From Bacteroidia bacterium (GTDB taxonomy: Bacteria; Bacteroidota; Ignavibacteria; UBA10030): a stretch of 64,000 bases of DNA. The DNA lies in NCBI GenBank assembly GCA_022180565.1, contig BQML01000002.1, positions 273,824-337,823 on the forward strand, read 5' to 3'. Made by a program: the position numbers and the translations under genes. This document shows, piece after piece, positions 1 through 64,000 of this stretch. How positions within the stretch are numbered: position 1 is the stretch's first letter; every line of letters begins with the position of its first letter. The notes beneath the pieces were generated by a model, which saw only the letters and a list, made by a program, of their open reading frames with translations, was not told the origin of the DNA and made no database searches.

Positions 1-164
1 CAAGCTCCCTTTCTGACGTCATTTCGACATTCTATACAAGCTTTTCCGTGACCGTGTCGAAGAGTCTGGAAACGGGCGCAACAACGGGACCGTTTACTCT
101 GACGATTACAGCTTCCGGTCCCAACGGCGAAGCGTCGGCAACCCTGGCGGGCACCGTGAATTGA
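1..164 (+). CDS. 3' end of an upstream gene truncated by the window edge; in-frame C-terminus ...TGPFTLTITASGPNGEASATLAGTVN*
   Basis: Open frame from window start to TGA at 162-164, followed by a strong intrinsic terminator; too short to identify. Confidence 0.3.
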   Translation, partial: SSLSDVISTFYTSFSVTVSKSLETGATTGPFTLTITASGPNGEASATLAGTVN

Positions 165-186
165 GCGAAGCTTGGGGGACAGCAAG

Positions 187-218
187 AAAGCCATCCGCGA
201 GGATGGCTTTCTTGTTTT
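187..218 (+). terminator. Rho-independent terminator (10-bp stem AAAGCCATCC/GGATGGCTTT, loop GCGA, then CTTGTTTT)
   Basis: Perfect inverted repeat followed by a T-run immediately downstream of the truncated + strand gene. Confidence 0.55.
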
Positions 219-350
219 GGCGAGGTTGTTTCGGATCAGAATTTACAGAATTTACAGAATTTTCAAAAATGAGGAGATCAACCTCATGCTGAGAATTCTG
301 AAATTCTTGTCCGGCACGAGGCGGGTGGATGCGCCAGCGCGATTCCTGAT

Positions 351-1631
<1,281 letters not shown>

Positions 1632-1697
1632 GGGGGATTCGGTGCTTGGTCATCGGTTGTGGATGAGACGTCAGATTGTCCTTTGGCTCTGTTGACA

Positions 1698-2678
1698 TCA
1701 CAGCATTCCATGGGCCCTGTACCACGCAAATGTTCGCTCAACGGCGGTGCGGAAGGGGGTCACAGAATATCCGAGTTCCCGGATGGCCTTCTCGCAGGAG
1801 AACCAGCAGGTAAGGTTGAGGCCTGCCACAAGTTCCTTTCCTATCCATGGCTTGGTACGAGTTGCATTGGCAACGGTTTCCGAAACTGCGGCGATGGTTT
1901 GTGCCCCCCAGAAGGGCATCTTAAAGAGCGGCTTCCATCCCCCCACAACTTCTGCGGTAATTTCAAGAATCTCTTTGTGCGTAAGGTTTTCCCCCGTGAG
2001 CAAGTATCGCTCTCCGACGCGTCCCTGCCTCGCGGCGGCCAAATGACCCCGGACGACATCCCCCACATACACAACGCTTATCCCCCCATCAATATAATAA
2101 AAAATGCGCTTCCGGTAGACGTCGCGGACAATTTGTCCGCCGTTGAAATGAATATCGCGCTCTCCGAGAATCACGGAAGGATTGACGATCACGGCCGGCA
2201 GGCCGGCCTGGACGCCCTTGAGGACTTCCTGTTCGGCCCTGAATTTGGAAATCCGATATCCCACATCGTAGGGGCCCCAGTTAAACGGAGTGGTTTCATC
2301 GGCCGGGGATCCATCGCTTCGGAAGCCCACGGCGGCGACGGAGCTTGTATGCACGAGCTTTCCGACATCTTCCCTGAGGCAGGCCCGCACAACATTGAGT
2401 GTCCCGCCGATATTGATATCGTACATTTCAGGCCGCTGGAGTTTCCAGTAAGAGACAAGAGCCGCAGTGTGGAACACGATATCACATCCGCGAACGGCTG
2501 AACGGACCGCTTCCGGATCGCGAAGATCGCCGATTACATGCTCGAGATCAAGATCGGCGATCGCCATGAGATTGGACGCGGCCCTGCGGAGAATTCGGAC
2601 ATGGTAGCCTTCGGCGCTCAGCGTAGCGGCCAGGTTGGAACCAAGGAACCCTGTTGCGCCGGTGACAAGGACGCGCAT
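1698..2678 (-). CDS. NAD-dependent epimerase/dehydratase (SDR family; DFR/HpnA-like)
   Basis: N-terminal Rossmann motif VLVTGATGFLGSNL and a YxxxK catalytic region; 326 aa. Confidence 0.85.
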   Translation of the reverse strand: MRVLVTGATGFLGSNLAATLSAEGYHVRILRRAASNLMAIADLDLEHVIGDLRDPEAVRSAVRGCDIVFHTAALVSYWKLQRPEMYDINIGGTLNVVRACLREDVGKLVHTSSVAAVGFRSDGSPADETTPFNWGPYDVGYRISKFRAEQEVLKGVQAGLPAVIVNPSVILGERDIHFNGGQIVRDVYRKRIFYYIDGGISVVYVGDVVRGHLAAARQGRVGERYLLTGENLTHKEILEITAEVVGGWKPLFKMPFWGAQTIAAVSETVANATRTKPWIGKELVAGLNLTCWFSCEKAIRELGYSVTPFRTAVERTFAWYRAHGML

Positions 2679-2681
2679 ACA

Positions 2682-3533
2682 TCAGAGGGAAAGCGAGATC
2701 CCGGTGGAAAGTGCCAGCGAGCGGGTAAGACCGTCAACGTTGATGTCGCGCTTCAGTAGTGGGACTGCGATCATTGCGGTGAGTTCAACGTTCGCCGAAA
2801 TGGTCCATGATCCGCGGCCGACGACATTCACCTGGGTCTGGTCGCTCCCTGGTACAAGGCGGAAGGTTTCCGGGGGGGCGGTGGTATCCAGTACGCTGGA
2901 TTCCTGCAGACGTTTGAGAACGAGGAATTCGGCTCCGGCCGTCCACGGACCCGCGGCGTAGGAATAACCCGCCCTGAGCAAAAGATCGTCGCCGCGTTTC
3001 AGGCGTGTGAGAGCATTTTTGCTTCGACCAAAGGGGGCCTGCCAGGCCACGGCGGCGTTGAATCCGGAGAGCCGGACATGGAGTCCGGCCAGCAGGTCGT
3101 TGCTTCCCAGCCCGCTTTGGTAAGCCTGGGGCAGGCCGCCCGCATTCACATCGGCCAATGCGATTTTGCCGCCGATTTGCAGATCAAGGTCGCCGGGTCC
3201 AAGGGCCAGGAGGGGCTTCGAAAAAACGATCGTCAGATCGCCGATGCCCGAGACTGATCCGAGTGGACCGGATTGGCTGTTGAAGGGGAGGGTCACGGAC
3301 AGGCGGCCTATCGTCGGGAACGCGAGTCGGGCCGAGACCTGAACGGAATGAAACCTGAGATTGTCCGGTGATCCGCTCGTTCCGAAGCTGTAATCCGCCG
3401 AGAGGGCGAACATGCCTTCGGGCTCATGACTGCCGCCAATGGAGCATACGCCTGCATCGGAGCATTGGGCATGGAGCGGCACGAAGAATCCGGCCGGCAG
3501 AAGCGAGGCAATCAGGAAGTGTCGGAAGGTCAT
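2682..3533 (-). CDS. predicted outer-membrane beta-barrel protein (signal peptide; MetA/phenol-pathway-like transporter fold suspected)
   Basis: N-terminal signal peptide, alternating beta-strand-like pattern, C-terminal ...ISLSL; lies inside the hemB...hemL operon with 4-bp overlaps. Confidence 0.55.
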
Positions 3534-4534
3534 CGGTTCAGGAGCTTTGCGGCATCTTTGGCGAAATATGTGAGAATCAGGTCCGCCCCGGCGCGTTTGA
3601 TGGAGGTCAGGACTTCCATCATGATTCGCTGTTCGTCGATCCAGCCGCTCCGTGCGGCTGCCTTGATCATCGAATATTCGCCGCTGACATTGTAGGCGGC
3701 GGTCGGCATGCCGAAGCGGTCTTTGACGCGTTTGATCACGTCGAGATAGGAGAGAGCAGGCTTCACCATGACCATATCGGCTCCCTCGGCAATATCCTGC
3801 TCTACTTCACGCAGGGCCTCGTCCGCATTTGCGGGATCCATCTGGTGAGATCTGCGGTCGCCGAACTGCGGTGTACTTTCAGCGGCGTCCCGGAAGGGTC
3901 CGTAGAAGCCCGATGCGTATTTGGCGGCATAGGAAACAATAGGAAGATAGGGAAAACCATGGGAGTCGAGTGTTTCGCGGATTGCCGCCACGCGGCCATC
4001 GAACATGTCGGACGGAGCAACGATGTCGGCACCCGCCTGTGCATGCGTGAGCGCCTCCTTTGCGAGCAGTTCCACTGATTCGTCGTTGACAAGCCGGCCG
4101 TCACGGAGAATTCCGCAATGGCCGTGAGACGTATACTCGCAAAGACACACATCGGTCATCACGACGAGATCCGGTACCTCTTTCTTGATCGCACGAATGG
4201 CCATTTGGACGATCCCGGCCTCGTCATAGGCTTCGCTCCCGCGCTCATCCTTGTGCGACGGAATGCCGAAGAGGATCACGCCGGGGATATGCAGACTGAA
4301 AACCGTGAGGCACTCGCGGACGGCCTGATCGATGGACAATTGGAACACGCCCGGCATCGAGGATACTTCCTTGCGGACGTTTCTCCCCGGCACGACGAAG
4401 AGGGGGTAGATGAAATCCGAGGGGGAAAGCTCCGTTTCCCTGACCATGGATCGCAACTGTTCGGTCAGGCGAAAACGGCGAAGCCGCCGTATGCCCGCAA
4501 GATGCGGTGTCGTTGAGATGTCGCGCGTTGTCAT
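3530..4534 (-). CDS. hemB: porphobilinogen synthase (delta-aminolevulinic acid dehydratase)
   Basis: 334 aa; conserved ALAD motifs (…[14 protein letters not shown]…, active-site Lys region …MVKPA…). Confidence 0.95.
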
Positions 4535-4574
4535 ACGATCTGAAAGTTAGAAAGAATGAATGAAAAAGAACAGA

Positions 4575-7013
4575 TCAATCGTTTCCGTTATTTTCCAACT
4601 GTTCCAATCTCGCTTGTGCCACACTGTTTTGGGGATCCATCCGAAGAATCCGCTTATAGGTCGCTTTTGCTGCCCACAACGCTTTCTTCTTTTCAAAAAT
4701 GTCTCCCCGGGCCAGGAGGATGTCAGTCTCCTCCGGCGCGAGTCTTTGAGCCCGCTCCAGTGCGTCAAGGGCCTCGTCGAACAGCTCGATCTTCGCATAG
4801 ATCTGTGCTATCTTCGCGTGGAGGTCTGCCCTGGCTCCGGGCGATCGTGCTTTCTGCAGTTGGAGTTCCAGTGCGCGCATGTTTTCCCAATCGGCAACAA
4901 TCGGAGCCGTGATGTCGATTCTGCGCAGTCGCTTCAGAAACTCGTACGATTCTGTCGTATCGCCGAGTTGTTTGGCATAGTAACATCCCCAGAGGGCGGC
5001 GGAGAAGTGAAATGTGTCGGCCTGTGCAATGTTGCGCATGACGGCAAGCGCCGTTGCACCGTATCCGAGGGTCCAGTAGGCCAGCCCCGCTTCGAACGCC
5101 GTATAGCCACGTTGAATCCCTGTTTCCCGCCCTGCTTTCCGCAATTGCAGCATCGCTCCGATCATGGCTTGCGCGAGTTGTGAATAGGCCGTGGATTTCG
5201 GAAGCGTGAACAAGCGTCTGTTCATCTCCATCGTGCCGGCAGAATCACCGGCGATTGACAGAACTGCCATGACCTGAAAGACCGGCTCGGGCTCATGGGG
5301 TTCCTGTCGCGCAGCGGCCCCGAAGAGTTCGAGGGCTCTTTCATAATTCAACCGGTGCAGGGCTCTGCGTCCCGCCAGAATTTTTCCCTCTGCGGTTGCG
5401 GTGTCGGGCAGGGGTGGTGCGGGAGACGGACGCGGCTCAAGAAGTGCGGAGTGGATTTTCGCAATCCTGAGGTCGGCCACCCGGTGGAGCGGTTCAAGCC
5501 AGAGGCGGTTTGATTCGAGCATGGCGATCTCAAAGGTTTCCAGACCGTTCCACATTGCCGTCGTCACGAGGTACTCTGCTCCGTGATCCCTCAGGAGCCT
5601 TTCCAGAATCGGTGTGGGGAGTGCCCTGCTGGCCTCCAGGACTTTACGGGGATGAACGAACACGGCGAGATCCTTTGCGGGACTTGCGATGACCGCGTCT
5701 TCGGGCGTGTTCCGGTTGATCCATTCACCAAGCAGAGACCAGGGTTGGCCAAACCAGTCCGCATCGCGGGAAGATTTCGAGAATCCGGCCGGATCGGCGC
5801 GGTATGCGATGTTGGACCGGGCGATCTCGAAGGATGTCGAGACGTTGGGCAGGATGAGGATTGCGGAAAGAGCGGCTCCCACCGACGTACGCCGGATTCC
5901 GGCCGGAAGCCGCGCAAGCAGATTCATGAGGCTTTTGACCGCATAATACAACAACAACGGGAGGAGCGGAAGGAGAAATCTGATTTCGTGTACGGGATAC
6001 AGGAGAATGATCACGAGATACAAGAACAGGGTCAGGGACCTGAATAATCCCGCGGGGGAAAGAGCCCGGTCAAGGACCATCCCGTGGACGACCAGAACTC
6101 CCGCCACAATCGTCAATATAGGTTTTGCGGCCTCGAACAAGCTCTGGAGAAACGAATGCGCCGGAGACGGTGAGACAACAAGATCATGGGGGAAAGGGTG
6201 GAAGATGGCTGATCCGATAGTCCAGGCGTACCCTTTCAGGTTTGTCCAGAAGCGTGTATCAAGTTCAGCCAGGAGGGAATCCTCGGGCCCCGTCACAAAT
6301 CGCCCGAACATGAACTGGATATTTGAGGCCTCGCCGGCTTCCTGGGAACCTACAATCAGATTTCTCACCGTCCATGCGAGGAACAAGAGCGCACAGGGAA
6401 TTGCGAGAACCACAAACGCCTTTCCGCGCTTTTCCCTGAACAAGACGACGAGAGCGGACAGGGCAAAAGCAAGTCCGACCTCCCTGAGTAAGGGAAGCAC
6501 GGCGATCAGGATCGCGAGGAGGATGGGTGGGGTTGCGGCATGGTCTTGCTTGAGGAACCGTTCCGTCATCAAGAGCATCGCGATCGAGAAGCAAAGAAAG
6601 GGGGCTTCCGAGAGGATTTCGGTTGAGGTGACCAGGAAAAGCGGGTTGAATGCCAAAAAAGCGGTAACAATCAGCGATACCGGCGTTCCAGTGTGAGGGC
6701 GGAGCCAAACGAACAAGAGGAGAAGCGCTCCCCCTGCCCAGAACAGGGTCCAGATCTTTGCCGCGGTGACGGAAAGTGGGAAAAACAGCTCCACCGGCAC
6801 CAGGAGCACTGCATAGAGCGGAGCATTCATCACGAACCGACTTGGGATGGGTCGGGTGTCGTCGAGAAAACCGTTGCCCGTAGCGAGGGAGTTACCCCAG
6901 ATGAGGTAGCGGGAACTATCAGTAGAGATCAACCGATCGTTCAGCCGGAGAAATCCTGCCGTCAGGAAGAGAACGAGTAGGGCGGAGAGTGCAACAGTTG
7001 TTCTTTTGGTCAT
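4575..7013 (-). CDS. large polytopic membrane protein with a GT-C (ArnT/PMT, GT39/83-like) N-terminal domain and C-terminal TPR repeats
   Basis: 812 aa; more than 10 predicted TM helices in the N-terminal 480 aa, then TPR-like repeats (…YSQLAQAMIGAM…, …AQIYAKIELFDEALDALERAQRLAP…). Confidence 0.7.
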   Translation of the reverse strand: MTKRTTVALSALLVLFLTAGFLRLNDRLISTDSSRYLIWGNSLATGNGFLDDTRPIPSRFVMNAPLYAVLLVPVELFFPLSVTAAKIWTLFWAGGALLLLFVWLRPHTGTPVSLIVTAFLAFNPLFLVTSTEILSEAPFLCFSIAMLLMTERFLKQDHAATPPILLAILIAVLPLLREVGLAFALSALVVLFREKRGKAFVVLAIPCALLFLAWTVRNLIVGSQEAGEASNIQFMFGRFVTGPEDSLLAELDTRFWTNLKGYAWTIGSAIFHPFPHDLVVSPSPAHSFLQSLFEAAKPILTIVAGVLVVHGMVLDRALSPAGLFRSLTLFLYLVIILLYPVHEIRFLLPLLPLLLYYAVKSLMNLLARLPAGIRRTSVGAALSAILILPNVSTSFEIARSNIAYRADPAGFSKSSRDADWFGQPWSLLGEWINRNTPEDAVIASPAKDLAVFVHPRKVLEASRALPTPILERLLRDHGAEYLVTTAMWNGLETFEIAMLESNRLWLEPLHRVADLRIAKIHSALLEPRPSPAPPLPDTATAEGKILAGRRALHRLNYERALELFGAAARQEPHEPEPVFQVMAVLSIAGDSAGTMEMNRRLFTLPKSTAYSQLAQAMIGAMLQLRKAGRETGIQRGYTAFEAGLAYWTLGYGATALAVMRNIAQADTFHFSAALWGCYYAKQLGDTTESYEFLKRLRRIDITAPIVADWENMRALELQLQKARSPGARADLHAKIAQIYAKIELFDEALDALERAQRLAPEETDILLARGDIFEKKKALWAAKATYKRILRMDPQNSVAQARLEQLENNGND

Positions 7014-7708
7014 AGAGTCTTTCGGTTTAGCAGTCTGTTTGCCCGTCGAAAGACGGCATTGAACATGGGCTCCGTAAGCCTTCCCGTGAATGTATTCTGT
7101 TGGCTCGGATGGAATGACCCAAGCAGAATGACTCTTTCGTTCAATCGCACCTCTGCTCCATGGGCAAAGCGAGGCTTCTTCAGCACATCCGTCTTCCCCA
7201 GCTCGGCGAACAGCTGGTATGCCGTGTCAAAGCCGAGTTTTCCCAGACCGATGACCACCTGAACGTTGTTCAGGAGTTTCAGCTCGGCATGGAGAAAAGG
7301 CCGACAGTTGCGGATTTCCCTGGGAAGGGGCTTGTTTTGAGGGGGTGCGCACCGGCATGTTGCAGTGATGAAGCAGTCGGTCAGTTCTTGACCGTCGTTC
7401 CGGTCGATGGACAGGGGGTGGCGGGCAAACCCTGCCTTGTAGAGCGCTCTGTAGAGCCAATCGCCGCTGCGGTCGCCCGTGAACATGCGCCCTGTTCTGT
7501 TTCCTCCATGGGCGGCGGGAGCCAGGCCTACGAGAAGCAGGCGAGCGTATGGGTCACCAAATCCCGGGACAGGTCTTCCCCAGTACTCCTCGTGCCTATA
7601 TCTCCTCGTCTTCTCACGGGCGACTTTCGTTCGCCACCGGACGAGGCGTGGGCACAATGTGCACGCGGTGATTGTGCGGTTGAGCGTGGCCAGTCCTTGG
7701 GTGTTCAT
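7010..7708 (-). CDS. uracil-DNA glycosylase family protein (family 4/5 UDG, 4Fe-4S type)
   Basis: CTLCPRL Cys motif, GLAPAAHGGNRTGRMFTGD motif, C-terminal HPS motif; 232 aa. Confidence 0.85.
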   Translation of the reverse strand: MNTQGLATLNRTITACTLCPRLVRWRTKVAREKTRRYRHEEYWGRPVPGFGDPYARLLLVGLAPAAHGGNRTGRMFTGDRSGDWLYRALYKAGFARHPLSIDRNDGQELTDCFITATCRCAPPQNKPLPREIRNCRPFLHAELKLLNNVQVVIGLGKLGFDTAYQLFAELGKTDVLKKPRFAHGAEVRLNERVILLGSFHPSQQNTFTGRLTEPMFNAVFRRANRLLNRKTL

Positions 7709-8505
7709 CCGCCCAAACGCTTGAGGAATTCCAGAAGATGCTTGTTGAATGCCGCCGGATTCTCCAGATTACTCATGTGGGCCGCGTTGGGAATGGTGTG
7801 CAACACGGAATTCTTAATCTGTTTGTGCATCGCTTCCGAGGCCGACGGGGGTGTCAGGGTGTCTTTTTCTCCCACGAGAATCAAAGTGGGGATCTCGATG
7901 CCGGAGAGGGCCGGCGTCGTATCGGTTCTTGCGGCAAGCGCCAGCAATGTCGCTGCGATCGACAGCGGCGGTGTCGCCTCAATGATCTTGCGAACGGTCT
8001 CGACGGCCGTTGGATGGGTTTTGAACGTTTCGGGTGCGAAGACGGCCTTGACGAATCCTTCGGCAAAGGCCGCCGAACCCGTTTGTTTAACGCTCTTCAT
8101 CTGGTTTGCCCGTTTTATCTTTGCTTCGTTTGAATCTGCCTCGCTGCGGGTATCGCAGAGGATCAGGGCTCGTATTCTGTCGGGATTTCGCTCCACGGCC
8201 CGAAGGGCGATATAGCCGCCCATCGAGAGCCCGCACAACACGGCCTGTCGGATGCCGAGCTCGTCAAGCAAGGCGACCAGATCATCCACAAAGAGTTCGA
8301 TGGTGTATTGTCCGTCCCCCACATCACTGCTCCCGTGTCCGCGCACGTCGTAGGAAATCGCCCGGATGTCGTGGGGAAGGGCCATCATTTGGGGCTCCCA
8401 CATGGCATGGCTGAAGGGGAAGCCGTGGATGAAGACAACCGGCATTCCTTGCGGAAGGCCGCGTTCTTGGTAATTAAGGCCGATTCCGTTGATGTGAATG
8501 TTCAT
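7705..8505 (-). CDS. alpha/beta-fold hydrolase (enol-lactonase/esterase-like)
   Basis: HGFPFS oxyanion motif and GLSMGG nucleophile elbow; 266 aa. Confidence 0.85.
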   Translation of the reverse strand: MNIHINGIGLNYQERGLPQGMPVVFIHGFPFSHAMWEPQMMALPHDIRAISYDVRGHGSSDVGDGQYTIELFVDDLVALLDELGIRQAVLCGLSMGGYIALRAVERNPDRIRALILCDTRSEADSNEAKIKRANQMKSVKQTGSAAFAEGFVKAVFAPETFKTHPTAVETVRKIIEATPPLSIAATLLALAARTDTTPALSGIEIPTLILVGEKDTLTPPSASEAMHKQIKNSVLHTIPNAAHMSNLENPAAFNKHLLEFLKRLGG

Positions 8506-9653
8506 TGTATTCCTCCGTTTCTGACAAAAGCCGCGGCATCAAGGAGAATATCGCGAGCGGCGTTCGGTCTTGCAAGGCGGGCAGTGGCCTCTCGTGCTTC
8601 ATCCAGCAGGCCCGGCTGTTCGAGAATACGCTTGATCTTGTAGCCGATATTCGGAATATCGAGGGCCTTCCAGCCCGCCCGTTCTTCAACGATGATCTCG
8701 GTATTGCGCGTTTCCTGGCCGGGGATCGGATCCACGATAAGCATGGGAGTTCCCATCGCCATCGCTTCGGCCGAGGTCAATCCGCCCGCCTTTGAGATCA
8801 AGAGGTCGCATGCGTTCATCCATGCATGGATGTTTTCCACGAAACCCATTCCGCGAAGGAGCACGTTAGGGGGTGGAACGGTTTTCTCCAAATGCCGGCG
8901 AAGTTTCTCGTTCCTGCCGCACACAGCCACCAGCGTGAAGTGCCTTTGCGGAAACATCTGAAGCATGGCAAGGACTTCCTGAACCATTTTTTCCGGCTTC
9001 CCGACGCCGAATCCTCCCCACACCATGAGAATGGTCAGACGGTCGTCCGGAAGGCCCAGTTGCCGTCGTACCACCGCAGGATGTTGGCGTTTGGCGAAGT
9101 CGGGCATGACGGGAATACCGAGGACACGGATGCGATCGGCCGGGGCTCCTTTTGCGCGAAGCTGCCACGCAGATTCCTCCGTGTGGACGTAGTAGCGATC
9201 GACCACGGAATCTACCCAGTACTGATGAGCGTCAAAATCGGTCGTAACTGCAAACACGGGTGCCTTGATGTTTGATGACCGAAGACGGCCGGAGATGGAG
9301 ATGTAGGGGAGGAAGTGCGTGCAGAGAATCGCATCGGGTTGCTTTCTTTTCAGGAACTCCACGTACTCCCTGTAGTTCAGATCGTCAAAGACTTTCAGGA
9401 GGCCTTTCTTTTCGTACGGTTTCATCTGTGCCCTGGAGTACAGGTATCCCCAGAGTTCGGGGGCCTTATTCACCATCGCAAGATAGGATCCGGCGTACAG
9501 ATGTTTGAAGGTTTTCGAGGTGAAGTCGAGGCAATCGAAGTGTTCGCAGGTGAGATCGCTCATGGTTTCGGCGGCATGCTCGAGTGCGGCTGCCGCGCGC
9601 AAATGTCCGGCGCCTCCCGTTGCAGAGAGGATAAGGAAAGAGAGGGGTTTCAT
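8502..9653 (-). CDS. glycosyltransferase family 28, MGDG-synthase/UgtP-like diacylglycerol glycosyltransferase
   Basis: N-terminal ILSATGGAGHLRAAAAL motif and a C-terminal GT-B UDP-sugar binding region; 383 aa. Confidence 0.8.
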   Translation of the reverse strand: MKPLSFLILSATGGAGHLRAAAALEHAAETMSDLTCEHFDCLDFTSKTFKHLYAGSYLAMVNKAPELWGYLYSRAQMKPYEKKGLLKVFDDLNYREYVEFLKRKQPDAILCTHFLPYISISGRLRSSNIKAPVFAVTTDFDAHQYWVDSVVDRYYVHTEESAWQLRAKGAPADRIRVLGIPVMPDFAKRQHPAVVRRQLGLPDDRLTILMVWGGFGVGKPEKMVQEVLAMLQMFPQRHFTLVAVCGRNEKLRRHLEKTVPPPNVLLRGMGFVENIHAWMNACDLLISKAGGLTSAEAMAMGTPMLIVDPIPGQETRNTEIIVEERAGWKALDIPNIGYKIKRILEQPGLLDEAREATARLARPNAARDILLDAAAFVRNGGIQ

Positions 9654-10132
9654 GAAGCCGAGGCGGGTGGTTCGGGAGGGGAACGGTGAAGCAGGTGACC
9701 GATGCGTTCAAGAACCTCAGGGGGCGCTTCGGCCTCGAACAGCGGAAACAGTTCCCGCTCTTCCTTGCGGATATGGCCGTCCAAAAGTTGTGCGAAGTTC
9801 TTGAGTTGTTCCGGCGTCTTTTCGGGATCCGGATTCCTGAACCCCTCGGCAAATTCTCTCATGAGCCGGTGCTCATTCAGGAGATCTTTCACCTGACCCC
9901 TCCCTGACGGAACATGTTCTATCACCTGCGGGAACAAGGATTCCTCTTCGGCCTGAAAATGAGGGATGAGGTGTTCACGGAAGAACTCCACGACAAACCG
10001 TGCCTGCCCGGCGGGGTCTTTTGGCCACCCGCTCAGGATCGTTCTCTCCGCGGTGCGGATTTGCTCGGCCAGCAGGAGACCATGATAGTGGTCCTGCGAG
10101 AGTGGAACGAGGCTTTTGTGACGTCTGGCCAT
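9650..10132 (-). CDS. hemerythrin-like (HHE cation-binding) domain protein
   Basis: H…HxxxE motif spacing (…SQDHYHGLLLAEQIR…, …HLIPHFQAEEESLFP…, …HIRKEERELFPLFE…); 160 aa. Confidence 0.7.
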   Translation of the reverse strand: MARRHKSLVPLSQDHYHGLLLAEQIRTAERTILSGWPKDPAGQARFVVEFFREHLIPHFQAEEESLFPQVIEHVPSGRGQVKDLLNEHRLMREFAEGFRNPDPEKTPEQLKNFAQLLDGHIRKEERELFPLFEAEAPPEVLERIGHLLHRSPPEPPASAS

Positions 10133-10164
10133 AACTCACCCTCCCGTCTCCCCCGGTTCCCTTC

Positions 10165-11454
10165 TTACGCTCGCTTATCGATGGGCACCCAGGCGCGTTC
10201 CGCGTGTCCGAGATAGATCTGCCGGGGACGGGCAATCTTCTGCTCCGCATCCAGTATATGTTCTTCCCATTGTGCAAGCCAGCCCACGGTGCGCGGAATG
10301 GCGAAGAGCACTGGGAAGAAGTCCATCGGAAAGCCCATTGCCTGGTAGATGAGGCCGGAATAGAAATCGACGTTCGGATAGAGTTTTCGCTTGATGAAGT
10401 ATTCATCTTCCAGCGCGATCCGCTCCAGCTCGAGTGCGATGTCGAGTTTCGGATTTTTGCCGGTTACCTCGAAGACCTCGTAGGCAAGCTTTTTGATCAC
10501 TTTGGCGCGCGGGTCATAGTTCTTGTACACCCTGTGTCCGAAACCCATCAGCCGGCCCTTGCCCTCTTTGGCGGCCTTCACAAACGCGGGGACATTCTTC
10601 TTGTCCCCGATCTCATCGAGCATGCGGAGAACCGCCTCGTTGGCGCCGCCGTGCAGAGGCCCCCACAGCGCGGCTGCTGCGGCAGCACAGGCAGAGTACG
10701 GATCGACATGGGAGCTGCCGACACCGCGCATCGCGTTGGCACTGCAATTCTGTTCATGGTCTGCATGCAGAATAAACAGCACCGTCAGGGCATGCTCTAA
10801 CGCGGGATGCGGCTCGTATTTCGTGCTCCCCATTTGGAACATCATGTTGAGGAAGTTTCCGGCGTACGTGAGGGAATTGTCGGGATACACATACGGCATG
10901 CCCTTGGAATGTCGGTAGGAAAAAGCGGCAATGGTCGGTACTTTTGCGATCAGCCGATTGATTTGCCGTTGCCGAATCTCGGCATCGAAAATATTCTTTG
11001 CCTCGGGATAGAAGGTGGAGAGGGCGGCGATCGTACTGATGAACATTCCCATGGGATGTGCATCATACCGGAACCCCTCCATGAGCTTCTTGACGTTCTC
11101 ATGGACAAACGTGTGATGACGAATTGTATTGCGCCATTCTTCGCGCTGGGCATGGGTGGGCAGTTCTCCCTTCAAGAGGAGGTATGCGACCTCCATGAAC
11201 GACGTCGAGTGCTCCGCCAACTGCTCAATCGGATAGCCGCGATATCGGAGAATTCCCTTTTCTCCGTCGATGTAAGTGATACGGCTTTTGACCGATGCCG
11301 TATTCATGAACGCCGGATCGTACGACATGAGTCCGAAGTCGGAATCGTGGACCTTGATCTGTCTGAGGTCGGTCGCCCGGATTGCTTCGTTTTCGATGGG
11401 GATCTCGTACTTCTTTCCCGTTCTGTTGTCGATGATCGTGAGAGTCTCCGGCAT
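10165..11454 (-). CDS. gltA: citrate synthase
   Basis: Citrate synthase signatures (…GYPIEQLAEHSTSFMEVAYLL…, …HADHEQNCSANAMRGVGSS…, …GFGHRVYKNYDPRA…); start chosen at MPETLTI; the upstream ORF extension was rejected. Confidence 0.93.
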   Translation of the reverse strand: MPETLTIIDNRTGKKYEIPIENEAIRATDLRQIKVHDSDFGLMSYDPAFMNTASVKSRITYIDGEKGILRYRGYPIEQLAEHSTSFMEVAYLLLKGELPTHAQREEWRNTIRHHTFVHENVKKLMEGFRYDAHPMGMFISTIAALSTFYPEAKNIFDAEIRQRQINRLIAKVPTIAAFSYRHSKGMPYVYPDNSLTYAGNFLNMMFQMGSTKYEPHPALEHALTVLFILHADHEQNCSANAMRGVGSSHVDPYSACAAAAAALWGPLHGGANEAVLRMLDEIGDKKNVPAFVKAAKEGKGRLMGFGHRVYKNYDPRAKVIKKLAYEVFEVTGKNPKLDIALELERIALEDEYFIKRKLYPNVDFYSGLIYQAMGFPMDFFPVLFAIPRTVGWLAQWEEHILDAEQKIARPRQIYLGHAERAWVPIDKRA

Positions 11455-11611
11455 GAAAGCTCCTGTGTGAAGCTGTGATTGGGCCCCCGTTGTGAACCGG
11501 AAATTAACCAAATTTTAGGAAATTCTTCCACCAAAATCGGTACAAACGCGGCTTCGGGGAAGGAAGAAAGTTTCCTATATTATGTGTCCAGAACCAATGC
11601 AAAGGTGAACT

Positions 11612-12079
11612 ATGAAACCGGTGTATAATGCTCTTATCGTTCTGCTTTTTCCCTGTCTTGCCTTGGCTCAGGGCGGAACAGTGTATGGAAAAGGGTTGAC
11701 TCTCCGGGAGACTGTTTCGGTTTCGGAGATTCTGCGGTCGCCTGAGATGTATAAGGGAAAACGGGTGGTTGTGAAGGGGGAAATCTCGGATGTGTGCCAG
11801 AAGAAGGGATGCTGGATCAAAGTTAAGGATCCCGAAGGGACGGGGGAATTACAGGTTAAAGTGGAGGACGACGTCATAGTGTTTCCGAAAGACGCAAAGG
11901 GAAAACGGGTGAAGGCGGAGGGGATGATCACAGTCACGGTTCTGAGCGAAGAGGAGAGAAGGGAGAGGGCAAAGCATGAAGCGGAAGAACAGGGTACCTT
12001 GAAGGAATTTGATTCTTCCAAGATCAAGGGTTCGGCGATAACCGTGCGGATGGAAGGAGAGGGGGCGGTGGTGGAGTAG
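11612..12079 (+). CDS. secreted DUF4920-family protein
   Basis: Signal peptide, conserved …VKGEISDVCQKKGCWIKVKD… core typical of DUF4920; 155 aa. Confidence 0.6.
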   Translation: MKPVYNALIVLLFPCLALAQGGTVYGKGLTLRETVSVSEILRSPEMYKGKRVVVKGEISDVCQKKGCWIKVKDPEGTGELQVKVEDDVIVFPKDAKGKRVKAEGMITVTVLSEEERRERAKHEAEEQGTLKEFDSSKIKGSAITVRMEGEGAVVE

Positions 12080-12174
12080 AGGGCGGTTTGGAACTTTTCT
12101 CTTGCCTGTTACGTTAAACTTCATAGATCGGCCGGTCTGGCAAGAGGCCGGTCGATTCATGACAGCCTCCCTGA

Positions 12175-12209
12175 CCCCGGCGTACCAATGTGCGCCGGGG
12201 CTTTTTTTC
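12175..12209 (+). terminator. Rho-independent terminator (CCCCGGCG / CGCCGGGG stem followed by CTTTTTTTC)
   Basis: Perfect 8-bp GC stem, 10-nt loop, 7-T run downstream of the DUF4920 gene. Confidence 0.65.
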
Positions 12210-12275
12210 TTTCCTTGATTCCCCGGCCTGTAAATCCTAGATTGAGCTTGCCACAAAATCCTGACGTTCACGTAA

Positions 12276-12338
12276 GGAACGGAGTACTTCACTTGAGGAG
12301 CGGAGTACTTCACTTGAGGAGCGGAGTACTTCACTTGC
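12276..12338. repeat. 3 x 21-bp direct tandem repeat (GGA[A/G]CGGAGTACTTCACTTG[A/C]) in the 5' region of the DapA-family gene
   Basis: Read directly from the sequence; units at 12276-12296, 12297-12317 and 12318-12338. Confidence 0.8.
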
Positions 12339-12399
12339 GGTCGCCACGGCATCGGTGACGGATTGGCTGTTGTACGACACGCATGATACTCAACGATAC

Positions 12400-13314
12400 A
12401 TGGAGACAGGCAAGGCCGTGAAGAAAGGTCCGAACTTAACAGGAATTTTTCCTCCGCTCATTACGCCGTTTACGGCGGATGGAGAGATCGATCGTGAGGC
12501 TTACCGGGCGAACCTCAGGCGCTGGAAGACCCAGCCAATGGGCGGTTGGCTTGTGGCCGGTTCCAACAGCGAGGCGGTGTTTCTTTCGTACGAAGAGAAG
12601 CTCCAACTCATTGAGCTTGCGGCAGAGGAGGCGGGTGATCGGATCATCATTGCAGGTACGTCACAGGAATCTGCCCGGGAGACCATCCGGTTCGCCAACG
12701 ATGCTGCGCGCGCCGGGGCTCGGGCGGTTCTAGTCTTGACTCCGTTTTACTACAAGGATCAGATGACGGGGGAGGCGCTCGTGGCGTTTTTTGCCGAGGT
12801 TGCGGAAGAATCGACGATTCCCATTCTGATCTACAATGTTCCCAAGTTCACAGGCCTGAACGTGGAACTGGGAGTGCTTGAAAGGTTAAGCAGGCACCCG
12901 AATATCATCGGCATGAAAGACAGCAAGGGGGACACCGAACAGTTGCAGCGGTTCAGGAACGCGCTTGATCCCTCATTTCAGATTCTTGCAGGGACTGCGT
13001 CTGTGTGGTTCCCTGCTCTGGAAATGGGAATCACGGGCGGGTTCCTCGCCCTCGCGAACTGTTGTGCCGATGAGTGTGCGCAGGTACAGACTTTCTGGGA
13101 TCAGGGCAGGCCCCAAGAGGCGCTGGCGCTTCACCAGAAACTTCTTCCGGTCAATCATGCCGTGACGGTCGCCTATGGAGTTCCGGGGTTGAAATACGCG
13201 TGCGGTTTGAGGGGTCTTGAGCCGGGTCATACCCGAAGTCCGCTTCAACCGCTGGGAGAATCACAAAAAGGGGAGATTCGGGAGATCATGCGGCGGGCCG
13301 GTTTGATCTCCTAA
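12400..13314 (+). CDS. dapA: dihydrodipicolinate synthase family (DapA/NAL class I aldolase) protein
   Basis: …GIFPPLITPF…, TPFYY and the Schiff-base Lys region IIGMKDSKG; ATG at 12400 preferred, with GTG at 12355 as an alternative start. Confidence 0.85.
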   Translation: METGKAVKKGPNLTGIFPPLITPFTADGEIDREAYRANLRRWKTQPMGGWLVAGSNSEAVFLSYEEKLQLIELAAEEAGDRIIIAGTSQESARETIRFANDAARAGARAVLVLTPFYYKDQMTGEALVAFFAEVAEESTIPILIYNVPKFTGLNVELGVLERLSRHPNIIGMKDSKGDTEQLQRFRNALDPSFQILAGTASVWFPALEMGITGGFLALANCCADECAQVQTFWDQGRPQEALALHQKLLPVNHAVTVAYGVPGLKYACGLRGLEPGHTRSPLQPLGESQKGEIREIMRRAGLIS

Positions 13315-13360
13315 CACGCGGTCCGTTTCACTGATTGTGGTTTGAACCTGTTTCAGCAAA

Positions 13361-13396
13361 AACGAAAAACCCCCGGTTGGTTTGCCGGGGGTTTTT
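13361..13396. terminator. bidirectional intrinsic terminator (A-run, CCCCCGG/CCGGGGG stem, T-run) between the convergent dapA-family and clpC genes
   Basis: AAAAACCCCCGG ttggtttg CCGGGGGTTTTT, read directly. Confidence 0.65.
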
Positions 13397-13417
13397 GGAT
13401 GATCTTAGGGGTCGCTT

Positions 13418-15919
13418 TCAGGTCAGATCGGCCACTTCTTCGTCCTGCTCTTTCAATTCATCTCCGCCCTTGTCCTTGCTTGAATCGACGAAGCGCAATT
13501 CTTCGGTCTTCTTGTTGAATTTTACTTTGACCTTGCTGCCGCTTCCGAAATTGCCCTTGAGAATTTCCTCAGCCAGGGGATCTTCGACATACTTCTGAAC
13601 CGCCCGCCGGAGGGGCCGGGCGCCGAAGGCAGGATCGAATCCTTTGTCCGCCAGAAATTCCTTTGCGGCCTTGGTGATTTCGATCGTGATGCCCATTGAA
13701 CCCATACGTGCAACAAGGTCGCGCGAGGCTATGTCGATGATCTTGAGGATATCTTCGCGTTCGAGACTGTGGAACACGATGGTTTCATCGACCCGGTTCA
13801 AGAATTCCGGATTGAACACCCGCTTCAGGGCGTCCTCGATGTTGTCCTTCATGGACTGATACCGGTCCTTTGCCGAGGCGTTGCCGAACCCGAAGGTGCC
13901 GGCGGACTTGATGTCCCGTGACCCGATGTTGGAGGTCATGATCAGGATCGTATTTTTGAAATCCACTCGTCGGCCCAGGCTGTCGGTGAGAACGCCGTCG
14001 TCGAGCACCTGCAGGAGGATGTTGAAGACGTCCGGGTGGGCTTTTTCGATTTCGTCCAGCAGCACGACGGAATAGGGTTTTCTTCGCACCTTTTCCGTCA
14101 ATTGTCCGCCTTCTTCGTAGCCGACATAGCCCGGAGGAGCGCCTACGAGTCTGGAGACGGAGAACTTCTCCATGTATTCGCTCATATCGATCCGAATGAG
14201 GGCTTCTTCGGAATCGAAGAGGTACCGCGCCAGGGTTTTTGCCAGCTCGGTCTTCCCGACGCCGGTGGGGCCGAGGAAAATGAACGACCCGATGGGGCGT
14301 TTGGGGTCCTTGAGGCCGGCCCGTGTCCGCCGGATGGCTTTGGTCAATTTTTCGATTGCCTCATCCTGTCCGACGATGCTTGCTTTGAGGGCATCGGACA
14401 TCTTGAGCAGTTTTTCGGATTCGCTCTGGGCGACTTTTTGCACGGGGATACCCGTCATCATCGCCACGACGGCAGCGCAATCCTCCTCCGAAACCTCATA
14501 GACAGTGTCCTGCGCCTTGAGCTCCCATTCGCGTTTGGCGATTTCGAGGTCGCTCAACAGCTTTTTCTCCAGGTCCCTCAACCGTGCCGCCTCTTCGAAG
14601 TTCTGGTTCTTGACAACCTGATTCTTGGAGAGCTTGATTTTTTCGATTTCTTCCTCGAGCTGAAGGATTTCCTTGGGAACCACGATGTTCGCAAGGTGCA
14701 CCCTCGAACCCGCTTCGTCGAGCACGTCAATCGCCTTGTCCGGCAGGTAACGGTCGGTGATATACCGGTCGCTCAGACGAACCGCTGCGTCGATGGCCGC
14801 CTCCGTGTACCGCACGCCGTGGTGCTCTTCGTAATTCTGTTTGATGTTCTGCAGGATCTTGATCGTTTCGTCTACGCTCGTCGGATCCACCATGATCTTC
14901 TGGAACCTGCGATCCAACGCGCCGTCTTTTTCGATGTACTGGCGGTATTCGTCGAGCGTCGTTGCACCGATGCACTGCAGGTCGCCGCGGGCAAGCGCGG
15001 GCTTGAACATGTTTGAAGCATCCAGCGATCCGCTTGCGCCGCCGGCGCCCACGATCGTATGCAGTTCGTCGATGAAGAGGATCACGTCCTTGGCTTTTTC
15101 GAGCTCGTTCATCACGGCTTTCATACGCTCTTCAAACTGGCCGCGGTATTTGGTGCCGGCCACGAGGGCGGCGAGATCCAGCGTGACCACTCGTTTGTCG
15201 TGGAGGACGCGGGAGACTTTTTTCTGCGTGATCCGCAGAGCCAGACCTTCGGCAATCGCTGATTTGCCCACGCCGGGCTCGCCGATCAGAACAGGATTGT
15301 TCTTCTTGCGCCGGCTTAGAACCTGGGCCACGCGCTCGATCTCTTTTTCCCTTCCCACGATTGGATCGAGTTTACCTTCCATAGCGAGCTTGGTCAAGTC
15401 GCGCCCGAAGTTGTCCAGCACCGGGGTCTTGGACTTCTCGGCCTTCTTTTCCGGGGTATGCTGGGACGGGGGAGTGGACGGTTTGCCGGAAATGATGTTG
15501 TCCAGCTCGTTCCGTACCACGTCATAATGAACGTTGAACTGATGGAGGATCTGCGCGGCAATGTTGTCGTCGTCGCGCAAGAGGGAGAGCAGGAGGTGCT
15601 CTGTGCCGATGACGTCGGACTTGTAGAGCTTCGCCTCCAAGTACGTGATCTTTAGCACCTTCTCAGCCTGTTTCGTAAGCGGAATGTTCCCTATGGTCAG
15701 GGTTCCGCCGGAGGTCCGAACGGTGTCCTCGATCGCCTTTTTCAGCTTATAGAGATCGACCCCAAGGTTGCGCAGGATCTTAACAGCGATCCCTTCGCCT
15801 TCGCGTATGATTCCTAAAAGAAGGTGTTCTGTGCCGATGTAATCGTGCCCCAGCCGGAGCGCCTCTTCCCGGCTGAGCCGTATAACATCCTGAACACGGT
15901 TTGAAAAGTTGCCTTCCAT
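13418..15919 (-). CDS. clpC: ATP-dependent Clp protease ATP-binding subunit ClpC (class III stress-response AAA+ chaperone)
   Basis: Two Clp_N repeats, two AAA+ modules (GEPGVGKS and GPTGVGKT Walker A), UVR-like linker; start at MEGNFSN (ORF N-terminal extension rejected). Confidence 0.95.
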
Positions 15920-16208
15920 AGACCTCTCGTCCGTTGTTGGCGGGTTGGCTCGCCCGAGCACTCTTGAACGATCGTGGCGGGCCGGGAACTGAACGATCCC
16001 ATCAATACAACCACCACTCTTCCCGCAAAGTTTCTTACGCAATATAACACAATTCAAAGGGCCAGTCAAGAAAATGGCCTTCCGCAGCCGAAGCAAGCGT
16101 GTTCTGTGTCAAGGAGAAAGCAGAATCGGTTAAGACTCTTCTTTGACATTCAAGCCAAAAAAGGTTAAATTCTGCATTACGCCGAAAGAAAAAGTTGGGA
16201 GAATTGCT

Positions 16209-17042
16209 TTGCCGCTTGAAAAAGCCACGGGGCACGACAAGAAACTTCAAGATCGACTGATCGAGGGCGGGGAGATCCCGCGCCATATTGCGATTATCAT
16301 GGATGGGAATGGCCGCTGGGCGAAACGGCGCGGCATGCCCAGAATCGCGGGGCACAAAGAGGGCGTCAATTCCGTCAGAGATATAGTGGAGGCATGCGCC
16401 CAGCTCGGTGTCAAATATCTGACGCTGTATGCCTTTTCCACGGAGAACTGGAATCGCCCTCAAGAGGAAGTGTCCTTGCTGATGCGTTTGCTCCTCAAGG
16501 CATTGCGGGACGAGCGGGACAGGCTCCATCAGAATGAAGTTCAGCTGAAGGCCATCGGCGACATTGCCAAATTGCCGCAGGACGTGCAGGACGAGCTTCT
16601 TGATGCAATCAAGATGATGGAGAAAAACTCGGGTCTGACGCTGGTTTTGGCCCTGAGTTACAGCGGACGGTGGGATATCACGAATGGTGTACGTCGGATG
16701 GTGGACGACATCAAGTCCGGTGTGGTTCGGAAAGAAGACATCACGGAGCAATTGATTGGGAATTATCTTTCGACGCGGGGCTTGCCCGACCCCGATTTGC
16801 TCATCAGGACCAGCGGGGAGCTGCGCATCAGCAACTTCTTGCTCTGGCAGGTGGCGTATGCAGAGCTGGTCATCTCTGACGAATACTGGCCTGCGTTCAG
16901 GCGTAAGAATCTCTACGCTGCCATCGGGGAGTTTCAGAAGCGGGAGCGCCGGTTCGGCCTGGTCAGCGAACAGCTCTCAAAAACGAATCTGGGACGGCTG
17001 GAATACGTGGAAAGGTTTCTGAAAAGTGTCGCGAAACTGTAG
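16209..17042 (+). CDS. uppS: isoprenyl transferase (undecaprenyl-diphosphate synthase)
   Basis: HIAIIMDGNGRWA, …LTLYAFSTENWNRP…, RTSGELRISNFLLWQ motifs; TTG start at 16209 with a GGGAGA Shine-Dalgarno preferred (ORF track start is TTG at 16143). Confidence 0.88.
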   Translation: MPLEKATGHDKKLQDRLIEGGEIPRHIAIIMDGNGRWAKRRGMPRIAGHKEGVNSVRDIVEACAQLGVKYLTLYAFSTENWNRPQEEVSLLMRLLLKALRDERDRLHQNEVQLKAIGDIAKLPQDVQDELLDAIKMMEKNSGLTLVLALSYSGRWDITNGVRRMVDDIKSGVVRKEDITEQLIGNYLSTRGLPDPDLLIRTSGELRISNFLLWQVAYAELVISDEYWPAFRRKNLYAAIGEFQKRERRFGLVSEQLSKTNLGRLEYVERFLKSVAKL

Positions 17043-19410
17043 GGTTGTGCTGGCAGTCTTATTCTTCCTCCTTCCCCCCTTTTCCCTCGCTCAACAGCAA
17101 CCGGAGGTGTTCAAGATCCTAGGGATTTCCGTCGAGGGGCAGACCTCGGCAGAACCGCGCGCGATCATCGCCAACACGGGCCTGAAGGTGGGGGATGAAA
17201 TCAACGTCCCCGGGGAGGAAACGCGGACGGCAATCAACCGCCTCTACCAGCTTCGCCTCTTCTCGGACATTCAAATCCTCATTGAGAATCGCGTCCAGAA
17301 CGGCGTTTATCTCGTCATCCGCGTCAAGGAGAATCCCCGCCTGAATACCATCGTCGTCACGGGCAACGATGAGCTCAGCGAAGACGATATTCTCAAGAAG
17401 ATCAATCTGACCAGAGGGCAGCTGGTCAGTGCTTCGGACCTGTCGGCGATCAAGCGCACGCTCAAGGCGGCCTACGATGCGGAGGGGCACCTCAATGCAT
17501 CGATCGAAACGTCGCTCGTGCCCTCGGAAGACACGACCGTAAGCCGTATGGACCTCCACGTCAAGATCGACGAGGGTTCGGTGGTGAAGGTGCGATCCAT
17601 TCACTTCTTCGGCAACAAGGATTTTGACGACGACGATCTCGAAGGGGAACTGAAGGAAACGAATGACCCCGCGTGGTGGCAGTTCTGGGTGAGCAGGAAG
17701 TTCAAGAAGAAGGGCTATGAGGATGACAAGAAGCTTCTCATCGACTTCTATCGAAAGAACGGGTATCGCGATGCGGAGATCCTTGCCGATTCGCTGATCT
17801 ACGAAGAGAATCGCGAATATTTGACCGTCAACATCTATCTCTACGAAGGTCCGCAATACAGGATCCGGAACGTCGTGTGGCAGGGCAACACGGTGTACCC
17901 GTCGGAATTCCTCACCCAGCGCCTGGGATTCCGTCCCGGTGACGTTTACAATCGTGAGAAGTTTGAACGAAACCTCTACCGGAACGAGGAGGAGAGCGAC
18001 GTCGCGTCCCTCTATTACGATGCAGGGTATCTGTTATTCCAGGCGGAGCCGGACGAGGTCATGGTGGCGAAGGATAGTTTGGATTTGATTATCAAGGTAC
18101 GGGAGCGGGAGAAATTCCGCATTGGACGTGTTCTGATCACAGGGAACACCAAGACCTATGAGAAGGTGATCCGGCGTGAGTTGTACACCCGCCCGGGGGA
18201 TTATTTCAGCCGTCAGGCGATCATCAGCAGTATCCGTCAGCTCTCCCAGCTGAACTACTTCAATCCGGAAACGATCAAACCCGAGACGCACATTCATGTT
18301 GAGAACAACACGGTGGACATAGAGTACTCGATGGAGGAGAAATCGAGCGACACGTTCAACATGTCCGTCGGGTACAGCGGTGCCTTCGGGTTCAACGGGG
18401 GACTTGGTCTGACATTCAACAACTTCTCGCTCTCCGAGCCGTTGCGGGGAGGTGCCGGGCAGGTTCTGAATTTCGAGTGGCAGTTCGGTGAGGGGAACCG
18501 GTACCGTACCTTCACGATCGGGTTTACCGAGCCCTGGATGTTCGACACGCCGACTCTGCTCGGTGTGACCCTGTTTGACACGCGGGTGATTTACTTCGAT
18601 TATGATTACCGAATCACGGGTGCCTCACTGCGTGTGGGGCGTCGTCTGAGCTGGCCGGACAATCTGTTTCGCGGGGACTGGACGGTGAGGTACCAGCGGA
18701 ATGAGGTCAATGAGGGAGGTGGATTCTATTCCGCAGGAGTCAGCAATCAGGTCGGTATCACCCAAATCATTTCCCGGAACAGCACCGACAGCCCGATTTT
18801 TCCTTCACGGGGTTCGAGCCTTTCGTTGATGACGGAGATTTCGGGCGGACCTTTTCTTCCCGGAACGGCACGTTTCCACAAACATGTGTTCAACGCGGAT
18901 TGGTACATCCCGATCGCGAACAGCACACGCATCGCGCTCGCTCTCTCTACGACTTACGGATTTATCTTCGGTTTTGACAAAGACTCGTTCATTCCCATTC
19001 AGGACTATTTCTACATGGGCGGCACGGGTCTCGGGCAGTTTTCCACGACGCCTCTGCGGGGGTACGATGATCGGAGCGTGGGGCCGCGTGTACCGACCAG
19101 CATCAGTTCACGGGGCGGCATCATCGGGGGAAAAGGGCTCATCAAGCATTCCGCTGAGCTTCGCTTTGCGCTCGCCCTGAATCCGATTCCTATCTACACC
19201 CTTCTTTTTGCCGAGGCCGGAAATGTCTGGGCTGAACCCCGAATCATGGATCCGACGGAGCTCAAACGTTCCGCGGGCTTGGGCGTGCGGCTCCTGATCA
19301 ATCCGATTGGACTGATCGGCTTTGACTACGGCTATGGATTTGACGGTTTGGCCCCCGGTGAAGGTCCTTCGGGTTGGCGATTTCACTTCCAATTCGGACG
19401 AAGCTTCTGA
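17026..19410 (+). CDS. bamA: outer membrane protein assembly factor BamA (Omp85)
   Basis: Signal peptide, multiple POTRA-like repeats, C-terminal beta-barrel ending ...FHFQFGRSF; 794 aa; upstream of skp-skp-lpxD. Confidence 0.9.
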   Translation: MSRNCRVVLAVLFFLLPPFSLAQQQPEVFKILGISVEGQTSAEPRAIIANTGLKVGDEINVPGEETRTAINRLYQLRLFSDIQILIENRVQNGVYLVIRVKENPRLNTIVVTGNDELSEDDILKKINLTRGQLVSASDLSAIKRTLKAAYDAEGHLNASIETSLVPSEDTTVSRMDLHVKIDEGSVVKVRSIHFFGNKDFDDDDLEGELKETNDPAWWQFWVSRKFKKKGYEDDKKLLIDFYRKNGYRDAEILADSLIYEENREYLTVNIYLYEGPQYRIRNVVWQGNTVYPSEFLTQRLGFRPGDVYNREKFERNLYRNEEESDVASLYYDAGYLLFQAEPDEVMVAKDSLDLIIKVREREKFRIGRVLITGNTKTYEKVIRRELYTRPGDYFSRQAIISSIRQLSQLNYFNPETIKPETHIHVENNTVDIEYSMEEKSSDTFNMSVGYSGAFGFNGGLGLTFNNFSLSEPLRGGAGQVLNFEWQFGEGNRYRTFTIGFTEPWMFDTPTLLGVTLFDTRVIYFDYDYRITGASLRVGRRLSWPDNLFRGDWTVRYQRNEVNEGGGFYSAGVSNQVGITQIISRNSTDSPIFPSRGSSLSLMTEISGGPFLPGTARFHKHVFNADWYIPIANSTRIALALSTTYGFIFGFDKDSFIPIQDYFYMGGTGLGQFSTTPLRGYDDRSVGPRVPTSISSRGGIIGGKGLIKHSAELRFALALNPIPIYTLLFAEAGNVWAEPRIMDPTELKRSAGLGVRLLINPIGLIGFDYGYGFDGLAPGEGPSGWRFHFQFGRSF

Positions 19411-19546
19411 TTCCGGCCATCGGGAGTTGCAGGCGAGGAAACCAAGTGGTACTATAGAGCCGAGGAACGATCGTTCCCGCATGTTCGGCCGGCGCGATGA
19501 GAGAGTGTTGTTTCACCATTCAACCATATACCGAGGAAATATCGTG

Positions 19547-20083
19547 ATGAAGAATGTTGCCGTTTTGGCGGGTCTGCTTCTCTGCGTCTTGCCCGCGTCC
19601 GCCCAGAGCCCGCGACTTGCCTACGTGGATTCGGAAAAGATCCTGACCGACCTGCCTGAGGCCCAGCAAGTGCAAAAAGAGCTGGAGACGACTGTGAAGG
19701 GCTGGCAGGAAGAGCTCCAGCGCCTGTCCGACGAATTTCAAAAGGCGGTGGAGGAGTATCAGAAGAAGGAAGCCGTTCTTTCGGCGTCGGCTCGGGAAAC
19801 ACAGCAAAAGGCGCTGGCCGACATGCGCCAGAAGGCTCAGGATTACCAGATGAAGAAATTCGGCCAAGGGGGGGAAATGCAGGAGTTGAGGGAGAAACGT
19901 TTCTCGCCGATCCGTGAGAAGATCCTGAAGGCCATCGAAACGGTAGCCAAGGATGAGGGCTTCAACTTCGTCTTCGACCGGGCGAGCGATGTCGTTCTGC
20001 TCTATGCAGACACCAAGTTCGATCTGACCTACAAGGTCCTGGACGAGCTCAAGCGAGGTTCCGCCAGCGCCAAATCCAAGTAA
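19547..20083 (+). CDS. skp: OmpH/Skp periplasmic chaperone (copy 1)
   Basis: Signal peptide MKNVAVLAGLLLCVLPASAQ, coiled-coil body, conserved …FNFVFDRAS…VLLYAD… tail; GAGGAA Shine-Dalgarno 8 nt upstream. Confidence 0.85.
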   Translation: MKNVAVLAGLLLCVLPASAQSPRLAYVDSEKILTDLPEAQQVQKELETTVKGWQEELQRLSDEFQKAVEEYQKKEAVLSASARETQQKALADMRQKAQDYQMKKFGQGGEMQELREKRFSPIREKILKAIETVAKDEGFNFVFDRASDVVLLYADTKFDLTYKVLDELKRGSASAKSK

Positions 20084-20108
20084 GCCAAAGGGTTCAAAAG
20101 AGGGATTC

Positions 20109-20645
20109 ATGAAACTGACTGCGGCGATTGCGGGAGCGGTGATCCTGGCGGTTGGCACGGCCGCTGCACAGCAGAAGATCGGTCATGTCAACACCGAGGC
20201 CATCATGAGCAAGCTGCCGGATGCTGCTGATGCACAGAGGCAACTTGATGTGCTGGTGGAAGAGTGGCAGAGGGAACTCAACCGGATGCAGGATGAGTGG
20301 AAGCGCAAGTTCGAGGAGTATGATCAGAAGAAACTGATCATGACGGATGCCCGTCGAGCGGAGAGCGAAAAAGAGCTGAGGGATCTTGACCAGCGGATTG
20401 CAGAATACCGCAACCAGAAATTCGGTCAGAATGGGGAGCTATTCCAAAAGCAGAATGATCTCATGAAGCCGGTTCAGGACCGTGTGTTTAAGGCAATTCA
20501 GGACGTTGCGACGGAAGAAGGGTTCGACTATGTTCTTGATCAGAGTGGAGAGATTCTCATGATGTATGCGAACCCTGCCTACGACCTCACGCAGAAGGTT
20601 CTGGCCAGGCTTCAGGCGGAAACGTCGCTGCCGGAGAAAAATTGA
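20109..20645 (+). CDS. skp: OmpH/Skp periplasmic chaperone (copy 2)
   Basis: Paralog of the upstream gene; same architecture, …FDYVLDQSGEILMMYAN…. Confidence 0.85.
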   Translation: MKLTAAIAGAVILAVGTAAAQQKIGHVNTEAIMSKLPDAADAQRQLDVLVEEWQRELNRMQDEWKRKFEEYDQKKLIMTDARRAESEKELRDLDQRIAEYRNQKFGQNGELFQKQNDLMKPVQDRVFKAIQDVATEEGFDYVLDQSGEILMMYANPAYDLTQKVLARLQAETSLPEKN

Positions 20646-20658
20646 TCTCTGACCCCCG

Positions 20659-21705
20659 ATGACAGTCGCCGAGATTGCCGAATGGCTCAAGGGAGAACTG
20701 GTCGGTGACGGAACGCGGGAGATCACACGGGTCGCAAAGATCGAGGAAGCCGGAACTTCCGACCTGACCTTTCTGGCGAATCCCCGCTATCTTCCCTACG
20801 TGAAGCGCACCGGGGCGTCAGCGATTCTGGTTGCGCGTACGTTCGACATCGCTTCGGCCTCAGCCCCGTCCACCCTCGCCTTCATCAAAGTAGATGATCC
20901 GTATCTGGCGTTCCTTCACGTTCTGAAGCGCCTGACACCATCGATCGATCCTTTTGCCAGAGGGATTCACTCCACCGCCGTGATTTCACCAACGGCGACA
21001 CTGGGGGACCATGTTTCCATCGGGGCTTATGCGGTGATCGGAGATGGGGCACGGATCGGCGACAACACGCGCATCGCCGAGGCCTGCGTCATTGGATCCA
21101 TGGCGGAAATCGGGAGCGAGTGCACGCTGTATCCCCATGTGACGGTGTATCATCAGTGCAGACTTGGCAATCGGGTCACGATCCACGCGGGCACGGTGAT
21201 CGGCAGCGACGGATTCGGTTTTGCGCCGAAGATGGATGGCACCTATGAGAAGATCCCCCAACTCGGGATTGTGGTGATTGAAGACGACGTCGAGATCGGC
21301 TCCAATTGCTCCATCGACCGTGCCACGATCGGCGAGACACTCATCAAGAAAGGGGTGAAGCTCGACAACCTTGTTCAGGTTGCGCACAATGTGGTGATAG
21401 GGGAGAACACGGTGATCGCGGCCCAAACGGGTCTGAGCGGCAGTACCAAGATAGGAAAGAATGTTATGGTGGCGGGTCAGGTGGGGTTTGCCGGTCACCT
21501 GGAAGTAGCCGATCGGAGCGTCATTATGGCGCAGTCCGGCGTTCCCAGCTCCATTACGGAACCGGGAAAAACCTGGTTCGGCTATCCTGTGAGGGAGCGG
21601 GGGCGGGCATTCAGAATCGAAGCAGTCATTCGGTCTCTTCCGGAACTTGCGAGAGACCTCGCATCGCTCAAGCAGCGTCTGGAGGAGATCCTCAAAAAGC
21701 TTTGA
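20659..21705 (+). CDS. lpxD: UDP-3-O-(3-hydroxyacyl)glucosamine N-acyltransferase
   Basis: LpxD N-terminal domain plus hexapeptide left-handed beta-helix repeats; 348 aa. Confidence 0.95.
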   Translation: MTVAEIAEWLKGELVGDGTREITRVAKIEEAGTSDLTFLANPRYLPYVKRTGASAILVARTFDIASASAPSTLAFIKVDDPYLAFLHVLKRLTPSIDPFARGIHSTAVISPTATLGDHVSIGAYAVIGDGARIGDNTRIAEACVIGSMAEIGSECTLYPHVTVYHQCRLGNRVTIHAGTVIGSDGFGFAPKMDGTYEKIPQLGIVVIEDDVEIGSNCSIDRATIGETLIKKGVKLDNLVQVAHNVVIGENTVIAAQTGLSGSTKIGKNVMVAGQVGFAGHLEVADRSVIMAQSGVPSSITEPGKTWFGYPVRERGRAFRIEAVIRSLPELARDLASLKQRLEEILKKL

Positions 21706-21726
21706 ACATCGCACGCGGAACCATGC

Positions 21727-23139
21727 ATGTTAGTCCATCAGCGTACCATTAAGAACCCGGTGTCCCTGCACGGTGTAGGGCTTCATACCGGTGTGACGAC
21801 CACGATGACCTTTAAGCCGGCGCCGGAGAACTACGGTGTAAGATTCCGGCGCGTGGATATCGGCGGATCGCCGGAGATCCCGGCAGATGTTGATCATGTC
21901 GTGGACGTGGCGCGGGGCACGACGCTTGCGGTGGGCGAAGCCCGCGTGCATACGACCGAACACGTTCTTGCTGCCGTCTTCGGCCTCCAGGTGGACAACC
22001 TCATCATTGAGCTCGACAACATCGAACCGCCGATCGCCGACGGCAGTGCGAAGCCGTTTGTGGACATGCTCCTCAAGGCTGGCTTTGTGGATCAGGACGA
22101 GCCGAAGGACTATCTGGTCATTGACCAGACCATTCACTACCAGAACGAAGAGAAGGGCGTGGACATCGTGGCGCTCCCGACCGATGATTTCCGCGTCTCC
22201 GTGGTGATTGACTACAACAATCCTGCCTTGGGCAGTCAGCATACGGGGTTGTTCAACCTGGAGAAAGAATTTGTTCCCGAATTCTCATCCGCCCGGACGT
22301 TTTGCTTCCTGCACGAAGTCGAGCAACTCCGCGAGGCGGGATTGATCAAGGGCGGCAACCTCGACAACGCGATCGTGATTGTGGACCGCGAGGTGAGCGA
22401 ACAGGACATGAAGCGGCTGGCTCACAAGCTGGGGATCGACCATTCCGTGATCCTCGGGAACACAGGAACGCTGAACAATAAGAAACTGCACTACCGCAAC
22501 GAACCTGCCCGCCACAAGTTGTTGGACCTGATCGGCGACCTTGCGCTGATCGGCGCGCCGCTCAAGGCGCAGATCCTTGCCGCCCGGCCCGGCCACGCGA
22601 GCAACGTGGAGTTCGCGCGCAAGGTCCGCAAGCTGTACCAGCAGAAGAAACTTGTCCGGAAGTATCAGCATGAGAAGAAGCAGGGCGTCGTGTTCGATAC
22701 CAACGCCATCATGCGGATCCTTCCGCACCGGTACCCGTTTCTCCTCGTGGACAAGATCATCGATTTTGAACTGGACAAGCGCGTCGTGGGTGTGAAGAGT
22801 GTGACCATGAATGAGTTCTTTTTCCAGGGCCATTTTCCGGGGGCGCCGGTGATGCCGGGCGTGCTGATCATCGAAGCCATTGCGCAGGCCGGCGGTGTAC
22901 TGCTGCTGAACGGCCTCGAGAATCCCGGCGACAAGCTTGTGTATTTCATGGCCATCAACAATGTGAAATTCCGAAAGCCGGTTGTTCCCGGAGATCAGCT
23001 CATTCTCGACGTTGAAATGATTTCCCGTCGCAGCAAGGTCATTCAGGTCAAGGGAAAGGCCTCTGTGGATGGCGCGGTGGTGGCCGAAGGGGAGTTCATG
23101 GCCATGATTATCGATCGCGCCAAAGGACCGGACGCCTGA
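21727..23139 (+). CDS. lpxC: bifunctional UDP-3-O-acyl-GlcNAc deacetylase / 3-hydroxyacyl-ACP dehydratase (LpxC-FabZ fusion)
   Basis: N-terminal LpxC (…TIKNPVSLHGVGLHTG…, …HTTEHVLAAV…), C-terminal FabZ hot-dog (…HFPGAPVMPGVLIIEAIAQAGG…); 470 aa. Confidence 0.95.
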   Translation: MLVHQRTIKNPVSLHGVGLHTGVTTTMTFKPAPENYGVRFRRVDIGGSPEIPADVDHVVDVARGTTLAVGEARVHTTEHVLAAVFGLQVDNLIIELDNIEPPIADGSAKPFVDMLLKAGFVDQDEPKDYLVIDQTIHYQNEEKGVDIVALPTDDFRVSVVIDYNNPALGSQHTGLFNLEKEFVPEFSSARTFCFLHEVEQLREAGLIKGGNLDNAIVIVDREVSEQDMKRLAHKLGIDHSVILGNTGTLNNKKLHYRNEPARHKLLDLIGDLALIGAPLKAQILAARPGHASNVEFARKVRKLYQQKKLVRKYQHEKKQGVVFDTNAIMRILPHRYPFLLVDKIIDFELDKRVVGVKSVTMNEFFFQGHFPGAPVMPGVLIIEAIAQAGGVLLLNGLENPGDKLVYFMAINNVKFRKPVVPGDQLILDVEMISRRSKVIQVKGKASVDGAVVAEGEFMAMIIDRAKGPDA

Positions 23140-23152
23140 CGGGCCATCGCGC

Positions 23153-23947
23153 ATGAGCACACAGATAGACCCCCGCGCCGTCGTCAGCCCGAAAGCCGCC
23201 CTTGGAGAGGGAGTGCGAATCGGACCATTCGCGGTCATTGAAGAGGATGTAGTGATTGGTGCAGGGACGTCGGTTGGCCCCCATGCAATGATCTATGCAG
23301 GCACGCGGATTGGAAAGGACTGCAGGATTTTCAACAGCGCTTCGGTGGGCGGTCCGCCCCAAGACCTGAAATTCAAGGGTGAAACCACGTATCTTGAAAT
23401 CGGCGACCGGACGGTCATTCGCGAATTTGCCACCTTGAATCGTGCCACGGGCGAGAGCGGCGTGACGCGGGTTGGGTCGGATTGCCTCTTAATGGCCTAC
23501 ACGCACGTTGCGCATGATTGTCAGTTGGGAAACCACGTCATTCTGGCGAATTGTGCCGCCCTCGGCGGCCATGTGATCATGGGTGACTATGCCATCATCG
23601 GCGGATTAACGCCGGTACACCAGTTTGTTCATATTGGAGAACACTCGATGATCGGCGGTGGATTCCGGGTTCCCAAGGATGTTCCTCCCTTTGTCCTGGC
23701 GGGCGATGATCCGCTGGGATTCGAGCGTCTGAACCTGCTCGGATTGCGTCGGCGCGGGTTCTCCAGCAAGGTCATTGAACTCCTGGACCTCGCATATCGT
23801 ACCCTCTATAAATCCAATCTGAACGTGTCACAGGCCGTGCAGAAGATCCGGGATGAGGTCGAACTTGTTCCGGAGGTTCAGCGCGTTCTCGATTTCATCG
23901 CGGAAAGCAAGCGCGGGATCATTCCGGCGGCGGGCCGGCGGGATTGA
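23153..23947 (+). CDS. lpxA: acyl-ACP--UDP-N-acetylglucosamine O-acyltransferase
   Basis: Hexapeptide repeats and LpxA C-terminal helical domain; 264 aa. Confidence 0.95.
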   Translation: MSTQIDPRAVVSPKAALGEGVRIGPFAVIEEDVVIGAGTSVGPHAMIYAGTRIGKDCRIFNSASVGGPPQDLKFKGETTYLEIGDRTVIREFATLNRATGESGVTRVGSDCLLMAYTHVAHDCQLGNHVILANCAALGGHVIMGDYAIIGGLTPVHQFVHIGEHSMIGGGFRVPKDVPPFVLAGDDPLGFERLNLLGLRRRGFSSKVIELLDLAYRTLYKSNLNVSQAVQKIRDEVELVPEVQRVLDFIAESKRGIIPAAGRRD

Positions 23948-23951
23948 AGGT

Positions 23952-24725
23952 ATGACCTGGAGGTTTCTGAACAGCGGCGCGGGCCCCGGGAAGCTGAATA
24001 TGGAAATTGACGAAGGCCTTGCGCTTGCTCTGCTCCGGGACGAAGGATTTCCTTCGATTCGGGTCTACGGCTGGAAGCCCTGGACTCTCTCCCTGGGGTG
24101 GAACCAATCGCCGGAAGATGTGCTTCTGGATCGAGCCGAGGCGGATGGAATTGACGTGGTCCGCAGACCCACGGGGGGTCGGGCCGTGCTGCACGCGAAT
24201 GAGCTGACGTACGCGGTCGTGATGAAGGCTGACGGAAAAAATGTACGAGAGGTTCACCGTATGATTAGTGAAGGACTCCTTTGCGCAGTGCAGAGGCTGG
24301 GCGTGGAGGCGGCGATGGAAGAGCGCGGGAGCGGTCTTCCCGGGGGGGCGTTTCGGTCGGGGGCATGCTTTGTGGCCGCGGCCCGATCGGAGATTGTTGT
24401 TGCCGGTCGAAAGCTTGTCGGAAGTGCGCAACGGCGATACGGCGCCCCCGGGCGGGAAAGCGTGGTCCTCCAGCACGGGTCCCTTCTGTTAGGTGACGAT
24501 CATATCCGCATCGTCGATTACCTTCGGATGCCGGGGGGTACGAGAGATGCTCTTCGGCGGGAGCTTCGGAGGCGCTCAACGAATCTCTCTGCAGAATTGG
24601 GAAGAAGGGTCACGTTCGAAGAAGCGGCCGCGGCCGTCAAGGAAGGTTTTGAAAAAGCGTGGGATGTCCGGTTGGGGTTTGTTGCCATCGTGTCAGAGCT
24701 TGAACATGAAACGACAGCCAACTGA
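23952..24725 (+). CDS. lipoate-protein ligase / octanoyltransferase family protein (BPL/LPL catalytic domain)
   Basis: …[11 protein letters not shown]… and Lys-containing …KLVGSAQRR… motifs of the LplA/LipB fold; ATG at 23952 with GAAGG Shine-Dalgarno. Confidence 0.75.
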
Positions 24726-25527
24726 AGAAGTCAGGAGAGTCACCACGAAGGCTGTGGCGGCTTTCAAAGAGAAAGGGCGGGCGATTGCTTGTCTGACGGC
24801 GTATGATTTCCTCACCGCGAAACTTCTCGACCAGGCGGGTGTGGACATTATCCTTGTGGGTGATTCGCTGGGGATGGTTTTCCAGGGGCATGAGACGACG
24901 CTCCCGGTGACGCTCGATGAAATGATTTACCATGCGAAGGCCGTGGTCCGCGGCGTCGAGCGGGCGATGGTGATTGTGGACATGCCGTTCATGAGCTACC
25001 AGGCCGATGCACAAGAGGGGTTTCGGAATGCGGGGAGGATTATGAAGGAAACGGGGGCGGGAGGAGTAAAGGTTGAGGGGGGGCGCGAAGTGACGGAGAT
25101 GATCCGGCTCACCACGGGTTCCGGGATTCCCGTCATGGGTCACATAGGTCTGATGCCGCAGTCGATCCACCGGTACGGAGGGTATCAGCCGCGAGGGGCC
25201 ACGAAGGAAGAGGCGCGCCGTATTCTGGCGGACGCCCGGGCACTCGAGGAGGCGGGAGTGTTTGCCATTGTTCTGGAGAAGATCCCCGCCGCGTTGGCTG
25301 CTCGCGTGACGGCATCCGTCAAAGTCCCGACGATCGGCATCGGCGCGGGGCCGCGGTGTGATGGGCAAATCCTTGTCGTTTCTGACATGCTCGGTCTGTA
25401 TGAAGAATTCCGTCCGCGCTTCGTTCGGCGTTATGCGGCCCTGGCCGACACGATTCGTACCGCCGTTGAAACCTATGTCAAAAACGTGAGGGAAGGAACA
25501 TTTCCCTCGAAGCAGGAAAGCTACTGA
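24706..25527 (+). CDS. panB: 3-methyl-2-oxobutanoate hydroxymethyltransferase
   Basis: …[30 protein letters not shown]…, …[14 protein letters not shown]…; start at MKRQPTEE (24706) overlaps the upstream gene by 20 nt. Confidence 0.9.
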
Positions 25528-25546
25528 GGCACGTCGTTTACTCCCC

Positions 25547-26341
25547 ATGACTTCCCGTTCATCCCGCCCCCGGCGTCCGCATATTCTTATCTCCAACGAC
25601 GACGGCATTGACGCGCCGGGTATTGCGGCCCTGGCCGCGGAGATCAAAAAGATCGGTGCGGTGACCGTGGTTGCTCCTGACCGTCAGCAGAGCGCCGTGG
25701 GGCATGCGATCACCATGAATTATCCCCTGCGCGTGAAAAAGTTCTTCAAGAGCGGACGGTTCTTCGGCTATGCGGTGGAAGGGACGCCGGCGGATGCGGT
25801 GAAGCTGGCCGTCCGGGCCCTCCTTCCCCGTAAACCGGATCTGTTGATCTCCGGCATCAACCACGGATCGAACACCGCGATCAGCGTTATTTATTCCGGC
25901 ACAGTTTCGGCGGCGACTGAGGGGACAATCCTCGGAATTCCATCCATTGCCGTGTCTCTGACAACATTCGGCAAAGCAGACTTTTCCTTTTCGGCACGTT
26001 TTACGCGTCGCCTTGCGCGGCTCGTGATGCGCAACGGGCTCCCCAAAGGGACGCTCCTGAATGTGAACATTCCTCCTGTTCGCCGGAGAGAAGTGCGCGG
26101 CGTGCTCATTACGCGACAGGGAAAATCCACATGGGACGATACCTTTGATGCGCGGCGGGATCCTGCAAACAAGGAGTACTACTGGCTCACCGGCGCGTTG
26201 AGAGAGGCCGAGAGAGGGCAGGATGCGGACCAATGGGCAGTGACGCATCGGTACATTTCCATTACGCCCATCCAGTATGATTTGACGGACTACTCCATGC
26301 TGAAGACGATGGGCGGTTGGGGAGTGGAGAAACTCCGATAA
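25547..26341 (+). CDS. surE: 5'/3'-nucleotidase SurE
   Basis: …ILISNDDGIDAPGI…VVAPDRQQSAVGHAIT…INHGSNT… motifs; 264 aa. Confidence 0.9.
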   Translation: MTSRSSRPRRPHILISNDDGIDAPGIAALAAEIKKIGAVTVVAPDRQQSAVGHAITMNYPLRVKKFFKSGRFFGYAVEGTPADAVKLAVRALLPRKPDLLISGINHGSNTAISVIYSGTVSAATEGTILGIPSIAVSLTTFGKADFSFSARFTRRLARLVMRNGLPKGTLLNVNIPPVRRREVRGVLITRQGKSTWDDTFDARRDPANKEYYWLTGALREAERGQDADQWAVTHRYISITPIQYDLTDYSMLKTMGGWGVEKLR

Positions 26342-26364
26342 GTCGTTTCCTCGAGGGGAAATCC

Positions 26365-26748
26365 ATGTATTCTTATACCGCGATAACCGAAGGCGTTCAG
26401 GTTACCGTCAGGCCGGTGTACCTCGACGGCCAGTCCAATGTGCTGGAGCGCAAGTTTGTTTTTGCCTACTTCATCACCATCGCCAACAAGGGGTCAGTAT
26501 CGATTCAGCTTCTCCGAAGGCATTGGGTCATTCGGCACGGGAGCGGGAAGATCGAGGAAGTGGAGGGTGAGGGGGTCGTCGGAAAACAGCCCGTGATCCA
26601 ACCGGGCGGGGATCATGATTACAACAGTTATTGTGTACTCGACACACCGGAGGGATCGATGGAAGGAACGTATCTGATGCGCAGGGAGGATGGATCAGAG
26701 TTCCAGGCCGTGATCCCGAAGTTCAACCTTCGGGCCATGGCGAACTAA
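26365..26748 (+). CDS. apaG: ApaG domain protein
   Basis: ApaG/DUF525 fold consensus (…VRPVYLDGQS…YFITIAN…GEGVVGKQPVIQPG…). Confidence 0.8.
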   Translation: MYSYTAITEGVQVTVRPVYLDGQSNVLERKFVFAYFITIANKGSVSIQLLRRHWVIRHGSGKIEEVEGEGVVGKQPVIQPGGDHDYNSYCVLDTPEGSMEGTYLMRREDGSEFQAVIPKFNLRAMAN

Positions 26749-26750
26749 AA

Positions 26751-26826
26751 GTCAGAAGTCAGAAGTCAGAAGGGGCTTGTCCCTACTAACCTTCGACCTC
26801 TGATCTCTCTGACCTCTGACCTCTGA
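26751..26826. repeat. imperfect hairpin of heptamer repeats: (GTCAGAA)x3 ... about 25-nt spacer ... (CTCTGAC)x3, between convergent apaG and agcS
   Basis: Read directly; the right arm is approximately the reverse complement of the left (6/7 per unit). Confidence 0.6.
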
Positions 26827-26832
26827 TTCCCC

Positions 26833-28281
26833 CTAGTCTCCAAACGGCCTTGTGATTGTTCCTTCATCCCACCGCTTCAAATAGTCGTTCGTCACCTGTC
26901 GTACGATGCCGCCGAGGAGAATCAGCCCTATCAGATTTGGAATGGCCATGAGGGCATTCCCGATGTCTCCAAAGTTCCAGACAATCCGCAGATAGTCTCC
27001 CTGCAGTACCGCTCCCATGAAGACAAACAAGCAAAAGACATAGCGGTACGGGAGCACACTCTTGACTCCCCACATGTACTTGGCCCCCTGCTCGCCGTAG
27101 TATGACCACCCAAGCAGGGTTGTGTAGCCGAACAGCAGACTGCTCATGCTGACGATCCAGCCGCCCAAATCGGTTCCCAGCCCGACGGCGAAGGCGGACT
27201 TCGTCAATTCCGTGCTCGTAAGGCCGGTTGTATGCGGATGGAGGTTGGAGTTCAGGATCACGAATGTGGTCATGCTGCAGACGATGATCGTGTCGATGAA
27301 TGTCCCCATCATGGCCACCATGCCCTGCGCGGATGCCTCGTTGCCCTTGGCTGCGGCCGCGGGAATGGAGCAGGATCCGATTCCGGATTCATTCGAGAGT
27401 GTTCCGCGGGCAACGCCGAAGCGGATGGCTTCCTTGACCGTATGACCCAGAAATCCGCCCACCATGGCTTCGTTGGTGAGAGCCGATTCCAGAACGATGG
27501 CGAGGATTGCAGGGATGTTCGTGAAGTTCGACAGAATGACATAAAGGCCGGCGCCCATGTAGAGAACAATCATGCCGGGAACGAGCCTCTCGGCCACGAT
27601 GGCGATCCGCTTGATCCCTCCAATGATCACGATACCGGTGAGAAAGGCAAGGAGCAGTCCCGTGACAATGAACGGAATTCCGAAATCGCTGTTAAGAGCG
27701 AGAGCGATCGAGTTCGATTGCGCCATGTTTCCACTGCCGAACGTTGCCATGAGCACCACGGCGACGGAGAACCAGAGTGCGAGAAATTTCCCGAGTCCCT
27801 TGTTCTTCAGTCCGTCACGCAAATAGTACATCGCGCCGCCGCTGTACGTCCCATCCGCCGTCTTGATGCGGTACTTCAGGCCGAGCATTCCCTCGGCATA
27901 CTTGGTCGCCATGCCGAAGACGGCGGTCATCCACATCCAGAAGGGGGCTCCGGGGCCTCCGCTTGCAATGGCTGTTGCCACACCGGCTATGTTGCCGTTT
28001 CCAACCGTGGCCGCGAGGGCTGTCATGAGGGCTTGGAACGGCGTCACGTCGCCGGTTCGTCCTTCCATTTCCGCCTTGCTCCTGCCTTTCAGCGTCAGCC
28101 TCATTGCGAGTCCGAGCCGGCGGATCTGAATGAATCCGGTCTTGTAGCTCATGTAGATGCCCGTGATGGCCAAGAGCACGACGACTCCGGGAAAGAATCC
28201 TATCCCGGGGATTTCCGGCCACCAGATGTGGTCCGCAATGACGGTCGTTATTTCAAGCAGGGTGTCGAGAAAACCTTCCAT
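26833..28281 (-). CDS. sodium:alanine (amino acid) symporter, AGCS family
   Basis: 482 aa polytopic membrane protein; AGCS signature …GNGNIAGVATAIASGGPGAPFWMW…. Confidence 0.9.
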   Translation of the reverse strand: MEGFLDTLLEITTVIADHIWWPEIPGIGFFPGVVVLLAITGIYMSYKTGFIQIRRLGLAMRLTLKGRSKAEMEGRTGDVTPFQALMTALAATVGNGNIAGVATAIASGGPGAPFWMWMTAVFGMATKYAEGMLGLKYRIKTADGTYSGGAMYYLRDGLKNKGLGKFLALWFSVAVVLMATFGSGNMAQSNSIALALNSDFGIPFIVTGLLLAFLTGIVIIGGIKRIAIVAERLVPGMIVLYMGAGLYVILSNFTNIPAILAIVLESALTNEAMVGGFLGHTVKEAIRFGVARGTLSNESGIGSCSIPAAAAKGNEASAQGMVAMMGTFIDTIIVCSMTTFVILNSNLHPHTTGLTSTELTKSAFAVGLGTDLGGWIVSMSSLLFGYTTLLGWSYYGEQGAKYMWGVKSVLPYRYVFCLFVFMGAVLQGDYLRIVWNFGDIGNALMAIPNLIGLILLGGIVRQVTNDYLKRWDEGTITRPFGD

Positions 28282-28342
28282 GAATTCTCCTGAGCGAGGT
28301 ACTGTGATGGCCGAACGGGAACGTGCGCTCTAACGCACATGA

Positions 28343-29683
28343 TCAGAACACGCCGAAAACATTCAACAAGATGATAGCGATAACGACTGGGCACACGTAA
28401 CGGATCAGGAACTCCCAGATTCCAAGGAGAGAAATCGTTCGTTCGGTAGTGCCCATCTTGATCTCTTCGAGGGCGTTCCGTGAACCCCAGACCCAGGCCA
28501 CGAAGATGCAGATGAACATGCCGCCGAGGGGAAGCGAGAGGTCGCTGAACAGAAAACTCATCAAGCTGAGAAAATCCTGCTGACCGAAGATATTGAGTTC
28601 ACCAAGGGCAGGGACGTAGCCCTGCGAAAGCGCCGATGGGACGCCGAGGACAAATACGAGAGCCGACACCACGAGCACGGATTTCTTTCGCGTCCATTGT
28701 TTCTCATCGACCAGAAAAGCCACAGGAACCTCGAGGAGAGAAACTGTCGAAGTGAGGGCGGCAATGGCAAGCAGGATGAAGAACAGGACGCCCAACAGTG
28801 TCCCGCCCGGCATCGTGGAAAACACACGGGGGAGAACTTCGAACACCAGGGAGGGGCCTTGAGTGGGCTCCACGCCGACGGCAAACAGCGCGGGGAAGAT
28901 CATGAGTCCGGCGAGAAAGGCGATCAGTGTGTCCGACAATGCAACCGCTGTCGCACTGAAAGGGATGTTCTCTTTTTTGGAGATGTAGCTTCCATAGGTA
29001 ATCATCGTTCCCATCCCGAGGCTAAGCGAAAAGAAGGCCTGCCCCAGCGCAGCGAGGAATGTGGAGCCATGAATCTTGCTGAAATCGGGATTGAGGTAGA
29101 ACTCCACCCCCTTCATGGCGCCGTCGAGCGTGAGGTTATAGATGATGAGGAGAAAGAGGATCGCGGCCAGCGCAGGCATGAGGAGCTTCGACCAGCGCTC
29201 AATGCCGCGCTCAACACCACCCAGGACCACATAGACCGTCAAGAGGAGAAAAGCCGTAAAGTACCCGAGCTCCTCCCAGGGGTTTGAAACGAATGCGGTA
29301 AAGGATTCGGTGGAAGGGATGATGGTGCGAACGATGAAGCCGAGCGTCCAGCCGGCAACAACAAGATAGAAGGAGAGGATTCCCGCTCCGGTGACGACGC
29401 CGAGATATCCCACGAGGGGCCAGACTTTGGATTTCGTCAGCTTCTTGAATGCTCCAACGGGGTTCAGGGTTGTATGCCTTCCCAGGGAGAGCTCGGCGAG
29501 GAGAATGGGCAGAGCGATGACCAGCACGCACGCAAGGTACAAGAGGACAAACGCCGCACCGCCATTTTGTCCCGTGACATAGGGATAACGCCAGATGTTG
29601 CCAAGGCCGATGGCTGATCCGGCCGCGGCCAGAATGAATCCGATGCGTGATCCCCACGTTCCCCGCCCGTTGTTTTCCATCAA
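28343..29683 (-). CDS. sodium-dependent transporter, neurotransmitter:sodium symporter (SNF/NSS) family
   Basis: …SAIGLGNIWRYPYVTGQNGGAAF… NSS signature; 446 aa, about 12 TM helices. Confidence 0.9.
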   Translation of the reverse strand: MMENNGRGTWGSRIGFILAAAGSAIGLGNIWRYPYVTGQNGGAAFVLLYLACVLVIALPILLAELSLGRHTTLNPVGAFKKLTKSKVWPLVGYLGVVTGAGILSFYLVVAGWTLGFIVRTIIPSTESFTAFVSNPWEELGYFTAFLLLTVYVVLGGVERGIERWSKLLMPALAAILFLLIIYNLTLDGAMKGVEFYLNPDFSKIHGSTFLAALGQAFFSLSLGMGTMITYGSYISKKENIPFSATAVALSDTLIAFLAGLMIFPALFAVGVEPTQGPSLVFEVLPRVFSTMPGGTLLGVLFFILLAIAALTSTVSLLEVPVAFLVDEKQWTRKKSVLVVSALVFVLGVPSALSQGYVPALGELNIFGQQDFLSLMSFLFSDLSLPLGGMFICIFVAWVWGSRNALEEIKMGTTERTISLLGIWEFLIRYVCPVVIAIILLNVFGVF

Positions 29684-29784
29684 GCCTCCAGGTTGTTCGG
29701 AAGTTGACGCCTATGATACAGAAATAGGGTCAGAGAATCAACGAAAAGTTGAATAGAGAGAAAGCGCTCTCTATATTCCTCCCC

Positions 29785-30225
29785 ATGAACGGGCGGCTCA
29801 TCCCAAAAAAAAGACCATCGGACGTTGAAAAACACCGCCTGACGGAGCCCGCCCTGAACACGCGGGGGCTGCAGTGTGTAACAAGAGGGACAGAACTCTT
29901 CAACCGCGGAAAATTTTGGGAGGCACATGAAGTCTGGGAGGAAGCGTGGAGGGGATGCGAGGAGGAAAGCCGGATCTTCTTTCAGGGGATCATCCAGGTC
30001 GCAGCGGGATACCATCTGCTGTTTGAGCGCCCGCGTCCGGCAGGGGCACGGAGGAACTTTCAAAAAGCGCTGGAAAAACTCGAGCTCTTCCCCGGGGAGT
30101 TCCTCGGATTCAATGTTGCAAAGATCAGGGCGGCGGTGAATGAGGCCCTCGAATGTCTTGGGAAACGAGGATCGTCGCCGGCCGATATTCCGGCCCCGTT
30201 CATCGACCGAAGGACGGCTCAATAG
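29785..30225 (+). CDS. DUF309 domain protein
   Basis: …FNRGKFWEAHEVWEEAWR… core of DUF309; ATG at 29785 preferred over the TTG at 29749 used by the ORF track. Confidence 0.6.
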   Translation: MNGRLIPKKRPSDVEKHRLTEPALNTRGLQCVTRGTELFNRGKFWEAHEVWEEAWRGCEEESRIFFQGIIQVAAGYHLLFERPRPAGARRNFQKALEKLELFPGEFLGFNVAKIRAAVNEALECLGKRGSSPADIPAPFIDRRTAQ

Positions 30226-31091
30226 ACGGTGTGCACCCCGTACTCGGCCGCGGCCCAAAGCGTGAGAATCGTCGTGAGGCCGGCAATGGCCCGCTTCTCG
30301 TCCTCCTTCCGAATCACCAGTCCGTACGTATCTGCCACGAAATGCATATTCTTCAGGATCTTCCCCGCAGCTTTCCTATCGATGGACCCATGCCAATGAT
30401 CCAGCTGCTCGAGGATCATTTGCTCGTGACGGCGAAGGAATTCCCCGAGAGAGATCACCTGTTCACTCAACGGCGTTCGCGGTGTGCAAACGGTTAGCAG
30501 GTCTGCTACATAATCGTCCCAGGCGAGGGAGAGCCGTCTGTTTTCCCGGCGACGGAGGTATTTTGCCCGGGCGATGGAGAATTTTGCCTTGGTTTGGACG
30601 CGAAAGCGTGGAACGATTGGATGAAAGTCATAGAGTGTCTCCACATGGCGCCGGTCGTGCTCGTCCCGTTCGTGGTACACCCAGTTGTTCTTCAGTTCGG
30701 ACCAGCTTTGGATCGTCAGAACTGCCTTGTCCTTGCTGTCGAGAAGAATGAACTTCCCGGCTTCTGCCTTCACTACGGTGACCCAGTGCTCCCATTCGTA
30801 CACGCAGAGGAGAGCCGGAATGCCCCTTCGCAGATACCCCGCGAGCTCACGCCTGGCGCGTTCCGGATCGTGCCGCCGGATCATGAGCATTTTGCAGTCA
30901 AAATAGCGCGCAGCCCTGCCCAGTCCTATCTCGTCGGTCCCGCTCCACCAGTGCGTTCCGGCCTTTTTGGCGATGACTTTCTCTTCAGCAGAGATTCCCA
31001 GCGCCACAAGCGCGTGCTTGAGCGCAAAAGGCCCGCATTGCCACTGATTCGGTTGTGGATACAATCCCATCGGCCTTGTTTTTGAATTCAA
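30219..31091 (-). CDS. hypothetical protein with an N-terminal papain-like cysteine peptidase domain (Peptidase_C39_2/BtrH_N-like; Q-x4-C-G-P motif)
   Basis: NQWQCGPFALKHALVALG near the N-terminus plus downstream His-rich region; C-terminal 150 aa of unknown function; 290 aa. Confidence 0.55.
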   Translation of the reverse strand: MNSKTRPMGLYPQPNQWQCGPFALKHALVALGISAEEKVIAKKAGTHWWSGTDEIGLGRAARYFDCKMLMIRRHDPERARRELAGYLRRGIPALLCVYEWEHWVTVVKAEAGKFILLDSKDKAVLTIQSWSELKNNWVYHERDEHDRRHVETLYDFHPIVPRFRVQTKAKFSIARAKYLRRRENRRLSLAWDDYVADLLTVCTPRTPLSEQVISLGEFLRRHEQMILEQLDHWHGSIDRKAAGKILKNMHFVADTYGLVIRKEDEKRAIAGLTTILTLWAAAEYGVHTVY

Positions 31092-31215
31092 CAGCGGAAA
31101 AAACTACCCAATCTTTACGGGAATAGCAATACAGAACAACCTCGGATAAACCGGTTCTTCTTGCCTCTCGTCAAAATCTTCCTATTTTTCAGCAACCACA
31201 AACATCTCTCGTGCG

Positions 31216-32277
31216 ATGCCCGAACCATCTGTCTCTGTTGCCATCGTGTTCAACCATGTGGGGGAGGACGAGTACGAAAAGCTGAAAGAAGTCGATCCGA
31301 AGTCACTCGGATTCAAGCCCGAGTACGATATTCATGTTGCGACGGTTTTGGAGGAATACCAGGAAATCCAGAAGGCCCTCGAGAGGGAGGGATACAAGGT
31401 CTCTGTCCTGAATGTGGATGATGATCTCGACCGCCTTCTTACTTTCCTGAAGAATCCCCCGGATGTCGTCTTCAATTTGGTGGAGTATTTCCGCGAAGAT
31501 CCCAAGCTGGAGCACATGGTGGCCGGTTTGTACGAGCTTTTTCGAGTACCCTATACGGGATCTCCTCCGTTTGCCCTGGCCCTGTGTCAGCGCAAGGGGC
31601 TGACGAAGCAACTCCTCCTGAAAAACGGGGTTCTCACTCCGAGGTTTCACCTGTTGTTTAAACCCCACCTGAAGACCCGCCACGGGCTTCGTTACCCCCT
31701 CATTGTGAAGCCGGCACGGGAGGACGCGAGCATGGGCGTCGAGTCGTCGTCCGTGGTATACAACCTGGACCAGCTGAGGAACAGAATCGAACATGCCTTC
31801 CGTGAATTCACCCCCCCGATCCTGGTCGAGGAATTCATCCTGGGACGGGAATTGCATGTCGCTGTGCTGGGCAACGACCCGCCGGAAGTTCTGCCGATCC
31901 TCGAATACGATTTCTCTGAGCTTCCTCAAGAGGTTCCCCCCATGATCACCTACGCTGCCAAGTGGGATCCCTTGAAAGAGGAGTTCCACCGTGTCCATAC
32001 GATCTGTCCCGCCAGGCTTCCGAAGAGGGTGGAGCATAAGATCCGTGAACGGGCCCTCCAGGCCTATGCGCTCACCAACTGCCGTGACTATGCGCGGATC
32101 GACATGAGGCTCTCAAAAGACAATAAGGTGTACGTGCTCGAAGTGAATCCCAATCCGGACCTCACCGAAGGAGTCTCGTTCATGGAGTCGGCGGAAAAGG
32201 CGGGATTGTCGTTCCAGCAAACACTGAAGCGAATCGTCGAGATGGCGCGCGCACGATCTCCGAGGTTGAAAGCCTGA
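31216..32277 (+). CDS. ATP-grasp enzyme of the D-alanine--D-alanine ligase family (Ddl-like, atypical N-terminus)
   Basis: C-terminal Ddl ATP-grasp motifs (…LIVKPAREDASMGVE…, …GRELHVAVLGND…, …EVNPNPDLTEGVSF…) but lacks the canonical Ddl N-terminal GGxSxEHEVS motif. Confidence 0.8.
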   Translation: MPEPSVSVAIVFNHVGEDEYEKLKEVDPKSLGFKPEYDIHVATVLEEYQEIQKALEREGYKVSVLNVDDDLDRLLTFLKNPPDVVFNLVEYFREDPKLEHMVAGLYELFRVPYTGSPPFALALCQRKGLTKQLLLKNGVLTPRFHLLFKPHLKTRHGLRYPLIVKPAREDASMGVESSSVVYNLDQLRNRIEHAFREFTPPILVEEFILGRELHVAVLGNDPPEVLPILEYDFSELPQEVPPMITYAAKWDPLKEEFHRVHTICPARLPKRVEHKIRERALQAYALTNCRDYARIDMRLSKDNKVYVLEVNPNPDLTEGVSFMESAEKAGLSFQQTLKRIVEMARARSPRLKA

Positions 32278-32352
32278 CCGACTCCTGAGAACGGTCACAG
32301 GTCCGTCTCCCGTTTCCTTTTCTTCCTCCCAAACTTTCAGTATCTTCGCTGC

Positions 32353-34944
32353 ATGACCACGCCCCTCATGCGCCAATACCGGCAGGTGAAGGCAAAGTAC
32401 CCGGATACGATCCTCCTGTTCCGGATGGGCGACTTCTATGAAACCTTCGAAGACGATGCAAGGACCGCCTCCACCGTTCTCGGCATTACGCTGACGAAAC
32501 GCGGGAACGGGGCAGCGGGCGAGGTGCCTCTGGCCGGATTTCCGCACCATGCTCTTGAATCCTACCTTCCAAAACTCCTGAAAGCCGGTCATCGCGTTGC
32601 GGTCTGTGAGCAACTCGAAGATCCCAGGTTCGCGAAAGGAATCGTCAAACGGGATGTCGTCGAAGTGATCACGCCGGGTGTCGCTTTTTCTGAGAAAGTG
32701 CTCGACAGGCGACAAAACAACTATCTCGCCTGTGTTGCTCTCGGCTCCGCTGTGGCAGCGGCCGACGATAACGCAGGGCTCGCTTTTGTTGACGCCTCGA
32801 CGGGAGAATTCAATGCAGGGGAACTGCCGCTGAGGCTCTTGGCCGAGCACATCGCCAACCTGCACCCTTCCGAATTGCTCGTCCAGAAACGCGACCGTGC
32901 CGCGCTTGAGGGTATCCTGAAAGGAGCCTTCAACGGAATCGTCAGTGTATTGGATGATTGGGTGTTCAACGCGGGTTATGGATACGACCTCCTGCTCCAG
33001 CACTTTAAGACACAATCGCTGAAGGGATTCGGACTCGAGGATTTGAAGCAGGCAGTCGTGGCCGCGGGAGCCGTGATGAACTACCTCCAGGAGACGCAGA
33101 AGGCCAACCTGCCGCATATTACGCGCATCTCGCTCTATGAGCCGGGTGAAGCCATGGTGTTGGACGGTCCTACCAAGCGGAATCTCGAAATCGTGGCGAC
33201 CATGCAGGGGGAAACTACCGGCACGCTCTTTTCGGTGATCGACAGGACACGAACCCCGATGGGCGGCAGACTGCTCAACAAATGGGTTCATATGCCTCTT
33301 CGCAATCTCGCCGGCATTCGCGCACGCCTGCAGGCGGTGAAGGATCTGGTTGAGCACCCCCGGGAGAGAGAAGCTCTGGGAATGATCTTGGACGATATCG
33401 GCGATCTTGAGCGGCTCACAGCGAGAGTGGCGACAGGACGCGCGATCCCACGGGAACTTCGCCAACTCGGTACATTTCTTTCCCTCCTGCCAAAACTGAA
33501 ATCGGTCCTGAAAGACTTTCGGGCTTCTGAGCTCATTCACCTCAGGGATGAGATCGATCCGCTCGAGGGAGTTGTCGAAAAAATCCGGTCTGCACTGAAC
33601 GATGATCTTCCGGCCTCACTTGCGGAGGGTGGCGTGATCCGGAAGGGTTATCATGCGGAACTTGATGAGCTTCGGACTCTGGCCTTCAGCGGAAAGGAAT
33701 GGATCGCTCGTTTGCAGGAGGATGAACGTCGCCGAACGGGGATTCCGTCGCTCAAGGTTGGCTACAACAGTGTCTTCGGCTACTATCTGGAAGTGACCAA
33801 CACGCACAGGGAGAAAGTGCCGGCGGAATACATCCGTAAGCAGACCCTGACAAATGCCGAACGCTACGTTACGCCGGCTTTGAAGGAATACGAAGAAAAA
33901 ATTCTGCATGCCGAGGAAAAGATCCTCGCTTTGGAAACGATGCTGTTTGACGGGCTCCGCCGGGAGGTGTCGTCGTTTGCCGCGGTGATTCAACGGAACG
34001 CACAGAGTGTTGCAACAGTCGATTGCTATGCATCGCTTGCCGACATGGCGGTAGAGCAGGAGTATGTGTGTCCTGAAGTGGACGATTCGACTGTGATCGA
34101 GATCCGGCAGGGGCGTCACCCTGTGATCGAGCGCTTTCTCCCGCCGGGAGAGCGCTACACACCGAACGACACGCTTCTTGATGCGGCGACCGATCAGATC
34201 CACATCATCACCGGCCCCAACATGAGCGGGAAATCAAGCTATCTGCGGCAGGTAGGACTGATCACCCTCATGGCACAGGTCGGAAGCTTCGTCCCGGCCC
34301 GTTCGGCGAGGATCGGTCTGGTCGATAAGATCTTCACTCGCGTCGGAGCCAGTGACAACATCACATCCGGGGAAAGCACGTTCCTCGTTGAGATGCACGA
34401 GGCGGCGAAGATCGTTAACACGGCGACTGCCCGGAGCCTCATTCTGCTCGACGAAATCGGTCGGGGGACGAGTACTTTTGACGGTATCAGCATCGCCTGG
34501 GCGCTCACGGAGTATCTCCATCAGCGCATTGGAGCGCGGACCCTGTTTGCGACCCACTATCATGAGCTCAACGAACTGGCGCAGATCCTGCCGCGGGTGA
34601 GGAATTACAAGGTGGATGTTCGGGAGTACGAAGACAAGGTGATCTTTCTGCACAGGGTCGTTGCGGGATTTGCTGACCATTCCTACGGCATTCAGGTGGC
34701 GCAAATGGCCGGTCTACCGCCGGAAGTCATTGAACGCGCGGGGAAGATCCTGAAGACTTTGGAAAAACAAGGGTCGGAGGGCGCGCGAGGCGGAAGACAG
34801 GAGATGCAGATGACTTTGTTCGAAGCGAAGGATGACGAGCTCCGGAAGGAAATCCGGGAACTGAATGTCGATGCCATGACGCCCCTTGAGGCGCTCAGAA
34901 AACTTGCCGAACTCAAGGAACGCCTGAAGGAGGATCGAAGATGA
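32353..34944 (+). CDS. mutS: DNA mismatch repair protein MutS
   Basis: Mismatch-binding N-domain (TPLMRQYRQVKAKYPD…FRMGDFYETF), Walker A GPNMSGKSS, …STFLVEMHE…; 863 aa. Confidence 0.95.
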   Translation: MTTPLMRQYRQVKAKYPDTILLFRMGDFYETFEDDARTASTVLGITLTKRGNGAAGEVPLAGFPHHALESYLPKLLKAGHRVAVCEQLEDPRFAKGIVKRDVVEVITPGVAFSEKVLDRRQNNYLACVALGSAVAAADDNAGLAFVDASTGEFNAGELPLRLLAEHIANLHPSELLVQKRDRAALEGILKGAFNGIVSVLDDWVFNAGYGYDLLLQHFKTQSLKGFGLEDLKQAVVAAGAVMNYLQETQKANLPHITRISLYEPGEAMVLDGPTKRNLEIVATMQGETTGTLFSVIDRTRTPMGGRLLNKWVHMPLRNLAGIRARLQAVKDLVEHPREREALGMILDDIGDLERLTARVATGRAIPRELRQLGTFLSLLPKLKSVLKDFRASELIHLRDEIDPLEGVVEKIRSALNDDLPASLAEGGVIRKGYHAELDELRTLAFSGKEWIARLQEDERRRTGIPSLKVGYNSVFGYYLEVTNTHREKVPAEYIRKQTLTNAERYVTPALKEYEEKILHAEEKILALETMLFDGLRREVSSFAAVIQRNAQSVATVDCYASLADMAVEQEYVCPEVDDSTVIEIRQGRHPVIERFLPPGERYTPNDTLLDAATDQIHIITGPNMSGKSSYLRQVGLITLMAQVGSFVPARSARIGLVDKIFTRVGASDNITSGESTFLVEMHEAAKIVNTATARSLILLDEIGRGTSTFDGISIAWALTEYLHQRIGARTLFATHYHELNELAQILPRVRNYKVDVREYEDKVIFLHRVVAGFADHSYGIQVAQMAGLPPEVIERAGKILKTLEKQGSEGARGGRQEMQMTLFEAKDDELRKEIRELNVDAMTPLEALRKLAELKERLKEDRR

Positions 34945-35444
34945 CAAGAGAGCATTTGGAAGAATTATTTGCTTACGATCGTTGGGCCACTGACAAACTG
35001 CTTGATGTGGTCGGGACGCTTTCCGAAGAACTGTACGCGAAGGATCTCGGAACAAGTCATGGCGGAATCCGGGGTACTTTGATTCATACATACGGGGCCG
35101 GGGAGATCTGGCTGAAGAGATGGGGAGGGGAGAGTCCGAGCGTGCTCATCACCGAGGAGGACATTCCCACCTTCTCCCTGCTCCGCAAGAAATGGACTGC
35201 TCTTCAGGAGGGACACGCGGCGTTCCTCAAGGGTGTGAGCGATGCGCGTCTTCAGTCTTCTCATCCATACAGGAACCTCAAAGGCGAACTCTTTACGACG
35301 GAGCTTTGGAGACAGATGCAGCATGTTGTGAACCATGGAAGCTATCACCGCGGACAGGTAGTGGCGATGCTGCGCCAGCTCGGGGTGAAACCGCCGACGA
35401 CGGATTTGATCTATTTCTACCTGGAGCGCCGAAAGCATGGCTGA
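34941..35444 (+). CDS. DinB-family (DinB_2/DUF664) four-helix-bundle metal-dependent protein
   Basis: His triad pattern (…HTYGAGEIW…, …VVNHGSYHRGQV…); ATGA overlap with the mutS stop. Confidence 0.75.
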   Translation: MTREHLEELFAYDRWATDKLLDVVGTLSEELYAKDLGTSHGGIRGTLIHTYGAGEIWLKRWGGESPSVLITEEDIPTFSLLRKKWTALQEGHAAFLKGVSDARLQSSHPYRNLKGELFTTELWRQMQHVVNHGSYHRGQVVAMLRQLGVKPPTTDLIYFYLERRKHG

Positions 35445-36054
35445 CAAGCCGATACCGCTGCGCAGACATCGACTCCGGCACTTGCCAGACCTTCGCGTCC
35501 GGCCCTCCTTCTTTGAGAGGAATTTTTCAGCGGGCTGTTCCATGGTGAACTGCAATGCCGACTGCTGCCGCTATGGTGTGATGATCGATCCGGAGGAACG
35601 CGATCGGATTCTTGCACATCAGGATCTCGTTCTACGGTACATGGAGCCGCATCAGGTGACCGATCCGGACCAGTGGTTCGAAGAAGAGCATCAGGATAAG
35701 GACTTTCCTTCAGGACGTGCGGTGGGTACGCAGGCCACGGAGCACGGATGCGTGTTCCTGGATTCGTCAGGTCGCTGTGTCCTTCAAAAGGCCGCCATGG
35801 GGGAGGGAATGGAGAAGTTTTTCCTGAAACCGTTTTTTTGCATTGCCTATCCGGTGACGATCGAAGATGGCGAGCTTGTGATCGATGATGCCGAGTTCGT
35901 GAACCGGACGGCCTGCTGCACTGTGGTCAAAGGCGGGAGCAGGACGGTGTTTGACGTTTGTGAAGAGGAACTTGGCTTTGTCCTGGGGGAGGAGGGTCTG
36001 AGCGAGTTGAAGGAGTTGTCGAAGAGAAAAGAGGAGCGAGGTTCCCGCGCCTAA
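35437..36054 (+). CDS. Cys-rich DUF3109-like protein (putative metal/Fe-S binding)
   Basis: CxxxxCxxxCC cluster (…CSMVNCNADCCRYG…) plus a second Cys group (…CVFLDSSGRCV…, …TACCTV…); ATGGCTGA overlap with the upstream stop. Confidence 0.5.
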   Translation: MADKPIPLRRHRLRHLPDLRVRPSFFERNFSAGCSMVNCNADCCRYGVMIDPEERDRILAHQDLVLRYMEPHQVTDPDQWFEEEHQDKDFPSGRAVGTQATEHGCVFLDSSGRCVLQKAAMGEGMEKFFLKPFFCIAYPVTIEDGELVIDDAEFVNRTACCTVVKGGSRTVFDVCEEELGFVLGEEGLSELKELSKRKEERGSRA

Positions 36055-36182
36055 AAAGAGGTCTTGCTTCCCACCGGATTTCTCTATAGGTTGCCGCCCG
36101 CTCGCTGGGGGTCGAAGTATCCATCGGCAGCGATGGCCCAAGTAATGCGCAGTTTTCCTCCCACTTTACTTGAGGAGTCCGA

Positions 36183-36572
36183 ATGCCATTCGACGTCCAG
36201 GTCGATGCGGACCACGCTCGATGCACGGTTCGCGGGTATGGTTCATTCGATTTCAAACAGGCGGTCGATGCCCTTCTTGCAGTCACTCGTGATTCCCGTT
36301 ATGCGCCCGGCATGGCGCTTCACTTCGACGTCCGGAAAATGGAGTTCGTCCCGACGCCCGATGAATCCTGGAAGCTCGCCCTGACCCTCCGGAGCCTCCG
36401 TAAAACTCTCACCGGAAAGATAGCCGTTGTAGTCTCCGCTCCCTTGCATTACGGCGTGGCCCGCGTCATCTCCACGTATGCAGCGGTCGGCGGTATTCGG
36501 ATGAAACCGTTCTTGAAGGAACAGGAGGCGATTGACTGGTTGACTGCTGACGACCCCGGGGAAGATGAATGA
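36183..36572 (+). CDS. hypothetical 129-aa protein (possible STAS/SpoIIAA-like fold; unverified)
   Basis: Good GAGGAG Shine-Dalgarno; C-terminal …GKIAVVVSAPLHYGVARVISTYAAVGGIRMKPFLKEQEAIDWL… loosely resembles STAS C-terminal helices; no catalytic motif. Confidence 0.45.
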   Translation: MPFDVQVDADHARCTVRGYGSFDFKQAVDALLAVTRDSRYAPGMALHFDVRKMEFVPTPDESWKLALTLRSLRKTLTGKIAVVVSAPLHYGVARVISTYAAVGGIRMKPFLKEQEAIDWLTADDPGEDE

Positions 36573-36661
36573 CGTTTCCCAGTCAAACCCGGTGGGTTTG
36601 ATTCTCGCCACAAAAACCGCTATTTTCTTCGTTGTGACGCAGTTTTTCCCAAGGACCGGAT

Positions 36662-38815
36662 TTGTTTCGCGCAATCCAGACTCGCATTGAATTCAAAATT
36701 CTGCTCCTCATTGTCGCCGTCCTTGTCGGCGGGTTTGGCTCCTTCGTTGTCCTGACCATCCAGAAGGAATCCGAGGCTCTTCTCACCCAAGCGCAGGAAA
36801 AGCTCCATCTCTTTTCTGAGTCCGTGAGCGCGGGGATCCGCAACGTGATGCTCACGGGCAAGTCCCCGTTCGCCGTCGCCTTCGTCAACGATACGCGGGA
36901 AAACCTACCGTTTGCAACGATCACCATCTACGATCGTTTCGGCCGCGAGGTTTTCCTGCGGGAAGGCGAAGGGGTAGCCTACAATGTGAAGGATGAGTGG
37001 CTGGGGAAGACCCTTGCATCGGGCACCATGACGTCGACGTCCGTGAACGTGAATGGTTCGGAGCTTTACGCCCGGTACGAGCCCCTGCGTAACCGGTCCG
37101 AATGTTGGCGATGCCACGACCCGCGGCAGCCCCTCAGAGGCGCCCTCCTTCTCGGGCTTCGCACGGAACCGATACGCCCTTCGGCGGGGATTGGAGTGCA
37201 CGACCTGGCCGGAACAGTAAGCCAATTCGTGGCCTCTGCATTCAGAACGATCATGCTTGGCGGACAGGGGGAAATGATGGATACGCTGACCGCACGTGTC
37301 CGCGAAATTCCGGGCGTCCGGCGTGTTCAGGTCTATGCGAAGGACGGGTGGCTTGCCTTCGGTCCCGAAGAAGAGGAATTGGCGGAGGACGATATCCTCC
37401 GGGTGGTCCGGAAAGGATCGGCGGACCTTTCCTTTGAGGACCGGGGATCAATCCTGAGGGTGTTTCTTCCATTGCTCAACGAAGATCGGTGCCAGGTGTG
37501 CCATGGGTCCCGGCATCCCATGCGCGGCGTGCTCGTAGCCGATTTCGACAAGCCCGTGTTGTGGCAAATGGTCCGAAGAGGAAAGGAAGCCATTGCGGCC
37601 GTCTTGCAATCGACGGTTTTCGAAGGCTTTCGCAGTATTATGCTGGTGGGCCGTGCCAGCTCGACCCGCTACTACCTGGACGCTATTCGCGCGAACGCTC
37701 TCGTGGGTGTTGTCCGGGTCTTCGATGATGAGAGGAATGAGCGGTTTCTGAATCCGCCATTGCGCGAGCGGCCGGAAATCCGCGAAGTCGTTGAAACAAA
37801 GAAACCCCTCCAGTTTATGGAAACCGTGAATGGAACGGAATACCTTGTCCGTCTGAGTCCACTGCCGAACGAGGTCCGGTGTTATTCCTGCCACGGAAAG
37901 AATCACGATATTCGGGGGGTCGTCGAAGTCACGACTTCGATGGCTGCGATCAACGATGCCGTTCGGGCAAACAAAATGCGGTCGGCAGCTGTTGGACTCG
38001 GGACGATCGTGTTGACATGGATCGTTCTTCGCCAATTTATGAAAGCGATGGTTGTCAAACCCGTCCAGGCTATCGGCCAGGTCGCCGAGCGCGTTGGGAA
38101 CGGAGATTTCACGGTCCAGGCCCATATACGGTCGAAGGACGAAATCGGGAACCTGGGCCAAAGAATCAATGATATGATTCGGGGCCTGCGCGAGAGGCTT
38201 CGTCTGCAAAAGTTCGTTTCCGAGCAGACCGTGAGGGCTGTCCGCGCGGCGGATGCGGAGGGGATCAGGCTGGGGGGCGAGCGAAAAAGAGCCACGGTGT
38301 TCTTTTCCGACATCAGGGGATTCACGGCATTTGCTGAGAGCCGGGATCCGGAGGAAGTGGTTGCCGTGCTGAACCGATGTCTTTCCCGGCAGGCCCGAAT
38401 TGTGCGCAGTCACGGAGGTGATATTGACAAGTATGTGGGTGATGAGCTTGTTGCCGTGTTCGAGGGTGAGGGAATGGCGGCGAGGGCTTTGAGCGCGGCA
38501 AGGGACATTCAAAAAAGTCTTGCCGAGCAGGATGAGGGGAGGTCTCGCCTCACGGTGGGAATCGGCATCAACACGGGAGACATGGTTATGGGGGCGATGG
38601 GAAGCGAAGATCGCATGGCCTTTACGGTCATCGGCGACAGCGTCAATCTCGGCTCCAGATTGTGCGCGGCGGCAAAAGGAGGGCAGATTCTGATCTCAGA
38701 AGAGACGGCTCGGGAGCTCGGGGAAGTTCCCGGATGGCTCAGAAAGCTCGAGCCTCTGCAGGTAAAAGGGAAGCAGGAGCCTGTTGTAGTGTATGAGGTG
38801 CTTCCGACAGAATGA
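36662..38815 (+). CDS. membrane sensor adenylate/guanylate cyclase (class III CYCc) with HAMP domain and a periplasmic domain bearing three CxxCH heme-binding motifs
   Basis: TM1 (res 12-32); three repeated modules each containing CxxCH followed by RG (CWRCHDPRQPLRG, CQVCHGSRHPMRG, CYSCHGKNHDIRG); TM2 plus HAMP; C-terminal cyclase motifs (…FFSDIRGFT…, …KYVGDELVAVF…, …IGINTGDMVMG…); TTG start. Confidence 0.85.
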   Translation: MFRAIQTRIEFKILLLIVAVLVGGFGSFVVLTIQKESEALLTQAQEKLHLFSESVSAGIRNVMLTGKSPFAVAFVNDTRENLPFATITIYDRFGREVFLREGEGVAYNVKDEWLGKTLASGTMTSTSVNVNGSELYARYEPLRNRSECWRCHDPRQPLRGALLLGLRTEPIRPSAGIGVHDLAGTVSQFVASAFRTIMLGGQGEMMDTLTARVREIPGVRRVQVYAKDGWLAFGPEEEELAEDDILRVVRKGSADLSFEDRGSILRVFLPLLNEDRCQVCHGSRHPMRGVLVADFDKPVLWQMVRRGKEAIAAVLQSTVFEGFRSIMLVGRASSTRYYLDAIRANALVGVVRVFDDERNERFLNPPLRERPEIREVVETKKPLQFMETVNGTEYLVRLSPLPNEVRCYSCHGKNHDIRGVVEVTTSMAAINDAVRANKMRSAAVGLGTIVLTWIVLRQFMKAMVVKPVQAIGQVAERVGNGDFTVQAHIRSKDEIGNLGQRINDMIRGLRERLRLQKFVSEQTVRAVRAADAEGIRLGGERKRATVFFSDIRGFTAFAESRDPEEVVAVLNRCLSRQARIVRSHGGDIDKYVGDELVAVFEGEGMAARALSAARDIQKSLAEQDEGRSRLTVGIGINTGDMVMGAMGSEDRMAFTVIGDSVNLGSRLCAAAKGGQILISEETARELGEVPGWLRKLEPLQVKGKQEPVVVYEVLPTE

Positions 38816-38845
38816 CATTGTACCACAGACAAACAGGAAAGGACA

Positions 38846-40078
38846 GTGAATCAACGCAGGCTTTACAGGACGATTGAAAGCTTTGCATCGGAGCATTTTC
38901 GGACTGACAAGGAGATTCTGAAACATGTCGTCAACGAGATCGTCAAGGATGAAAACATCGACATTAAAGGCGGTCGGATCTGGCAGTATGAACCTTCGAC
39001 GCAATCGTACAGGCTCATCCACCAGATCGGTGTGATCGAGCGTCTGGATCCTGGATTCAGAATCCCCGTTGCGACCTATCCCATCTTTCTGAAACTCTCG
39101 GATCAGCGTTCGCTGATCGCGAATGAAACCAACGCCTACCTCAGAAAGAAGGGGATCGTGAAGTACTCAGTCACCGGCGTCGGGGAAAAGCTTCCGTACG
39201 GCAAGGGCAAGGTGTACCAGTATCTTCTGGCGTTCAACTCGGACAACCTTGATCAGAGCCTCCTGGCGACGCTGAACATCATCAGCGTAGCGGTTTCATC
39301 TCTCCTCGGACGGAGGCGGCTTGAGCAAAAGGCACGGATGCTGGCCCGCGATATCGACAAGGCTCGGGAGATTCAGCAAATCATCCTCCCTCCCCCGGCC
39401 CTCAAGTTCCATTCGTACGACGTTTATGGCTTGTCAAAGCCGGACAGGATTGTGGGGGGAGATTTCTTCGACTATCTTCAGGATGAGGATGAGGATGATC
39501 GTCTGCCCATTGTCATCGGCGATGCCGCGAGCAAAGGACTGAGGGCGGCGTCTCAGGCCCTCTACATCGTCGGCGGAGTGCGGATGGGAGTGAGTTACCA
39601 TGCCAAGATTACCACGCTCATGTCCAGACTAAATCGCCTGCTTCATGCAGCGTTTGCCGAGGATCAGTTCGTTTCAATGTTCTATGCCGAGCTGTTCAGG
39701 GATAAACGCGGCCTTGTTCTCTATGCGAATGCGGGTCACAACAGCCCCTTTCTCTACCACGCGAAGGACAACAGCATCGAGGTGCTGGAGCCGACCGGAC
39801 AGGTGATGGGGCCGTTTCCGGAGGAGAAATATCTCGTTGAAAATTCCTATCTTGAGCCGGGGGACGTCCTCTTGATGTATACCGACGGCATCAGCGAGGC
39901 TCGGGACGTGTCGGGTGAAGTATATGGTGAGGAACGGATCCAGCAAAGACTCAGGGACACGGCGTCGCAGACAGCAGAGCAAATCTGCGTCGGGCTCCTG
40001 GAGGACGTCCAGAGGTTTGCGCGGGGTTCGGAGGAAACGGATGATAGAACGATTGTTGTGGTCAAACGCCGCCAGTAA
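38846..40078 (+). CDS. GAF domain-containing PP2C-family serine phosphatase (SpoIIE/RsbU-like)
   Basis: N-terminal GAF-like region, C-terminal PP2C motifs (…GGDFFDY…, …IGDAASKG…, …MYTDGISEARD…, …DDRTIVVVK…); GTG start with AGGAAAGG Shine-Dalgarno. Confidence 0.85.
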   Translation: MNQRRLYRTIESFASEHFRTDKEILKHVVNEIVKDENIDIKGGRIWQYEPSTQSYRLIHQIGVIERLDPGFRIPVATYPIFLKLSDQRSLIANETNAYLRKKGIVKYSVTGVGEKLPYGKGKVYQYLLAFNSDNLDQSLLATLNIISVAVSSLLGRRRLEQKARMLARDIDKAREIQQIILPPPALKFHSYDVYGLSKPDRIVGGDFFDYLQDEDEDDRLPIVIGDAASKGLRAASQALYIVGGVRMGVSYHAKITTLMSRLNRLLHAAFAEDQFVSMFYAELFRDKRGLVLYANAGHNSPFLYHAKDNSIEVLEPTGQVMGPFPEEKYLVENSYLEPGDVLLMYTDGISEARDVSGEVYGEERIQQRLRDTASQTAEQICVGLLEDVQRFARGSEETDDRTIVVVKRRQ

Positions 40079-40102
40079 TCCACCATTTCCGAGGGAACGT
40101 GT

Positions 40103-41731
40103 ATGACGGAACAAAAGAAAATCGGCCAGGTCATTGCAGTCAACAGTGGGGCTTTGACCGTGCTTCTTGATGATGCGGTCGGCTCGCTGAAACGCGAAAT
40201 CGGCGGGAAGGTCTATTATATCGGTCAACTCGGGAGCTACGTGCTCATTCCCGTGGGGAAGCAGATTGTCGTGGCGATGGTGGCCGAGTTACGGAAATCC
40301 GACATTCCGATCAACGGCGATGTTCGCCAGAGAGTACAGCTTGTTGTAACCCTTGTCGGCACCGTCAAGGCAGGACGATACGAGCGCGGCGTGTCCATTC
40401 TTCCGCCCATCGATGCGCCGGTCTTCTTTGCGGAGGATCAGGACCTGACGGCCGTTTTCTCTATCTTTCAGAAATTCGGGTTTTCTATTGGACAGCTTTC
40501 GATGTTTGAGAAAGAACGCGCCTACATCGACCCAAACAAGCTGTTTAGCAAGCACATTGCGGTTGTGGGATCGAGCGGCTCGGGAAAGTCATGCACGGTG
40601 GCATCCATCCTCCAGAAGGTAGCGACGTTTCCCGACACGAACGTTATCCTCATCGACATCCACAACGAGTACCACGCGGCCTTCGGTGCCAACGCGAACT
40701 ATCTGCCGATTGCCGATCTCGAATTGCCCTACTGGCTGATGAACTTCGAGGAGATCCAGGAGATGTTCGTAGACGAACGGGACGAGAACGCTTCAAGCCA
40801 GATCACCGTCCTCAAGGACCTCATCGTCGCCGGAAAGAAAGGAAAGAATCCCGACCTGGCGGATTTCATCACGGTCGATACGCCTGCCTATTTCGACATT
40901 GCCGAGGTCCGGGCCCGAATGCAGTTTCTCGATACGGAGAAGGTCACGGGTATGGGCGCGGCAGGCGCGACGAAGGAAGGGCCGTTCTACGGGAAGTTCA
41001 CGCGGTTCCTCGTTCGCCTCGACAGCAAACTGAACGACGCGCGGTATGAGTTCATGTTCAAGCCGAAGCAATTTGTCGCGACGTCGTCCCTGAGCGACTT
41101 TCTGCAAAAGATTTTCGGTCCCGGGGGAAGCGCCAAGGTAACGCTGATGGACATGAGCGGCGTCCCGTTCGACATCGTCAACACCGTTGTGTCCCTGTTG
41201 GCACGCGTCACGTTCGACTTCAATTTCTGGAACCCCCACCGCCGTGATTTCCCTGTTCTCCTTGTATTTGAGGAGGCGCACAATTATCTGCCGGCGACGG
41301 GAGAATCCACGAAGGCGGCTCGCAGGACGGTGGAACGGATCGCAAAGGAGGGAAGGAAATATGGGGTCAGTTGCATGATCGTGAGCCAGCGCCCGGCCGA
41401 AGTCTCGGAAACCATTCTGTCCCAATGCAGTAACTATGTCGTCCTTCGTCTGACCAATCCCGTAGACCAGAACTACGTCCGGAAGCTGGTTCCGGACACG
41501 TTTGTGGGTTTGGTGGACGTGCTTCCTTCCCTTCGCCAGGGTGAGGCGCTGGTCGTGGGAGACGCCCTTCCTATGCCCCTCCGCGTACAAATCGATTACC
41601 CCAACCCCGAACCGGAAAGCGGAGATATCAAGTTCTTCGAGAAGTGGAAGGAAAGCGAGGCCAAGACGTTCATCCAGGACGTTGTGCAGAGATGGTGGAA
41701 GCAAGAACGAAAAGCCGCCGGGGAGGCGTAG
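40103..41731 (+). CDS. HerA-like ATPase (HAS-barrel plus FtsK/HerA-superfamily P-loop domain; DUF87/COG0433)
   Basis: N-terminal beta-rich HAS-barrel-like segment ([18 protein letters not shown]…YVLIPVG…), Walker [14 protein letters not shown], Walker [11 protein letters not shown], …[10 protein letters not shown]…; 542 aa; GAGGGA Shine-Dalgarno. Confidence 0.8.
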
Positions 41732-41789
41732 GGCGGAACAGAGCACCATTCAGGAATGTTGTACGATCCGCGGGAACAAGGAGGCTCCT

Positions 41790-42737
41790 ATGCTGATCAA
41801 ACGACCGTCTGACATCCCTTCATCCGAGATCACTCCGGAATCCGTGTATCGGAATCGCCGAACCTTTCTCAAAACCGCCGCGATAATGACCGCGGGTACA
41901 GCGGCAGCTTTTGCACTCCCGCGTTTTTCGGAGCCACAGGATCCACACTATCGGCGGCCTCCTGCCGGTCCCTTCAATACGGATGAAGACCTCACATCGT
42001 ACAAAGATATCACGACGTATAACAATTTCTATGAGTTCGGGACGGACAAGGATGATCCATCTGAGTACGCTGGAAGCCTGAAACCCCGGCCCTGGAAGGT
42101 GAGGGTTGACGGTGAAGTCGAGAAAGCCGGCCTTTATGATCTGGATGACCTCCTCAAGGGCATATCCCAGGAAGACCGCGTCTACCGTCTGCGCTGTGTT
42201 GAGGGGTGGTCCATGGTCATTCCGTGGCTCGGATTTCCGATCTCAGTCCTCTTGAAACGATTCCAACCAACCTCGCGGGCGAAGTACGTTGAGTTTACGA
42301 CGCTGAACGATCCACAGCAAATGCCGGGACTGAGCCGTCCCGTGCTTGACTGGCCCTATGTGGAGGGACTCAGGATAGATGAAGCGATGCATCCGCTCGC
42401 GATTTTTGCGGTGGGTCTCTACGGCAAACAGCTCCCGAACCAGAACGGCGCTCCCCTGCGCATCGTTGTTCCCTGGAAGTACGGATTCAAAAGCTGCAAA
42501 TCGATTGTGCGGATTCGGCTGACGGAGAAGGAGCCTCTTCCGACGTGGGTGCGGGCGGCTCCCCATGAATACGGTTTCTATTCGAACGTGAATCCTGATG
42601 TCGACCATCCGCGTTGGAGCCAGAAGTTCGAACGCCGGATCGGCGAGTTCCGGAAGCGTAGAACACAGCTCTTCAACGGTTACGGGGAACAGGTGGCGGG
42701 GCTGTATGCCGGAATGGACCTCAGGAAGCATTTTTGA
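41790..42737 (+). CDS. msrP: protein-methionine-sulfoxide reductase catalytic subunit MsrP (YedY; molybdopterin)
   Basis: Tat-like signal ([20 protein letters not shown]), sulfite-oxidase-family Mo domain (…[17 protein letters not shown]…); AAGGAGG Shine-Dalgarno; the upstream ORF extension overlapping the HerA gene was rejected. Confidence 0.9.
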
Positions 42738-43414
42738 CCAGCCTGACGCGCACTGGATTTCTTCCTGTGACTTCCAGCAAATACGTCCGCTTCATCTTCA
42801 AGCCTCTTGTGCTTGTTGCTTGTCTCCTTCCATGTTTCTGGCTGGGGTGGAACTGGTATCACGACAATCTGAGCGCGAATCCCATCGATGATGTCACCGA
42901 TACCACGGGCACGTGGACCCTCCGGTTTCTTATGATCACCTTGGCCATCACCCCTGTGCGGAGGATCAGCGGATGGAACCGTCTTCTGCAATTCAGGCGA
43001 ATGATCGGCCTCTTTGCGTTTTTGTACGGAACTCTCCATCTCTTCACGTACCTGTATTTGGATCAGTTCTTTTTATGGGAAGAGATCCTAGCCGACATTC
43101 CGAAACGACCGTTTATTACCGTCGGGTTCCTCAGCTTCGTACTGATGATTCCCCTGGCCGCAACATCGACTGATCGGATCACGAAGTGGATCGGTGGCAA
43201 GCGGTGGAATCGTCTCCATAAGCTCGTGTATGTCACGGCAATAGGCGGCGTCATCCACTATTTGTGGTTGGTGAAGGCCGATCTACAGAGACCCCTGATC
43301 TATGGCGGGATTCTGGCGCTCCTCCTGGGCGTGAGGCTTTGGTACGCACTGAAGCCGTTTCTTGTTGGAAGAATGAAGAGGGAAGGGGCTCGGAACGAGG
43401 TCGCCGGGGGATAA
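42734..43414 (+). CDS. msrQ: protein-methionine-sulfoxide reductase heme-binding subunit MsrQ (YedZ)
   Basis: 6-TM ferric-reductase-like protein aligning along its length with MsrQ; start is TTG at 42734 or possibly GTG at 42767. Confidence 0.85.
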
Positions 43415-43533
43415 GCGCTCAGGCATCCTCTCGTTCTGCTTGTGACAAATCGCCTTGCGTCACTGCGGTTTCTTCTCTATATTCGGCAATGTTTTTCGTG
43501 CCATCAACTCACGCCACACCCTCGGGGACTATC

Positions 43534-44004
43534 ATGAAACCGGTTTTCCATTTTTTTGTACGCGCCTCTTTGATCCTTCCTTTTCTCCTTCTTCCGGGAT
43601 GTTCGCCGTTGGCCTTGAAGCCGGCGGACTTTGGCTGGCCCGTGGAAAGCGTTTTGAAGTCAGACGCATCAGGCATGGTTCAGGAAAACAGGTATCAGCT
43701 CATTTTTTCGATCAAGCCCATGGTGTTTGAGGAGAAAGAAGACTCAACCGATGTCGGCGGATTGAGTGTGAGGGTCATCCGGGACCAGGCCGGCTATTAC
43801 TACATAACATCGCCCGGCTTCAAACATGTGTACGTGTTCGGAACGGGGGATGGCGCTCTCATTCTGGAGAAGAAGATCCTTGTTTCAGAAAAGGGTCTCC
43901 AATCGCCGGCTTTCAACGCCAGACCGCCCTATATTCAGCTCCTGAGCACCGGTGAGAAACCTCGCCTGCTCTCCAAGAGCGGCATTCACGAAGGAGGACG
44001 CTGA
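43534..44004 (+). CDS. lipoprotein (LPGC lipobox), hypothetical
   Basis: Signal peptide ending LLLPGCS; 156 aa; 1-nt overlap (TGATG) with the next gene. Confidence 0.55.
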   Translation: MKPVFHFFVRASLILPFLLLPGCSPLALKPADFGWPVESVLKSDASGMVQENRYQLIFSIKPMVFEEKEDSTDVGGLSVRVIRDQAGYYYITSPGFKHVYVFGTGDGALILEKKILVSEKGLQSPAFNARPPYIQLLSTGEKPRLLSKSGIHEGGR

Positions 44005-45263
44005 TGATCTCGTACAGGAACTTTGCCCTGACTCTGCTGATTGCGCTCCCTGCCGTCGTCGTTTCTCAGGTACGTTCCGACTATGAAATCGTCCGCGCCT
44101 TCGAGAATGAGTCTGTGGCCATTGCCACGTCAATTGAGGCAGCCAATACCACAGTGGAGATTGTGGATGTGGAGTCCCGCATTCTCGAGCTGGATAGCAC
44201 ATACCGTGAGTATCGGGCTTTGATCGACCGAGCACTGTACCCGGACGGATTTGCAGGTCGGCTGATGAAGCTGCGCGGACAGTTAACGTATGCCAAGGAC
44301 AAGATCACGATCATTGAAAGCCAGTATGAGCGGATTACGGAACTGGAGTCGCAGGTTCGTGAGCTGAGTCAGCAGGTGGAAAACCTTGCCGGGGAGAATG
44401 CAAAGATGCTGGGGGAAATGAAGCGGTTGAGGGATTCCAAGACGACGATCGATTCTCTCAACGCCGTCATTATCAAACTTCGTCAGGGACTCCGCCAACG
44501 CGATGAGCTAATCTTCGCCCTTGTGGACAGTCTCTTCATGCAGTATGATAAGAATGTTGACGCCATGACCGACCGTGAGAAGCGCGGTGTTGCTGCCCGC
44601 CTGGAGCGGCGCAATGTTTTTTCAGGCATTCGCCAGTCGATCGAGGATAACGCCCGCTTCCTGGAAGCCACCGAACTCACCGGGAATGATATTCTGACAC
44701 TGTCCGAGGAGCATGAATCGTTCGCTTCAAAGTGGAGGGGTCTGGGGAAGAAGCTGGCTGAGGTGTACGGTGGAACGCGCACGAAGCGCGCTGCCGAGCT
44801 TGCAACGATCGACACGATGCTGAACAGTTGGAAGGGTAAGCTCAACGGGTTGTACTGGAGGACCTTGAACAATGTCTTTGCCAGGACCAGCGTTCAGGTT
44901 GCACCGTTCTCGAGCGGAAAGGAATTCTTTGCCAACCTGGGAGCATATCTCGACGAGGAGATCCGGAAAGCGAGGGATGAAAAGGACGGCCAGAGATATT
45001 TTCGATACGAAGCGTTTGCTGACTCCATATGGAACAGCCATGTCGTTCCCGAATGGATCCCATCGATGGTTCGCACGGGAGGACTCACTGAGGAGGAAGT
45101 GAAGATTCTCCAGGCCAAAGTGGATGAATGGGAGGATATTGTGAGTCCCCCGTTGACAACCGTTTACATAGTCATCGGGATTGTGATGCTCGTTGTGGTG
45201 TTGTATCTCTACAGGAGATACATGCGAACACGGGAGGGAGTGAAGACGGCACCGGGTGCGTGA
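44004..45263 (+). CDS. coiled-coil protein with N-terminal signal peptide and C-terminal transmembrane anchor, hypothetical
   Basis: Heptad-rich central region (…ELESQVRELSQQVENLAGENAKMLGEMKRLRDS…), C-terminal hydrophobic helix (…TVYIVIGIVMLVVVLYLY…). Confidence 0.55.
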   Translation: MISYRNFALTLLIALPAVVVSQVRSDYEIVRAFENESVAIATSIEAANTTVEIVDVESRILELDSTYREYRALIDRALYPDGFAGRLMKLRGQLTYAKDKITIIESQYERITELESQVRELSQQVENLAGENAKMLGEMKRLRDSKTTIDSLNAVIIKLRQGLRQRDELIFALVDSLFMQYDKNVDAMTDREKRGVAARLERRNVFSGIRQSIEDNARFLEATELTGNDILTLSEEHESFASKWRGLGKKLAEVYGGTRTKRAAELATIDTMLNSWKGKLNGLYWRTLNNVFARTSVQVAPFSSGKEFFANLGAYLDEEIRKARDEKDGQRYFRYEAFADSIWNSHVVPEWIPSMVRTGGLTEEEVKILQAKVDEWEDIVSPPLTTVYIVIGIVMLVVVLYLYRRYMRTREGVKTAPGA

Positions 45264-45333
45264 AGGGCGCGAACTGCAAGGTCCGCCGGGAGGTGATCCT
45301 GACAGGCCGACAGTTTGGCGGCACCCCGAGGTG

Positions 45334-48114
45334 TTACTCGCCTCCCAACAGCTGTCGTAGGACGTACTGCAGAATTCCGTCGTGTCGGTAGTAATCCACT
45401 TCGTTGGGGGTGTCAAGACGGGCAAGCACGCTGAAGGTGATTTTCTTTCCTTCCTTTGTTGTGGCGTGTACCGTCATGGTCTTTCCCACCGACAAGTCCC
45501 CCTCAATCCCCTCAATATCGTAGGTTTCAAATCCCGTGAGGCCAAGACTCCGGGCGTTCTGCCCTTCCTCGAACTGCAGAGGCAACACGCCAAGCCCGAT
45601 CAGGTTGCTCCGGTGAATCCGCTCAAAGCTCTCCGCGATCACCGCTTTCACGCCGAGAAGCCGCGGTCCTTTTGCGGCCCAGTCCCGCGAGGAGCCCGAT
45701 CCGTACTCTTTGCCGGCAATAACAAGAAGGGGAATGCCTTCACTTGCGTACTTCCTGGCTGCCTCAAAGATCGAGATGGGCTCGGGAGACGACGGATGAA
45801 TGGTCCATCCGCCTTCGGTGCCGGGAGCCATGAGGTTCCGGAGACGAATGTTGGCAAAGGTGCCGCGCATCATCACTTCGTGATTTCCGCGCCTGGATCC
45901 GTAGGAGTTGAAATCCGCGGGCTTGACGCCGTGTTCCTGTAGATATGTGCCGGCGGGGCTCTTGGGGGAGATCGATCCCGCGGGCGAGATGTGATCGGTT
46001 GTCACCGAATCTCCGAGCAAGGCGAGAACGCGGGCGCCCCGGATGTTCTTGAGGGGTGCCGGTGTACGCGGCATGGCATCGAAGAAGGGGGCCGGCTTAA
46101 TATAGGTAGAGTCGGTCTCCCAGTGAAATCGGTCGCCCCCGGGCACCGGCAGTTCTTTCCACCGCGGTTCACCCTCGAAGACATTCGCGTATTCACGCTC
46201 AAACATGTCCGATCGTACCGCCTTTCGCATGGTCTCGTTCACCTCTTGGGGAGACGGCCAGATATCTTTCAGGAACACCGGTGATCCGTCTTTGCGCGTT
46301 CCGAGTGGTTCCTTCAACAAATCAATATCCATTGTTCCCGCCAGCGCGTACGCCACGACCAAGGGGGGGGATGCGAGGTAATTGGCTCGGACGTGCGGAT
46401 TGATTCGCCCCTCGAAATTCCGATTGCCGGAAAGAACCGCCGCGGCCACGAGTTCGTGCTCTTCCACCGCTTTGGCGATCGGTTCGGGCAAAGGCCCCGA
46501 GTTTCCAATGCACGTCGTACAGCCATAGCCCACGAGGTGGAATCCGAGTTTCTCCAGCGGTTCCATCAGGCCGGCCTCGTTGAGGTAATCGGTGACAACC
46601 TTGGAACCCGGGGCAAGGCTGGTCTTCACCCATGGCTTGGTTGCCAATCCATGTTCAACGGCTTTTTTGGCCAGAAGCCCCGCGGCGACCATGACAGAAG
46701 GGTTTGAAGTGTTTGTGCAGCTGGTAATAGCGGAAATCACTACAGAACCGTGGCCAAGAGTGAATTCCGACCCATTCTTGCGAACTCGAATTTTGGGAAG
46801 GATCCCGTCCGGAAGGGTTTGTGCGGAAGGGATGGCCTCGGGACTTCCGCCTTCATCGATCCATTCAGCAATCTGAGCCGGTTTGATATCTGCGGCCTTC
46901 CCCTTGATCATGTCCATAAGACTGGTTCGGAATGATCGCTTGGCCGAGGCGAGGGGCACACGGTCTTGCGGTCGCTTTGGCCCGGCGAGGCTCGGCTCCA
47001 CGGAACCGAGATCGAGTTCGAGCGTGTCCGAGAAGAGGGGTTCAGGGGAGTCGGACGAATGGAACAGGCCCTGCTCTTTGCAATAAGCCTCGACGAGCGG
47101 CACCAGGTTCCCTCGTCCTGTGAACGTAAGGTAGTTCAGCGTTTCACGATCAACCGGGAAATACCCGACTGTGGCCCCATATTCGGGGGACATGTTGCCT
47201 ATCGTTGCCCTGTCTGCCAGTCCAAGCGACGCAAGGCCCGGACCAAAGAACTCAACGAACTTGCCCACAACGCCCTTCTTTCGAAGCATCTGGGTGACGA
47301 CTAAGACAAGATCCGTCGCCGTGGCGCCGGGTTGAAGCTTCCCCGTAAGTTTGAAACCGACGACCTGGGGAATGAGCATCGAAATCGGCTGACCCAGCAT
47401 GGCGGCCTCTGCCTCTATGCCGCCAACGCCCCAGCCAAGGACGCCCAGTCCGTTGATCATCGGGGTATGGGAATCCGTACCGACAAGAGTATCCGGATAG
47501 GCCATGGTCGTTCCACCGTCTGCACGCGTAAAGATCACTTGTGCGAGGTATTCCAGATTCACCTGGTGCACAATGCCGGTGTTTGGAGGAACAACCCTGA
47601 AATTCTTGAATGCCCTTTGACCCCATCGGAGAAAAGCATACCGTTCGCGGTTCCGTTCGAACTCAATTTCCGCGTTGGCCATGAACGCGCGGCGTGTTCC
47701 AAACTCATCAACCTGAATCGAATGATCAATGACAAGATCGACGGGCTGGAGTGGGTTGATTTTCTTCGGATCCCCGCCCATCTTGACCATCGCGTCGCGC
47801 ATGACGGCAAGGTCTACAATGCACGGTACGCCGGTGAAATCCTGCAACAGGACCCGCGCCGGCATGAATGCGATTTCCTTGGCCGGTATTGACTCCGGCT
47901 TCCAGTGCAAAAGTGCCTCAATATCTTCCCGTCGGACGGTCTTTCCATCCTCCTGGCGCAAAAGGTTCTCCAACAGAATTTTCAGGCAAAAGGGAAGAGT
48001 GGAGAGGGAAAGGCCGGTCTCCTTTTCAAGGACCTTGAGCGAAAACACGGAATAGGCGCTGTCGCCGAGTTTCAGTGTTGTCAGGGTTCCAAAACTGTTC
48101 TTCTGGATCATCAT
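45334..48114 (-). CDS. acnA: aconitate hydratase A
   Basis: Full-length AcnA similarity including Fe-S Cys ligands (…[12 protein letters not shown]…), …[12 protein letters not shown]…; start at MMIQKNSFG with GGAGAA Shine-Dalgarno; the 1082-aa ORF extension was rejected. Confidence 0.95.
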
Positions 48115-48171
48115 CGTTCTCCGAGTTACGTTGCTCAAAATATAACAAAAACTCCCTATATTTGATATGCC

Positions 48172-51100
48172 ATGAACCGAAATCAGAAACCGCTGGATTC
48201 CGCGTCGCAGGCAAGAACGCTCAGGCTCATCGAGCGAATAGCGCGCGCGGCTGTGAGAAAGCAGCACTTGGGACCGGTTATGCAAAAGCTTGCCGAGGGG
48301 CTGGTTTCGGATTTCGGCTTTTGTGCGGTTGTTGTCACCCGATACGATGAAAACACGCGAGCACTGAAGGCTCTCGGTGTCGCTCCCCGAGCGGTCGGCA
48401 ACGCGGTTGCAAAGATCGGTGGCGTCAAGGTTTCGGATTTCGAGCTGAGGGCGAGGACCGAAGCCAATCGCGTCCTGAAGGGCCTCATGAGAGGAAAGAC
48501 CTGGGTGGGACGAAACCTCAAGGACGTGTTCGAGCCCATGATCCCCGCGCGGCTGGCAAGGCGTTTCCAGGAAATACTGCATATCAAGTGCGCCTTGATG
48601 GCTCCTCTGCTCGGCGAACGGAAATTCCTAGGCACATTACTCGTCTGCACCGCGAACGATGAATTTACCAAGGAAGAACTTGCGGCCCTGCGTGTGATCA
48701 CGCATCACGCCGCCCTCGCCGCACGGCAGGCTCGTCTTTTGGAAGAAAATAAAACAAAGGCGAAGCAGTACCGGCTCCTGAACGAAGTTGACAGCCAGAT
48801 CCTGGAGCAGAAGCAATTACAGAAGGTTCTCCGTGCCATTGTCTCCAACATCCATCGCGTGATTCCCTGTGATCTTGCAGGCGTGTACCTCCATGATCCC
48901 CGAAAGAAAGCCATGGTCTATGCGGTGGCGTGGCCCCGTTCAGAGTATTCCCTGAAGCTTCGTCATTTTGAATTCCCTATCGGGACGGGCGTGATCGGCA
49001 CGGTCGCGCGTACGCGCAAGGCAGAGATTCTCGACCACGCCGAGCTGGATCCGCGGTCGGTCTATCCTCCCGGAAGTGTCCCCGACCTTGAACACCTCTT
49101 GTGTCTCCCCCTTGTGGCAGGGAGACGGTTGCTGGGGGTGCTCTATGTTGCTCGGTACCACGACAGGCCTTTTGTCAGGGCCGACCTTGAAGTGGCGGGC
49201 CAGTTCGGAGAGAAGTCAGCCCTCGCGATAGAAAACGCTCAACTTTTTGCCCATCAGCAGGCGAGAAGGAGGGAAGTGGAGAGTCTCCAGCAGAGTGGCG
49301 CGAGGATCTCTGGTTCGCTGGAATTGCAGAACGTCCTCGACAGGATTCTCAAGGAAGCTGTCGGTCTCCTTCCCTCCGCTTCCCGTGCATCGCTTGCTTG
49401 TGGAAGAGGCCCGCGGCACGCTGACGCTTGCCGCCGGGACGCGTCATGGGGGCCGCTCCAAGGACCTGTGGAACGGGATCCCGACGTCGGCTTCAAAGGC
49501 GGTCCGACTGAGGAGAAGCATTATCACGGACGATTCCAGCGGCTCGCGAGGGCTCAGACACCCGACGATCGCTGTTCCCCTCATTCTCAAAGACAGGGTT
49601 CTCGGTGTTCTGATCGTTCAGGCCCGGGCCGGAAGCACGTTCTCAACGGGTGACGTGGATCGCCTCGAACTGTTCGCCCTTCACGCCGCGCTGGCAGTGC
49701 GCAACGCTCACCTGCACGCTTCACTTCAGCAGGAGATCAAGAAGATCAAGCTCCTGCGCGATATCAAATCGATTGCCCGCGTGGGCTTCTCATCGGAAGC
49801 CTTCCTCAAGAACGTTTGCGATCTCATCGTCAAGTCGTACGGCTTCCATCTCACAGCAATCCTCCTCCTTGATCCTGCCCGCCGCTCCCTGCGATTGCTT
49901 GCCGCCTCCGGATCCGAAGCCCGCCGGATCAAGCCGGGTTACGAGCAATCCCTCGACGAAGGCGTCGTGGGCTGGGTAGCTCGGACGGGAAGAGTCCGCC
50001 TCGTGCAGGACGCAAGCAAGGACCGGTATTTCATCAACAAGAACAATCTTTCCACCCGGTCCGAGCTGTGCATTCCGATTTTCATGCCCTCTGGCGTTGT
50101 TCTTGGTGTCATCAATGTCGAAAGCAACCGCACCGACTCCTTTAAGGAAAGTGACGTCCAGGTCCAGTTGGCAGTCGCATCCGAAATCGCGGGAGCGTTT
50201 GAGGAGCGAAGACTGTTGACAGCGCTGAGGGACTCTGAGCGGAAGTTCCGCCGGTTGTTCGAGGAATCAAAGGATGCCATCTACGTGAGCACGATGGGCG
50301 GGAGACTCCTGGATGCGAATCTGGCGGCCGTGGACCTCTTTGGTTTTCGTGATAAGGAAGAGTTTCTTCGCGTGGAAATTGGAAAGGACCTTTACGCAGA
50401 CCCCCGTGACCGGAAGAAGCTCATCCAACGTCTTCAGCACGAGGGGTTTGTGAAAGACCTGGAATTGCGCCTGAAGAGGAAGACCGGTGAACCGATTCTG
50501 GTCAACGCGAGCATTACCGGGATCCGAGATGCGCAGGGATCTCTCGTGGCCATGCAGGGCATTCTCCATGATGTGACGCGTCAGAAAGAAGACGAAAGGA
50601 GGATTCACGAATCAGAGGAAAAATACCGGAGTTTGGTAGAGGGATCGCTCGTCGGCGTTTACATTATTCAGGAAGGCCGGTTTGCATTTGTGAACCAGCG
50701 GTTCGGGGAGATCTTCGGATATTCGGTTGATGACATTGTGAAGAATCTCACAGTGGAAGAGCTTGTGCATCCTGATGATCGCAGGATGGTGATGGAGAAC
50801 ATCAGCCTGAGGCTGGCGGGTCCTGTGAAAACACTGCGGTATACCTTCCGTGGTGTGCGGAAGAATGGCGGGCAGATCGATGTCGAAGTGCTGGGGACCA
50901 AGTCTGTGTATCAGGGCCGACCGGCCATCATTGGAACGCTTCTTGACCGCACACAGGAATACCTCCAGCAAAAAGAGATTGACGCGTGGAGACGCCGTTA
51001 CGAGCTGATCATCGCCTCCTCGGCGCAGATCGTGTACGAATATGACATTTCGACGGGGGCCATCCTGTGGGGTGGAAGCGTGGAACAGGTACTGGGATAC

Positions 51101-53758
51101 AGTCTCGGGGAACTGCGCGGCGATATCAGGGAATGGGAAGAGCTGATCCATCCGGATGACCGGGAAATGGCTTTGCACGAACTGGATCGCGCTATCGCCG
51201 CCATGAGACCGTACGATGTGGTCTATCGTTACCGGCGGAAGAATGGCTCGTATGCATGGATGCATGACCGCGGATTCGTGGTCCCCGATGAAACCGGCTG
51301 GGCTCACACGATGCTGGGGATGCTTGAGGACATTACCCAGGCCCGGGAACTCGAGTCGAAACTGCATTACTCCGAACTCAAGTATCGCCTGCTGTTTGAG
51401 CATGCGATTGATGCAGTTCTTGTCCTGAAGGGAGAAGTGATTGTGGAAAGCAATCCCCGGGCGCTTGAAATGTTCGGAGCGGCCAGGGAAGATCTCCTTG
51501 GCCAGACGCTCTATGCATTCACACCTCCCTATCAGAACGACGGGACCGAATCCAAAGCGGCTCTCTTAGCGCACCTTCGGGCAGGTCTCGAAGGAGAGCC
51601 CCGGAAGTTTACCTGGCGGCACATCCGCCGCAACGGAACGTCGTTCGAAGCTGAGGTGCGGATGATCCCGTTCGAATTGGAAGGCGAAAAACTGCTTCAG
51701 GTCCAGATCAGAGATATCACGGCGGAAGCGGAGGCGCAGGAGGAAATCGCCCGCTCGGAGGAAACCTACCGCCGGCTGATCCTTGAGGCCAGCGATGCCA
51801 TCCTGGTCAGCGACGGAGACGGCAGGTTGATCGAAGTCAACGACGCGGCGTGCACCATGCTCGGCTACAAACGCGAAGAGCTTCTGAAACTGTCGGTGGC
51901 GGAACTCTCGGACCTGCCGCGGGAAGAGGGCTTCGCGAGACACAGGAAATTCTATGCACGGCTCATCGCGGAAGACAGGGTGACAAATTCAGAACAGGTT
52001 CTGAAGCGTAAAGACGGAACGAGATTCCCGTGTGAAGTGAGCGCGGCACTCCTGGGGAACGGGCTTTTGCAGTCCATTCTTCGAGATGTGTCGGTCAAGA
52101 AACAGGAGGAGAAGGAGCTTGATACGATCTACACGCTCGCGACGACCACCCACGGCCTCGAACTGTTTGAGAAAGCCGCAACGGGAGTGGCAGAAATTCT
52201 TGGGATGCCCTATGTTTCGGTGGGAGAGATCATCGGCGGCCAGGTGAGAGTTCTCGTTCTCTACAACAAGGGCAAGCTCGAGCGAGGATTCTCTCACGCC
52301 CTTAAAGGATCACCCTGTGAGTACATTCTTTCCACCAAGGAGTCCTGTTTTCTGGAACAAGGGGCCGGAAAGCGATTTCACACGGACTCCCTGGTGCGGA
52401 ACTGGGGTATCGAATCCTTTGCAGGGGTGCCGATGCTCAACGGGCGGGGAGACGTTATCGGTATGGTCTCCGTGATGGACACAAAACCGCACGATTTTAC
52501 GGATCACGAAAAGAAAATGATCTCTGTGGTGGTGCAGAGGCTGGCGTCGGAACTTGATATGTTCGCGCAACGCAAACGCGAGGAACAACTTTCCCTCCAG
52601 CTCTTGCAGGCACAGAAGATGGAAAGTCTGGGAACCCTGGCGGGGGGTGTGGCGCACGATTTCAATAACATCCTGGGAGCCGTGATCGGCTACACGAATC
52701 TGATTCGCAAACGGCTCCCTGAAGAAGAGCAAATCTCGCGGTATCTCGAAGCGATCGAAAAATCCGCACAACGTGCGGCCTCGCTCTCCAAACAGCTTCT
52801 GAGCTTCTCGCACAAGTCCCAGGGAAAGATCGAACGCGTGGAGGTCAACAGCCTCGTCAGGGACACCATCCATATCCTTGAGAGTTCGTTCCCCAAGACG
52901 ATCGCGATCACGACCGACCTGGCCGACTCGCTTCCCCCTGTTCAGGGTGACGCGAACCTCCTGGGCCAGGTTGTGATGAACCTGTGCATCAATGCGCGCG
53001 ACGCGATCGCAGAAGGCCGCGGGCCGGAGGGTGGAGCGATCGCCATCACAACGTCGCGTCTGCAGGCTCCGGCAGGTTTTGTCGACGTTCATTTGTCGGC
53101 GTCTCCGGGGGAATATGTGAGTTTGAGCGTACGGGACAACGGGACAGGTATGAAGCCTGAAGTGAAGGAAAGAATTTTCGAACCGTTCTTTACGACCAAG
53201 AGCAAAGGAAGGGGTACGGGACTGGGACTCGCCATGGTGTACGGCATCGTCCGCAATCATGGCGGCTTCATCGATGTTCTGACAGAACAGGGGTTTGGAA
53301 CGGAATTCAAGGTCTATCTTCCCGCCAGTGGAGAGTTGCCTCCGTTCGAGGGGCCTGTGCAGGATGACATCGCCCGCGGAAACGGAGAGGTCTTGATGGT
53401 TGTCGAGGATGAGCCCATGCTCCGGGAACTGCTTGTGGATGTTCTGTCAGGGCATGGATACACGGCCGTCACGGCGGGAAATGGCAGGGAGGCAGTAGAG
53501 CAATACGCAAAGGAAAAGGAAAGGATTTCCCTCATCATTCTCGACATGATCATGCCGGAAATGGACGGCACGGCAACGTTTCGGGCTCTCCGTTCCGTCA
53601 ACCCGTCCCTGAAGATCCTTATTTCCAGTGGTTTTTCGCAGGACCGAAGTGTCCAGCAGCTGCTGTCCGAGGGAGCGTCAGGATTCATCGCGAAGCCGTA
53701 CCAAACCGACGAGCTTCTCAGAGAGGTCGCAAGCCAGCTTGGAGACAAACATGCGTGA
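48172..53758 (+). CDS. very large hybrid sensor histidine kinase (multiple GAF and PAS domains, HisKA, HATPase_c, C-terminal receiver), interrupted by an apparent +1 frameshift near 49384-49390
   Basis: Two overlapping ORFs (48172-49653 frame 1; 49247-53758 frame 3) that split one GAF domain: …[17 protein letters not shown] | [14 protein letters not shown]…; downstream HisKA motif (…VAHDFNNIL…), HATPase (…GTGLGLAMV…) and REC (…[12 protein letters not shown]…[12 protein letters not shown]…). Confidence 0.75.
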
Positions 53759-54668
53759 TATTTCGGGAAAACAGGAAACTCTTCGGAGGGCGCGGGCGCA
53801 GGCGGTGCTCAAAGCCCAAAAGGAAACGTTGGTTCTCCTTCGGGCTAACAATCTGCCGAAAGCCGATCCTCTCGTCGTTGCCAAAGTTGCGGCCGTCCAG
53901 GCGGCGAAGCAGACCAGCATCCTGATTCCGTACTGCCATCCTCTCCCTATCGATTTTGTCGACTGCCGCTTTGAAATCGGGAGTGACACCGTCACCGTGG
54001 AGACCGAGGTCAAGTCAATTTACAAGACGGGAGTGGAGATGGAAGCTCTTGCCGCGGTCTCAGCGGCGGCGCTGACACTCTATGATATGATGAAGGCGGT
54101 GGATGAATCAATGGAAATCTCCGGCATCAGGCTCCTTGAGAAGACGGGCGGAAAGTCGGATTTGCGGCGTCGGTCGCCATTGGGCCGCCGGTGTGTGATC
54201 CTTGTGTTATCTGACACAGTATCGGCGGGGCGAGGAAAAGATACGTCGGGTGCCGCGGCCGCTGAGCGACTCAGGGCAGAAGGATTCGTGGTGACAGATA
54301 TCATGGTGCTTCCTGACGACAGGACGGCGATCGAAGGCCGGCTCCGGGAGTATGCCGATTCGGGAAGCGTGGACCTGATTTTGACCACTGGCGGCACGGG
54401 CTTTGGGCCGAGGGATGTCACGCCCGAGGCCACGAAGGCAGTTATCGAGCGGGAGGCGCCGGGCCTTTCGGAAGCCCTGCGGGCTGCTGGGGTGCGGGTG
54501 ACACCGCTTGCCATGCTGTCTCGCGGGATCGCGGGCATTCGCGGCAAGACACTCATGGTGAATCTACCCGGCTCTGAGCGCTCTGTTCATGAGGGCCTTG
54601 ATCTTCTCCTGCCGGTGCTTCCGCACGTCTTCGCCACGATGGATGGAGGTGGACATGACCGGGAGTGA
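53751..54668 (+). CDS. moaC: bifunctional molybdenum cofactor biosynthesis protein: cyclic pyranopterin monophosphate synthase MoaC fused to a MogA/MoaB-type molybdopterin adenylyltransferase domain
   Basis: MoaC core (…ILIPYCHPLPID…, …KTGVEMEALAAVSAAALTLYDMMKAVD…) then MogA/MoaB (…DLILTTGGTGFGPRDVTPEA…); the ATG overlaps the kinase stop. Confidence 0.85.
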   Translation: MRDISGKQETLRRARAQAVLKAQKETLVLLRANNLPKADPLVVAKVAAVQAAKQTSILIPYCHPLPIDFVDCRFEIGSDTVTVETEVKSIYKTGVEMEALAAVSAAALTLYDMMKAVDESMEISGIRLLEKTGGKSDLRRRSPLGRRCVILVLSDTVSAGRGKDTSGAAAAERLRAEGFVVTDIMVLPDDRTAIEGRLREYADSGSVDLILTTGGTGFGPRDVTPEATKAVIEREAPGLSEALRAAGVRVTPLAMLSRGIAGIRGKTLMVNLPGSERSVHEGLDLLLPVLPHVFATMDGGGHDRE

Positions 54669-54704
54669 ATTGACGACTTGGACGGCCTGGTCCCACGCCC
54701 CCCC

Positions 54705-54749
54705 ACCTTTCCAAGGTACATATGTTTAACATTAGTACCTTGGAAAGGT
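54705..54749. repeat. 45-bp perfect dyad-symmetry element (15-bp arms ACCTTTCCAAGGTAC / GTACCTTGGAAAGGT around a 15-nt loop that itself contains the palindrome ATGTTtAACAT) upstream of carB
   Basis: Read directly; lies between the moaC-mogA stop (54668) and the carB start (54833); not followed by a T-run. Confidence 0.75.
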
Positions 54750-54832
54750 AAGCCCGATCGAGGAAGATATTGATTACAACGCACCGACTTCGTACATTAT
54801 TAAAATGACCATGAAAGGGACGACAACCGACA

Positions 54833-56305
54833 TTGCCGAAACGCACCGATATTAAGTCTATCCTCATTATTGGCTCCGGGCCCATTGTCATCGGTCAGGC
54901 CTGTGAGTTCGATTATTCCGGTACTCAGGCTTGCAAAGTGTTGCGCGAAGAAGGGTACCGGATTATTCTTATCAACAGCAATCCCGCTACGATCATGACC
55001 GATCCCGACCTCGCCGACGCCACCTACGTGGAGCCCATTACTCCCCAATTCGTCGAAAAAATTATCGAGCGCGAAGCTCCGGATGTGATTCTGCCGACGA
55101 TGGGCGGACAGACAGCTCTGAACACCGCCGTTGCCATCGCCGAAAGCGGTGTGCTGGAGACATATGGCGTCGAGTTGATCGGCGCAAAGCTCGAGGCAAT
55201 CAAGATGGCGGAGGATCGTGAGCTGTTCCAGGAGGCAATGGAACGGATCGGATTGGAAACAGCGCGGGGTGCCTTCGTCAAATCCATCGATCAAGCCATG
55301 GCCGTGGCGGAGCAGATCGGCTTGCCGATCATCATCCGGCCCTCGTTTACACTGGGCGGCACGGGCGGAGGCACGGCGTACAATATGGAGGAATTCCGCG
55401 AGAAGGTGGAACACGGTCTGACAAGCAGCCCCATCCACGAGGTGTTGATCGAGGAATCGGTGATCGGATGGAAGGAGTACGAATTGGAGGTGATGCGCGA
55501 TCTGAAAGACAATGTCGTTATCATCTGCTCGATAGAAAATGTCGATCCCATGGGCGTGCATACGGGGGACTCCATCACCGTGGCGCCGGCGCAAACGCTG
55601 ACGGACAAGGAATACCAGTCAATGAGAGATGCCGCGAGGAAAATCATTCGCGAGATTGGCGTCGAGACAGGAGGTTCGAACATCCAGTTCGCTGTAAATC
55701 CGCAGAATGGTCGGATGATCGTCATTGAAATGAACCCGCGCGTCTCGAGGTCCTCGGCCCTGGCATCGAAAGCTACGGGATTTCCCATTGCCAAGATCGC
55801 CGCAAAGCTCGCCGTCGGGTACACGCTGGACGAGATTCCGAATGACATCACCCGTCTCACCCCGGCCTCGTTCGAGCCGACCATCGATTATTGTGTGGTA
55901 AAAATCCCGCGCTGGGATTTCGAAAAATTTAAGGGTGTAGACGACACGCTGGGGATCCAAATGAAATCTGTGGGCGAAGCTATGGCCATCGGACGCACGT
56001 TCAAGGAAGCCTTTCAAAAGGCCTTGCGGTCGCTTGAACAGGGACGGCATGGATTGGGAGCCGACGGCAAGGATGTGCTCAACGCGGCCGAAATTCCCGA
56101 CGCCAAACGCCCCGAATGGCGCAAAAAGGTCATCGACCGCCTGAAGAAACCGAGGCCGGATAATGTGTTCTATCTCAGATATGCACTCCAGTTGGGCATC
56201 AGCGTTGAGGAACTCTATGAAACCACAAAGATCGACCGCTGGTTTCTGCACAACATCAGGCAAATCGTCGAGTTTGAGGACGAATTGAGGCAATTCGCAG
56301 TATGA
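54833..56305 (+). CDS. carB: carbamoyl-phosphate synthase large subunit, N-terminal half (split carB; carboxyphosphate domain plus part of the oligomerisation domain)
   Basis: …[24 protein letters not shown]…, ATP-grasp 1; ends within the oligomerisation domain (…[24 protein letters not shown]). Confidence 0.9.
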
Positions 56306-56441
56306 AGACCGTTGAAACACTCCTGCACCGCATTGCACGACTTAGGGCAGAGCTCCGGAAGATTCATCTCGATGCGCATGCCCGCCTGCCGGAGGTGCTC
56401 ACCGCAGGACAGATCGAACTCTAGAGAAAGAATACGGGGCT

Positions 56442-58325
56442 ATGAGTCCTAGAAAACAAAAACCCGAACGGGTTCCGTCCGACGTCCTGAGGCGAGCCAA
56501 GGAACTGGGCTTTTCCGACCGCCAACTTGCCCACCTCTGGGGAACGACCGAACTGACGGTCCGGGCCCTGAGAAAAGAATATAGGATACTTCCGGTGTAC
56601 AAGACCGTTGACACATGTGCGGCAGAGTTCGAAGCTCACACACCGTACCACTACTCAACATACGACCGCGAAAACGAATCGGTCGTGCACGACGGGGGCA
56701 AGAAAGTGATCATCCTCGGGGGCGGACCAAACCGCATCGGTCAGGGCATCGAGTTTGACTACTGCTGTGTACATGGAGTCATGGCGCTTGAGGAAGAGGG
56801 GATCGAGTCGATCATGATCAACTGCAACCCCGAGACCGTTTCAACCGATTATGACACAACCGACAAACTCTATTTTGAGCCGCTCACCCTCGAGGATGTC
56901 CTGAACATCTGTGACCACGAACGGCCGGACGGCGTAATTGTGAGCTTCGGCGGACAAACGCCGCTGAAGATTGCAAAAGCGCTGGAGGAGAACGGCGTGA
57001 AGATTCTGGGGACTTCGCCGGAGGGGATCGACCTCGCGGAAGACCGGGAACGATTCGGCGCCCTGCTCAGAAAGCTGAAGATCGCCCATCCGAAATACGG
57101 GACGGCCTACTCGGTGAGCAACGCCGTCCTGGTCGCCGAGCAGATTGGCTATCCTGTGCTTGTGCGTCCCTCATACGTGCTGGGCGGAAGGGCAATGGAG
57201 ATCTGCTACAACGGGGATGCCGTCCGGGAGTACATGAAGAAGGCAGTGGATGTCTCGCCGGAACACCCCGTGCTGATCGACCGTTTTCTCGAAGATGCTT
57301 TTGAGTTCGATGTGGATGCCGTCTGCGACGGGACCGATGTTCTGATCGGGGGCGTGATGGAACATATTGAAGAGGCCGGGATCCATTCGGGCGACAGCTC
57401 CTGTGTCATTCCGCCCTACATGATTCCGCCGGAGAGTTTGGAAGAAATCAAAGCGACAACCATCAAACTGGCGAAGGCCCTGAAGGTTGTCGGTCTCCTC
57501 AATGTTCAATTTGCGATGAAGGACCGTGTTGTCTACGTGCTGGAAGTAAATCCGCGGGCTTCCCGAACCGTACCGTTCGTGAGCAAAGCCATCGGCATTC
57601 CCCTGGCAAAAGTGGCTGCGAAGGTAATGGTCGGAAGAACCCTGGAGGAACTCGGGGTCAAGGATTTTGACTTCAGGACGTTGAAGCACATTTCTGTGAA
57701 GGAAGCCGTCTTCCCGTTCTCCAAGTTTCCACGAGTTCCCGTTTTTCTCGGACCCGAAATGCGTTCCACGGGAGAAGTCATGGGCATCTCGCATGCCTTT
57801 GGGGGAGCGATCGCAAAAGCCCAGATGAGCGCCGGCAATGCTCTACCGGAACAGGGAACGGTGTTCATCAGCGTCAATAACAGCGACAAGAACGAGATCA
57901 CCCTGGGAATTGCGCGGGAATTCGTCGAGCTTGGCTTCTCGCTTATCGCCACCGAAGGAACGGCTCGTTTCCTGAATGAAAATGGTGTGCCTTCGGAAAC
58001 AGTCTTCAAGGTTAACGAAGGGCGTCCGAATGTTGTGGATCTGATCAAGGATGGAAAGATTCAACTTGTCGTGAATACGCCGCTCGGCGAGGAATCTCGG
58101 TACGATGAATACGCCATAGGATGGGCCGCCATCGAACACAAAGTGTCTTTCATAACAACCCTCTCCGCTGCAGCAGCAGCCGTAAAAGCCATAGAACGTC
58201 AGAAAGAAGGAAACCTTGCTGTCCAAAGTATCCAGGAGTATCACAAAAAGGCCCCTCGAGAACAGCCTGAAACCCGCCAAAACCTGACCCCCGTCACGAA
58301 CAAAGCAACCCCGAATTCCGTCTAA
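56442..58325 (+). CDS. carB: carbamoyl-phosphate synthase large subunit, C-terminal half (split carB; carbamate-phosphorylation ATP-grasp plus MGS-like domain)
   Basis: …LPVYKTVDTCAAEFEAHTPYHYSTYD…, …VIILGGGPNRIGQGIEFDYCCVH…, MGS-like C-terminus; separate ATG 136 nt after the N-half stop. Confidence 0.9.
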   Translation: MSPRKQKPERVPSDVLRRAKELGFSDRQLAHLWGTTELTVRALRKEYRILPVYKTVDTCAAEFEAHTPYHYSTYDRENESVVHDGGKKVIILGGGPNRIGQGIEFDYCCVHGVMALEEEGIESIMINCNPETVSTDYDTTDKLYFEPLTLEDVLNICDHERPDGVIVSFGGQTPLKIAKALEENGVKILGTSPEGIDLAEDRERFGALLRKLKIAHPKYGTAYSVSNAVLVAEQIGYPVLVRPSYVLGGRAMEICYNGDAVREYMKKAVDVSPEHPVLIDRFLEDAFEFDVDAVCDGTDVLIGGVMEHIEEAGIHSGDSSCVIPPYMIPPESLEEIKATTIKLAKALKVVGLLNVQFAMKDRVVYVLEVNPRASRTVPFVSKAIGIPLAKVAAKVMVGRTLEELGVKDFDFRTLKHISVKEAVFPFSKFPRVPVFLGPEMRSTGEVMGISHAFGGAIAKAQMSAGNALPEQGTVFISVNNSDKNEITLGIAREFVELGFSLIATEGTARFLNENGVPSETVFKVNEGRPNVVDLIKDGKIQLVVNTPLGEESRYDEYAIGWAAIEHKVSFITTLSAAAAAVKAIERQKEGNLAVQSIQEYHKKAPREQPETRQNLTPVTNKATPNSV

Positions 58326-58329
58326 TTAC

Positions 58330-58358
58330 TTGACAAAAATCCCGTTTTGAAGTAGATT
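58330..58358 (+). promoter_or_regulatory. candidate sigma70-type promoter TTGACA - 17 nt - TAGATT upstream of the TPR-protein gene
   Basis: Hexamers and spacing read directly; no experimental support. Confidence 0.4.
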
Positions 58359-58442
58359 TTATCTTTATCAGCTTCATTTCATCCCCTACTTGAAGGCAGA
58401 TTGCCTAGCAGGTTGAAAAATCAATTGTGCTGGAGAACGCGG

Positions 58443-61400
58443 ATGCGGATCCTCGGATGGTGGGGAGTCTCTTTCCTTTCCTTCCTCCTCACGTCTTCCT
58501 CAGTGGCTCAGGTTCAGAACACCGCCAGGTCGGCATCGATGGCGGAGGAACAAGACTACGCGTTCGCGTACGGACTCTACGGTGACGGCCTGTATCAGCT
58601 CGCGGCTGAACAGTTTGAACAATTCCTCAAGAAATATCCTTCCAGCATCAAGCGCCTTGATGCATGGTACCTGAGCGTCGAATGCCGATTCCAGCAGCAG
58701 CAGTTCGATACGGCGGCCAGGTTGTTCGCGAAGTTTCTCACGGAGTATCCCGATTCCCGTCTGTCCGATGATGCGCTCCTCCGCCTGGGCGAAGCGCATA
58801 TCCGTCTGGGGAAGCCCGAAAGCGCGATTGCTCCTTTGAAAAGAATTCTCGATGAGTTCCCGGAGGGCGGCCTTGCGGCAGACGCGGCATATTGGACCGG
58901 CGAGGCTTTTGTGCGCCTCGGGGAGTACGAAAACGGAATTAAGTACTATTCGCTTGCGATTGAACATCCCGACAGCCGCCTGAGAGACTATGCCCTCTAT
59001 GCCATCGCATGGACATATCAAACGAAGAAAGACTACGCGAAGGCGATCGAATGGTACAGGAAGCTTCCCCTGCAATATCCCGATAGCGACCTCATTCCCG
59101 CATCGATGGTCCGGATCGGCGAGTGCTATTTTGGGATGCGTGAATTCCGAAAGGCCCTGGAGGAACTTTCTGCTTTGCGCGGAGAGATCAAGCGGGCAAA
59201 CGAGCTGGGAGAGGCGCTGTATCTCATTGCCGAATCGTACTATCATCTTGCAGAATACGAAGAAGCCCGCAAGGGCTATGAGAGCGTCCTTGCAACCGTC
59301 CCCGGTCACCGGCTGACACCGGATGTTCTCTACGCACTTGGATGGACATACATGAAGCTCGGCAATTTCGCCATGGCGGAAGCGACATTTGATCGGGTAA
59401 CGGGGACGGATGGTTCCCTTGCCGTCAGCGCACTGTTTCGGCGCGGGGTTGCCCAGAAGCTCGGCGGCAAGCCTGATGCAGCGCTTGAAACCTGGAGGCA
59501 AGTGCTCGAGCGGGATCCGACCGGCCCTGTTGCGGACAATGCGCTTTATGAGACCGGCATCCTCAAGTATGAGCGCGATGAAATCGCCGCGGCTGAGACG
59601 CTGTTCAATCGTGTGGTGCGGGAGTTTCCGGGGAGTGATGTCCGCGCTGATGCCTATCGGATGAAGGGGGAATGCCTGATTGCAAGGTCTGAATTCCAGG
59701 GCGCAAAAGAGGCATTTGCGGCCGCCGTCGCGGTGTCGGACGGATCTTTCGAAGCCCGATCGAACGCGCTTTACCAGCTTGGCTGGTCAGCCTTCAAGCT
59801 TGAAGAATTTCGGGGAGCGGTGGAGACATTCACGCAGTTCCTCGAACAGTACAAGGATCATCCGAAGGCTATGGAGGCCCGGTATTGGAGGGGGGAATCG
59901 TATTATCGGCTTGACGACTTCGGGAATGCATTGAAGGACTATGATGCCGTAGCGGCATCGCCGTCTTCCAAGCGCGAAGATGCCTTGTACGGAGCGGGCT
60001 ATGCTCTGTTCAAACAGGGGCAATATGATCAGGCGGCAAGAAGATTCAACCGCCTGGTAACGGACTACCCTACGGGAAAGTTCGGTTTTGATTCCCGCGT
60101 CCGGCTTGCAGACTGCTATTACTTCCTCAAGGATTACAAATCCGCCGAAACGGCCTATCGTACCGTCATTCGTCAGTATTCCGACCGGCCTGACAGAGAT
60201 TACGCGATGTATCAACTCGGTCAGACCGCGTACCGTCTCGGGAATCTCGATGAGGCCCTCCGCCAATTCCAGGCCATTATCGGGGACATTCCCGGCTCAT
60301 CGCTCGCCGATGATGCACAGTATGCCATCGGATGGCTCTGGTTTCAAGGGAAAAACTATGACGAGGCCATAAGGGAGTTCAGGGTTCTGCTTCAGAAATT
60401 TCCTTCGAGCGAGCTGGCGGCAAGAACCTTGTATAGCATTGGCGACGCCTACTACAATCAGCAAAACTATCCTTCGGCCGAACAGTCGTACCGTGAGGTT
60501 CTGAAGCGCTATCCCAAGAGCACCTATGTCGCCGATGCTATTTCGGGAATCCAGTACTGCCTTCTTGCACAGGGCAAACAGGAACAGGCCCTCGCAGTCA
60601 TTGATGCCTTTGTCCGCGACCATCCTGAATCGGCGGAGGCACAAGGCCTCCTGCTCAAGAAGGGCGACTTGCTCTTCAGCCAAAAGCAGTATGAAGCCGC
60701 GATTCGTGAATACCGGGATTTTGCGGACCGCTATGCCGCCTCGCCCCTGCACGCCAATGCCTTGTTCTGGATCGGCCGATCCTATGAGATGATGGGAAGG
60801 CTGCTGGATGCGGCGAATGCTTTCGACCGTGCGGCGAATGTCGGGACTGCGCCCGTCAGAGTTCGTGCCGAGGCATCCTTCCACAGCGGCGAGGCCTATC
60901 GTTTGCTCAAAAGCTACGAGAAAGCCGCTGAAGCGTTTGAAGCTGCGCGAAAACTCGGTGCGGGGACAACGATCGAAGCTGAGGCAGCTTACCGGCTTGG
61001 ATTGGTCAGCGATGAGCGGGGCGATATCGCAGACGCTCTGCAGAAGTATAACGACGTGATCGCCCGCTATTCAACCTCGGATCCTGCGGACAAGGCAAGA
61101 CTTTCGCTTGCGAGGATCTACATCCGAGAGACGAACTATGCCGATGCTGAGGTTCTCGCGGCGCAGGTTGCCACGAACAGAACGGACGCGATCGGGGCGG
61201 AAGCACAGTATCTTGTCGGATGGAGGTATGCACGCGAAGGTGATTGGGCCAATGCGATTCCCGCGTATTTGCGAGTCCGGTACATTTTCCCGGCACATGA
61301 GGAATGGCTTGCCAAAGCGACTCTGGGTCTGGGAGAGGCATATGAAGCCACGGGAGACGTCGGGCGTGCGCGCGAAGCCTATCAGACCGTCTCCAGGATG

Positions 61401-61460
61401 GAGCGGCAAAGGGATGCGGTGGCGGAGGCACAACGGCGATTGAGGAGATTGGCGCAGTGA
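58443..61460 (+). CDS. secreted tetratricopeptide-repeat protein (about 20 TPR/YbgF-like repeats)
   Basis: Signal peptide then repeated A/Y-rich TPR units (…DALYALGWTYMKLGNFAMAEATF…) throughout 1005 aa; start at MRILGWW (58443) preferred over the ORF start 58401. Confidence 0.8.
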   Translation: MRILGWWGVSFLSFLLTSSSVAQVQNTARSASMAEEQDYAFAYGLYGDGLYQLAAEQFEQFLKKYPSSIKRLDAWYLSVECRFQQQQFDTAARLFAKFLTEYPDSRLSDDALLRLGEAHIRLGKPESAIAPLKRILDEFPEGGLAADAAYWTGEAFVRLGEYENGIKYYSLAIEHPDSRLRDYALYAIAWTYQTKKDYAKAIEWYRKLPLQYPDSDLIPASMVRIGECYFGMREFRKALEELSALRGEIKRANELGEALYLIAESYYHLAEYEEARKGYESVLATVPGHRLTPDVLYALGWTYMKLGNFAMAEATFDRVTGTDGSLAVSALFRRGVAQKLGGKPDAALETWRQVLERDPTGPVADNALYETGILKYERDEIAAAETLFNRVVREFPGSDVRADAYRMKGECLIARSEFQGAKEAFAAAVAVSDGSFEARSNALYQLGWSAFKLEEFRGAVETFTQFLEQYKDHPKAMEARYWRGESYYRLDDFGNALKDYDAVAASPSSKREDALYGAGYALFKQGQYDQAARRFNRLVTDYPTGKFGFDSRVRLADCYYFLKDYKSAETAYRTVIRQYSDRPDRDYAMYQLGQTAYRLGNLDEALRQFQAIIGDIPGSSLADDAQYAIGWLWFQGKNYDEAIREFRVLLQKFPSSELAARTLYSIGDAYYNQQNYPSAEQSYREVLKRYPKSTYVADAISGIQYCLLAQGKQEQALAVIDAFVRDHPESAEAQGLLLKKGDLLFSQKQYEAAIREYRDFADRYAASPLHANALFWIGRSYEMMGRLLDAANAFDRAANVGTAPVRVRAEASFHSGEAYRLLKSYEKAAEAFEAARKLGAGTTIEAEAAYRLGLVSDERGDIADALQKYNDVIARYSTSDPADKARLSLARIYIRETNYADAEVLAAQVATNRTDAIGAEAQYLVGWRYAREGDWANAIPAYLRVRYIFPAHEEWLAKATLGLGEAYEATGDVGRAREAYQTVSRMERQRDAVAEAQRRLRRLAQ

Positions 61461-63109
61461 GAGCATTCATCGTATGGATCCTCATCCTGGCGCCAGTGGC
61501 GATGCCCGCTCAGGATCGCGAAAATACCCGTCCGCCTTCCCGACCCGCGGACGTCCAATCGCCGGCCGCGCAACTTCCAAAAATCGACCTTCCGGAATTT
61601 GTCATCACGGGCACAGCCACGATCGATCCCCCGGACGTCCGAAAGAGCACGACGGATGAATCCGGTATCTACAAGCGCCACCCTTCGGAGAATCTCCCCG
61701 GAATGAGGGACGCGGGAACCGTTGACCTGGGAGAGCGATTCAGACGATCCCTCTTTGCCACAGGAGAGGTGCGGGACGGTTTCCTCACGGCGAAACTCGG
61801 CATGTTCTTCACTCCCTCGGTCGGTATCTCGTATGGTGTTTCTTCAAACTCCTACGACATTCATGGCCGCGCGGAATACACGCGCACAAAGGGGTTTGCA
61901 CGATTCACGGACGCTTCGCGGGGGTTTCTGGCCGCAGGAGGGAGCCTGGTTCTCGATCATGCCGGCACCGTCTTTCACGAATCGAGGCTGGATGGGGAAG
62001 CGTCATATGAAATACGCCGCTATAAGTTCTATGGGTCCCGCCGGCCATCGACACAGCGCGAGCGAACGGTTGGAGACCTGCAGTTCGGCATTGCCTCTGC
62101 CGTTGACGCCCCGCAAAACTATCATGCAAGGCTCGAATACCGCGGGCTGACGCTGGGCGACAGTTCTGCATCGGTGACGGAGAATCACGTAACACTCATG
62201 GCAGGAAGCGGAATACCGGTTTTGGAAATCCCGCTCGAATTCAGCGCGGCTCTCGATCTCTCCACCATCACTGCGGTTGCACCGGTTTCGCTTTCGCTCT
62301 TTCGCTTTTCTCTCCTTTCTGTGCCCTTCCGGTGGAAGAAATTTTCCCTCTCCGTGGTCCTGAACGGATTCGCCGTGACCGGAATGAATAATCAACGGGG
62401 CAATTACGTGTACCCGGAAGTACGGATGAGGTACAGAGTGTCCGATAATCACGCCGTGATACTCGGTTATCATCCCTCTGTGGGATACACCACGTTGCGG
62501 GAAGAATCGTTCCGACAGCCCTATCTGTCGGGAGTCGCTGTCGTCCGGCATCCGGTGGATCGCTTGGCTTTGTCCGGAGGAATTGAATCGTCTTGGGCGG
62601 CATGGATGAGTACGAAACTTTCTGCGACCTATCGCCGCACGACCGATCTTCCATTGTACAGCGATAGTGCCGATTCGGGCGTGGGGTCGTTTCAATACGG
62701 CGGGACAACATCGATTCTGACCGTGCGTGCTGATGCAGTTGCAAACATCACGCCAAATGATTATTTTGCTGTGGCCGCGACAGCAAATTCCACGGAGAAC
62801 GACCTGACGCGGGCGAGCGTTCCTTATATCCCGGGCTTTGAGATGTCGGCGTTCTATCGACGCATACTGTCGTCTGCTTTTGAAGCGAGCATCAGCCTCA
62901 ACGCGTACACGCAACGACGCGCCTCGGTGACAGGTCCGCTGACCGTACCGGGAGGTCTCTGGAGCGGCATGAAGCTGGAGTATACAGGGATCAGGGGCCT
63001 GAGACTCTTTGTCGCCGCAGAAAACATTTTCGATCGGAACGATCAGGCATGGAAGAACTATCGCGTGGAGCCGTTTCGGATCGATCTGGGCCTTTCGTAC
63101 CGGTGGTGA
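61457..63109 (+). CDS. predicted outer-membrane beta-barrel protein, hypothetical
   Basis: Signal peptide, alternating amphipathic beta-strand pattern, C-terminal aromatic …GLSYRW; ATGA overlap with the TPR gene stop. Confidence 0.6.
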   Translation: MRAFIVWILILAPVAMPAQDRENTRPPSRPADVQSPAAQLPKIDLPEFVITGTATIDPPDVRKSTTDESGIYKRHPSENLPGMRDAGTVDLGERFRRSLFATGEVRDGFLTAKLGMFFTPSVGISYGVSSNSYDIHGRAEYTRTKGFARFTDASRGFLAAGGSLVLDHAGTVFHESRLDGEASYEIRRYKFYGSRRPSTQRERTVGDLQFGIASAVDAPQNYHARLEYRGLTLGDSSASVTENHVTLMAGSGIPVLEIPLEFSAALDLSTITAVAPVSLSLFRFSLLSVPFRWKKFSLSVVLNGFAVTGMNNQRGNYVYPEVRMRYRVSDNHAVILGYHPSVGYTTLREESFRQPYLSGVAVVRHPVDRLALSGGIESSWAAWMSTKLSATYRRTTDLPLYSDSADSGVGSFQYGGTTSILTVRADAVANITPNDYFAVAATANSTENDLTRASVPYIPGFEMSAFYRRILSSAFEASISLNAYTQRRASVTGPLTVPGGLWSGMKLEYTGIRGLRLFVAAENIFDRNDQAWKNYRVEPFRIDLGLSYRW

Positions 63110-63157
63110 GTCTGTCGAAGCCGAAACCGTCATCGTTATCATCTAGGAGGAACCGTT

Positions 63158-63823
63158 ATGCCCAATGTCAACCTTATTGAGGAAGAGGGCGGGGAAGAAG
63201 GGGGGATGCAGCCTATTGAAACCCCCACCCGGCGGCGCAGCGGAGGCGGTGGGTCGAAGGTATTGCTGATTCTGATTATTGTGATTGTGCTGGGAGGTGG
63301 CGTTTTTGCTCTGAATAAGTTCGGCATCGTCAAGCTCTGGGGGAAGAAGCAGCCTCCGGTCATCACGCAGATTCAGGAGCCGATCCAGGAACCGGTGTAT
63401 GCCGAGATGGACACAGCGTCGATGATGGAAGACACGGCCGGTGTGTCGTTTGTCGAAACGCCTCCGTTGACGGAACCGCAGTATGAATCGGCCCTTGTTA
63501 CCGGCACTGGCAAGGAAATCAGGACCGGCACGGTGGGACGTGCGGGCACTCCGACGACGTCGAAAGCTCTGTCCGGAATGTCGGGAAACTACACGATCCA
63601 GGTATCCGCCTGGAAAAATGCCGACACGGCACAGAAGTACGTCAAGCGCCTCGAAGCTGCAGGATATCCGGCGTACATGGAGCAGAGGACGGCAAAGGGC
63701 GGCAATTGGTATGTCGTCCGCATCGGACGCTATGGCTCGCTCAAGGAGGCGAAGAATGCGGTGGAGAGCTTCGCCTACGAAATCAAACGCAATTATTGGA
63801 TTGACAGAATCCGGGCGAACTGA
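63158..63823 (+). CDS. SPOR domain-containing protein (peptidoglycan-binding, septal localisation)
   Basis: N-terminal TM anchor (…VLLILIIVIVLGGGVFAL…), C-terminal SPOR motif (…YTIQVSAWKNADTAQKYVKRLEAAGYPAYMEQ…GNWYVVRIGRYGSLKEAKNA…). Confidence 0.8.
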   Translation: MPNVNLIEEEGGEEGGMQPIETPTRRRSGGGGSKVLLILIIVIVLGGGVFALNKFGIVKLWGKKQPPVITQIQEPIQEPVYAEMDTASMMEDTAGVSFVETPPLTEPQYESALVTGTGKEIRTGTVGRAGTPTTSKALSGMSGNYTIQVSAWKNADTAQKYVKRLEAAGYPAYMEQRTAKGGNWYVVRIGRYGSLKEAKNAVESFAYEIKRNYWIDRIRAN

Positions 63824-63828
63824 AGACA

Positions 63829-64000
63829 ATGACCACGAACGAGACGGCAAACCTCCTTGATTTGTTTCTGAAGGGTGGGATACTTATGTATCCCATTCTT
63901 TTTTGTTCCATCGTAGCCCTCGTCATCGTCGTCGAGCGGTTTCTTGTCCTCCGGAAATCGGCGATCGATGCGGGGCAGTTCATGCTGAAACTGCGCAGTG
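63829..64000 (+). CDS. MotA/TolQ/ExbB proton-channel family protein (5' partial, continues beyond the window)
   Basis: …MYPILFCSIVALVIVVERFLVL… N-terminal TM1 typical of TolQ/ExbB. Confidence 0.7.
   Translation, partial: MTTNETANLLDLFLKGGILMYPILFCSIVALVIVVERFLVLRKSAIDAGQFMLKLRS

Follow-up and report, generated by a model that had tools for sequence, protein, structure and literature searches.

A GAF-PP2C phosphatase and a HerA-family ATPase form a conserved gene pair in Ignavibacteria, apparently an offshoot, fixed in the chromosome, of a known immune module

The HerA-family ATPases of anti-phage defence systems bind a partner enzyme via their HAS domain and switch it allosterically. In HerA-DUF4297 it is the N-terminal HAS domain of HerA that makes the contact, with mutual activation of the two proteins, and in SIR2-HerA (Nezha) the SIR2 NADase, an enzyme of ~340-410 aa, is encoded immediately upstream of a ~540-600-aa HerA on the same strand. 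A HerA-family hexameric ATPase is also part of archaeal and Deinococcus HerA-NurA end resection. PP2C/RsbU phosphatases, for their part, classically act on STAS proteins, and partner switching of the RsbU/SpoIIE type involves an RsbW/SpoIIAB-type kinase and a sigma factor. Haem-c Cache sensors (sCache_heme/Tll0287/GSU0582-type) are built from a periplasmic CxxCH module followed by a transmembrane segment, HAMP and a signalling output. Fused to such outputs they act as NO sensors, and Guanylate_cyc is listed among their output domains (PMC12889525).

The window analysed here, a stretch of 64,000 nucleotides, contains four ORFs, all on the + strand and separated by spacers of 89, 30 and 24 bp in order, which combine elements of these systems. 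As described in the initial annotation, they lie between a block with mutS and a DinB-family gene and the periplasmic methionine-sulfoxide reductase pair msrP and msrQ (41787-43414). The features are as follows.

32353-36054, + strand: conserved upstream context of mutS, DinB-family and DUF3109/Rv0495c-like genes (Pfam)
32353-34944, + strand: mutS (Pfam MutS)
34941-35444, + strand: DinB-family gene (Pfam)
35437-36054, + strand: DUF3109/Rv0495c-like gene (Pfam)
36183-36572, + strand: stand-alone STAS-fold protein, 129 aa, SpoIIAA-like/DUF3478-like (structure prediction)
36662-38815, + strand: putative tri-haem-c membrane class III adenylyl cyclase, 717 aa (Pfam and motifs)
37103-37117, + strand: CWRCH, cyclase sensor module 1 (motif)
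37490-37504, + strand: CQVCH, cyclase sensor module 2 (motif)
37880-37894, + strand: CYSCH, cyclase sensor module 3 (motif)
about aa 12-33 of the cyclase: TM1, hydrophobic segment judged by eye
about aa 441-462 of the cyclase: TM2, hydrophobic segment judged by eye
38048-38194, + strand: cyclase HAMP, aa 463-511 (Pfam)
38288-38782, + strand: cyclase catalytic domain, aa 543-707 (Pfam Guanylate_cyc)
38846-40078, + strand: GAF-PP2C (SpoIIE/RsbU-type) Ser/Thr phosphatase, 410 aa, first core gene of the pair (Pfam and predicted structure)
40103-41731, + strand: HerA-family hexameric P-loop ATPase, 542 aa, second core gene and hub of the module (Pfam DUF87 and HerA_C)
about 41787-42737, + strand: msrP, downstream context (Pfam Oxidored_molyb)
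42734-43414, + strand: msrQ, downstream context (Pfam Ferric_reduct)

All the domain calls made previously hold, by Pfam for the cyclase, the PP2C and HerA, and by structure prediction for the GAF domain and the STAS fold, both of which are invisible to Pfam at threshold. No terminator-like site was found on the + strand between 36.0 and 42.7 kb, GC is flat across the window (0.54-0.60) and the neighbours of the four genes are housekeeping genes. In a Pfam scan of 44 window ORFs, 8 of which had no match, neither defence genes near the locus nor NurA, SIR2, DUF4297, an RsbW-type kinase or a sigma factor were detected, in agreement with the absences reported earlier, and the locus holds no Ser/Thr kinase. 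The composition of the cluster, which the initial annotation could not match to any described system, is indeed not described in the literature that could be searched. Because of its fixed core-chromosome position, amid genes for repair and stress (mutS, DinB-family, DUF3109, msrPQ), we read the module as a housekeeping device; the locus resembles a fixed signalling/stress module rather than a mobile defence island.

The ATPase matches Pfam DUF87 (PF01935; E=2e-33, 116.7 bits vs a cut-off of 23.2) and HerA_C, and its HAS-type region (about aa 1-125) is followed by a RecA-like core. This central DUF87/HerA domain, with Walker A GSSGSGKS (K162) and Walker B VFEEAH (E390/E391), both invariant in the orthologue alignment, places it among the HerA/FtsK-superfamily P-loop ATPases. 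It scores 539 bits over its full length on the PADLOC HerA model PDLC04105, a model without curated cut-off, but stays below the anti-phage cut-offs of NCBIfam (HerA_antiphage_2, 427.6 bits vs 850; HerA_antiphage, 184 bits vs 800). The HerA equivalog models also score weakly, at 131-144 bits against cut-offs of 800-970 (helicase_HerA, 130.8 vs 970), so that the locus, with no NurA match among the scanned ORFs, differs from HerA-NurA despite sharing the ATPase family and a DNA repair neighbour, mutS. The nearest solved structure is 9C1M, the HerA of HerA-DUF4297 (E=7e-113, nearly full-length alignment), and the Walker motifs align with K149 and E438/E439, the residues mutated in that protein.

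Orthologues 51-96% identical to the window HerA form an Ignavibacteria-wide clade, every other match being at 42% identity or less. The next relatives are the HerAs of the SIR2-HerA and DUF4297-HerA anti-phage systems; SIR2-HerA loci hold the closest of them, at 37-42% identity. In all 10 outgroup loci sampled, the gene immediately before HerA encodes SIR2 or DUF4297, and it is this effector slot that the PP2C fills in our locus. HerA, which had been annotated as an orphan in the effector position, is thus better described as the hub. The likeness to SIR2-HerA extends to an enzyme of similar size immediately upstream on the same strand and to the conserved Walker A and B motifs. On the contrary, GAF-PP2C replaces the SIR2 NADase, the Ignavibacteria HerAs are shorter (531-549 aa in the tree loci vs 553-612), and the patchy, mobile spread typical of defence islands is not seen in their clade, which is highly conserved, occupies a core-chromosome site and had no member found on viral contigs. 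The differences from HerA-DUF4297 are the absence of a DUF4297/Cap4-type nuclease (PADLOC model PDLC02187 matches none of the four proteins) and a HAS region poorly conserved within the clade. This region is ~30% identical between clades, and the two PP2C-linked clades are no closer to each other than to unlinked ones, so that no conserved surface for docking PP2C is apparent; the putative PP2C-HerA contact is proposed by analogy. In our reading the module either descends from the immune HerA modules or is their sister.

Comparison of about 170 related loci, a check suggested in the initial annotation, showed that the conserved core consists of GAF-PP2C followed by HerA only, syntenic across Ignavibacteria, with PP2C immediately upstream on the same strand (gaps of 9-81 bp or a 4-bp overlap). 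HerA is immediately downstream in about 25 of 25 loci having a PP2C of at least 60% identity and sufficient downstream sequence, and also in 9 loci where the PP2C is at about 50% identity and the flanking genes are different. In a neighbour-joining tree, PP2C precedes HerA in both branches of the deepest division of the HerA clade, the deepest-clade loci L016 and L018 keeping the pair with peptidase S46, BNR and DUF1684 genes upstream; we read the pair as ancestral to the Ignavibacteria-wide clade. The same tree groups loci by shared gene arrangement, and the clade, present throughout and highly conserved, is compatible with vertical descent. The order mutS-dinB-DUF3109-pp2c-herA recurs in L002, L091, L094, L099-L102 and others, DUF3109 overlapping the PP2C start by 4 bp in many relatives, and herA-msrP-msrQ in L001, L005, L007, L008, L085, L088-L090, L097, L110-L112 and L165. 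Adjacency is not obligatory, since about 31 of 40 loci whose PP2C is at about 50% identity, and also two HerA sub-clades, show no linkage of the two genes; PP2C remains near mutS/dinB even where HerA has left, and HerA is found elsewhere beside sucD/ndk or two-component genes. Moreover, the pair sits inside a long housekeeping block shared with L002 (lpxD-lpxC/fabZ-lpxA-panB-surE-mutS-dinB-DUF3109), so that part of the adjacency may reflect inherited gene order and not selection.

In the phosphatase, a GAF domain (about aa 20-135, nt 38903-39250) is followed by a long linker helix (aa 138-174) and by a PP2C domain matching Pfam SpoIIE (PF07228; aa 217-408, nt 39494-40069; 145.9 bits vs a cut-off of 25). 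Residues D206, D209, D226, D347, D399 and D400, which we take to be the metal-binding aspartates, are invariant in 18 orthologues, and the enzyme is predicted to be catalytically competent. No PADLOC model matched the protein, and neither a kinase nor a phospho-substrate for the PP2C was identified. The proposal that the GAF domain is a cNMP receptor stands as regards the fold, but motif inspection found no NKFDE-type cNMP-binding motif, and the domain is equally conserved in many genomes without the cyclase, so that cAMP may not be its ligand.

The cyclase sensor is composed of three tandem modules of about 130 aa, each with a CxxCH motif (aa 148, 277 and 407; spacing 129-130 aa), and matches Mcp40H-20_sensor (PF21563; 110.4 bits over three stretches) and Tll0287-like (PF11845; 32.4 bits), ahead of HAMP and Guanylate_cyc (PF00211; 74.5 bits vs a cut-off of 21.9). 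It can thus be assigned to the haem-c Cache/Tll0287/Mcp40H-20 sensors, with a predicted extracytoplasmic position and putative haem-c attachment. The layout from CxxCH module to output is that of the described sensors, which have one haem module instead of three. Aligned to Cya2 and CyaB, the catalytic domain presents FSDIRGFT, DKYVGDE (Lys), FTVIGDSVN (Thr, Asn) and GSR, presumably providing the metal-binding Asp of FSDIRGFT and VGDE, the Lys/Thr specificity pair and the Asn/Arg transition-state residues (SVN..GSR); judged by these residues, it is a probably competent class III adenylyl cyclase. The PADLOC PycC models match it at up to 98.5 bits, a similarity that we ascribe to the general relatedness of class III cyclases. 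The family (about 97 clusters) is confined to Ignavibacteria-type genomes. When orthologues were sampled without bias, the cyclase adjoined HerA in five of the six cyclase-centred look-ups, in two orders, cyc-pp2c-herA and herA-cyc, and eight further cyclases, going by contigs of equal length, appear to share contigs of <9 kb with PP2C or HerA matches. In one whole clade the cyclase is downstream of HerA with no PP2C nearby, and most PP2C-HerA loci have no cyclase, which is therefore the rarer accessory. A self-contained second-messenger relay from the cyclase to GAF-PP2C had been suggested, but the four genes do not make up one closed unit: the conserved pair and the link of the cyclase to the locus survive, while the STAS gene falls outside.

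Indeed, although the fold loosely suspected for the 129-aa protein is borne out, its gene was found only in the window and in the closest genomes, L001 and L085, and is missing from >100 other PP2C loci. About 130-140 bp separate it from the DUF3109 gene upstream in all three, and its identity is 58-59%, its neighbours being at 77-90%. It is 2.3 kb upstream of PP2C in the window, is separated from it by a glutamate dehydrogenase gene and the cyclase in L001, and by 6.5 kb including opposite-strand genes in L085. The STAS gene is a lineage-specific insertion, an unrelated neighbour outside the conserved module.

Among the other explanations, the gene order might be merely inherited: four genes without functional ties would share a core-genome block conserved in Ignavibacteria, PP2C serving as a general regulator, HerA as an ATPase for DNA repair or translocation and the cyclase as a redox sensor in its own right. 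The lpxD-to-DUF3109 block common to L002, the permanence of PP2C by mutS/dinB after the loss of HerA, the other neighbourhoods of HerA and the negative HAS-domain comparison all agree with this explanation, which we hold to be somewhat unlikely, because the pair survives amid different flanking genes in the deepest clade, the gaps are tight and the cyclase family occurs almost only beside HerA in two different orders, making inheritance alone hard to sustain. A new type of anti-phage defence, in which PP2C would be the effector like SIR2 in SIR2-HerA and the cyclase would contribute a nucleotide signal of the Pycsar/CBASS kind, draws on the PADLOC score of HerA, its nearest solved structure, the effector slot held by PP2C and the PycC matches. 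We regard it as improbable: HerA is under the anti-phage cut-off, the clade and its site are conserved in a manner fitting vertical descent, no GC anomaly, neighbouring defence gene or viral-contig member was found, and the PycC matches are generic. Besides, a periplasmic sensor is unsuited to detecting phage inside the cell, and, at variance with Pycsar, the window locus holds no effector with a cNMP-binding domain and thus none activated by cNMP.

A partner-switching relay, in which cNMP from the cyclase would act on GAF-PP2C to yield a dephosphorylated STAS protein and, through it, HerA or another output, appears very improbable. The window does have a SpoIIE-type PP2C whose N-terminal domain is a sensor, together with a true STAS fold, whose family keeps a Pro-[Ser/Thr] at the helix 2 N-cap (29 of 40 members have S or T), which we take to correspond in structure to the phospho-serine site of SpoIIAA and RsbV. 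Nevertheless, kinase and sigma factor were not found in the window, the STAS gene is rare and apart from PP2C in both relatives, and the conserved partner of the phosphatase is the HerA ATPase. It could finally be supposed that PP2C targets the cyclase, stripping a regulatory phospho-Thr from its HAMP domain, as a Cache_heme-HAMP receptor has been described in which a HAMP threonine is phosphorylated by an operon-encoded Ser/Thr kinase in an NO-enhanced manner (bioRxiv 10.64898/2026.05.25.727664), and in the window the gene of a haem-c-HAMP protein stands 30 bp ahead of that of a Ser/Thr phosphatase. With no Ser/Thr kinase in the locus, most PP2C orthologues lacking a cyclase neighbour and one cyclase clade lacking a PP2C neighbour, we give this the least credit of all.

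Our preferred explanation, held tentatively at a probability of roughly 45%, is that the two-gene GAF-PP2C-HerA operon is a real unit for housekeeping stress-signalling or repair control, to which the cyclase was added here, the STAS gene being unrelated. The analysis shows which genes are present, their folds and catalytic motifs, the patterns of synteny and the place of HerA in the tree; all ligands, protein contacts and outputs are inferred, as follows. In the window genome and a minority of relatives, where the periplasmic Cache_heme/Tll0287-type cyclase with HAMP stands directly upstream of the pair, the haem-c modules would sense periplasmic NO or redox state, and the signal would pass through HAMP to the cyclase, which would produce cAMP. 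The GAF domain would read cAMP or another small ligand and gate the PP2C, which may cooperate with the HerA ring or act on it, by analogy to the defence HerAs, the mutual activation of HerA-DUF4297 serving as the template for such cooperation. The pair thus appears to be a hitherto undescribed branch of a known immune module, one that is fixed in the chromosome and may in Ignavibacteria serve the control of stress signalling or repair.

The four + strand ORFs proposed in the initial annotation were found, separated by spacers of 89, 30 and 24 bp, at the following positions:

36183-36572, + strand, STAS-fold protein, 129 aa (ORF)
36662-38815, + strand, tri-haem cyclase, 717 aa (ORF and Pfam)
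38846-40078, + strand, GAF-PP2C phosphatase, 410 aa (ORF and Pfam)
40103-41731, + strand, HerA ATPase, 542 aa (ORF and Pfam)

Most of the domain assignments made there for the cluster were backed by Pfam, and two folds that are invisible or sub-threshold in Pfam (GAF and STAS) were settled by structure prediction. Pfam recognized SpoIIE/PP2C at aa 217-408 of the 410-aa protein, DUF87 and HerA_C in the 542-aa protein and, in the 717-aa protein, three stretches of Mcp40H-20_sensor (110 bits), a Tll0287-like match, HAMP and Guanylate_cyc. Three haem-c motifs are present in the cyclase (CWRCH at aa 148, CQVCH at aa 277 and CYSCH at aa 407), and their spacing of 129-130 aa indicates three tandem sensor modules, flanked by two hydrophobic segments, one N-terminal and the other immediately preceding the HAMP domain. 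Alignment with Cya2 and CyaB showed both metal aspartates, the Asn/Arg pair, and Lys and Thr as specificity residues; by the rules for class III cyclases, this set predicts an adenylyl cyclase. The Asp motifs of PP2C are invariant in the orthologue alignment and, judged from such residues, PP2C, HerA and cyclase all look catalytically competent. No + strand terminator-like site was detected inside the cluster by a promoter/terminator scan, in which counts were lower than the shuffled expectation and the promoter models were not of Bacteroidota type, thus hinting weakly at co-transcription.

The window HerA was matched over its full length by the PADLOC HerA models (539 bits), and scored 428 bits against the NCBIfam anti-phage HerA (curated cut-off 850) and 131 bits against the archaeal HerA (curated cut-off 970). 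The best solved structure was 9C1M, the HerA of Bacillus HerA-DUF4297 (E=7e-113), and K162 (Walker A) and E390/E391 (Walker B) of the window protein align with residues mutated in the 9C1M study. In a scan of species-representative genomes, 14 Ignavibacteria-type loci were 52-74% identical to the window HerA, while all remaining matches, from many phyla, reached at most 42%; relatives up to 96% identical occur in other collections. Among outgroup HerA loci, a SIR2 or DUF4297 gene lies directly upstream in all ten sampled. The identity gap, together with this linkage of the outgroup, therefore places the window HerA in a distinct clade, whose nearest kin are bona fide defence HerAs. The only HerA found on viral contigs was of the defence type, at most 38% identical over most of the protein. 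Locus L075 (10001-11686), in the complete genome of Ignavibacteriaceae cMAG.5, encodes a HerA with just 33% identity to that of the window, which groups in the tree with the SIR2-linked HerA of locus L082; Ignavibacteria can therefore also carry defence-type HerA, apart from the PP2C-linked clade.

Among the HerA-centred loci, the order cyclase-PP2C-HerA, whose synteny elsewhere the initial annotation had put forward as a check, was shared by the window and the related loci L001, L005, L006 and L007. PP2C precedes HerA without a cyclase in L002/L003, L008, L016 and L018, and HerA is followed by the cyclase without PP2C in L013 and L015; upstream of HerA lies a two-component block or another histidine kinase in L009, L011, L012 and L014, and sucD in L004 and L010. 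In a PP2C-centred metagenome scan, HerA was immediately downstream of PP2Cs of at least 60% identity in ≈25 of the ≈25 loci with enough downstream sequence (gaps of 19-81 bp); at 47-53% identity it was downstream in 9 and missing there in ≈31, and these HerA-unlinked PP2Cs are often still near mutS and dinB. The two-component genes found directly before HerA in one of its sub-clades (L009, 4007-9970; L012, 5930-9966; L014, 1775-5816; L011, 7630-9924) encode a HAMP-GAF hybrid histidine kinase of ≈960 aa and a REC-HisKA-HATPase protein of ≈375 aa, with an additional REC-HATPase and a DUF6901 protein in L009 and a REC-PAS kinase in L011. HerA thus recurs beside signalling enzymes, perhaps by chance in kinase-rich genomes.

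In a quick neighbour-joining distance tree the Ignavibacteria HerA clade was monophyletic, with its deepest split between clades I and II. Clade I HerAs are 51-53% identical to that of the window and all have PP2C upstream, within flanks (peptidase S46, BNR, DUF1684) differing from those of the window. Clade II comprises a herA-cyclase-GHL10 group, a lineage in which HerA neighbours two-component genes or sucD, and a large PP2C-linked group including the window. By parsimony on this tree, the PP2C-HerA pair would be ancestral and would have been broken up in two sub-lineages.

The tri-haem cyclase family counts ≈97 clusters, all of one architecture and all of Ignavibacteria type, compared with more than 120 clusters each of HerA and PP2C at 61% identity or above. 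Six cyclase-centred look-ups retrieved one cyclase-PP2C-HerA-msrPQ locus, four herA-(148 aa)-cyclase-GHL10 loci and one solitary cyclase, with a PP2C 30 kb off on the same contig and neither of them adjoining HerA; at least eight more cyclases appear, by a heuristic pairing of contigs of matching length, to share contigs shorter than 9 kb with PP2C or HerA matches. Where present, the cyclase adjoins the pair or HerA, with the solitary exception in one of the six look-ups. Its occurrence in the large PP2C-linked group is patchy (present in the window and L001, absent from the equally close L085 and L111), and the gene is therefore easily gained or lost. L001 (4612-9918) and L085 (1103-9233) encode HerAs equally close to that of the window (90%) and differ in gene content: the former holds STAS, glutamate dehydrogenase, cyclase and PP2C genes, whereas the latter has no cyclase and 6.5 kb of other genes from STAS to PP2C, suggesting that the cyclase has turned over recently. 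The arrangement of herA, tri-haem cyclase and a GHL10-family glycoside-hydrolase-like protein (≈585 aa, carrying a Por secretion tail) was seen in L013, L015, L166, L167, L169 and L170, with no PP2C nearby in any of the six; upstream lies a divergent Tex gene in L166, L167 and L170, an unannotated 695-aa ORF on the - strand in L015, a Pyr_redox gene in L169 and a 482-aa ORF on the + strand in L013.

Searches of PDB sequences with the 129-aa protein gave no significant match, and a fold search was needed to recognize STAS. Besides the window, L001 and L085 alone carry the gene (58-59% identity), which in each of the three genomes lies ≈130-140 bp downstream of the DUF3109 gene; glutamate dehydrogenase and cyclase genes separate it from PP2C in L001, and 6.5 kb including opposite-strand genes in L085. 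The family of the 129-aa protein consists of stand-alone proteins of ≈125 aa (384 representative clusters at E ≤0.001), in which Asp49 and Arg51 are nearly invariant and helix 2 has a Pro57-[Ser/Thr]58 at its N-cap (alignment A4).

The window is core chromosome. It carries hemB, citrate synthase, clpB, uppS, bamA, skp, lpxD, lpxC-fabZ and lpxA, as well as panB, surE, ddl, mutS, aconitase and carB, its GC content is flat (0.54-0.60), and the best homologues of all three large proteins come from Ignavibacteria/Bacteroidota metagenome-assembled genomes. Pfam identified MutS, a DinB-family protein and DUF3109 upstream of the cluster and MsrP/MsrQ-type genes downstream, neighbours that, as genomic context, suggest a theme of oxidative/nitrosative stress and repair. 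In many relatives mutS-dinB-DUF3109-PP2C-herA form one tight same-strand block, and in L091, L092, L094 and L099-L102 the DUF3109 gene (Rv0495c-like, ≈209 aa) and the start codon of PP2C overlap by 4 bp; DUF3109 may be functionally allied with PP2C. In the window, where the DinB-family and DUF3109 genes span 34941-36054, an insertion of the STAS and cyclase genes separates DUF3109 from PP2C.

Other features of the window were also recorded. The large subunit of carbamoyl-phosphate synthase (carB) appears as two + strand ORFs, 54833-56305 (490 aa; CPSase_L_D1/D2/D3 by Pfam) and 56442-58325 (627 aa; D1/D2 and MGS), with a gap of 136 bp, representing either a naturally split gene or a frameshift. 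Directly after msrQ, two + strand ORFs (43264-44004, 246 aa; 44004-45263, 419 aa) have no Pfam match, and unannotated ORFs of 151 and 422 aa occupy the same place in L001; this may be a conserved pair of uncharacterised proteins. The ORF at 49247-53758 encodes a hybrid sensor kinase of 1503 aa, in which several GAF and PAS domains are combined with HisKA, HATPase and a receiver domain, and L001 has a 1867-aa multi-GAF protein at the counterpart position after aconitase. The - strand ORF at 9650-10132, flanked by the genes for a glycosyltransferase and for citrate synthase, encodes a 160-aa hemerythrin-domain protein, possibly another O2/NO/redox binder.

The known systems closest in working are SIR2-HerA and DUF4297-HerA, which likewise combine an enzyme gene upstream with a HerA ring. 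The locus nevertheless differs from both, as it lacks SIR2 and DUF4297, its HerA scores below the curated cut-offs and PP2C-HerA does not have the distribution of a mobile system. As already remarked in the initial annotation, no NurA, SIR2 or DUF4297 was found among the window ORFs scanned; with NurA absent and low equivalog scores, the locus is no HerA-NurA system. A Pycsar/CBASS-like reading was rejected as well, because the cyclase is a class III enzyme with a periplasmic sensor and is not accompanied by any cNMP-dependent effector. The composition had been presented as apparently undescribed, and the literature searches indeed found no PP2C-HerA pairing and no relevant description of HerA with PP2C, SpoIIE or Ignavibacteria.

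We infer a composite signalling chain, to which we assign a probability of roughly 0.45. The three periplasmic haem modules would sense NO or redox state, HAMP would relay the signal to the cyclase for cAMP production, the GAF domain would read cAMP or another ligand and gate PP2C, and PP2C would act with, or on, the HerA ring. Haem-c Cache domains (DUF3365/Tll0287) fused to signalling outputs have properties of NO rather than O2 sensors, and Guanylate_cyc is one of their partner domains (PMC12889525); defence HerAs bind their partners via the N-terminal HAS domain, and assembly switches on both enzymes (PMC11291478; bioRxiv 2024.10.24.620088). Several observations count against the model: no NKFDE-type motif was found by motif search in the GAF domain (cAMP binding remains compatible), GAF is equally conserved where the cyclase is absent, the HAS region is only ≈30% identical between HerA clades, and in many lineages PP2C is not linked to HerA. 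In a conservation test for a docking surface, the HAS region showed no extra conservation between the two HerA clades linked to PP2C.

The gene order might instead simply be inherited without functional coupling, a reading favoured by the long housekeeping synteny block common to the window and L002; yet the PP2C-HerA pair persists in other contexts and the cyclase associates with HerA in two gene orders, which makes this explanation rather unlikely, if still a serious one. A true defence system with the phosphatase as effector appears improbable: the kinship of HerA and the position of PP2C in the effector slot speak for it, but the locus is highly conserved, sits in a core location, is absent from viral contigs and has a cyclase whose sensor is periplasmic. 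The STAS partner-switching relay proposed in the initial annotation has very little probability left. For this genome it is still sustained by the STAS fold and the conserved Ser/Thr at the helix-2 N-cap, but synteny of the STAS gene does not extend to other genomes and, as had been acknowledged, the window ORFs scanned include neither an RsbW-type kinase nor a sigma factor, leaving the locus incomplete compared with a partner-switching module. PP2C could conceivably act on the HAMP domain of the cyclase, as the phosphorylation of Cache_heme-HAMP receptors by their associated kinase would suggest by analogy, although we give this hardly any credence.

Going beyond the composite chain, it is possible, and we propose it tentatively, that a HerA scaffold of the immune type came to serve ligand-gated phosphatase signalling, whether by exaptation or as an ancestral use. 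GAF-PP2C and HerA would then constitute an unrecognised class of HerA-scaffolded enzyme complex. Its ring, a close relative of those in SIR2-HerA and DUF4297-HerA immunity, would have exchanged the toxic effector for a protein phosphatase under ligand control; PP2C-HerA would be a cellular signalling machine fixed throughout an entire bacterial class, wired in some lineages to a periplasmic NO/redox-sensing adenylyl cyclase. Either an immune module would have been exapted for physiology, or the pair would be the housekeeping ancestor from which immune HerA modules came. Related HerAs have so far been understood as platforms that assemble with and activate toxic effectors during phage infection. 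A sister clade paired with a regulated phosphatase, apparently vertically inherited within the core genome, would show that the HerA-plus-partner architecture is used beyond immunity, and would offer a natural case for interconversion between immune module and housekeeping machine. The locus also suggests what physiological output haem-c Cache (NO/redox) sensors coupled to cAMP might have and, with three genes and clear active sites, offers a tractable way into the signalling of the poorly studied Ignavibacteria.

Follow-up and report, generated by a model that had tools for sequence, protein, structure and literature searches.

A predicted inner-membrane adenylate cyclase with three tandem heme-c Cache modules in Ignavibacteria

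The 64,000-nucleotide stretch of contig BQML01000002.1 analysed here (the window) contains a complete gene for what is probably a two-pass inner-membrane adenylate cyclase, in which three modules of the sCache_heme family would convert an NO or redox signal outside the cytoplasm into cAMP inside. The gene occupies positions 36662..38815 on the + strand, on which the parts and downstream genes given with coordinates below also lie, and was assigned from the open reading frame (ORF) list, Pfam domains and an orthologue alignment, with its exact bounds confirmed. It starts with TTG and encodes a protein of 717 aa, whose N-terminus is common to 79 aligned full-length orthologues; orthologue P0001 is likewise 717 aa long. 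The product consists, in order, of a transmembrane segment (TM1), three homologous modules of ~130 aa with one CxxCH motif each, a second transmembrane segment (TM2), a HAMP domain and the cyclase domain. The earlier note on this DNA had proposed a class III cyclase with a periplasmic three-CxxCH sensor coupled through HAMP, and Pfam searches, repeat comparison and hydropathy bore out this architecture. The view, also put forward there, that cyclases are not among the proteins with heme-c sensors no longer holds: Guanylate_cyc is among the frequent partners of sCache_heme in one 2026 preprint, whose dataset names cyanobacterial cyclases (PMC12889525) carrying one sensor module each, and a second (10.64898/2026.05.25.727664) likewise reports sCache_heme-cyclase fusions. 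Both domains and the general type of fusion were thus already known, and what is new here is the triple-module arrangement, of which no description was found in the literature; the function proposed below is read from sequence only.

Kyte-Doolittle hydropathy gave two hydrophobic segments in the protein. TM1 (aa ~12-33, 36695..36760; windows up to 2.86), taken as an uncleaved signal anchor, follows a short N-terminal stub containing R3 and R8, has K12 at its start, and is spanned by an unbroken helix of aa 2-63 in the AF2 model. TM2 (aa ~440-461, 37979..38044) belongs to a single AF2 helix (aa 428-479) that leads from module 3 through the membrane into HAMP. The HAMP domain (aa 463-511, 38048..38194; Pfam PF00672, 43.2 bits against a cut-off of 25) begins directly after the end of TM2, which is the layout of a HAMP-linked transmembrane receptor. 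Between HAMP and the cyclase lies a helical linker (aa 512-542, 38195..38287), recognised in a phmmer alignment of query aa 496-713 to 6FHT, where it matches the Cya2 linker of that phytochrome-cyclase fusion; pLDDT is low for aa 515-537 in the monomer AF2 model, and the mean conservation of the linker among orthologues is 0.67. With a hydrophobic segment on either side of the modules, and with HAMP and a cyclase that uses ATP located beyond TM2, the three CxxCH modules are predicted to lie outside the cytoplasm, and covalent heme attachment needs an extracytoplasmic location. Genes like those for BamA, Skp and Lpx proteins, recognised by eye, also appear to be present in the window and would point to a diderm with a periplasm.

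Module 1 (aa 35-176, 36764..37189) carries CWRCH at aa 148-152 (nt 37103-37117) followed by R159-G160, module 2 (aa 177-306, 37190..37579) carries CQVCH at aa 277-281 (nt 37490-37504) followed by R288-G289, and module 3 (aa 307-438, 37580..37975) carries CYSCH at aa 407-411 (nt 37880-37894) followed by R418; the earlier note had quoted the motif sequences as CWRCHDPRQPLRG, CQVCHGSRHPMRG and CYSCHGKNHDIRG. The motifs, starting at aa 148, 277 and 407, are spaced by 129 and 130 residues, and all six Cys between TM1 and TM2 are in CxxCH. The three repeats are mutually homologous (pairwise BLASTP E 3e-10 to 5e-9, 24-31% identity over 112-118 residues), as had been claimed from the letters alone. 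By chance, 0.0011 CxxCH would be expected per shuffled protein of the same composition (8 Cys, 9 His), giving a Poisson probability of three or more of ~2e-10, and at least two motifs occurred in 0 of 300,000 shuffles.

A profile search for heme-c families, suggested in that note, gave PF21563 a score of 110.4 bits (cut-off 27), spread over three stretches. Module 3 aligned end to end with PDB 3B42, the GSU0935 domain (chain residues 18-127, phmmer E=1.9e-11), and also matched 3B47 (E=1.4e-4); a weak PF11845 match overlaps the same module. In the AF2 model, short helices lie at the three motifs (aa 146-150, 278-281 and 405-411), each with a strand after it, so that the position of CxxCH and the short helix followed by a strand fit the definition of the sCache_heme family in all three modules. 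A fold search with the whole protein returned cyclase matches only, and the Cache-like fold of the modules is predicted from sequence homology and secondary structure. Profile and pairwise alignment together identify the modules as genuine members of PF21563, the family of the GSU0582/GSU0935 heme-c sensors, which now goes by the name sCache_heme.

Exactly three CxxCH motifs were present in all 79 full-length orthologues. Counting the query and these orthologues (80 sequences), M63, C148, C151, H152, R159 and G160 of module 1, M198, C277, Q278, C280, H281, R288 and G289 of module 2, and M327, the motif Cys and His and the trailing Arg of module 3 were each kept in 80/80, and the heme-binding Cys and His, the Met and the trailing Arg stayed invariant after members at 23-31% identity were added. 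Conservation is about equal across the three modules (mean 0.48-0.54), which counts in favour of all three being in use. M327 (nt 37640-37642) is in register with chain Met26 of 3B42, corresponding to Met60 of GSU0935, and M63 (nt 36848-36850) and M198 (nt 37253-37255) occupy the column of M327 in the repeat alignment. The axial heme ligands of GSU0935 are His144 and Met60, of which Met60 is reversibly displaced by NO and CO (PMC8396549); M63, M198 and M327 are therefore candidate exchangeable distal ligands equivalent to Met60. The earlier note had instead pointed to a second His near the motif as a possible distal ligand. H285 and H415 do follow the heme His of modules 2 and 3 by four residues, but H285 is kept in only 8/80 (mostly replaced by Phe) and H415 in 65/80, and module 1 has no such His. 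Moreover, each sits on the same short helix as the proximal His, from which the opposite heme face would by inference be out of reach, and this assignment was abandoned in favour of the Met.

The cyclase catalytic domain (aa 543-707, 38288..38782) matched Pfam PF00211 (Guanylate_cyc) with 74.5 bits against a cut-off of 21.9, and aligned with PDB 2W01 (E=1.7e-30) and 3R5G (E=4.1e-28); Foldseek gave TM scores of 0.77-0.86 (about 0.8) to Cya2, CyaB, CyaC and RhGC. Residue roles were taken from the alignment to 2W01 and 3R5G together with general knowledge of class III cyclases. On this basis, the metal-binding Asp550 and Asp594, the transition-state Asn662 and Arg666, and the adenine-specifying Lys590 and Thr655 were all kept in 80/80. 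Adenylate-type enzymes pair Lys with Asp or Thr, whereas guanylate cyclases pair Glu with Cys, Gly or Ser; the columns of Lys590 and Thr655 hold Glu and Gly in the guanylate cyclase Cya2 and Lys and Thr in the adenylate cyclase CyaB. The cyclase is, judged by its residues, catalytically complete. Because all catalytic residues are kept and the Lys590/Thr655 pair is present, its product should be cAMP made from ATP; on the question of ATP or GTP raised in the earlier note, the Lys/Thr pair points to ATP.

The gene next downstream, 31 nt past the cyclase stop (38846..40078), encodes a SpoIIE/PP2C phosphatase (catalytic region aa ~190-408; Pfam SpoIIE E=1.8e-42), for which the AF2 model has a pLDDT of 86.8. 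A conserved alpha/beta domain occupies its N-terminus (aa 1-135), and a long helix (aa 138-180) serves as the linker. The N-terminal domain gave no Pfam match even at E=10 and no PDB profile match, and has no recognisable cNMP-binding signature; its assignment as a GAF or cNMP-binding domain was dropped for this reason, although a GAF/PAS-like nature, suggested by the order of predicted secondary-structure elements, is conceivable. The phosphatase gene is followed by genes for a HerA-like P-loop ATPase (40103..41731; Pfam DUF87/HerA_C, PADLOC HerA) and for MsrP (41787-42737; NCBIfam MsrP, 473.9 bits against a cut-off of 207) and MsrQ (42734-43414; NCBIfam MsrQ, 174.4 bits against a cut-off of 130), the last two together forming a periplasmic methionine-sulfoxide reductase system; synteny is evidence for all three. 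No terminator-like sites were found on the + strand from 35900 to 42799. Upstream, a 129-aa ORF was considered as a partner-switching component and rejected: its STAS-like match scored 17.3 bits (E=0.008), short of the threshold of 25, and only the closest relatives have the ORF.

The triple-module form was found in ~70 Ignavibacteria/Bacteroidota species genomes, among which clades A and B differ in gene order around the cyclase. The cyclase adjoins SpoIIE at nearly all clade-A loci with enough downstream flank, and the msrPQ linkage is likewise kept in clade A; clade-B genomes have neither an adjacent SpoIIE nor the msrPQ linkage. The genome scan for the sensor used an alignment of five closer sequences. 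A word-indexed search for other outputs of the triple sensor returned only the same cyclase family, and an exhaustive profile search brought out other outputs: divergent triple-sensor versions elsewhere sit for the most part on cyclases, with occasional direct fusions to a SpoIIE phosphatase or a Ser/Thr kinase. Two loci (L074 and L078) that might have been natural one- or two-module forms were excluded, as their copies are frameshifted or internally deleted. In other lineages, as in P0124, the triple sensor with its HAMP domain is fused directly to SpoIIE; the SpoIIE domain of the P0124 fusion shares just 31% identity with the neighbouring free SpoIIE, so that the Rosetta-stone argument for a cyclase-SpoIIE link is weak. 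The phosphatase is a candidate downstream effector, and given the missing cNMP-binding signature, the lack of an adjacent SpoIIE in clade B and this low identity, its link to cAMP is also weak.

The protein would act as a homodimer whose periplasmic loop consists of three tandem sCache_heme modules, each binding one c-type heme covalently through CxxCH with His as the proximal ligand, giving three hemes per chain. On the model of GSU0935, the invariant Met that closes the first helix of every module would serve as a replaceable distal ligand. A redox change of the heme iron, or its binding of a diatomic gas (most likely NO), would make this Met bind or leave, and the helix that carries it would move. 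Since module 3 runs straight into TM2, this motion could be relayed by TM2, HAMP and the helical linker as far as the cyclase dimer; the presumed outcome is a changed rate, of whichever sign, of cAMP synthesis from ATP. The likeliest reader of the signal in this clade would be the SpoIIE-type phosphatase encoded 31 nt downstream. In a more elaborate version, which we regard as improbable, the three Cache modules, bringing six hemes to each dimer, would constitute a new class of extracytoplasmic sensor with a graded or cooperative response to NO or redox state, like that of a rheostat and unlike that of one on/off site. The invariant axial Met residues would double as oxidant switches, turned into sulfoxide and restored by the periplasmic MsrPQ system of the same gene cluster, and cAMP would be read by the N-terminal domain of the SpoIIE protein.

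The core of the earlier reading, a gas or redox sensor directly controlling a second messenger, is supported by the sequence. The two 2026 preprints that define the family (PMC12889525; 10.64898/2026.05.25.727664) describe its signalling members as sensors of NO, not O2, and for a HAMP-linked member an NO koff of 6e-4 per s and no stable O2 complex were reported (PMC12889525). The NO receptor of Pseudomonas azotoformans comes from the PF11845 branch, and no residue of the protein fills its distal heme position, where water was proposed (PMC12889525); its behaviour towards NO may not carry over to Met-ligated modules. The I. album genome indicates a lineage that makes c-type cytochromes and consumes NO and N2O without an NO-producing nitrite reductase, and that would therefore meet NO from neighbouring organisms (PMC3362086). 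It is also possible, if rather doubtful, that the modules sense redox state and not gas, their His/Met c-hemes exchanging electrons with the pool of periplasmic carriers or being autoxidised by O2; a change of ligation and spin on reduction would then be the signal, and cAMP would reflect oxygen exposure or the flow of electrons in respiration. The Geobacter domains, which are high-spin when oxidised and low-spin when reduced, a change ascribed to Met60 binding (PMC8396549), have also been proposed as redox sensors; electron-transfer proteins more typically have such a row of three hemes, Ignavibacteria span changing O2 levels with four terminal oxidases (PMC3362086), and the msrPQ genes, which repair periplasmic oxidative damage, lie in the same co-directional cluster. 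Against this, the signalling-coupled family members tested so far bind NO tightly and selectively, and the msrPQ linkage is absent in clade B. The redox and the NO reading overlap, and only the physiological input differs between them.

Other explanations fit the data far less well. CxxC is also the classic motif of redox-active disulfides, and among the window's long ORFs there are no genes for c-type cytochromes or cytochrome c maturation, the cyclase being the only one with CxxCH; that the motifs are heme-free periplasmic thiol-disulfide switches or metal sites is nevertheless scarcely credible, as the His after CxxC is kept in 80/80 in all three modules, the sensor has no further Cys, and the modules are homologous to domains crystallised with covalent heme, in a family where 99% of >5,000 members retain CxxCH and all those tested contained heme (PMC12889525). 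The output domain has its best sequence match among natural proteins in Cya2 (2W01), a guanylate cyclase, but Lys590 and Thr655 are CyaB-like in the query and the 79 orthologues, against Glu/Gly in Cya2, and no orthologue departs from the two metal-binding Asp or from Asn662 and Arg666; that the domain makes cGMP or is a catalytically dead scaffold is thus very unlikely. An anti-phage system composed of a Pycsar-like defence cyclase and the neighbouring HerA-type ATPase was suggested by PADLOC matches of the cyclase domain to PycC (E=1e-28) and of the neighbour, end to end, to HerA (E=3.9e-162), and the HerA-like gene adjoins the cyclase in both clades despite the differing order. However, the PycC match extends no further than the catalytic fold common to class III enzymes, the HerA-like protein scores below the cut-off of NCBIfam HerA_antiphage_2 (427.6 bits against 850), and no Pycsar effector, SIR2 or DUF4297 partner was seen adjoining the cyclase. 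The adenine-type Lys/Thr pair, the large periplasmic sensor with HAMP, and the location in a conserved core-genome stretch (mutS, dinB, msrPQ) shared by ~70 species, not in a variable island, also speak against defence, and this explanation, discarded on context and specificity residues, has next to no chance of being correct.

How bacteria perceive NO and redox state beyond the cytoplasm is poorly understood, and not until 2026 was the heme-c Cache family recognised as likely to sense NO in the periplasm. The present family would provide a periplasmic heme sensor with an easily measured direct output, cAMP, and a natural case in which to ask what a cofactor-bearing Cache module gains from being repeated in tandem, be it range, cooperativity or signal integration. 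If the improbable rheostat version were correct, its route from periplasmic heme through cAMP to a PP2C phosphatase would be previously unknown in Ignavibacteria. The family is widespread in Ignavibacteria, and as these are common partners of nitrifying, anammox and denitrifying communities, in which NO is an exchanged intermediate, the sensor could bear on how such heterotrophs respond to nitrogen-cycle neighbours.

Among known systems, the closest to the sensor are the Geobacter sulfurreducens chemoreceptors GSU0582 and GSU0935 (3B47, 3B42), which belong to the same domain family by profile and pairwise alignment, carry CxxCH near the C-terminus of the module, and place it between two transmembrane helices followed by HAMP; GSU0935 also shares the Met aligned with the distal ligand Met60. 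They differ in having one module instead of three and a chemoreceptor signalling domain instead of a cyclase, and both lack the Arg that is invariant seven residues after the heme His in the triple-module family. The Cache_heme proteins (DUF3365/Tll0287, PF11845) are likewise Cache-type periplasmic sensors with covalent heme c (fold and heme both predicted in the present protein), coupled through transmembrane helices and HAMP to cytoplasmic signalling. Their P. azotoformans Cache_heme-HAMP receptor, however, has one module lacking a protein distal ligand, compared with three Met-bearing modules here, and it has no enzymatic output, signalling to a separate Ser/Thr kinase, whereas the cyclase is built in here. 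The cyanobacterial cyclases of Moorena producens (A0A1D9FZV4, 599 aa) and Roseofilum (A0A1L9QSC8, 487 aa) share the combination of heme-c Cache and class III cyclase, but have a single module (residues 24-183 or 57-211) and come from a different phylum. The catalytic domain resembles the class IIIb adenylate cyclases CyaB of P. aeruginosa (3R5G) and CyaC of Spirulina (1WC0), as well as Cya2 of Synechocystis (2W01), with 29-39% identity and the same catalytic residues; it shares the Lys/Thr pair with CyaB, unlike Cya2, which has Glu/Gly and forms cGMP (as named in the PDB title), and its regulatory input differs from those of all three. A functional analogy may finally be drawn with soluble guanylate cyclase and bacterial H-NOX proteins, in which a heme NO sensor controls a class III cyclase through rearrangement of the axial ligands. 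There, heme b is bound non-covalently by a cytoplasmic domain of the H-NOX fold, for which the present protein gave no Pfam or NCBIfam match, whereas here the sensor would be periplasmic, with predicted heme c, in three copies, and with cAMP as the output.

The cyclase gene was recovered exactly where the earlier note had placed it, at 36662-38815 on the + strand, as an ORF with a TTG start encoding 717 aa. Hydropathy predicted two membrane segments, at aa ~12-33 (TM1) and aa ~440-461 (TM2), and Pfam assigned a HAMP domain to aa 463-511 and a class III cyclase domain to aa 543-707. PF21563 (Mcp40H-20_sensor), the family of the periplasmic heme-c sensor domains of the Geobacter sulfurreducens chemoreceptors GSU0582 and GSU0935, matched the protein in three stretches (E=7e-32, 110.4 bits, cut-off 27), and a weak Tll0287-like (PF11845) match was found at aa 383-418. 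The three modules (aa 35-176, 177-306 and 307-438) were mutually homologous in BLASTP (E 3e-10 to 5e-9, 24-31% identity). The CxxCH motifs start at aa 148, 277 and 407, spaced by 129 and 130 residues, and all six Cys between the membrane segments lie within a CxxCH. As a shuffled sequence of the cyclase's own amino-acid composition is expected to contain 0.0011 CxxCH, with a probability of about 2e-10 for three or more, the triple motif is real and not a chance pattern. Pfam, repeat homology and shuffle statistics thus bore out the initial observation of a three-CxxCH periplasmic sensor on a cyclase.

The 404-aa segment between the two membrane segments must face the periplasm, since HAMP and an ATP-using domain follow TM2. 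The organism would be diderm, given the BamA-, Skp- and LpxD/FabZ/LpxA-like genes apparently present in the window (recognised by eye). The lineage is able to mature c-type cytochromes, since caa3- and cbb3-type oxidases, NrfAH and a tetraheme cytochrome are all produced by Ignavibacterium album (PMC3362086); no maturation gene was recognised among the long ORFs of the window. The AF2 model of the cyclase (mean pLDDT 81.5) gives all three modules one layout, which opens with two N-terminal helices, continues with strands and a short helix at the CxxCH, and closes with a strand. In the model, TM1 passes without a break into the first helix of module 1, and module 3 ends in a strand that runs straight into one helix through TM2 and HAMP.

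Module 3 aligned over its whole length with the structure of GSU0935 (PDB 3B42, E=1.9e-11) and also with that of GSU0582 (PDB 3B47, E=1.4e-4), both periplasmic domains having been solved with covalently bound heme c. The axial heme ligands in GSU0935 are His144 and Met60 (PMC8396549). M327 of module 3 aligns with chain residue 26 of the GSU0935 structure, which is Met60, and M63 and M198 share its column in the repeat alignment, within a common M-L-x-G motif. These three Met residues are invariant in an alignment of 80 sequences, as are R159, G160, R288, G289 and R418. The second His that had been proposed as a distal ligand did not hold up in the same alignment, as H285 occurs in 8 of 80 sequences (Phe being the majority residue) and H415 in 65 of 80, with no counterpart in module 1. 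Because conservation is equal across the modules (mean 0.48-0.54), none of the three is a relic. In a few divergent relatives from the profile search (P0132, P0145 and P0160), the first CxxCH is gone although the profile still matches three or four modules, so module 1 can become heme-free; the CxxCH of modules 2 and 3 was retained in the full-length members examined.

The best-supported reading is a tri-heme periplasmic sensor that controls cAMP synthesis as Met binds to or leaves the heme. The trigger would be binding of NO or CO, or a change in the redox state of the heme; the Met-bearing helix would then shift, and this movement would pass through TM2, HAMP and the linker to alter cAMP synthesis. 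The interpretation in the earlier note was largely right, apart from the distal His and the claim of novelty. In GSU0935, Met60 is displaced reversibly by NO and CO, and the heme changes from high spin to low spin on reduction, a change attributed to Met60 binding (PMC8396549). As the physiological input, NO is only slightly favoured over redox state, because a HAMP-linked sCache_heme member bound NO tightly and formed no stable O2 complex (PMC12889525), and because I. album consumes NO and N2O and does not produce NO (PMC3362086). A heme-free CxxC switch is unlikely, with Cys and His of all three CxxCH invariant in the 80-sequence alignment. The three CxxCH and three Met are still invariant in a mixed alignment, once divergent members join the close ones. 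As for the output, D550, D594, K590, T655, N662 and R666, whose roles we take to be those established for class III cyclases, are all invariant among the 80 sequences. The best PDB matches of the catalytic domain were Cya2 (2W01), CyaB (3R5G), photoactivated cyclases and CyaC, with a Foldseek TM of ~0.8. At the two specificity positions the protein carries Lys and Thr, the pair of the adenylate cyclase CyaB, in place of the Glu and Gly of the guanylate cyclase Cya2; the expected product is therefore cAMP, and a guanylate cyclase or a dead cyclase is improbable.

A role in a defence system was also considered, as the HerA-like P-loop ATPase gene at 40103-41731 (+) gave an end-to-end match to HerA in PADLOC (E=3.9e-162). 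It did not reach the antiphage cut-off of NCBIfam, neither a SIR2 nor a DUF4297 partner was seen beside it, and such a role is unlikely. Comparison of the window's neighbour genes with 71 loci by tblastn gave two clades, and earlier locus look-ups gave the same patterns. In clade A, which includes the window (sensor at least 47% identical), the cyclase is followed on one strand by a SpoIIE phosphatase, the HerA-like ATPase, MsrP and MsrQ. In clade B (35-41% identical), the HerA-like gene lies directly upstream of the cyclase and SpoIIE is absent. The HerA-like ATPase adjoins the cyclase in both clades, on different sides (e.g. L003 4233-5876 and L008 3358-4953, loci in other genomes), and exceeds it in conservation (99% versus 92% in L009). 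Many clade-B loci (L042, L047, L050 and others) are in MAGs labelled 'uncultured Chitinophagaceae', and L046 is in one labelled Synechococcus sp. UW140; these may be binning or naming errors, as gene content and similarity group the loci with Ignavibacteria-like Bacteroidota.

The SpoIIE/PP2C phosphatase gene (38846-40078, +; PP2C domain, Pfam E=1.8e-42) begins 31 nt downstream of the cyclase gene, and no terminator-like site was found on the + strand from 35900, the scan start, to 42799. The N-terminal alpha/beta domain of the phosphatase (~135 aa) is more conserved across species than its catalytic domain (e.g. 69% versus 59%) and had no sequence match in Pfam or PDB. In the phosphatase model (pLDDT 86.8), this domain has a GAF/PAS-like order of secondary structure, and Foldseek on the model returned PP2C matches only. 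It has the appearance of an orphan regulatory domain that binds a ligand, and cAMP is a candidate for that ligand. The msrP and msrQ genes (41787-43414, +), encoding a periplasmic methionine-sulfoxide reductase system conserved downstream in clade A, complete the co-directional cluster; the ORF finder extended msrP upstream to 41502, overlapping the HerA-like gene, and the NCBIfam alignment favours 41787. This linkage deserves attention because periplasm-facing Met residues are the proposed distal heme ligands of the sensor. Upstream of the cyclase, a 129-aa ORF (36183-36572, +), found in the closest relatives only (L009 and L010), had a SpoIIAA/STAS-like match below threshold (E=0.008, 17.3 bits, cut-off 25); the phosphatase may act on its product in partner switching, or the match may mean nothing.

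The cyclase gene is uncharacterised and widespread in Ignavibacteria. A full-length search retrieved ~97 proteins that share its Pfam architecture (45-92% identity), from Ignavibacteria/Bacteroidota MAGs where the source was named and automatically annotated as adenylate/guanylate cyclase; each of the 79 full-length orthologues contains three CxxCH, no more and no fewer. When species-representative genomes were scanned, 74 loci came up, of which about 70 are clear relatives; essentially all are in Ignavibacteria/Bacteroidota MAGs, the best being Ignavibacterium sp. MAG-04r (93%). Two copies are damaged: L074 5848-7261 (labelled Ignavibacterium album isolate BE2011_53_18) has a frameshift and, through an internal deletion, module 2 fused to the catalytic domain, and L078 5890-6255 breaks off at about 120 aa. 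Either these copies are pseudogenes or the assemblies collapsed over the internal repeats.

A profile built from the three repeats, run in an exhaustive HMMER search, gave 814 cluster representatives at E<=1e-3, and about 50 of the best 150 had three matched modules and a few had four. One cluster contains a Myxococcales protein. Among 39 divergent triple-module proteins scanned for outputs (~20-25% identity to one another), 27 carry a cyclase domain and 29 HAMP. SpoIIE is fused directly after HAMP in two (e.g. P0124, 763 aa), and in one (P0137, 859 aa) the triple heme sensor forms the C-terminal part of a Ser/Thr protein kinase; the triple module is therefore a portable input unit beyond cyclases.

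A February 2026 preprint defined sCache_heme from DUF3365/Tll0287, including GSU0582 and GSU0935, moved the domain from the PAS to the Cache class, and found CxxCH retained in 99% of members (PMC12889525). It also lists Guanylate_cyc among the frequent partner domains, and the earlier note's view that heme-c sensors are not known from cyclases needs correcting; the heme-c domain with its heme is already known, as is its fusion to cyclases. The word tandem is absent from both sCache_heme preprints (PMC12889525 and 10.64898/2026.05.25.727664), the 2016 Cache survey contains no triple, three-Cache or tandem arrangement, and all that earlier work mentions is an extra heme motif in some sensors of Geobacter and Anaeromyxobacter. 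Therefore, as far as searched, the undescribed part is the triple-tandem form, and the cyclase family of the window in particular: the cyclases found in the PMC12889525 dataset come from cyanobacteria and have one module each, whereas the cyclase of the window carries three.
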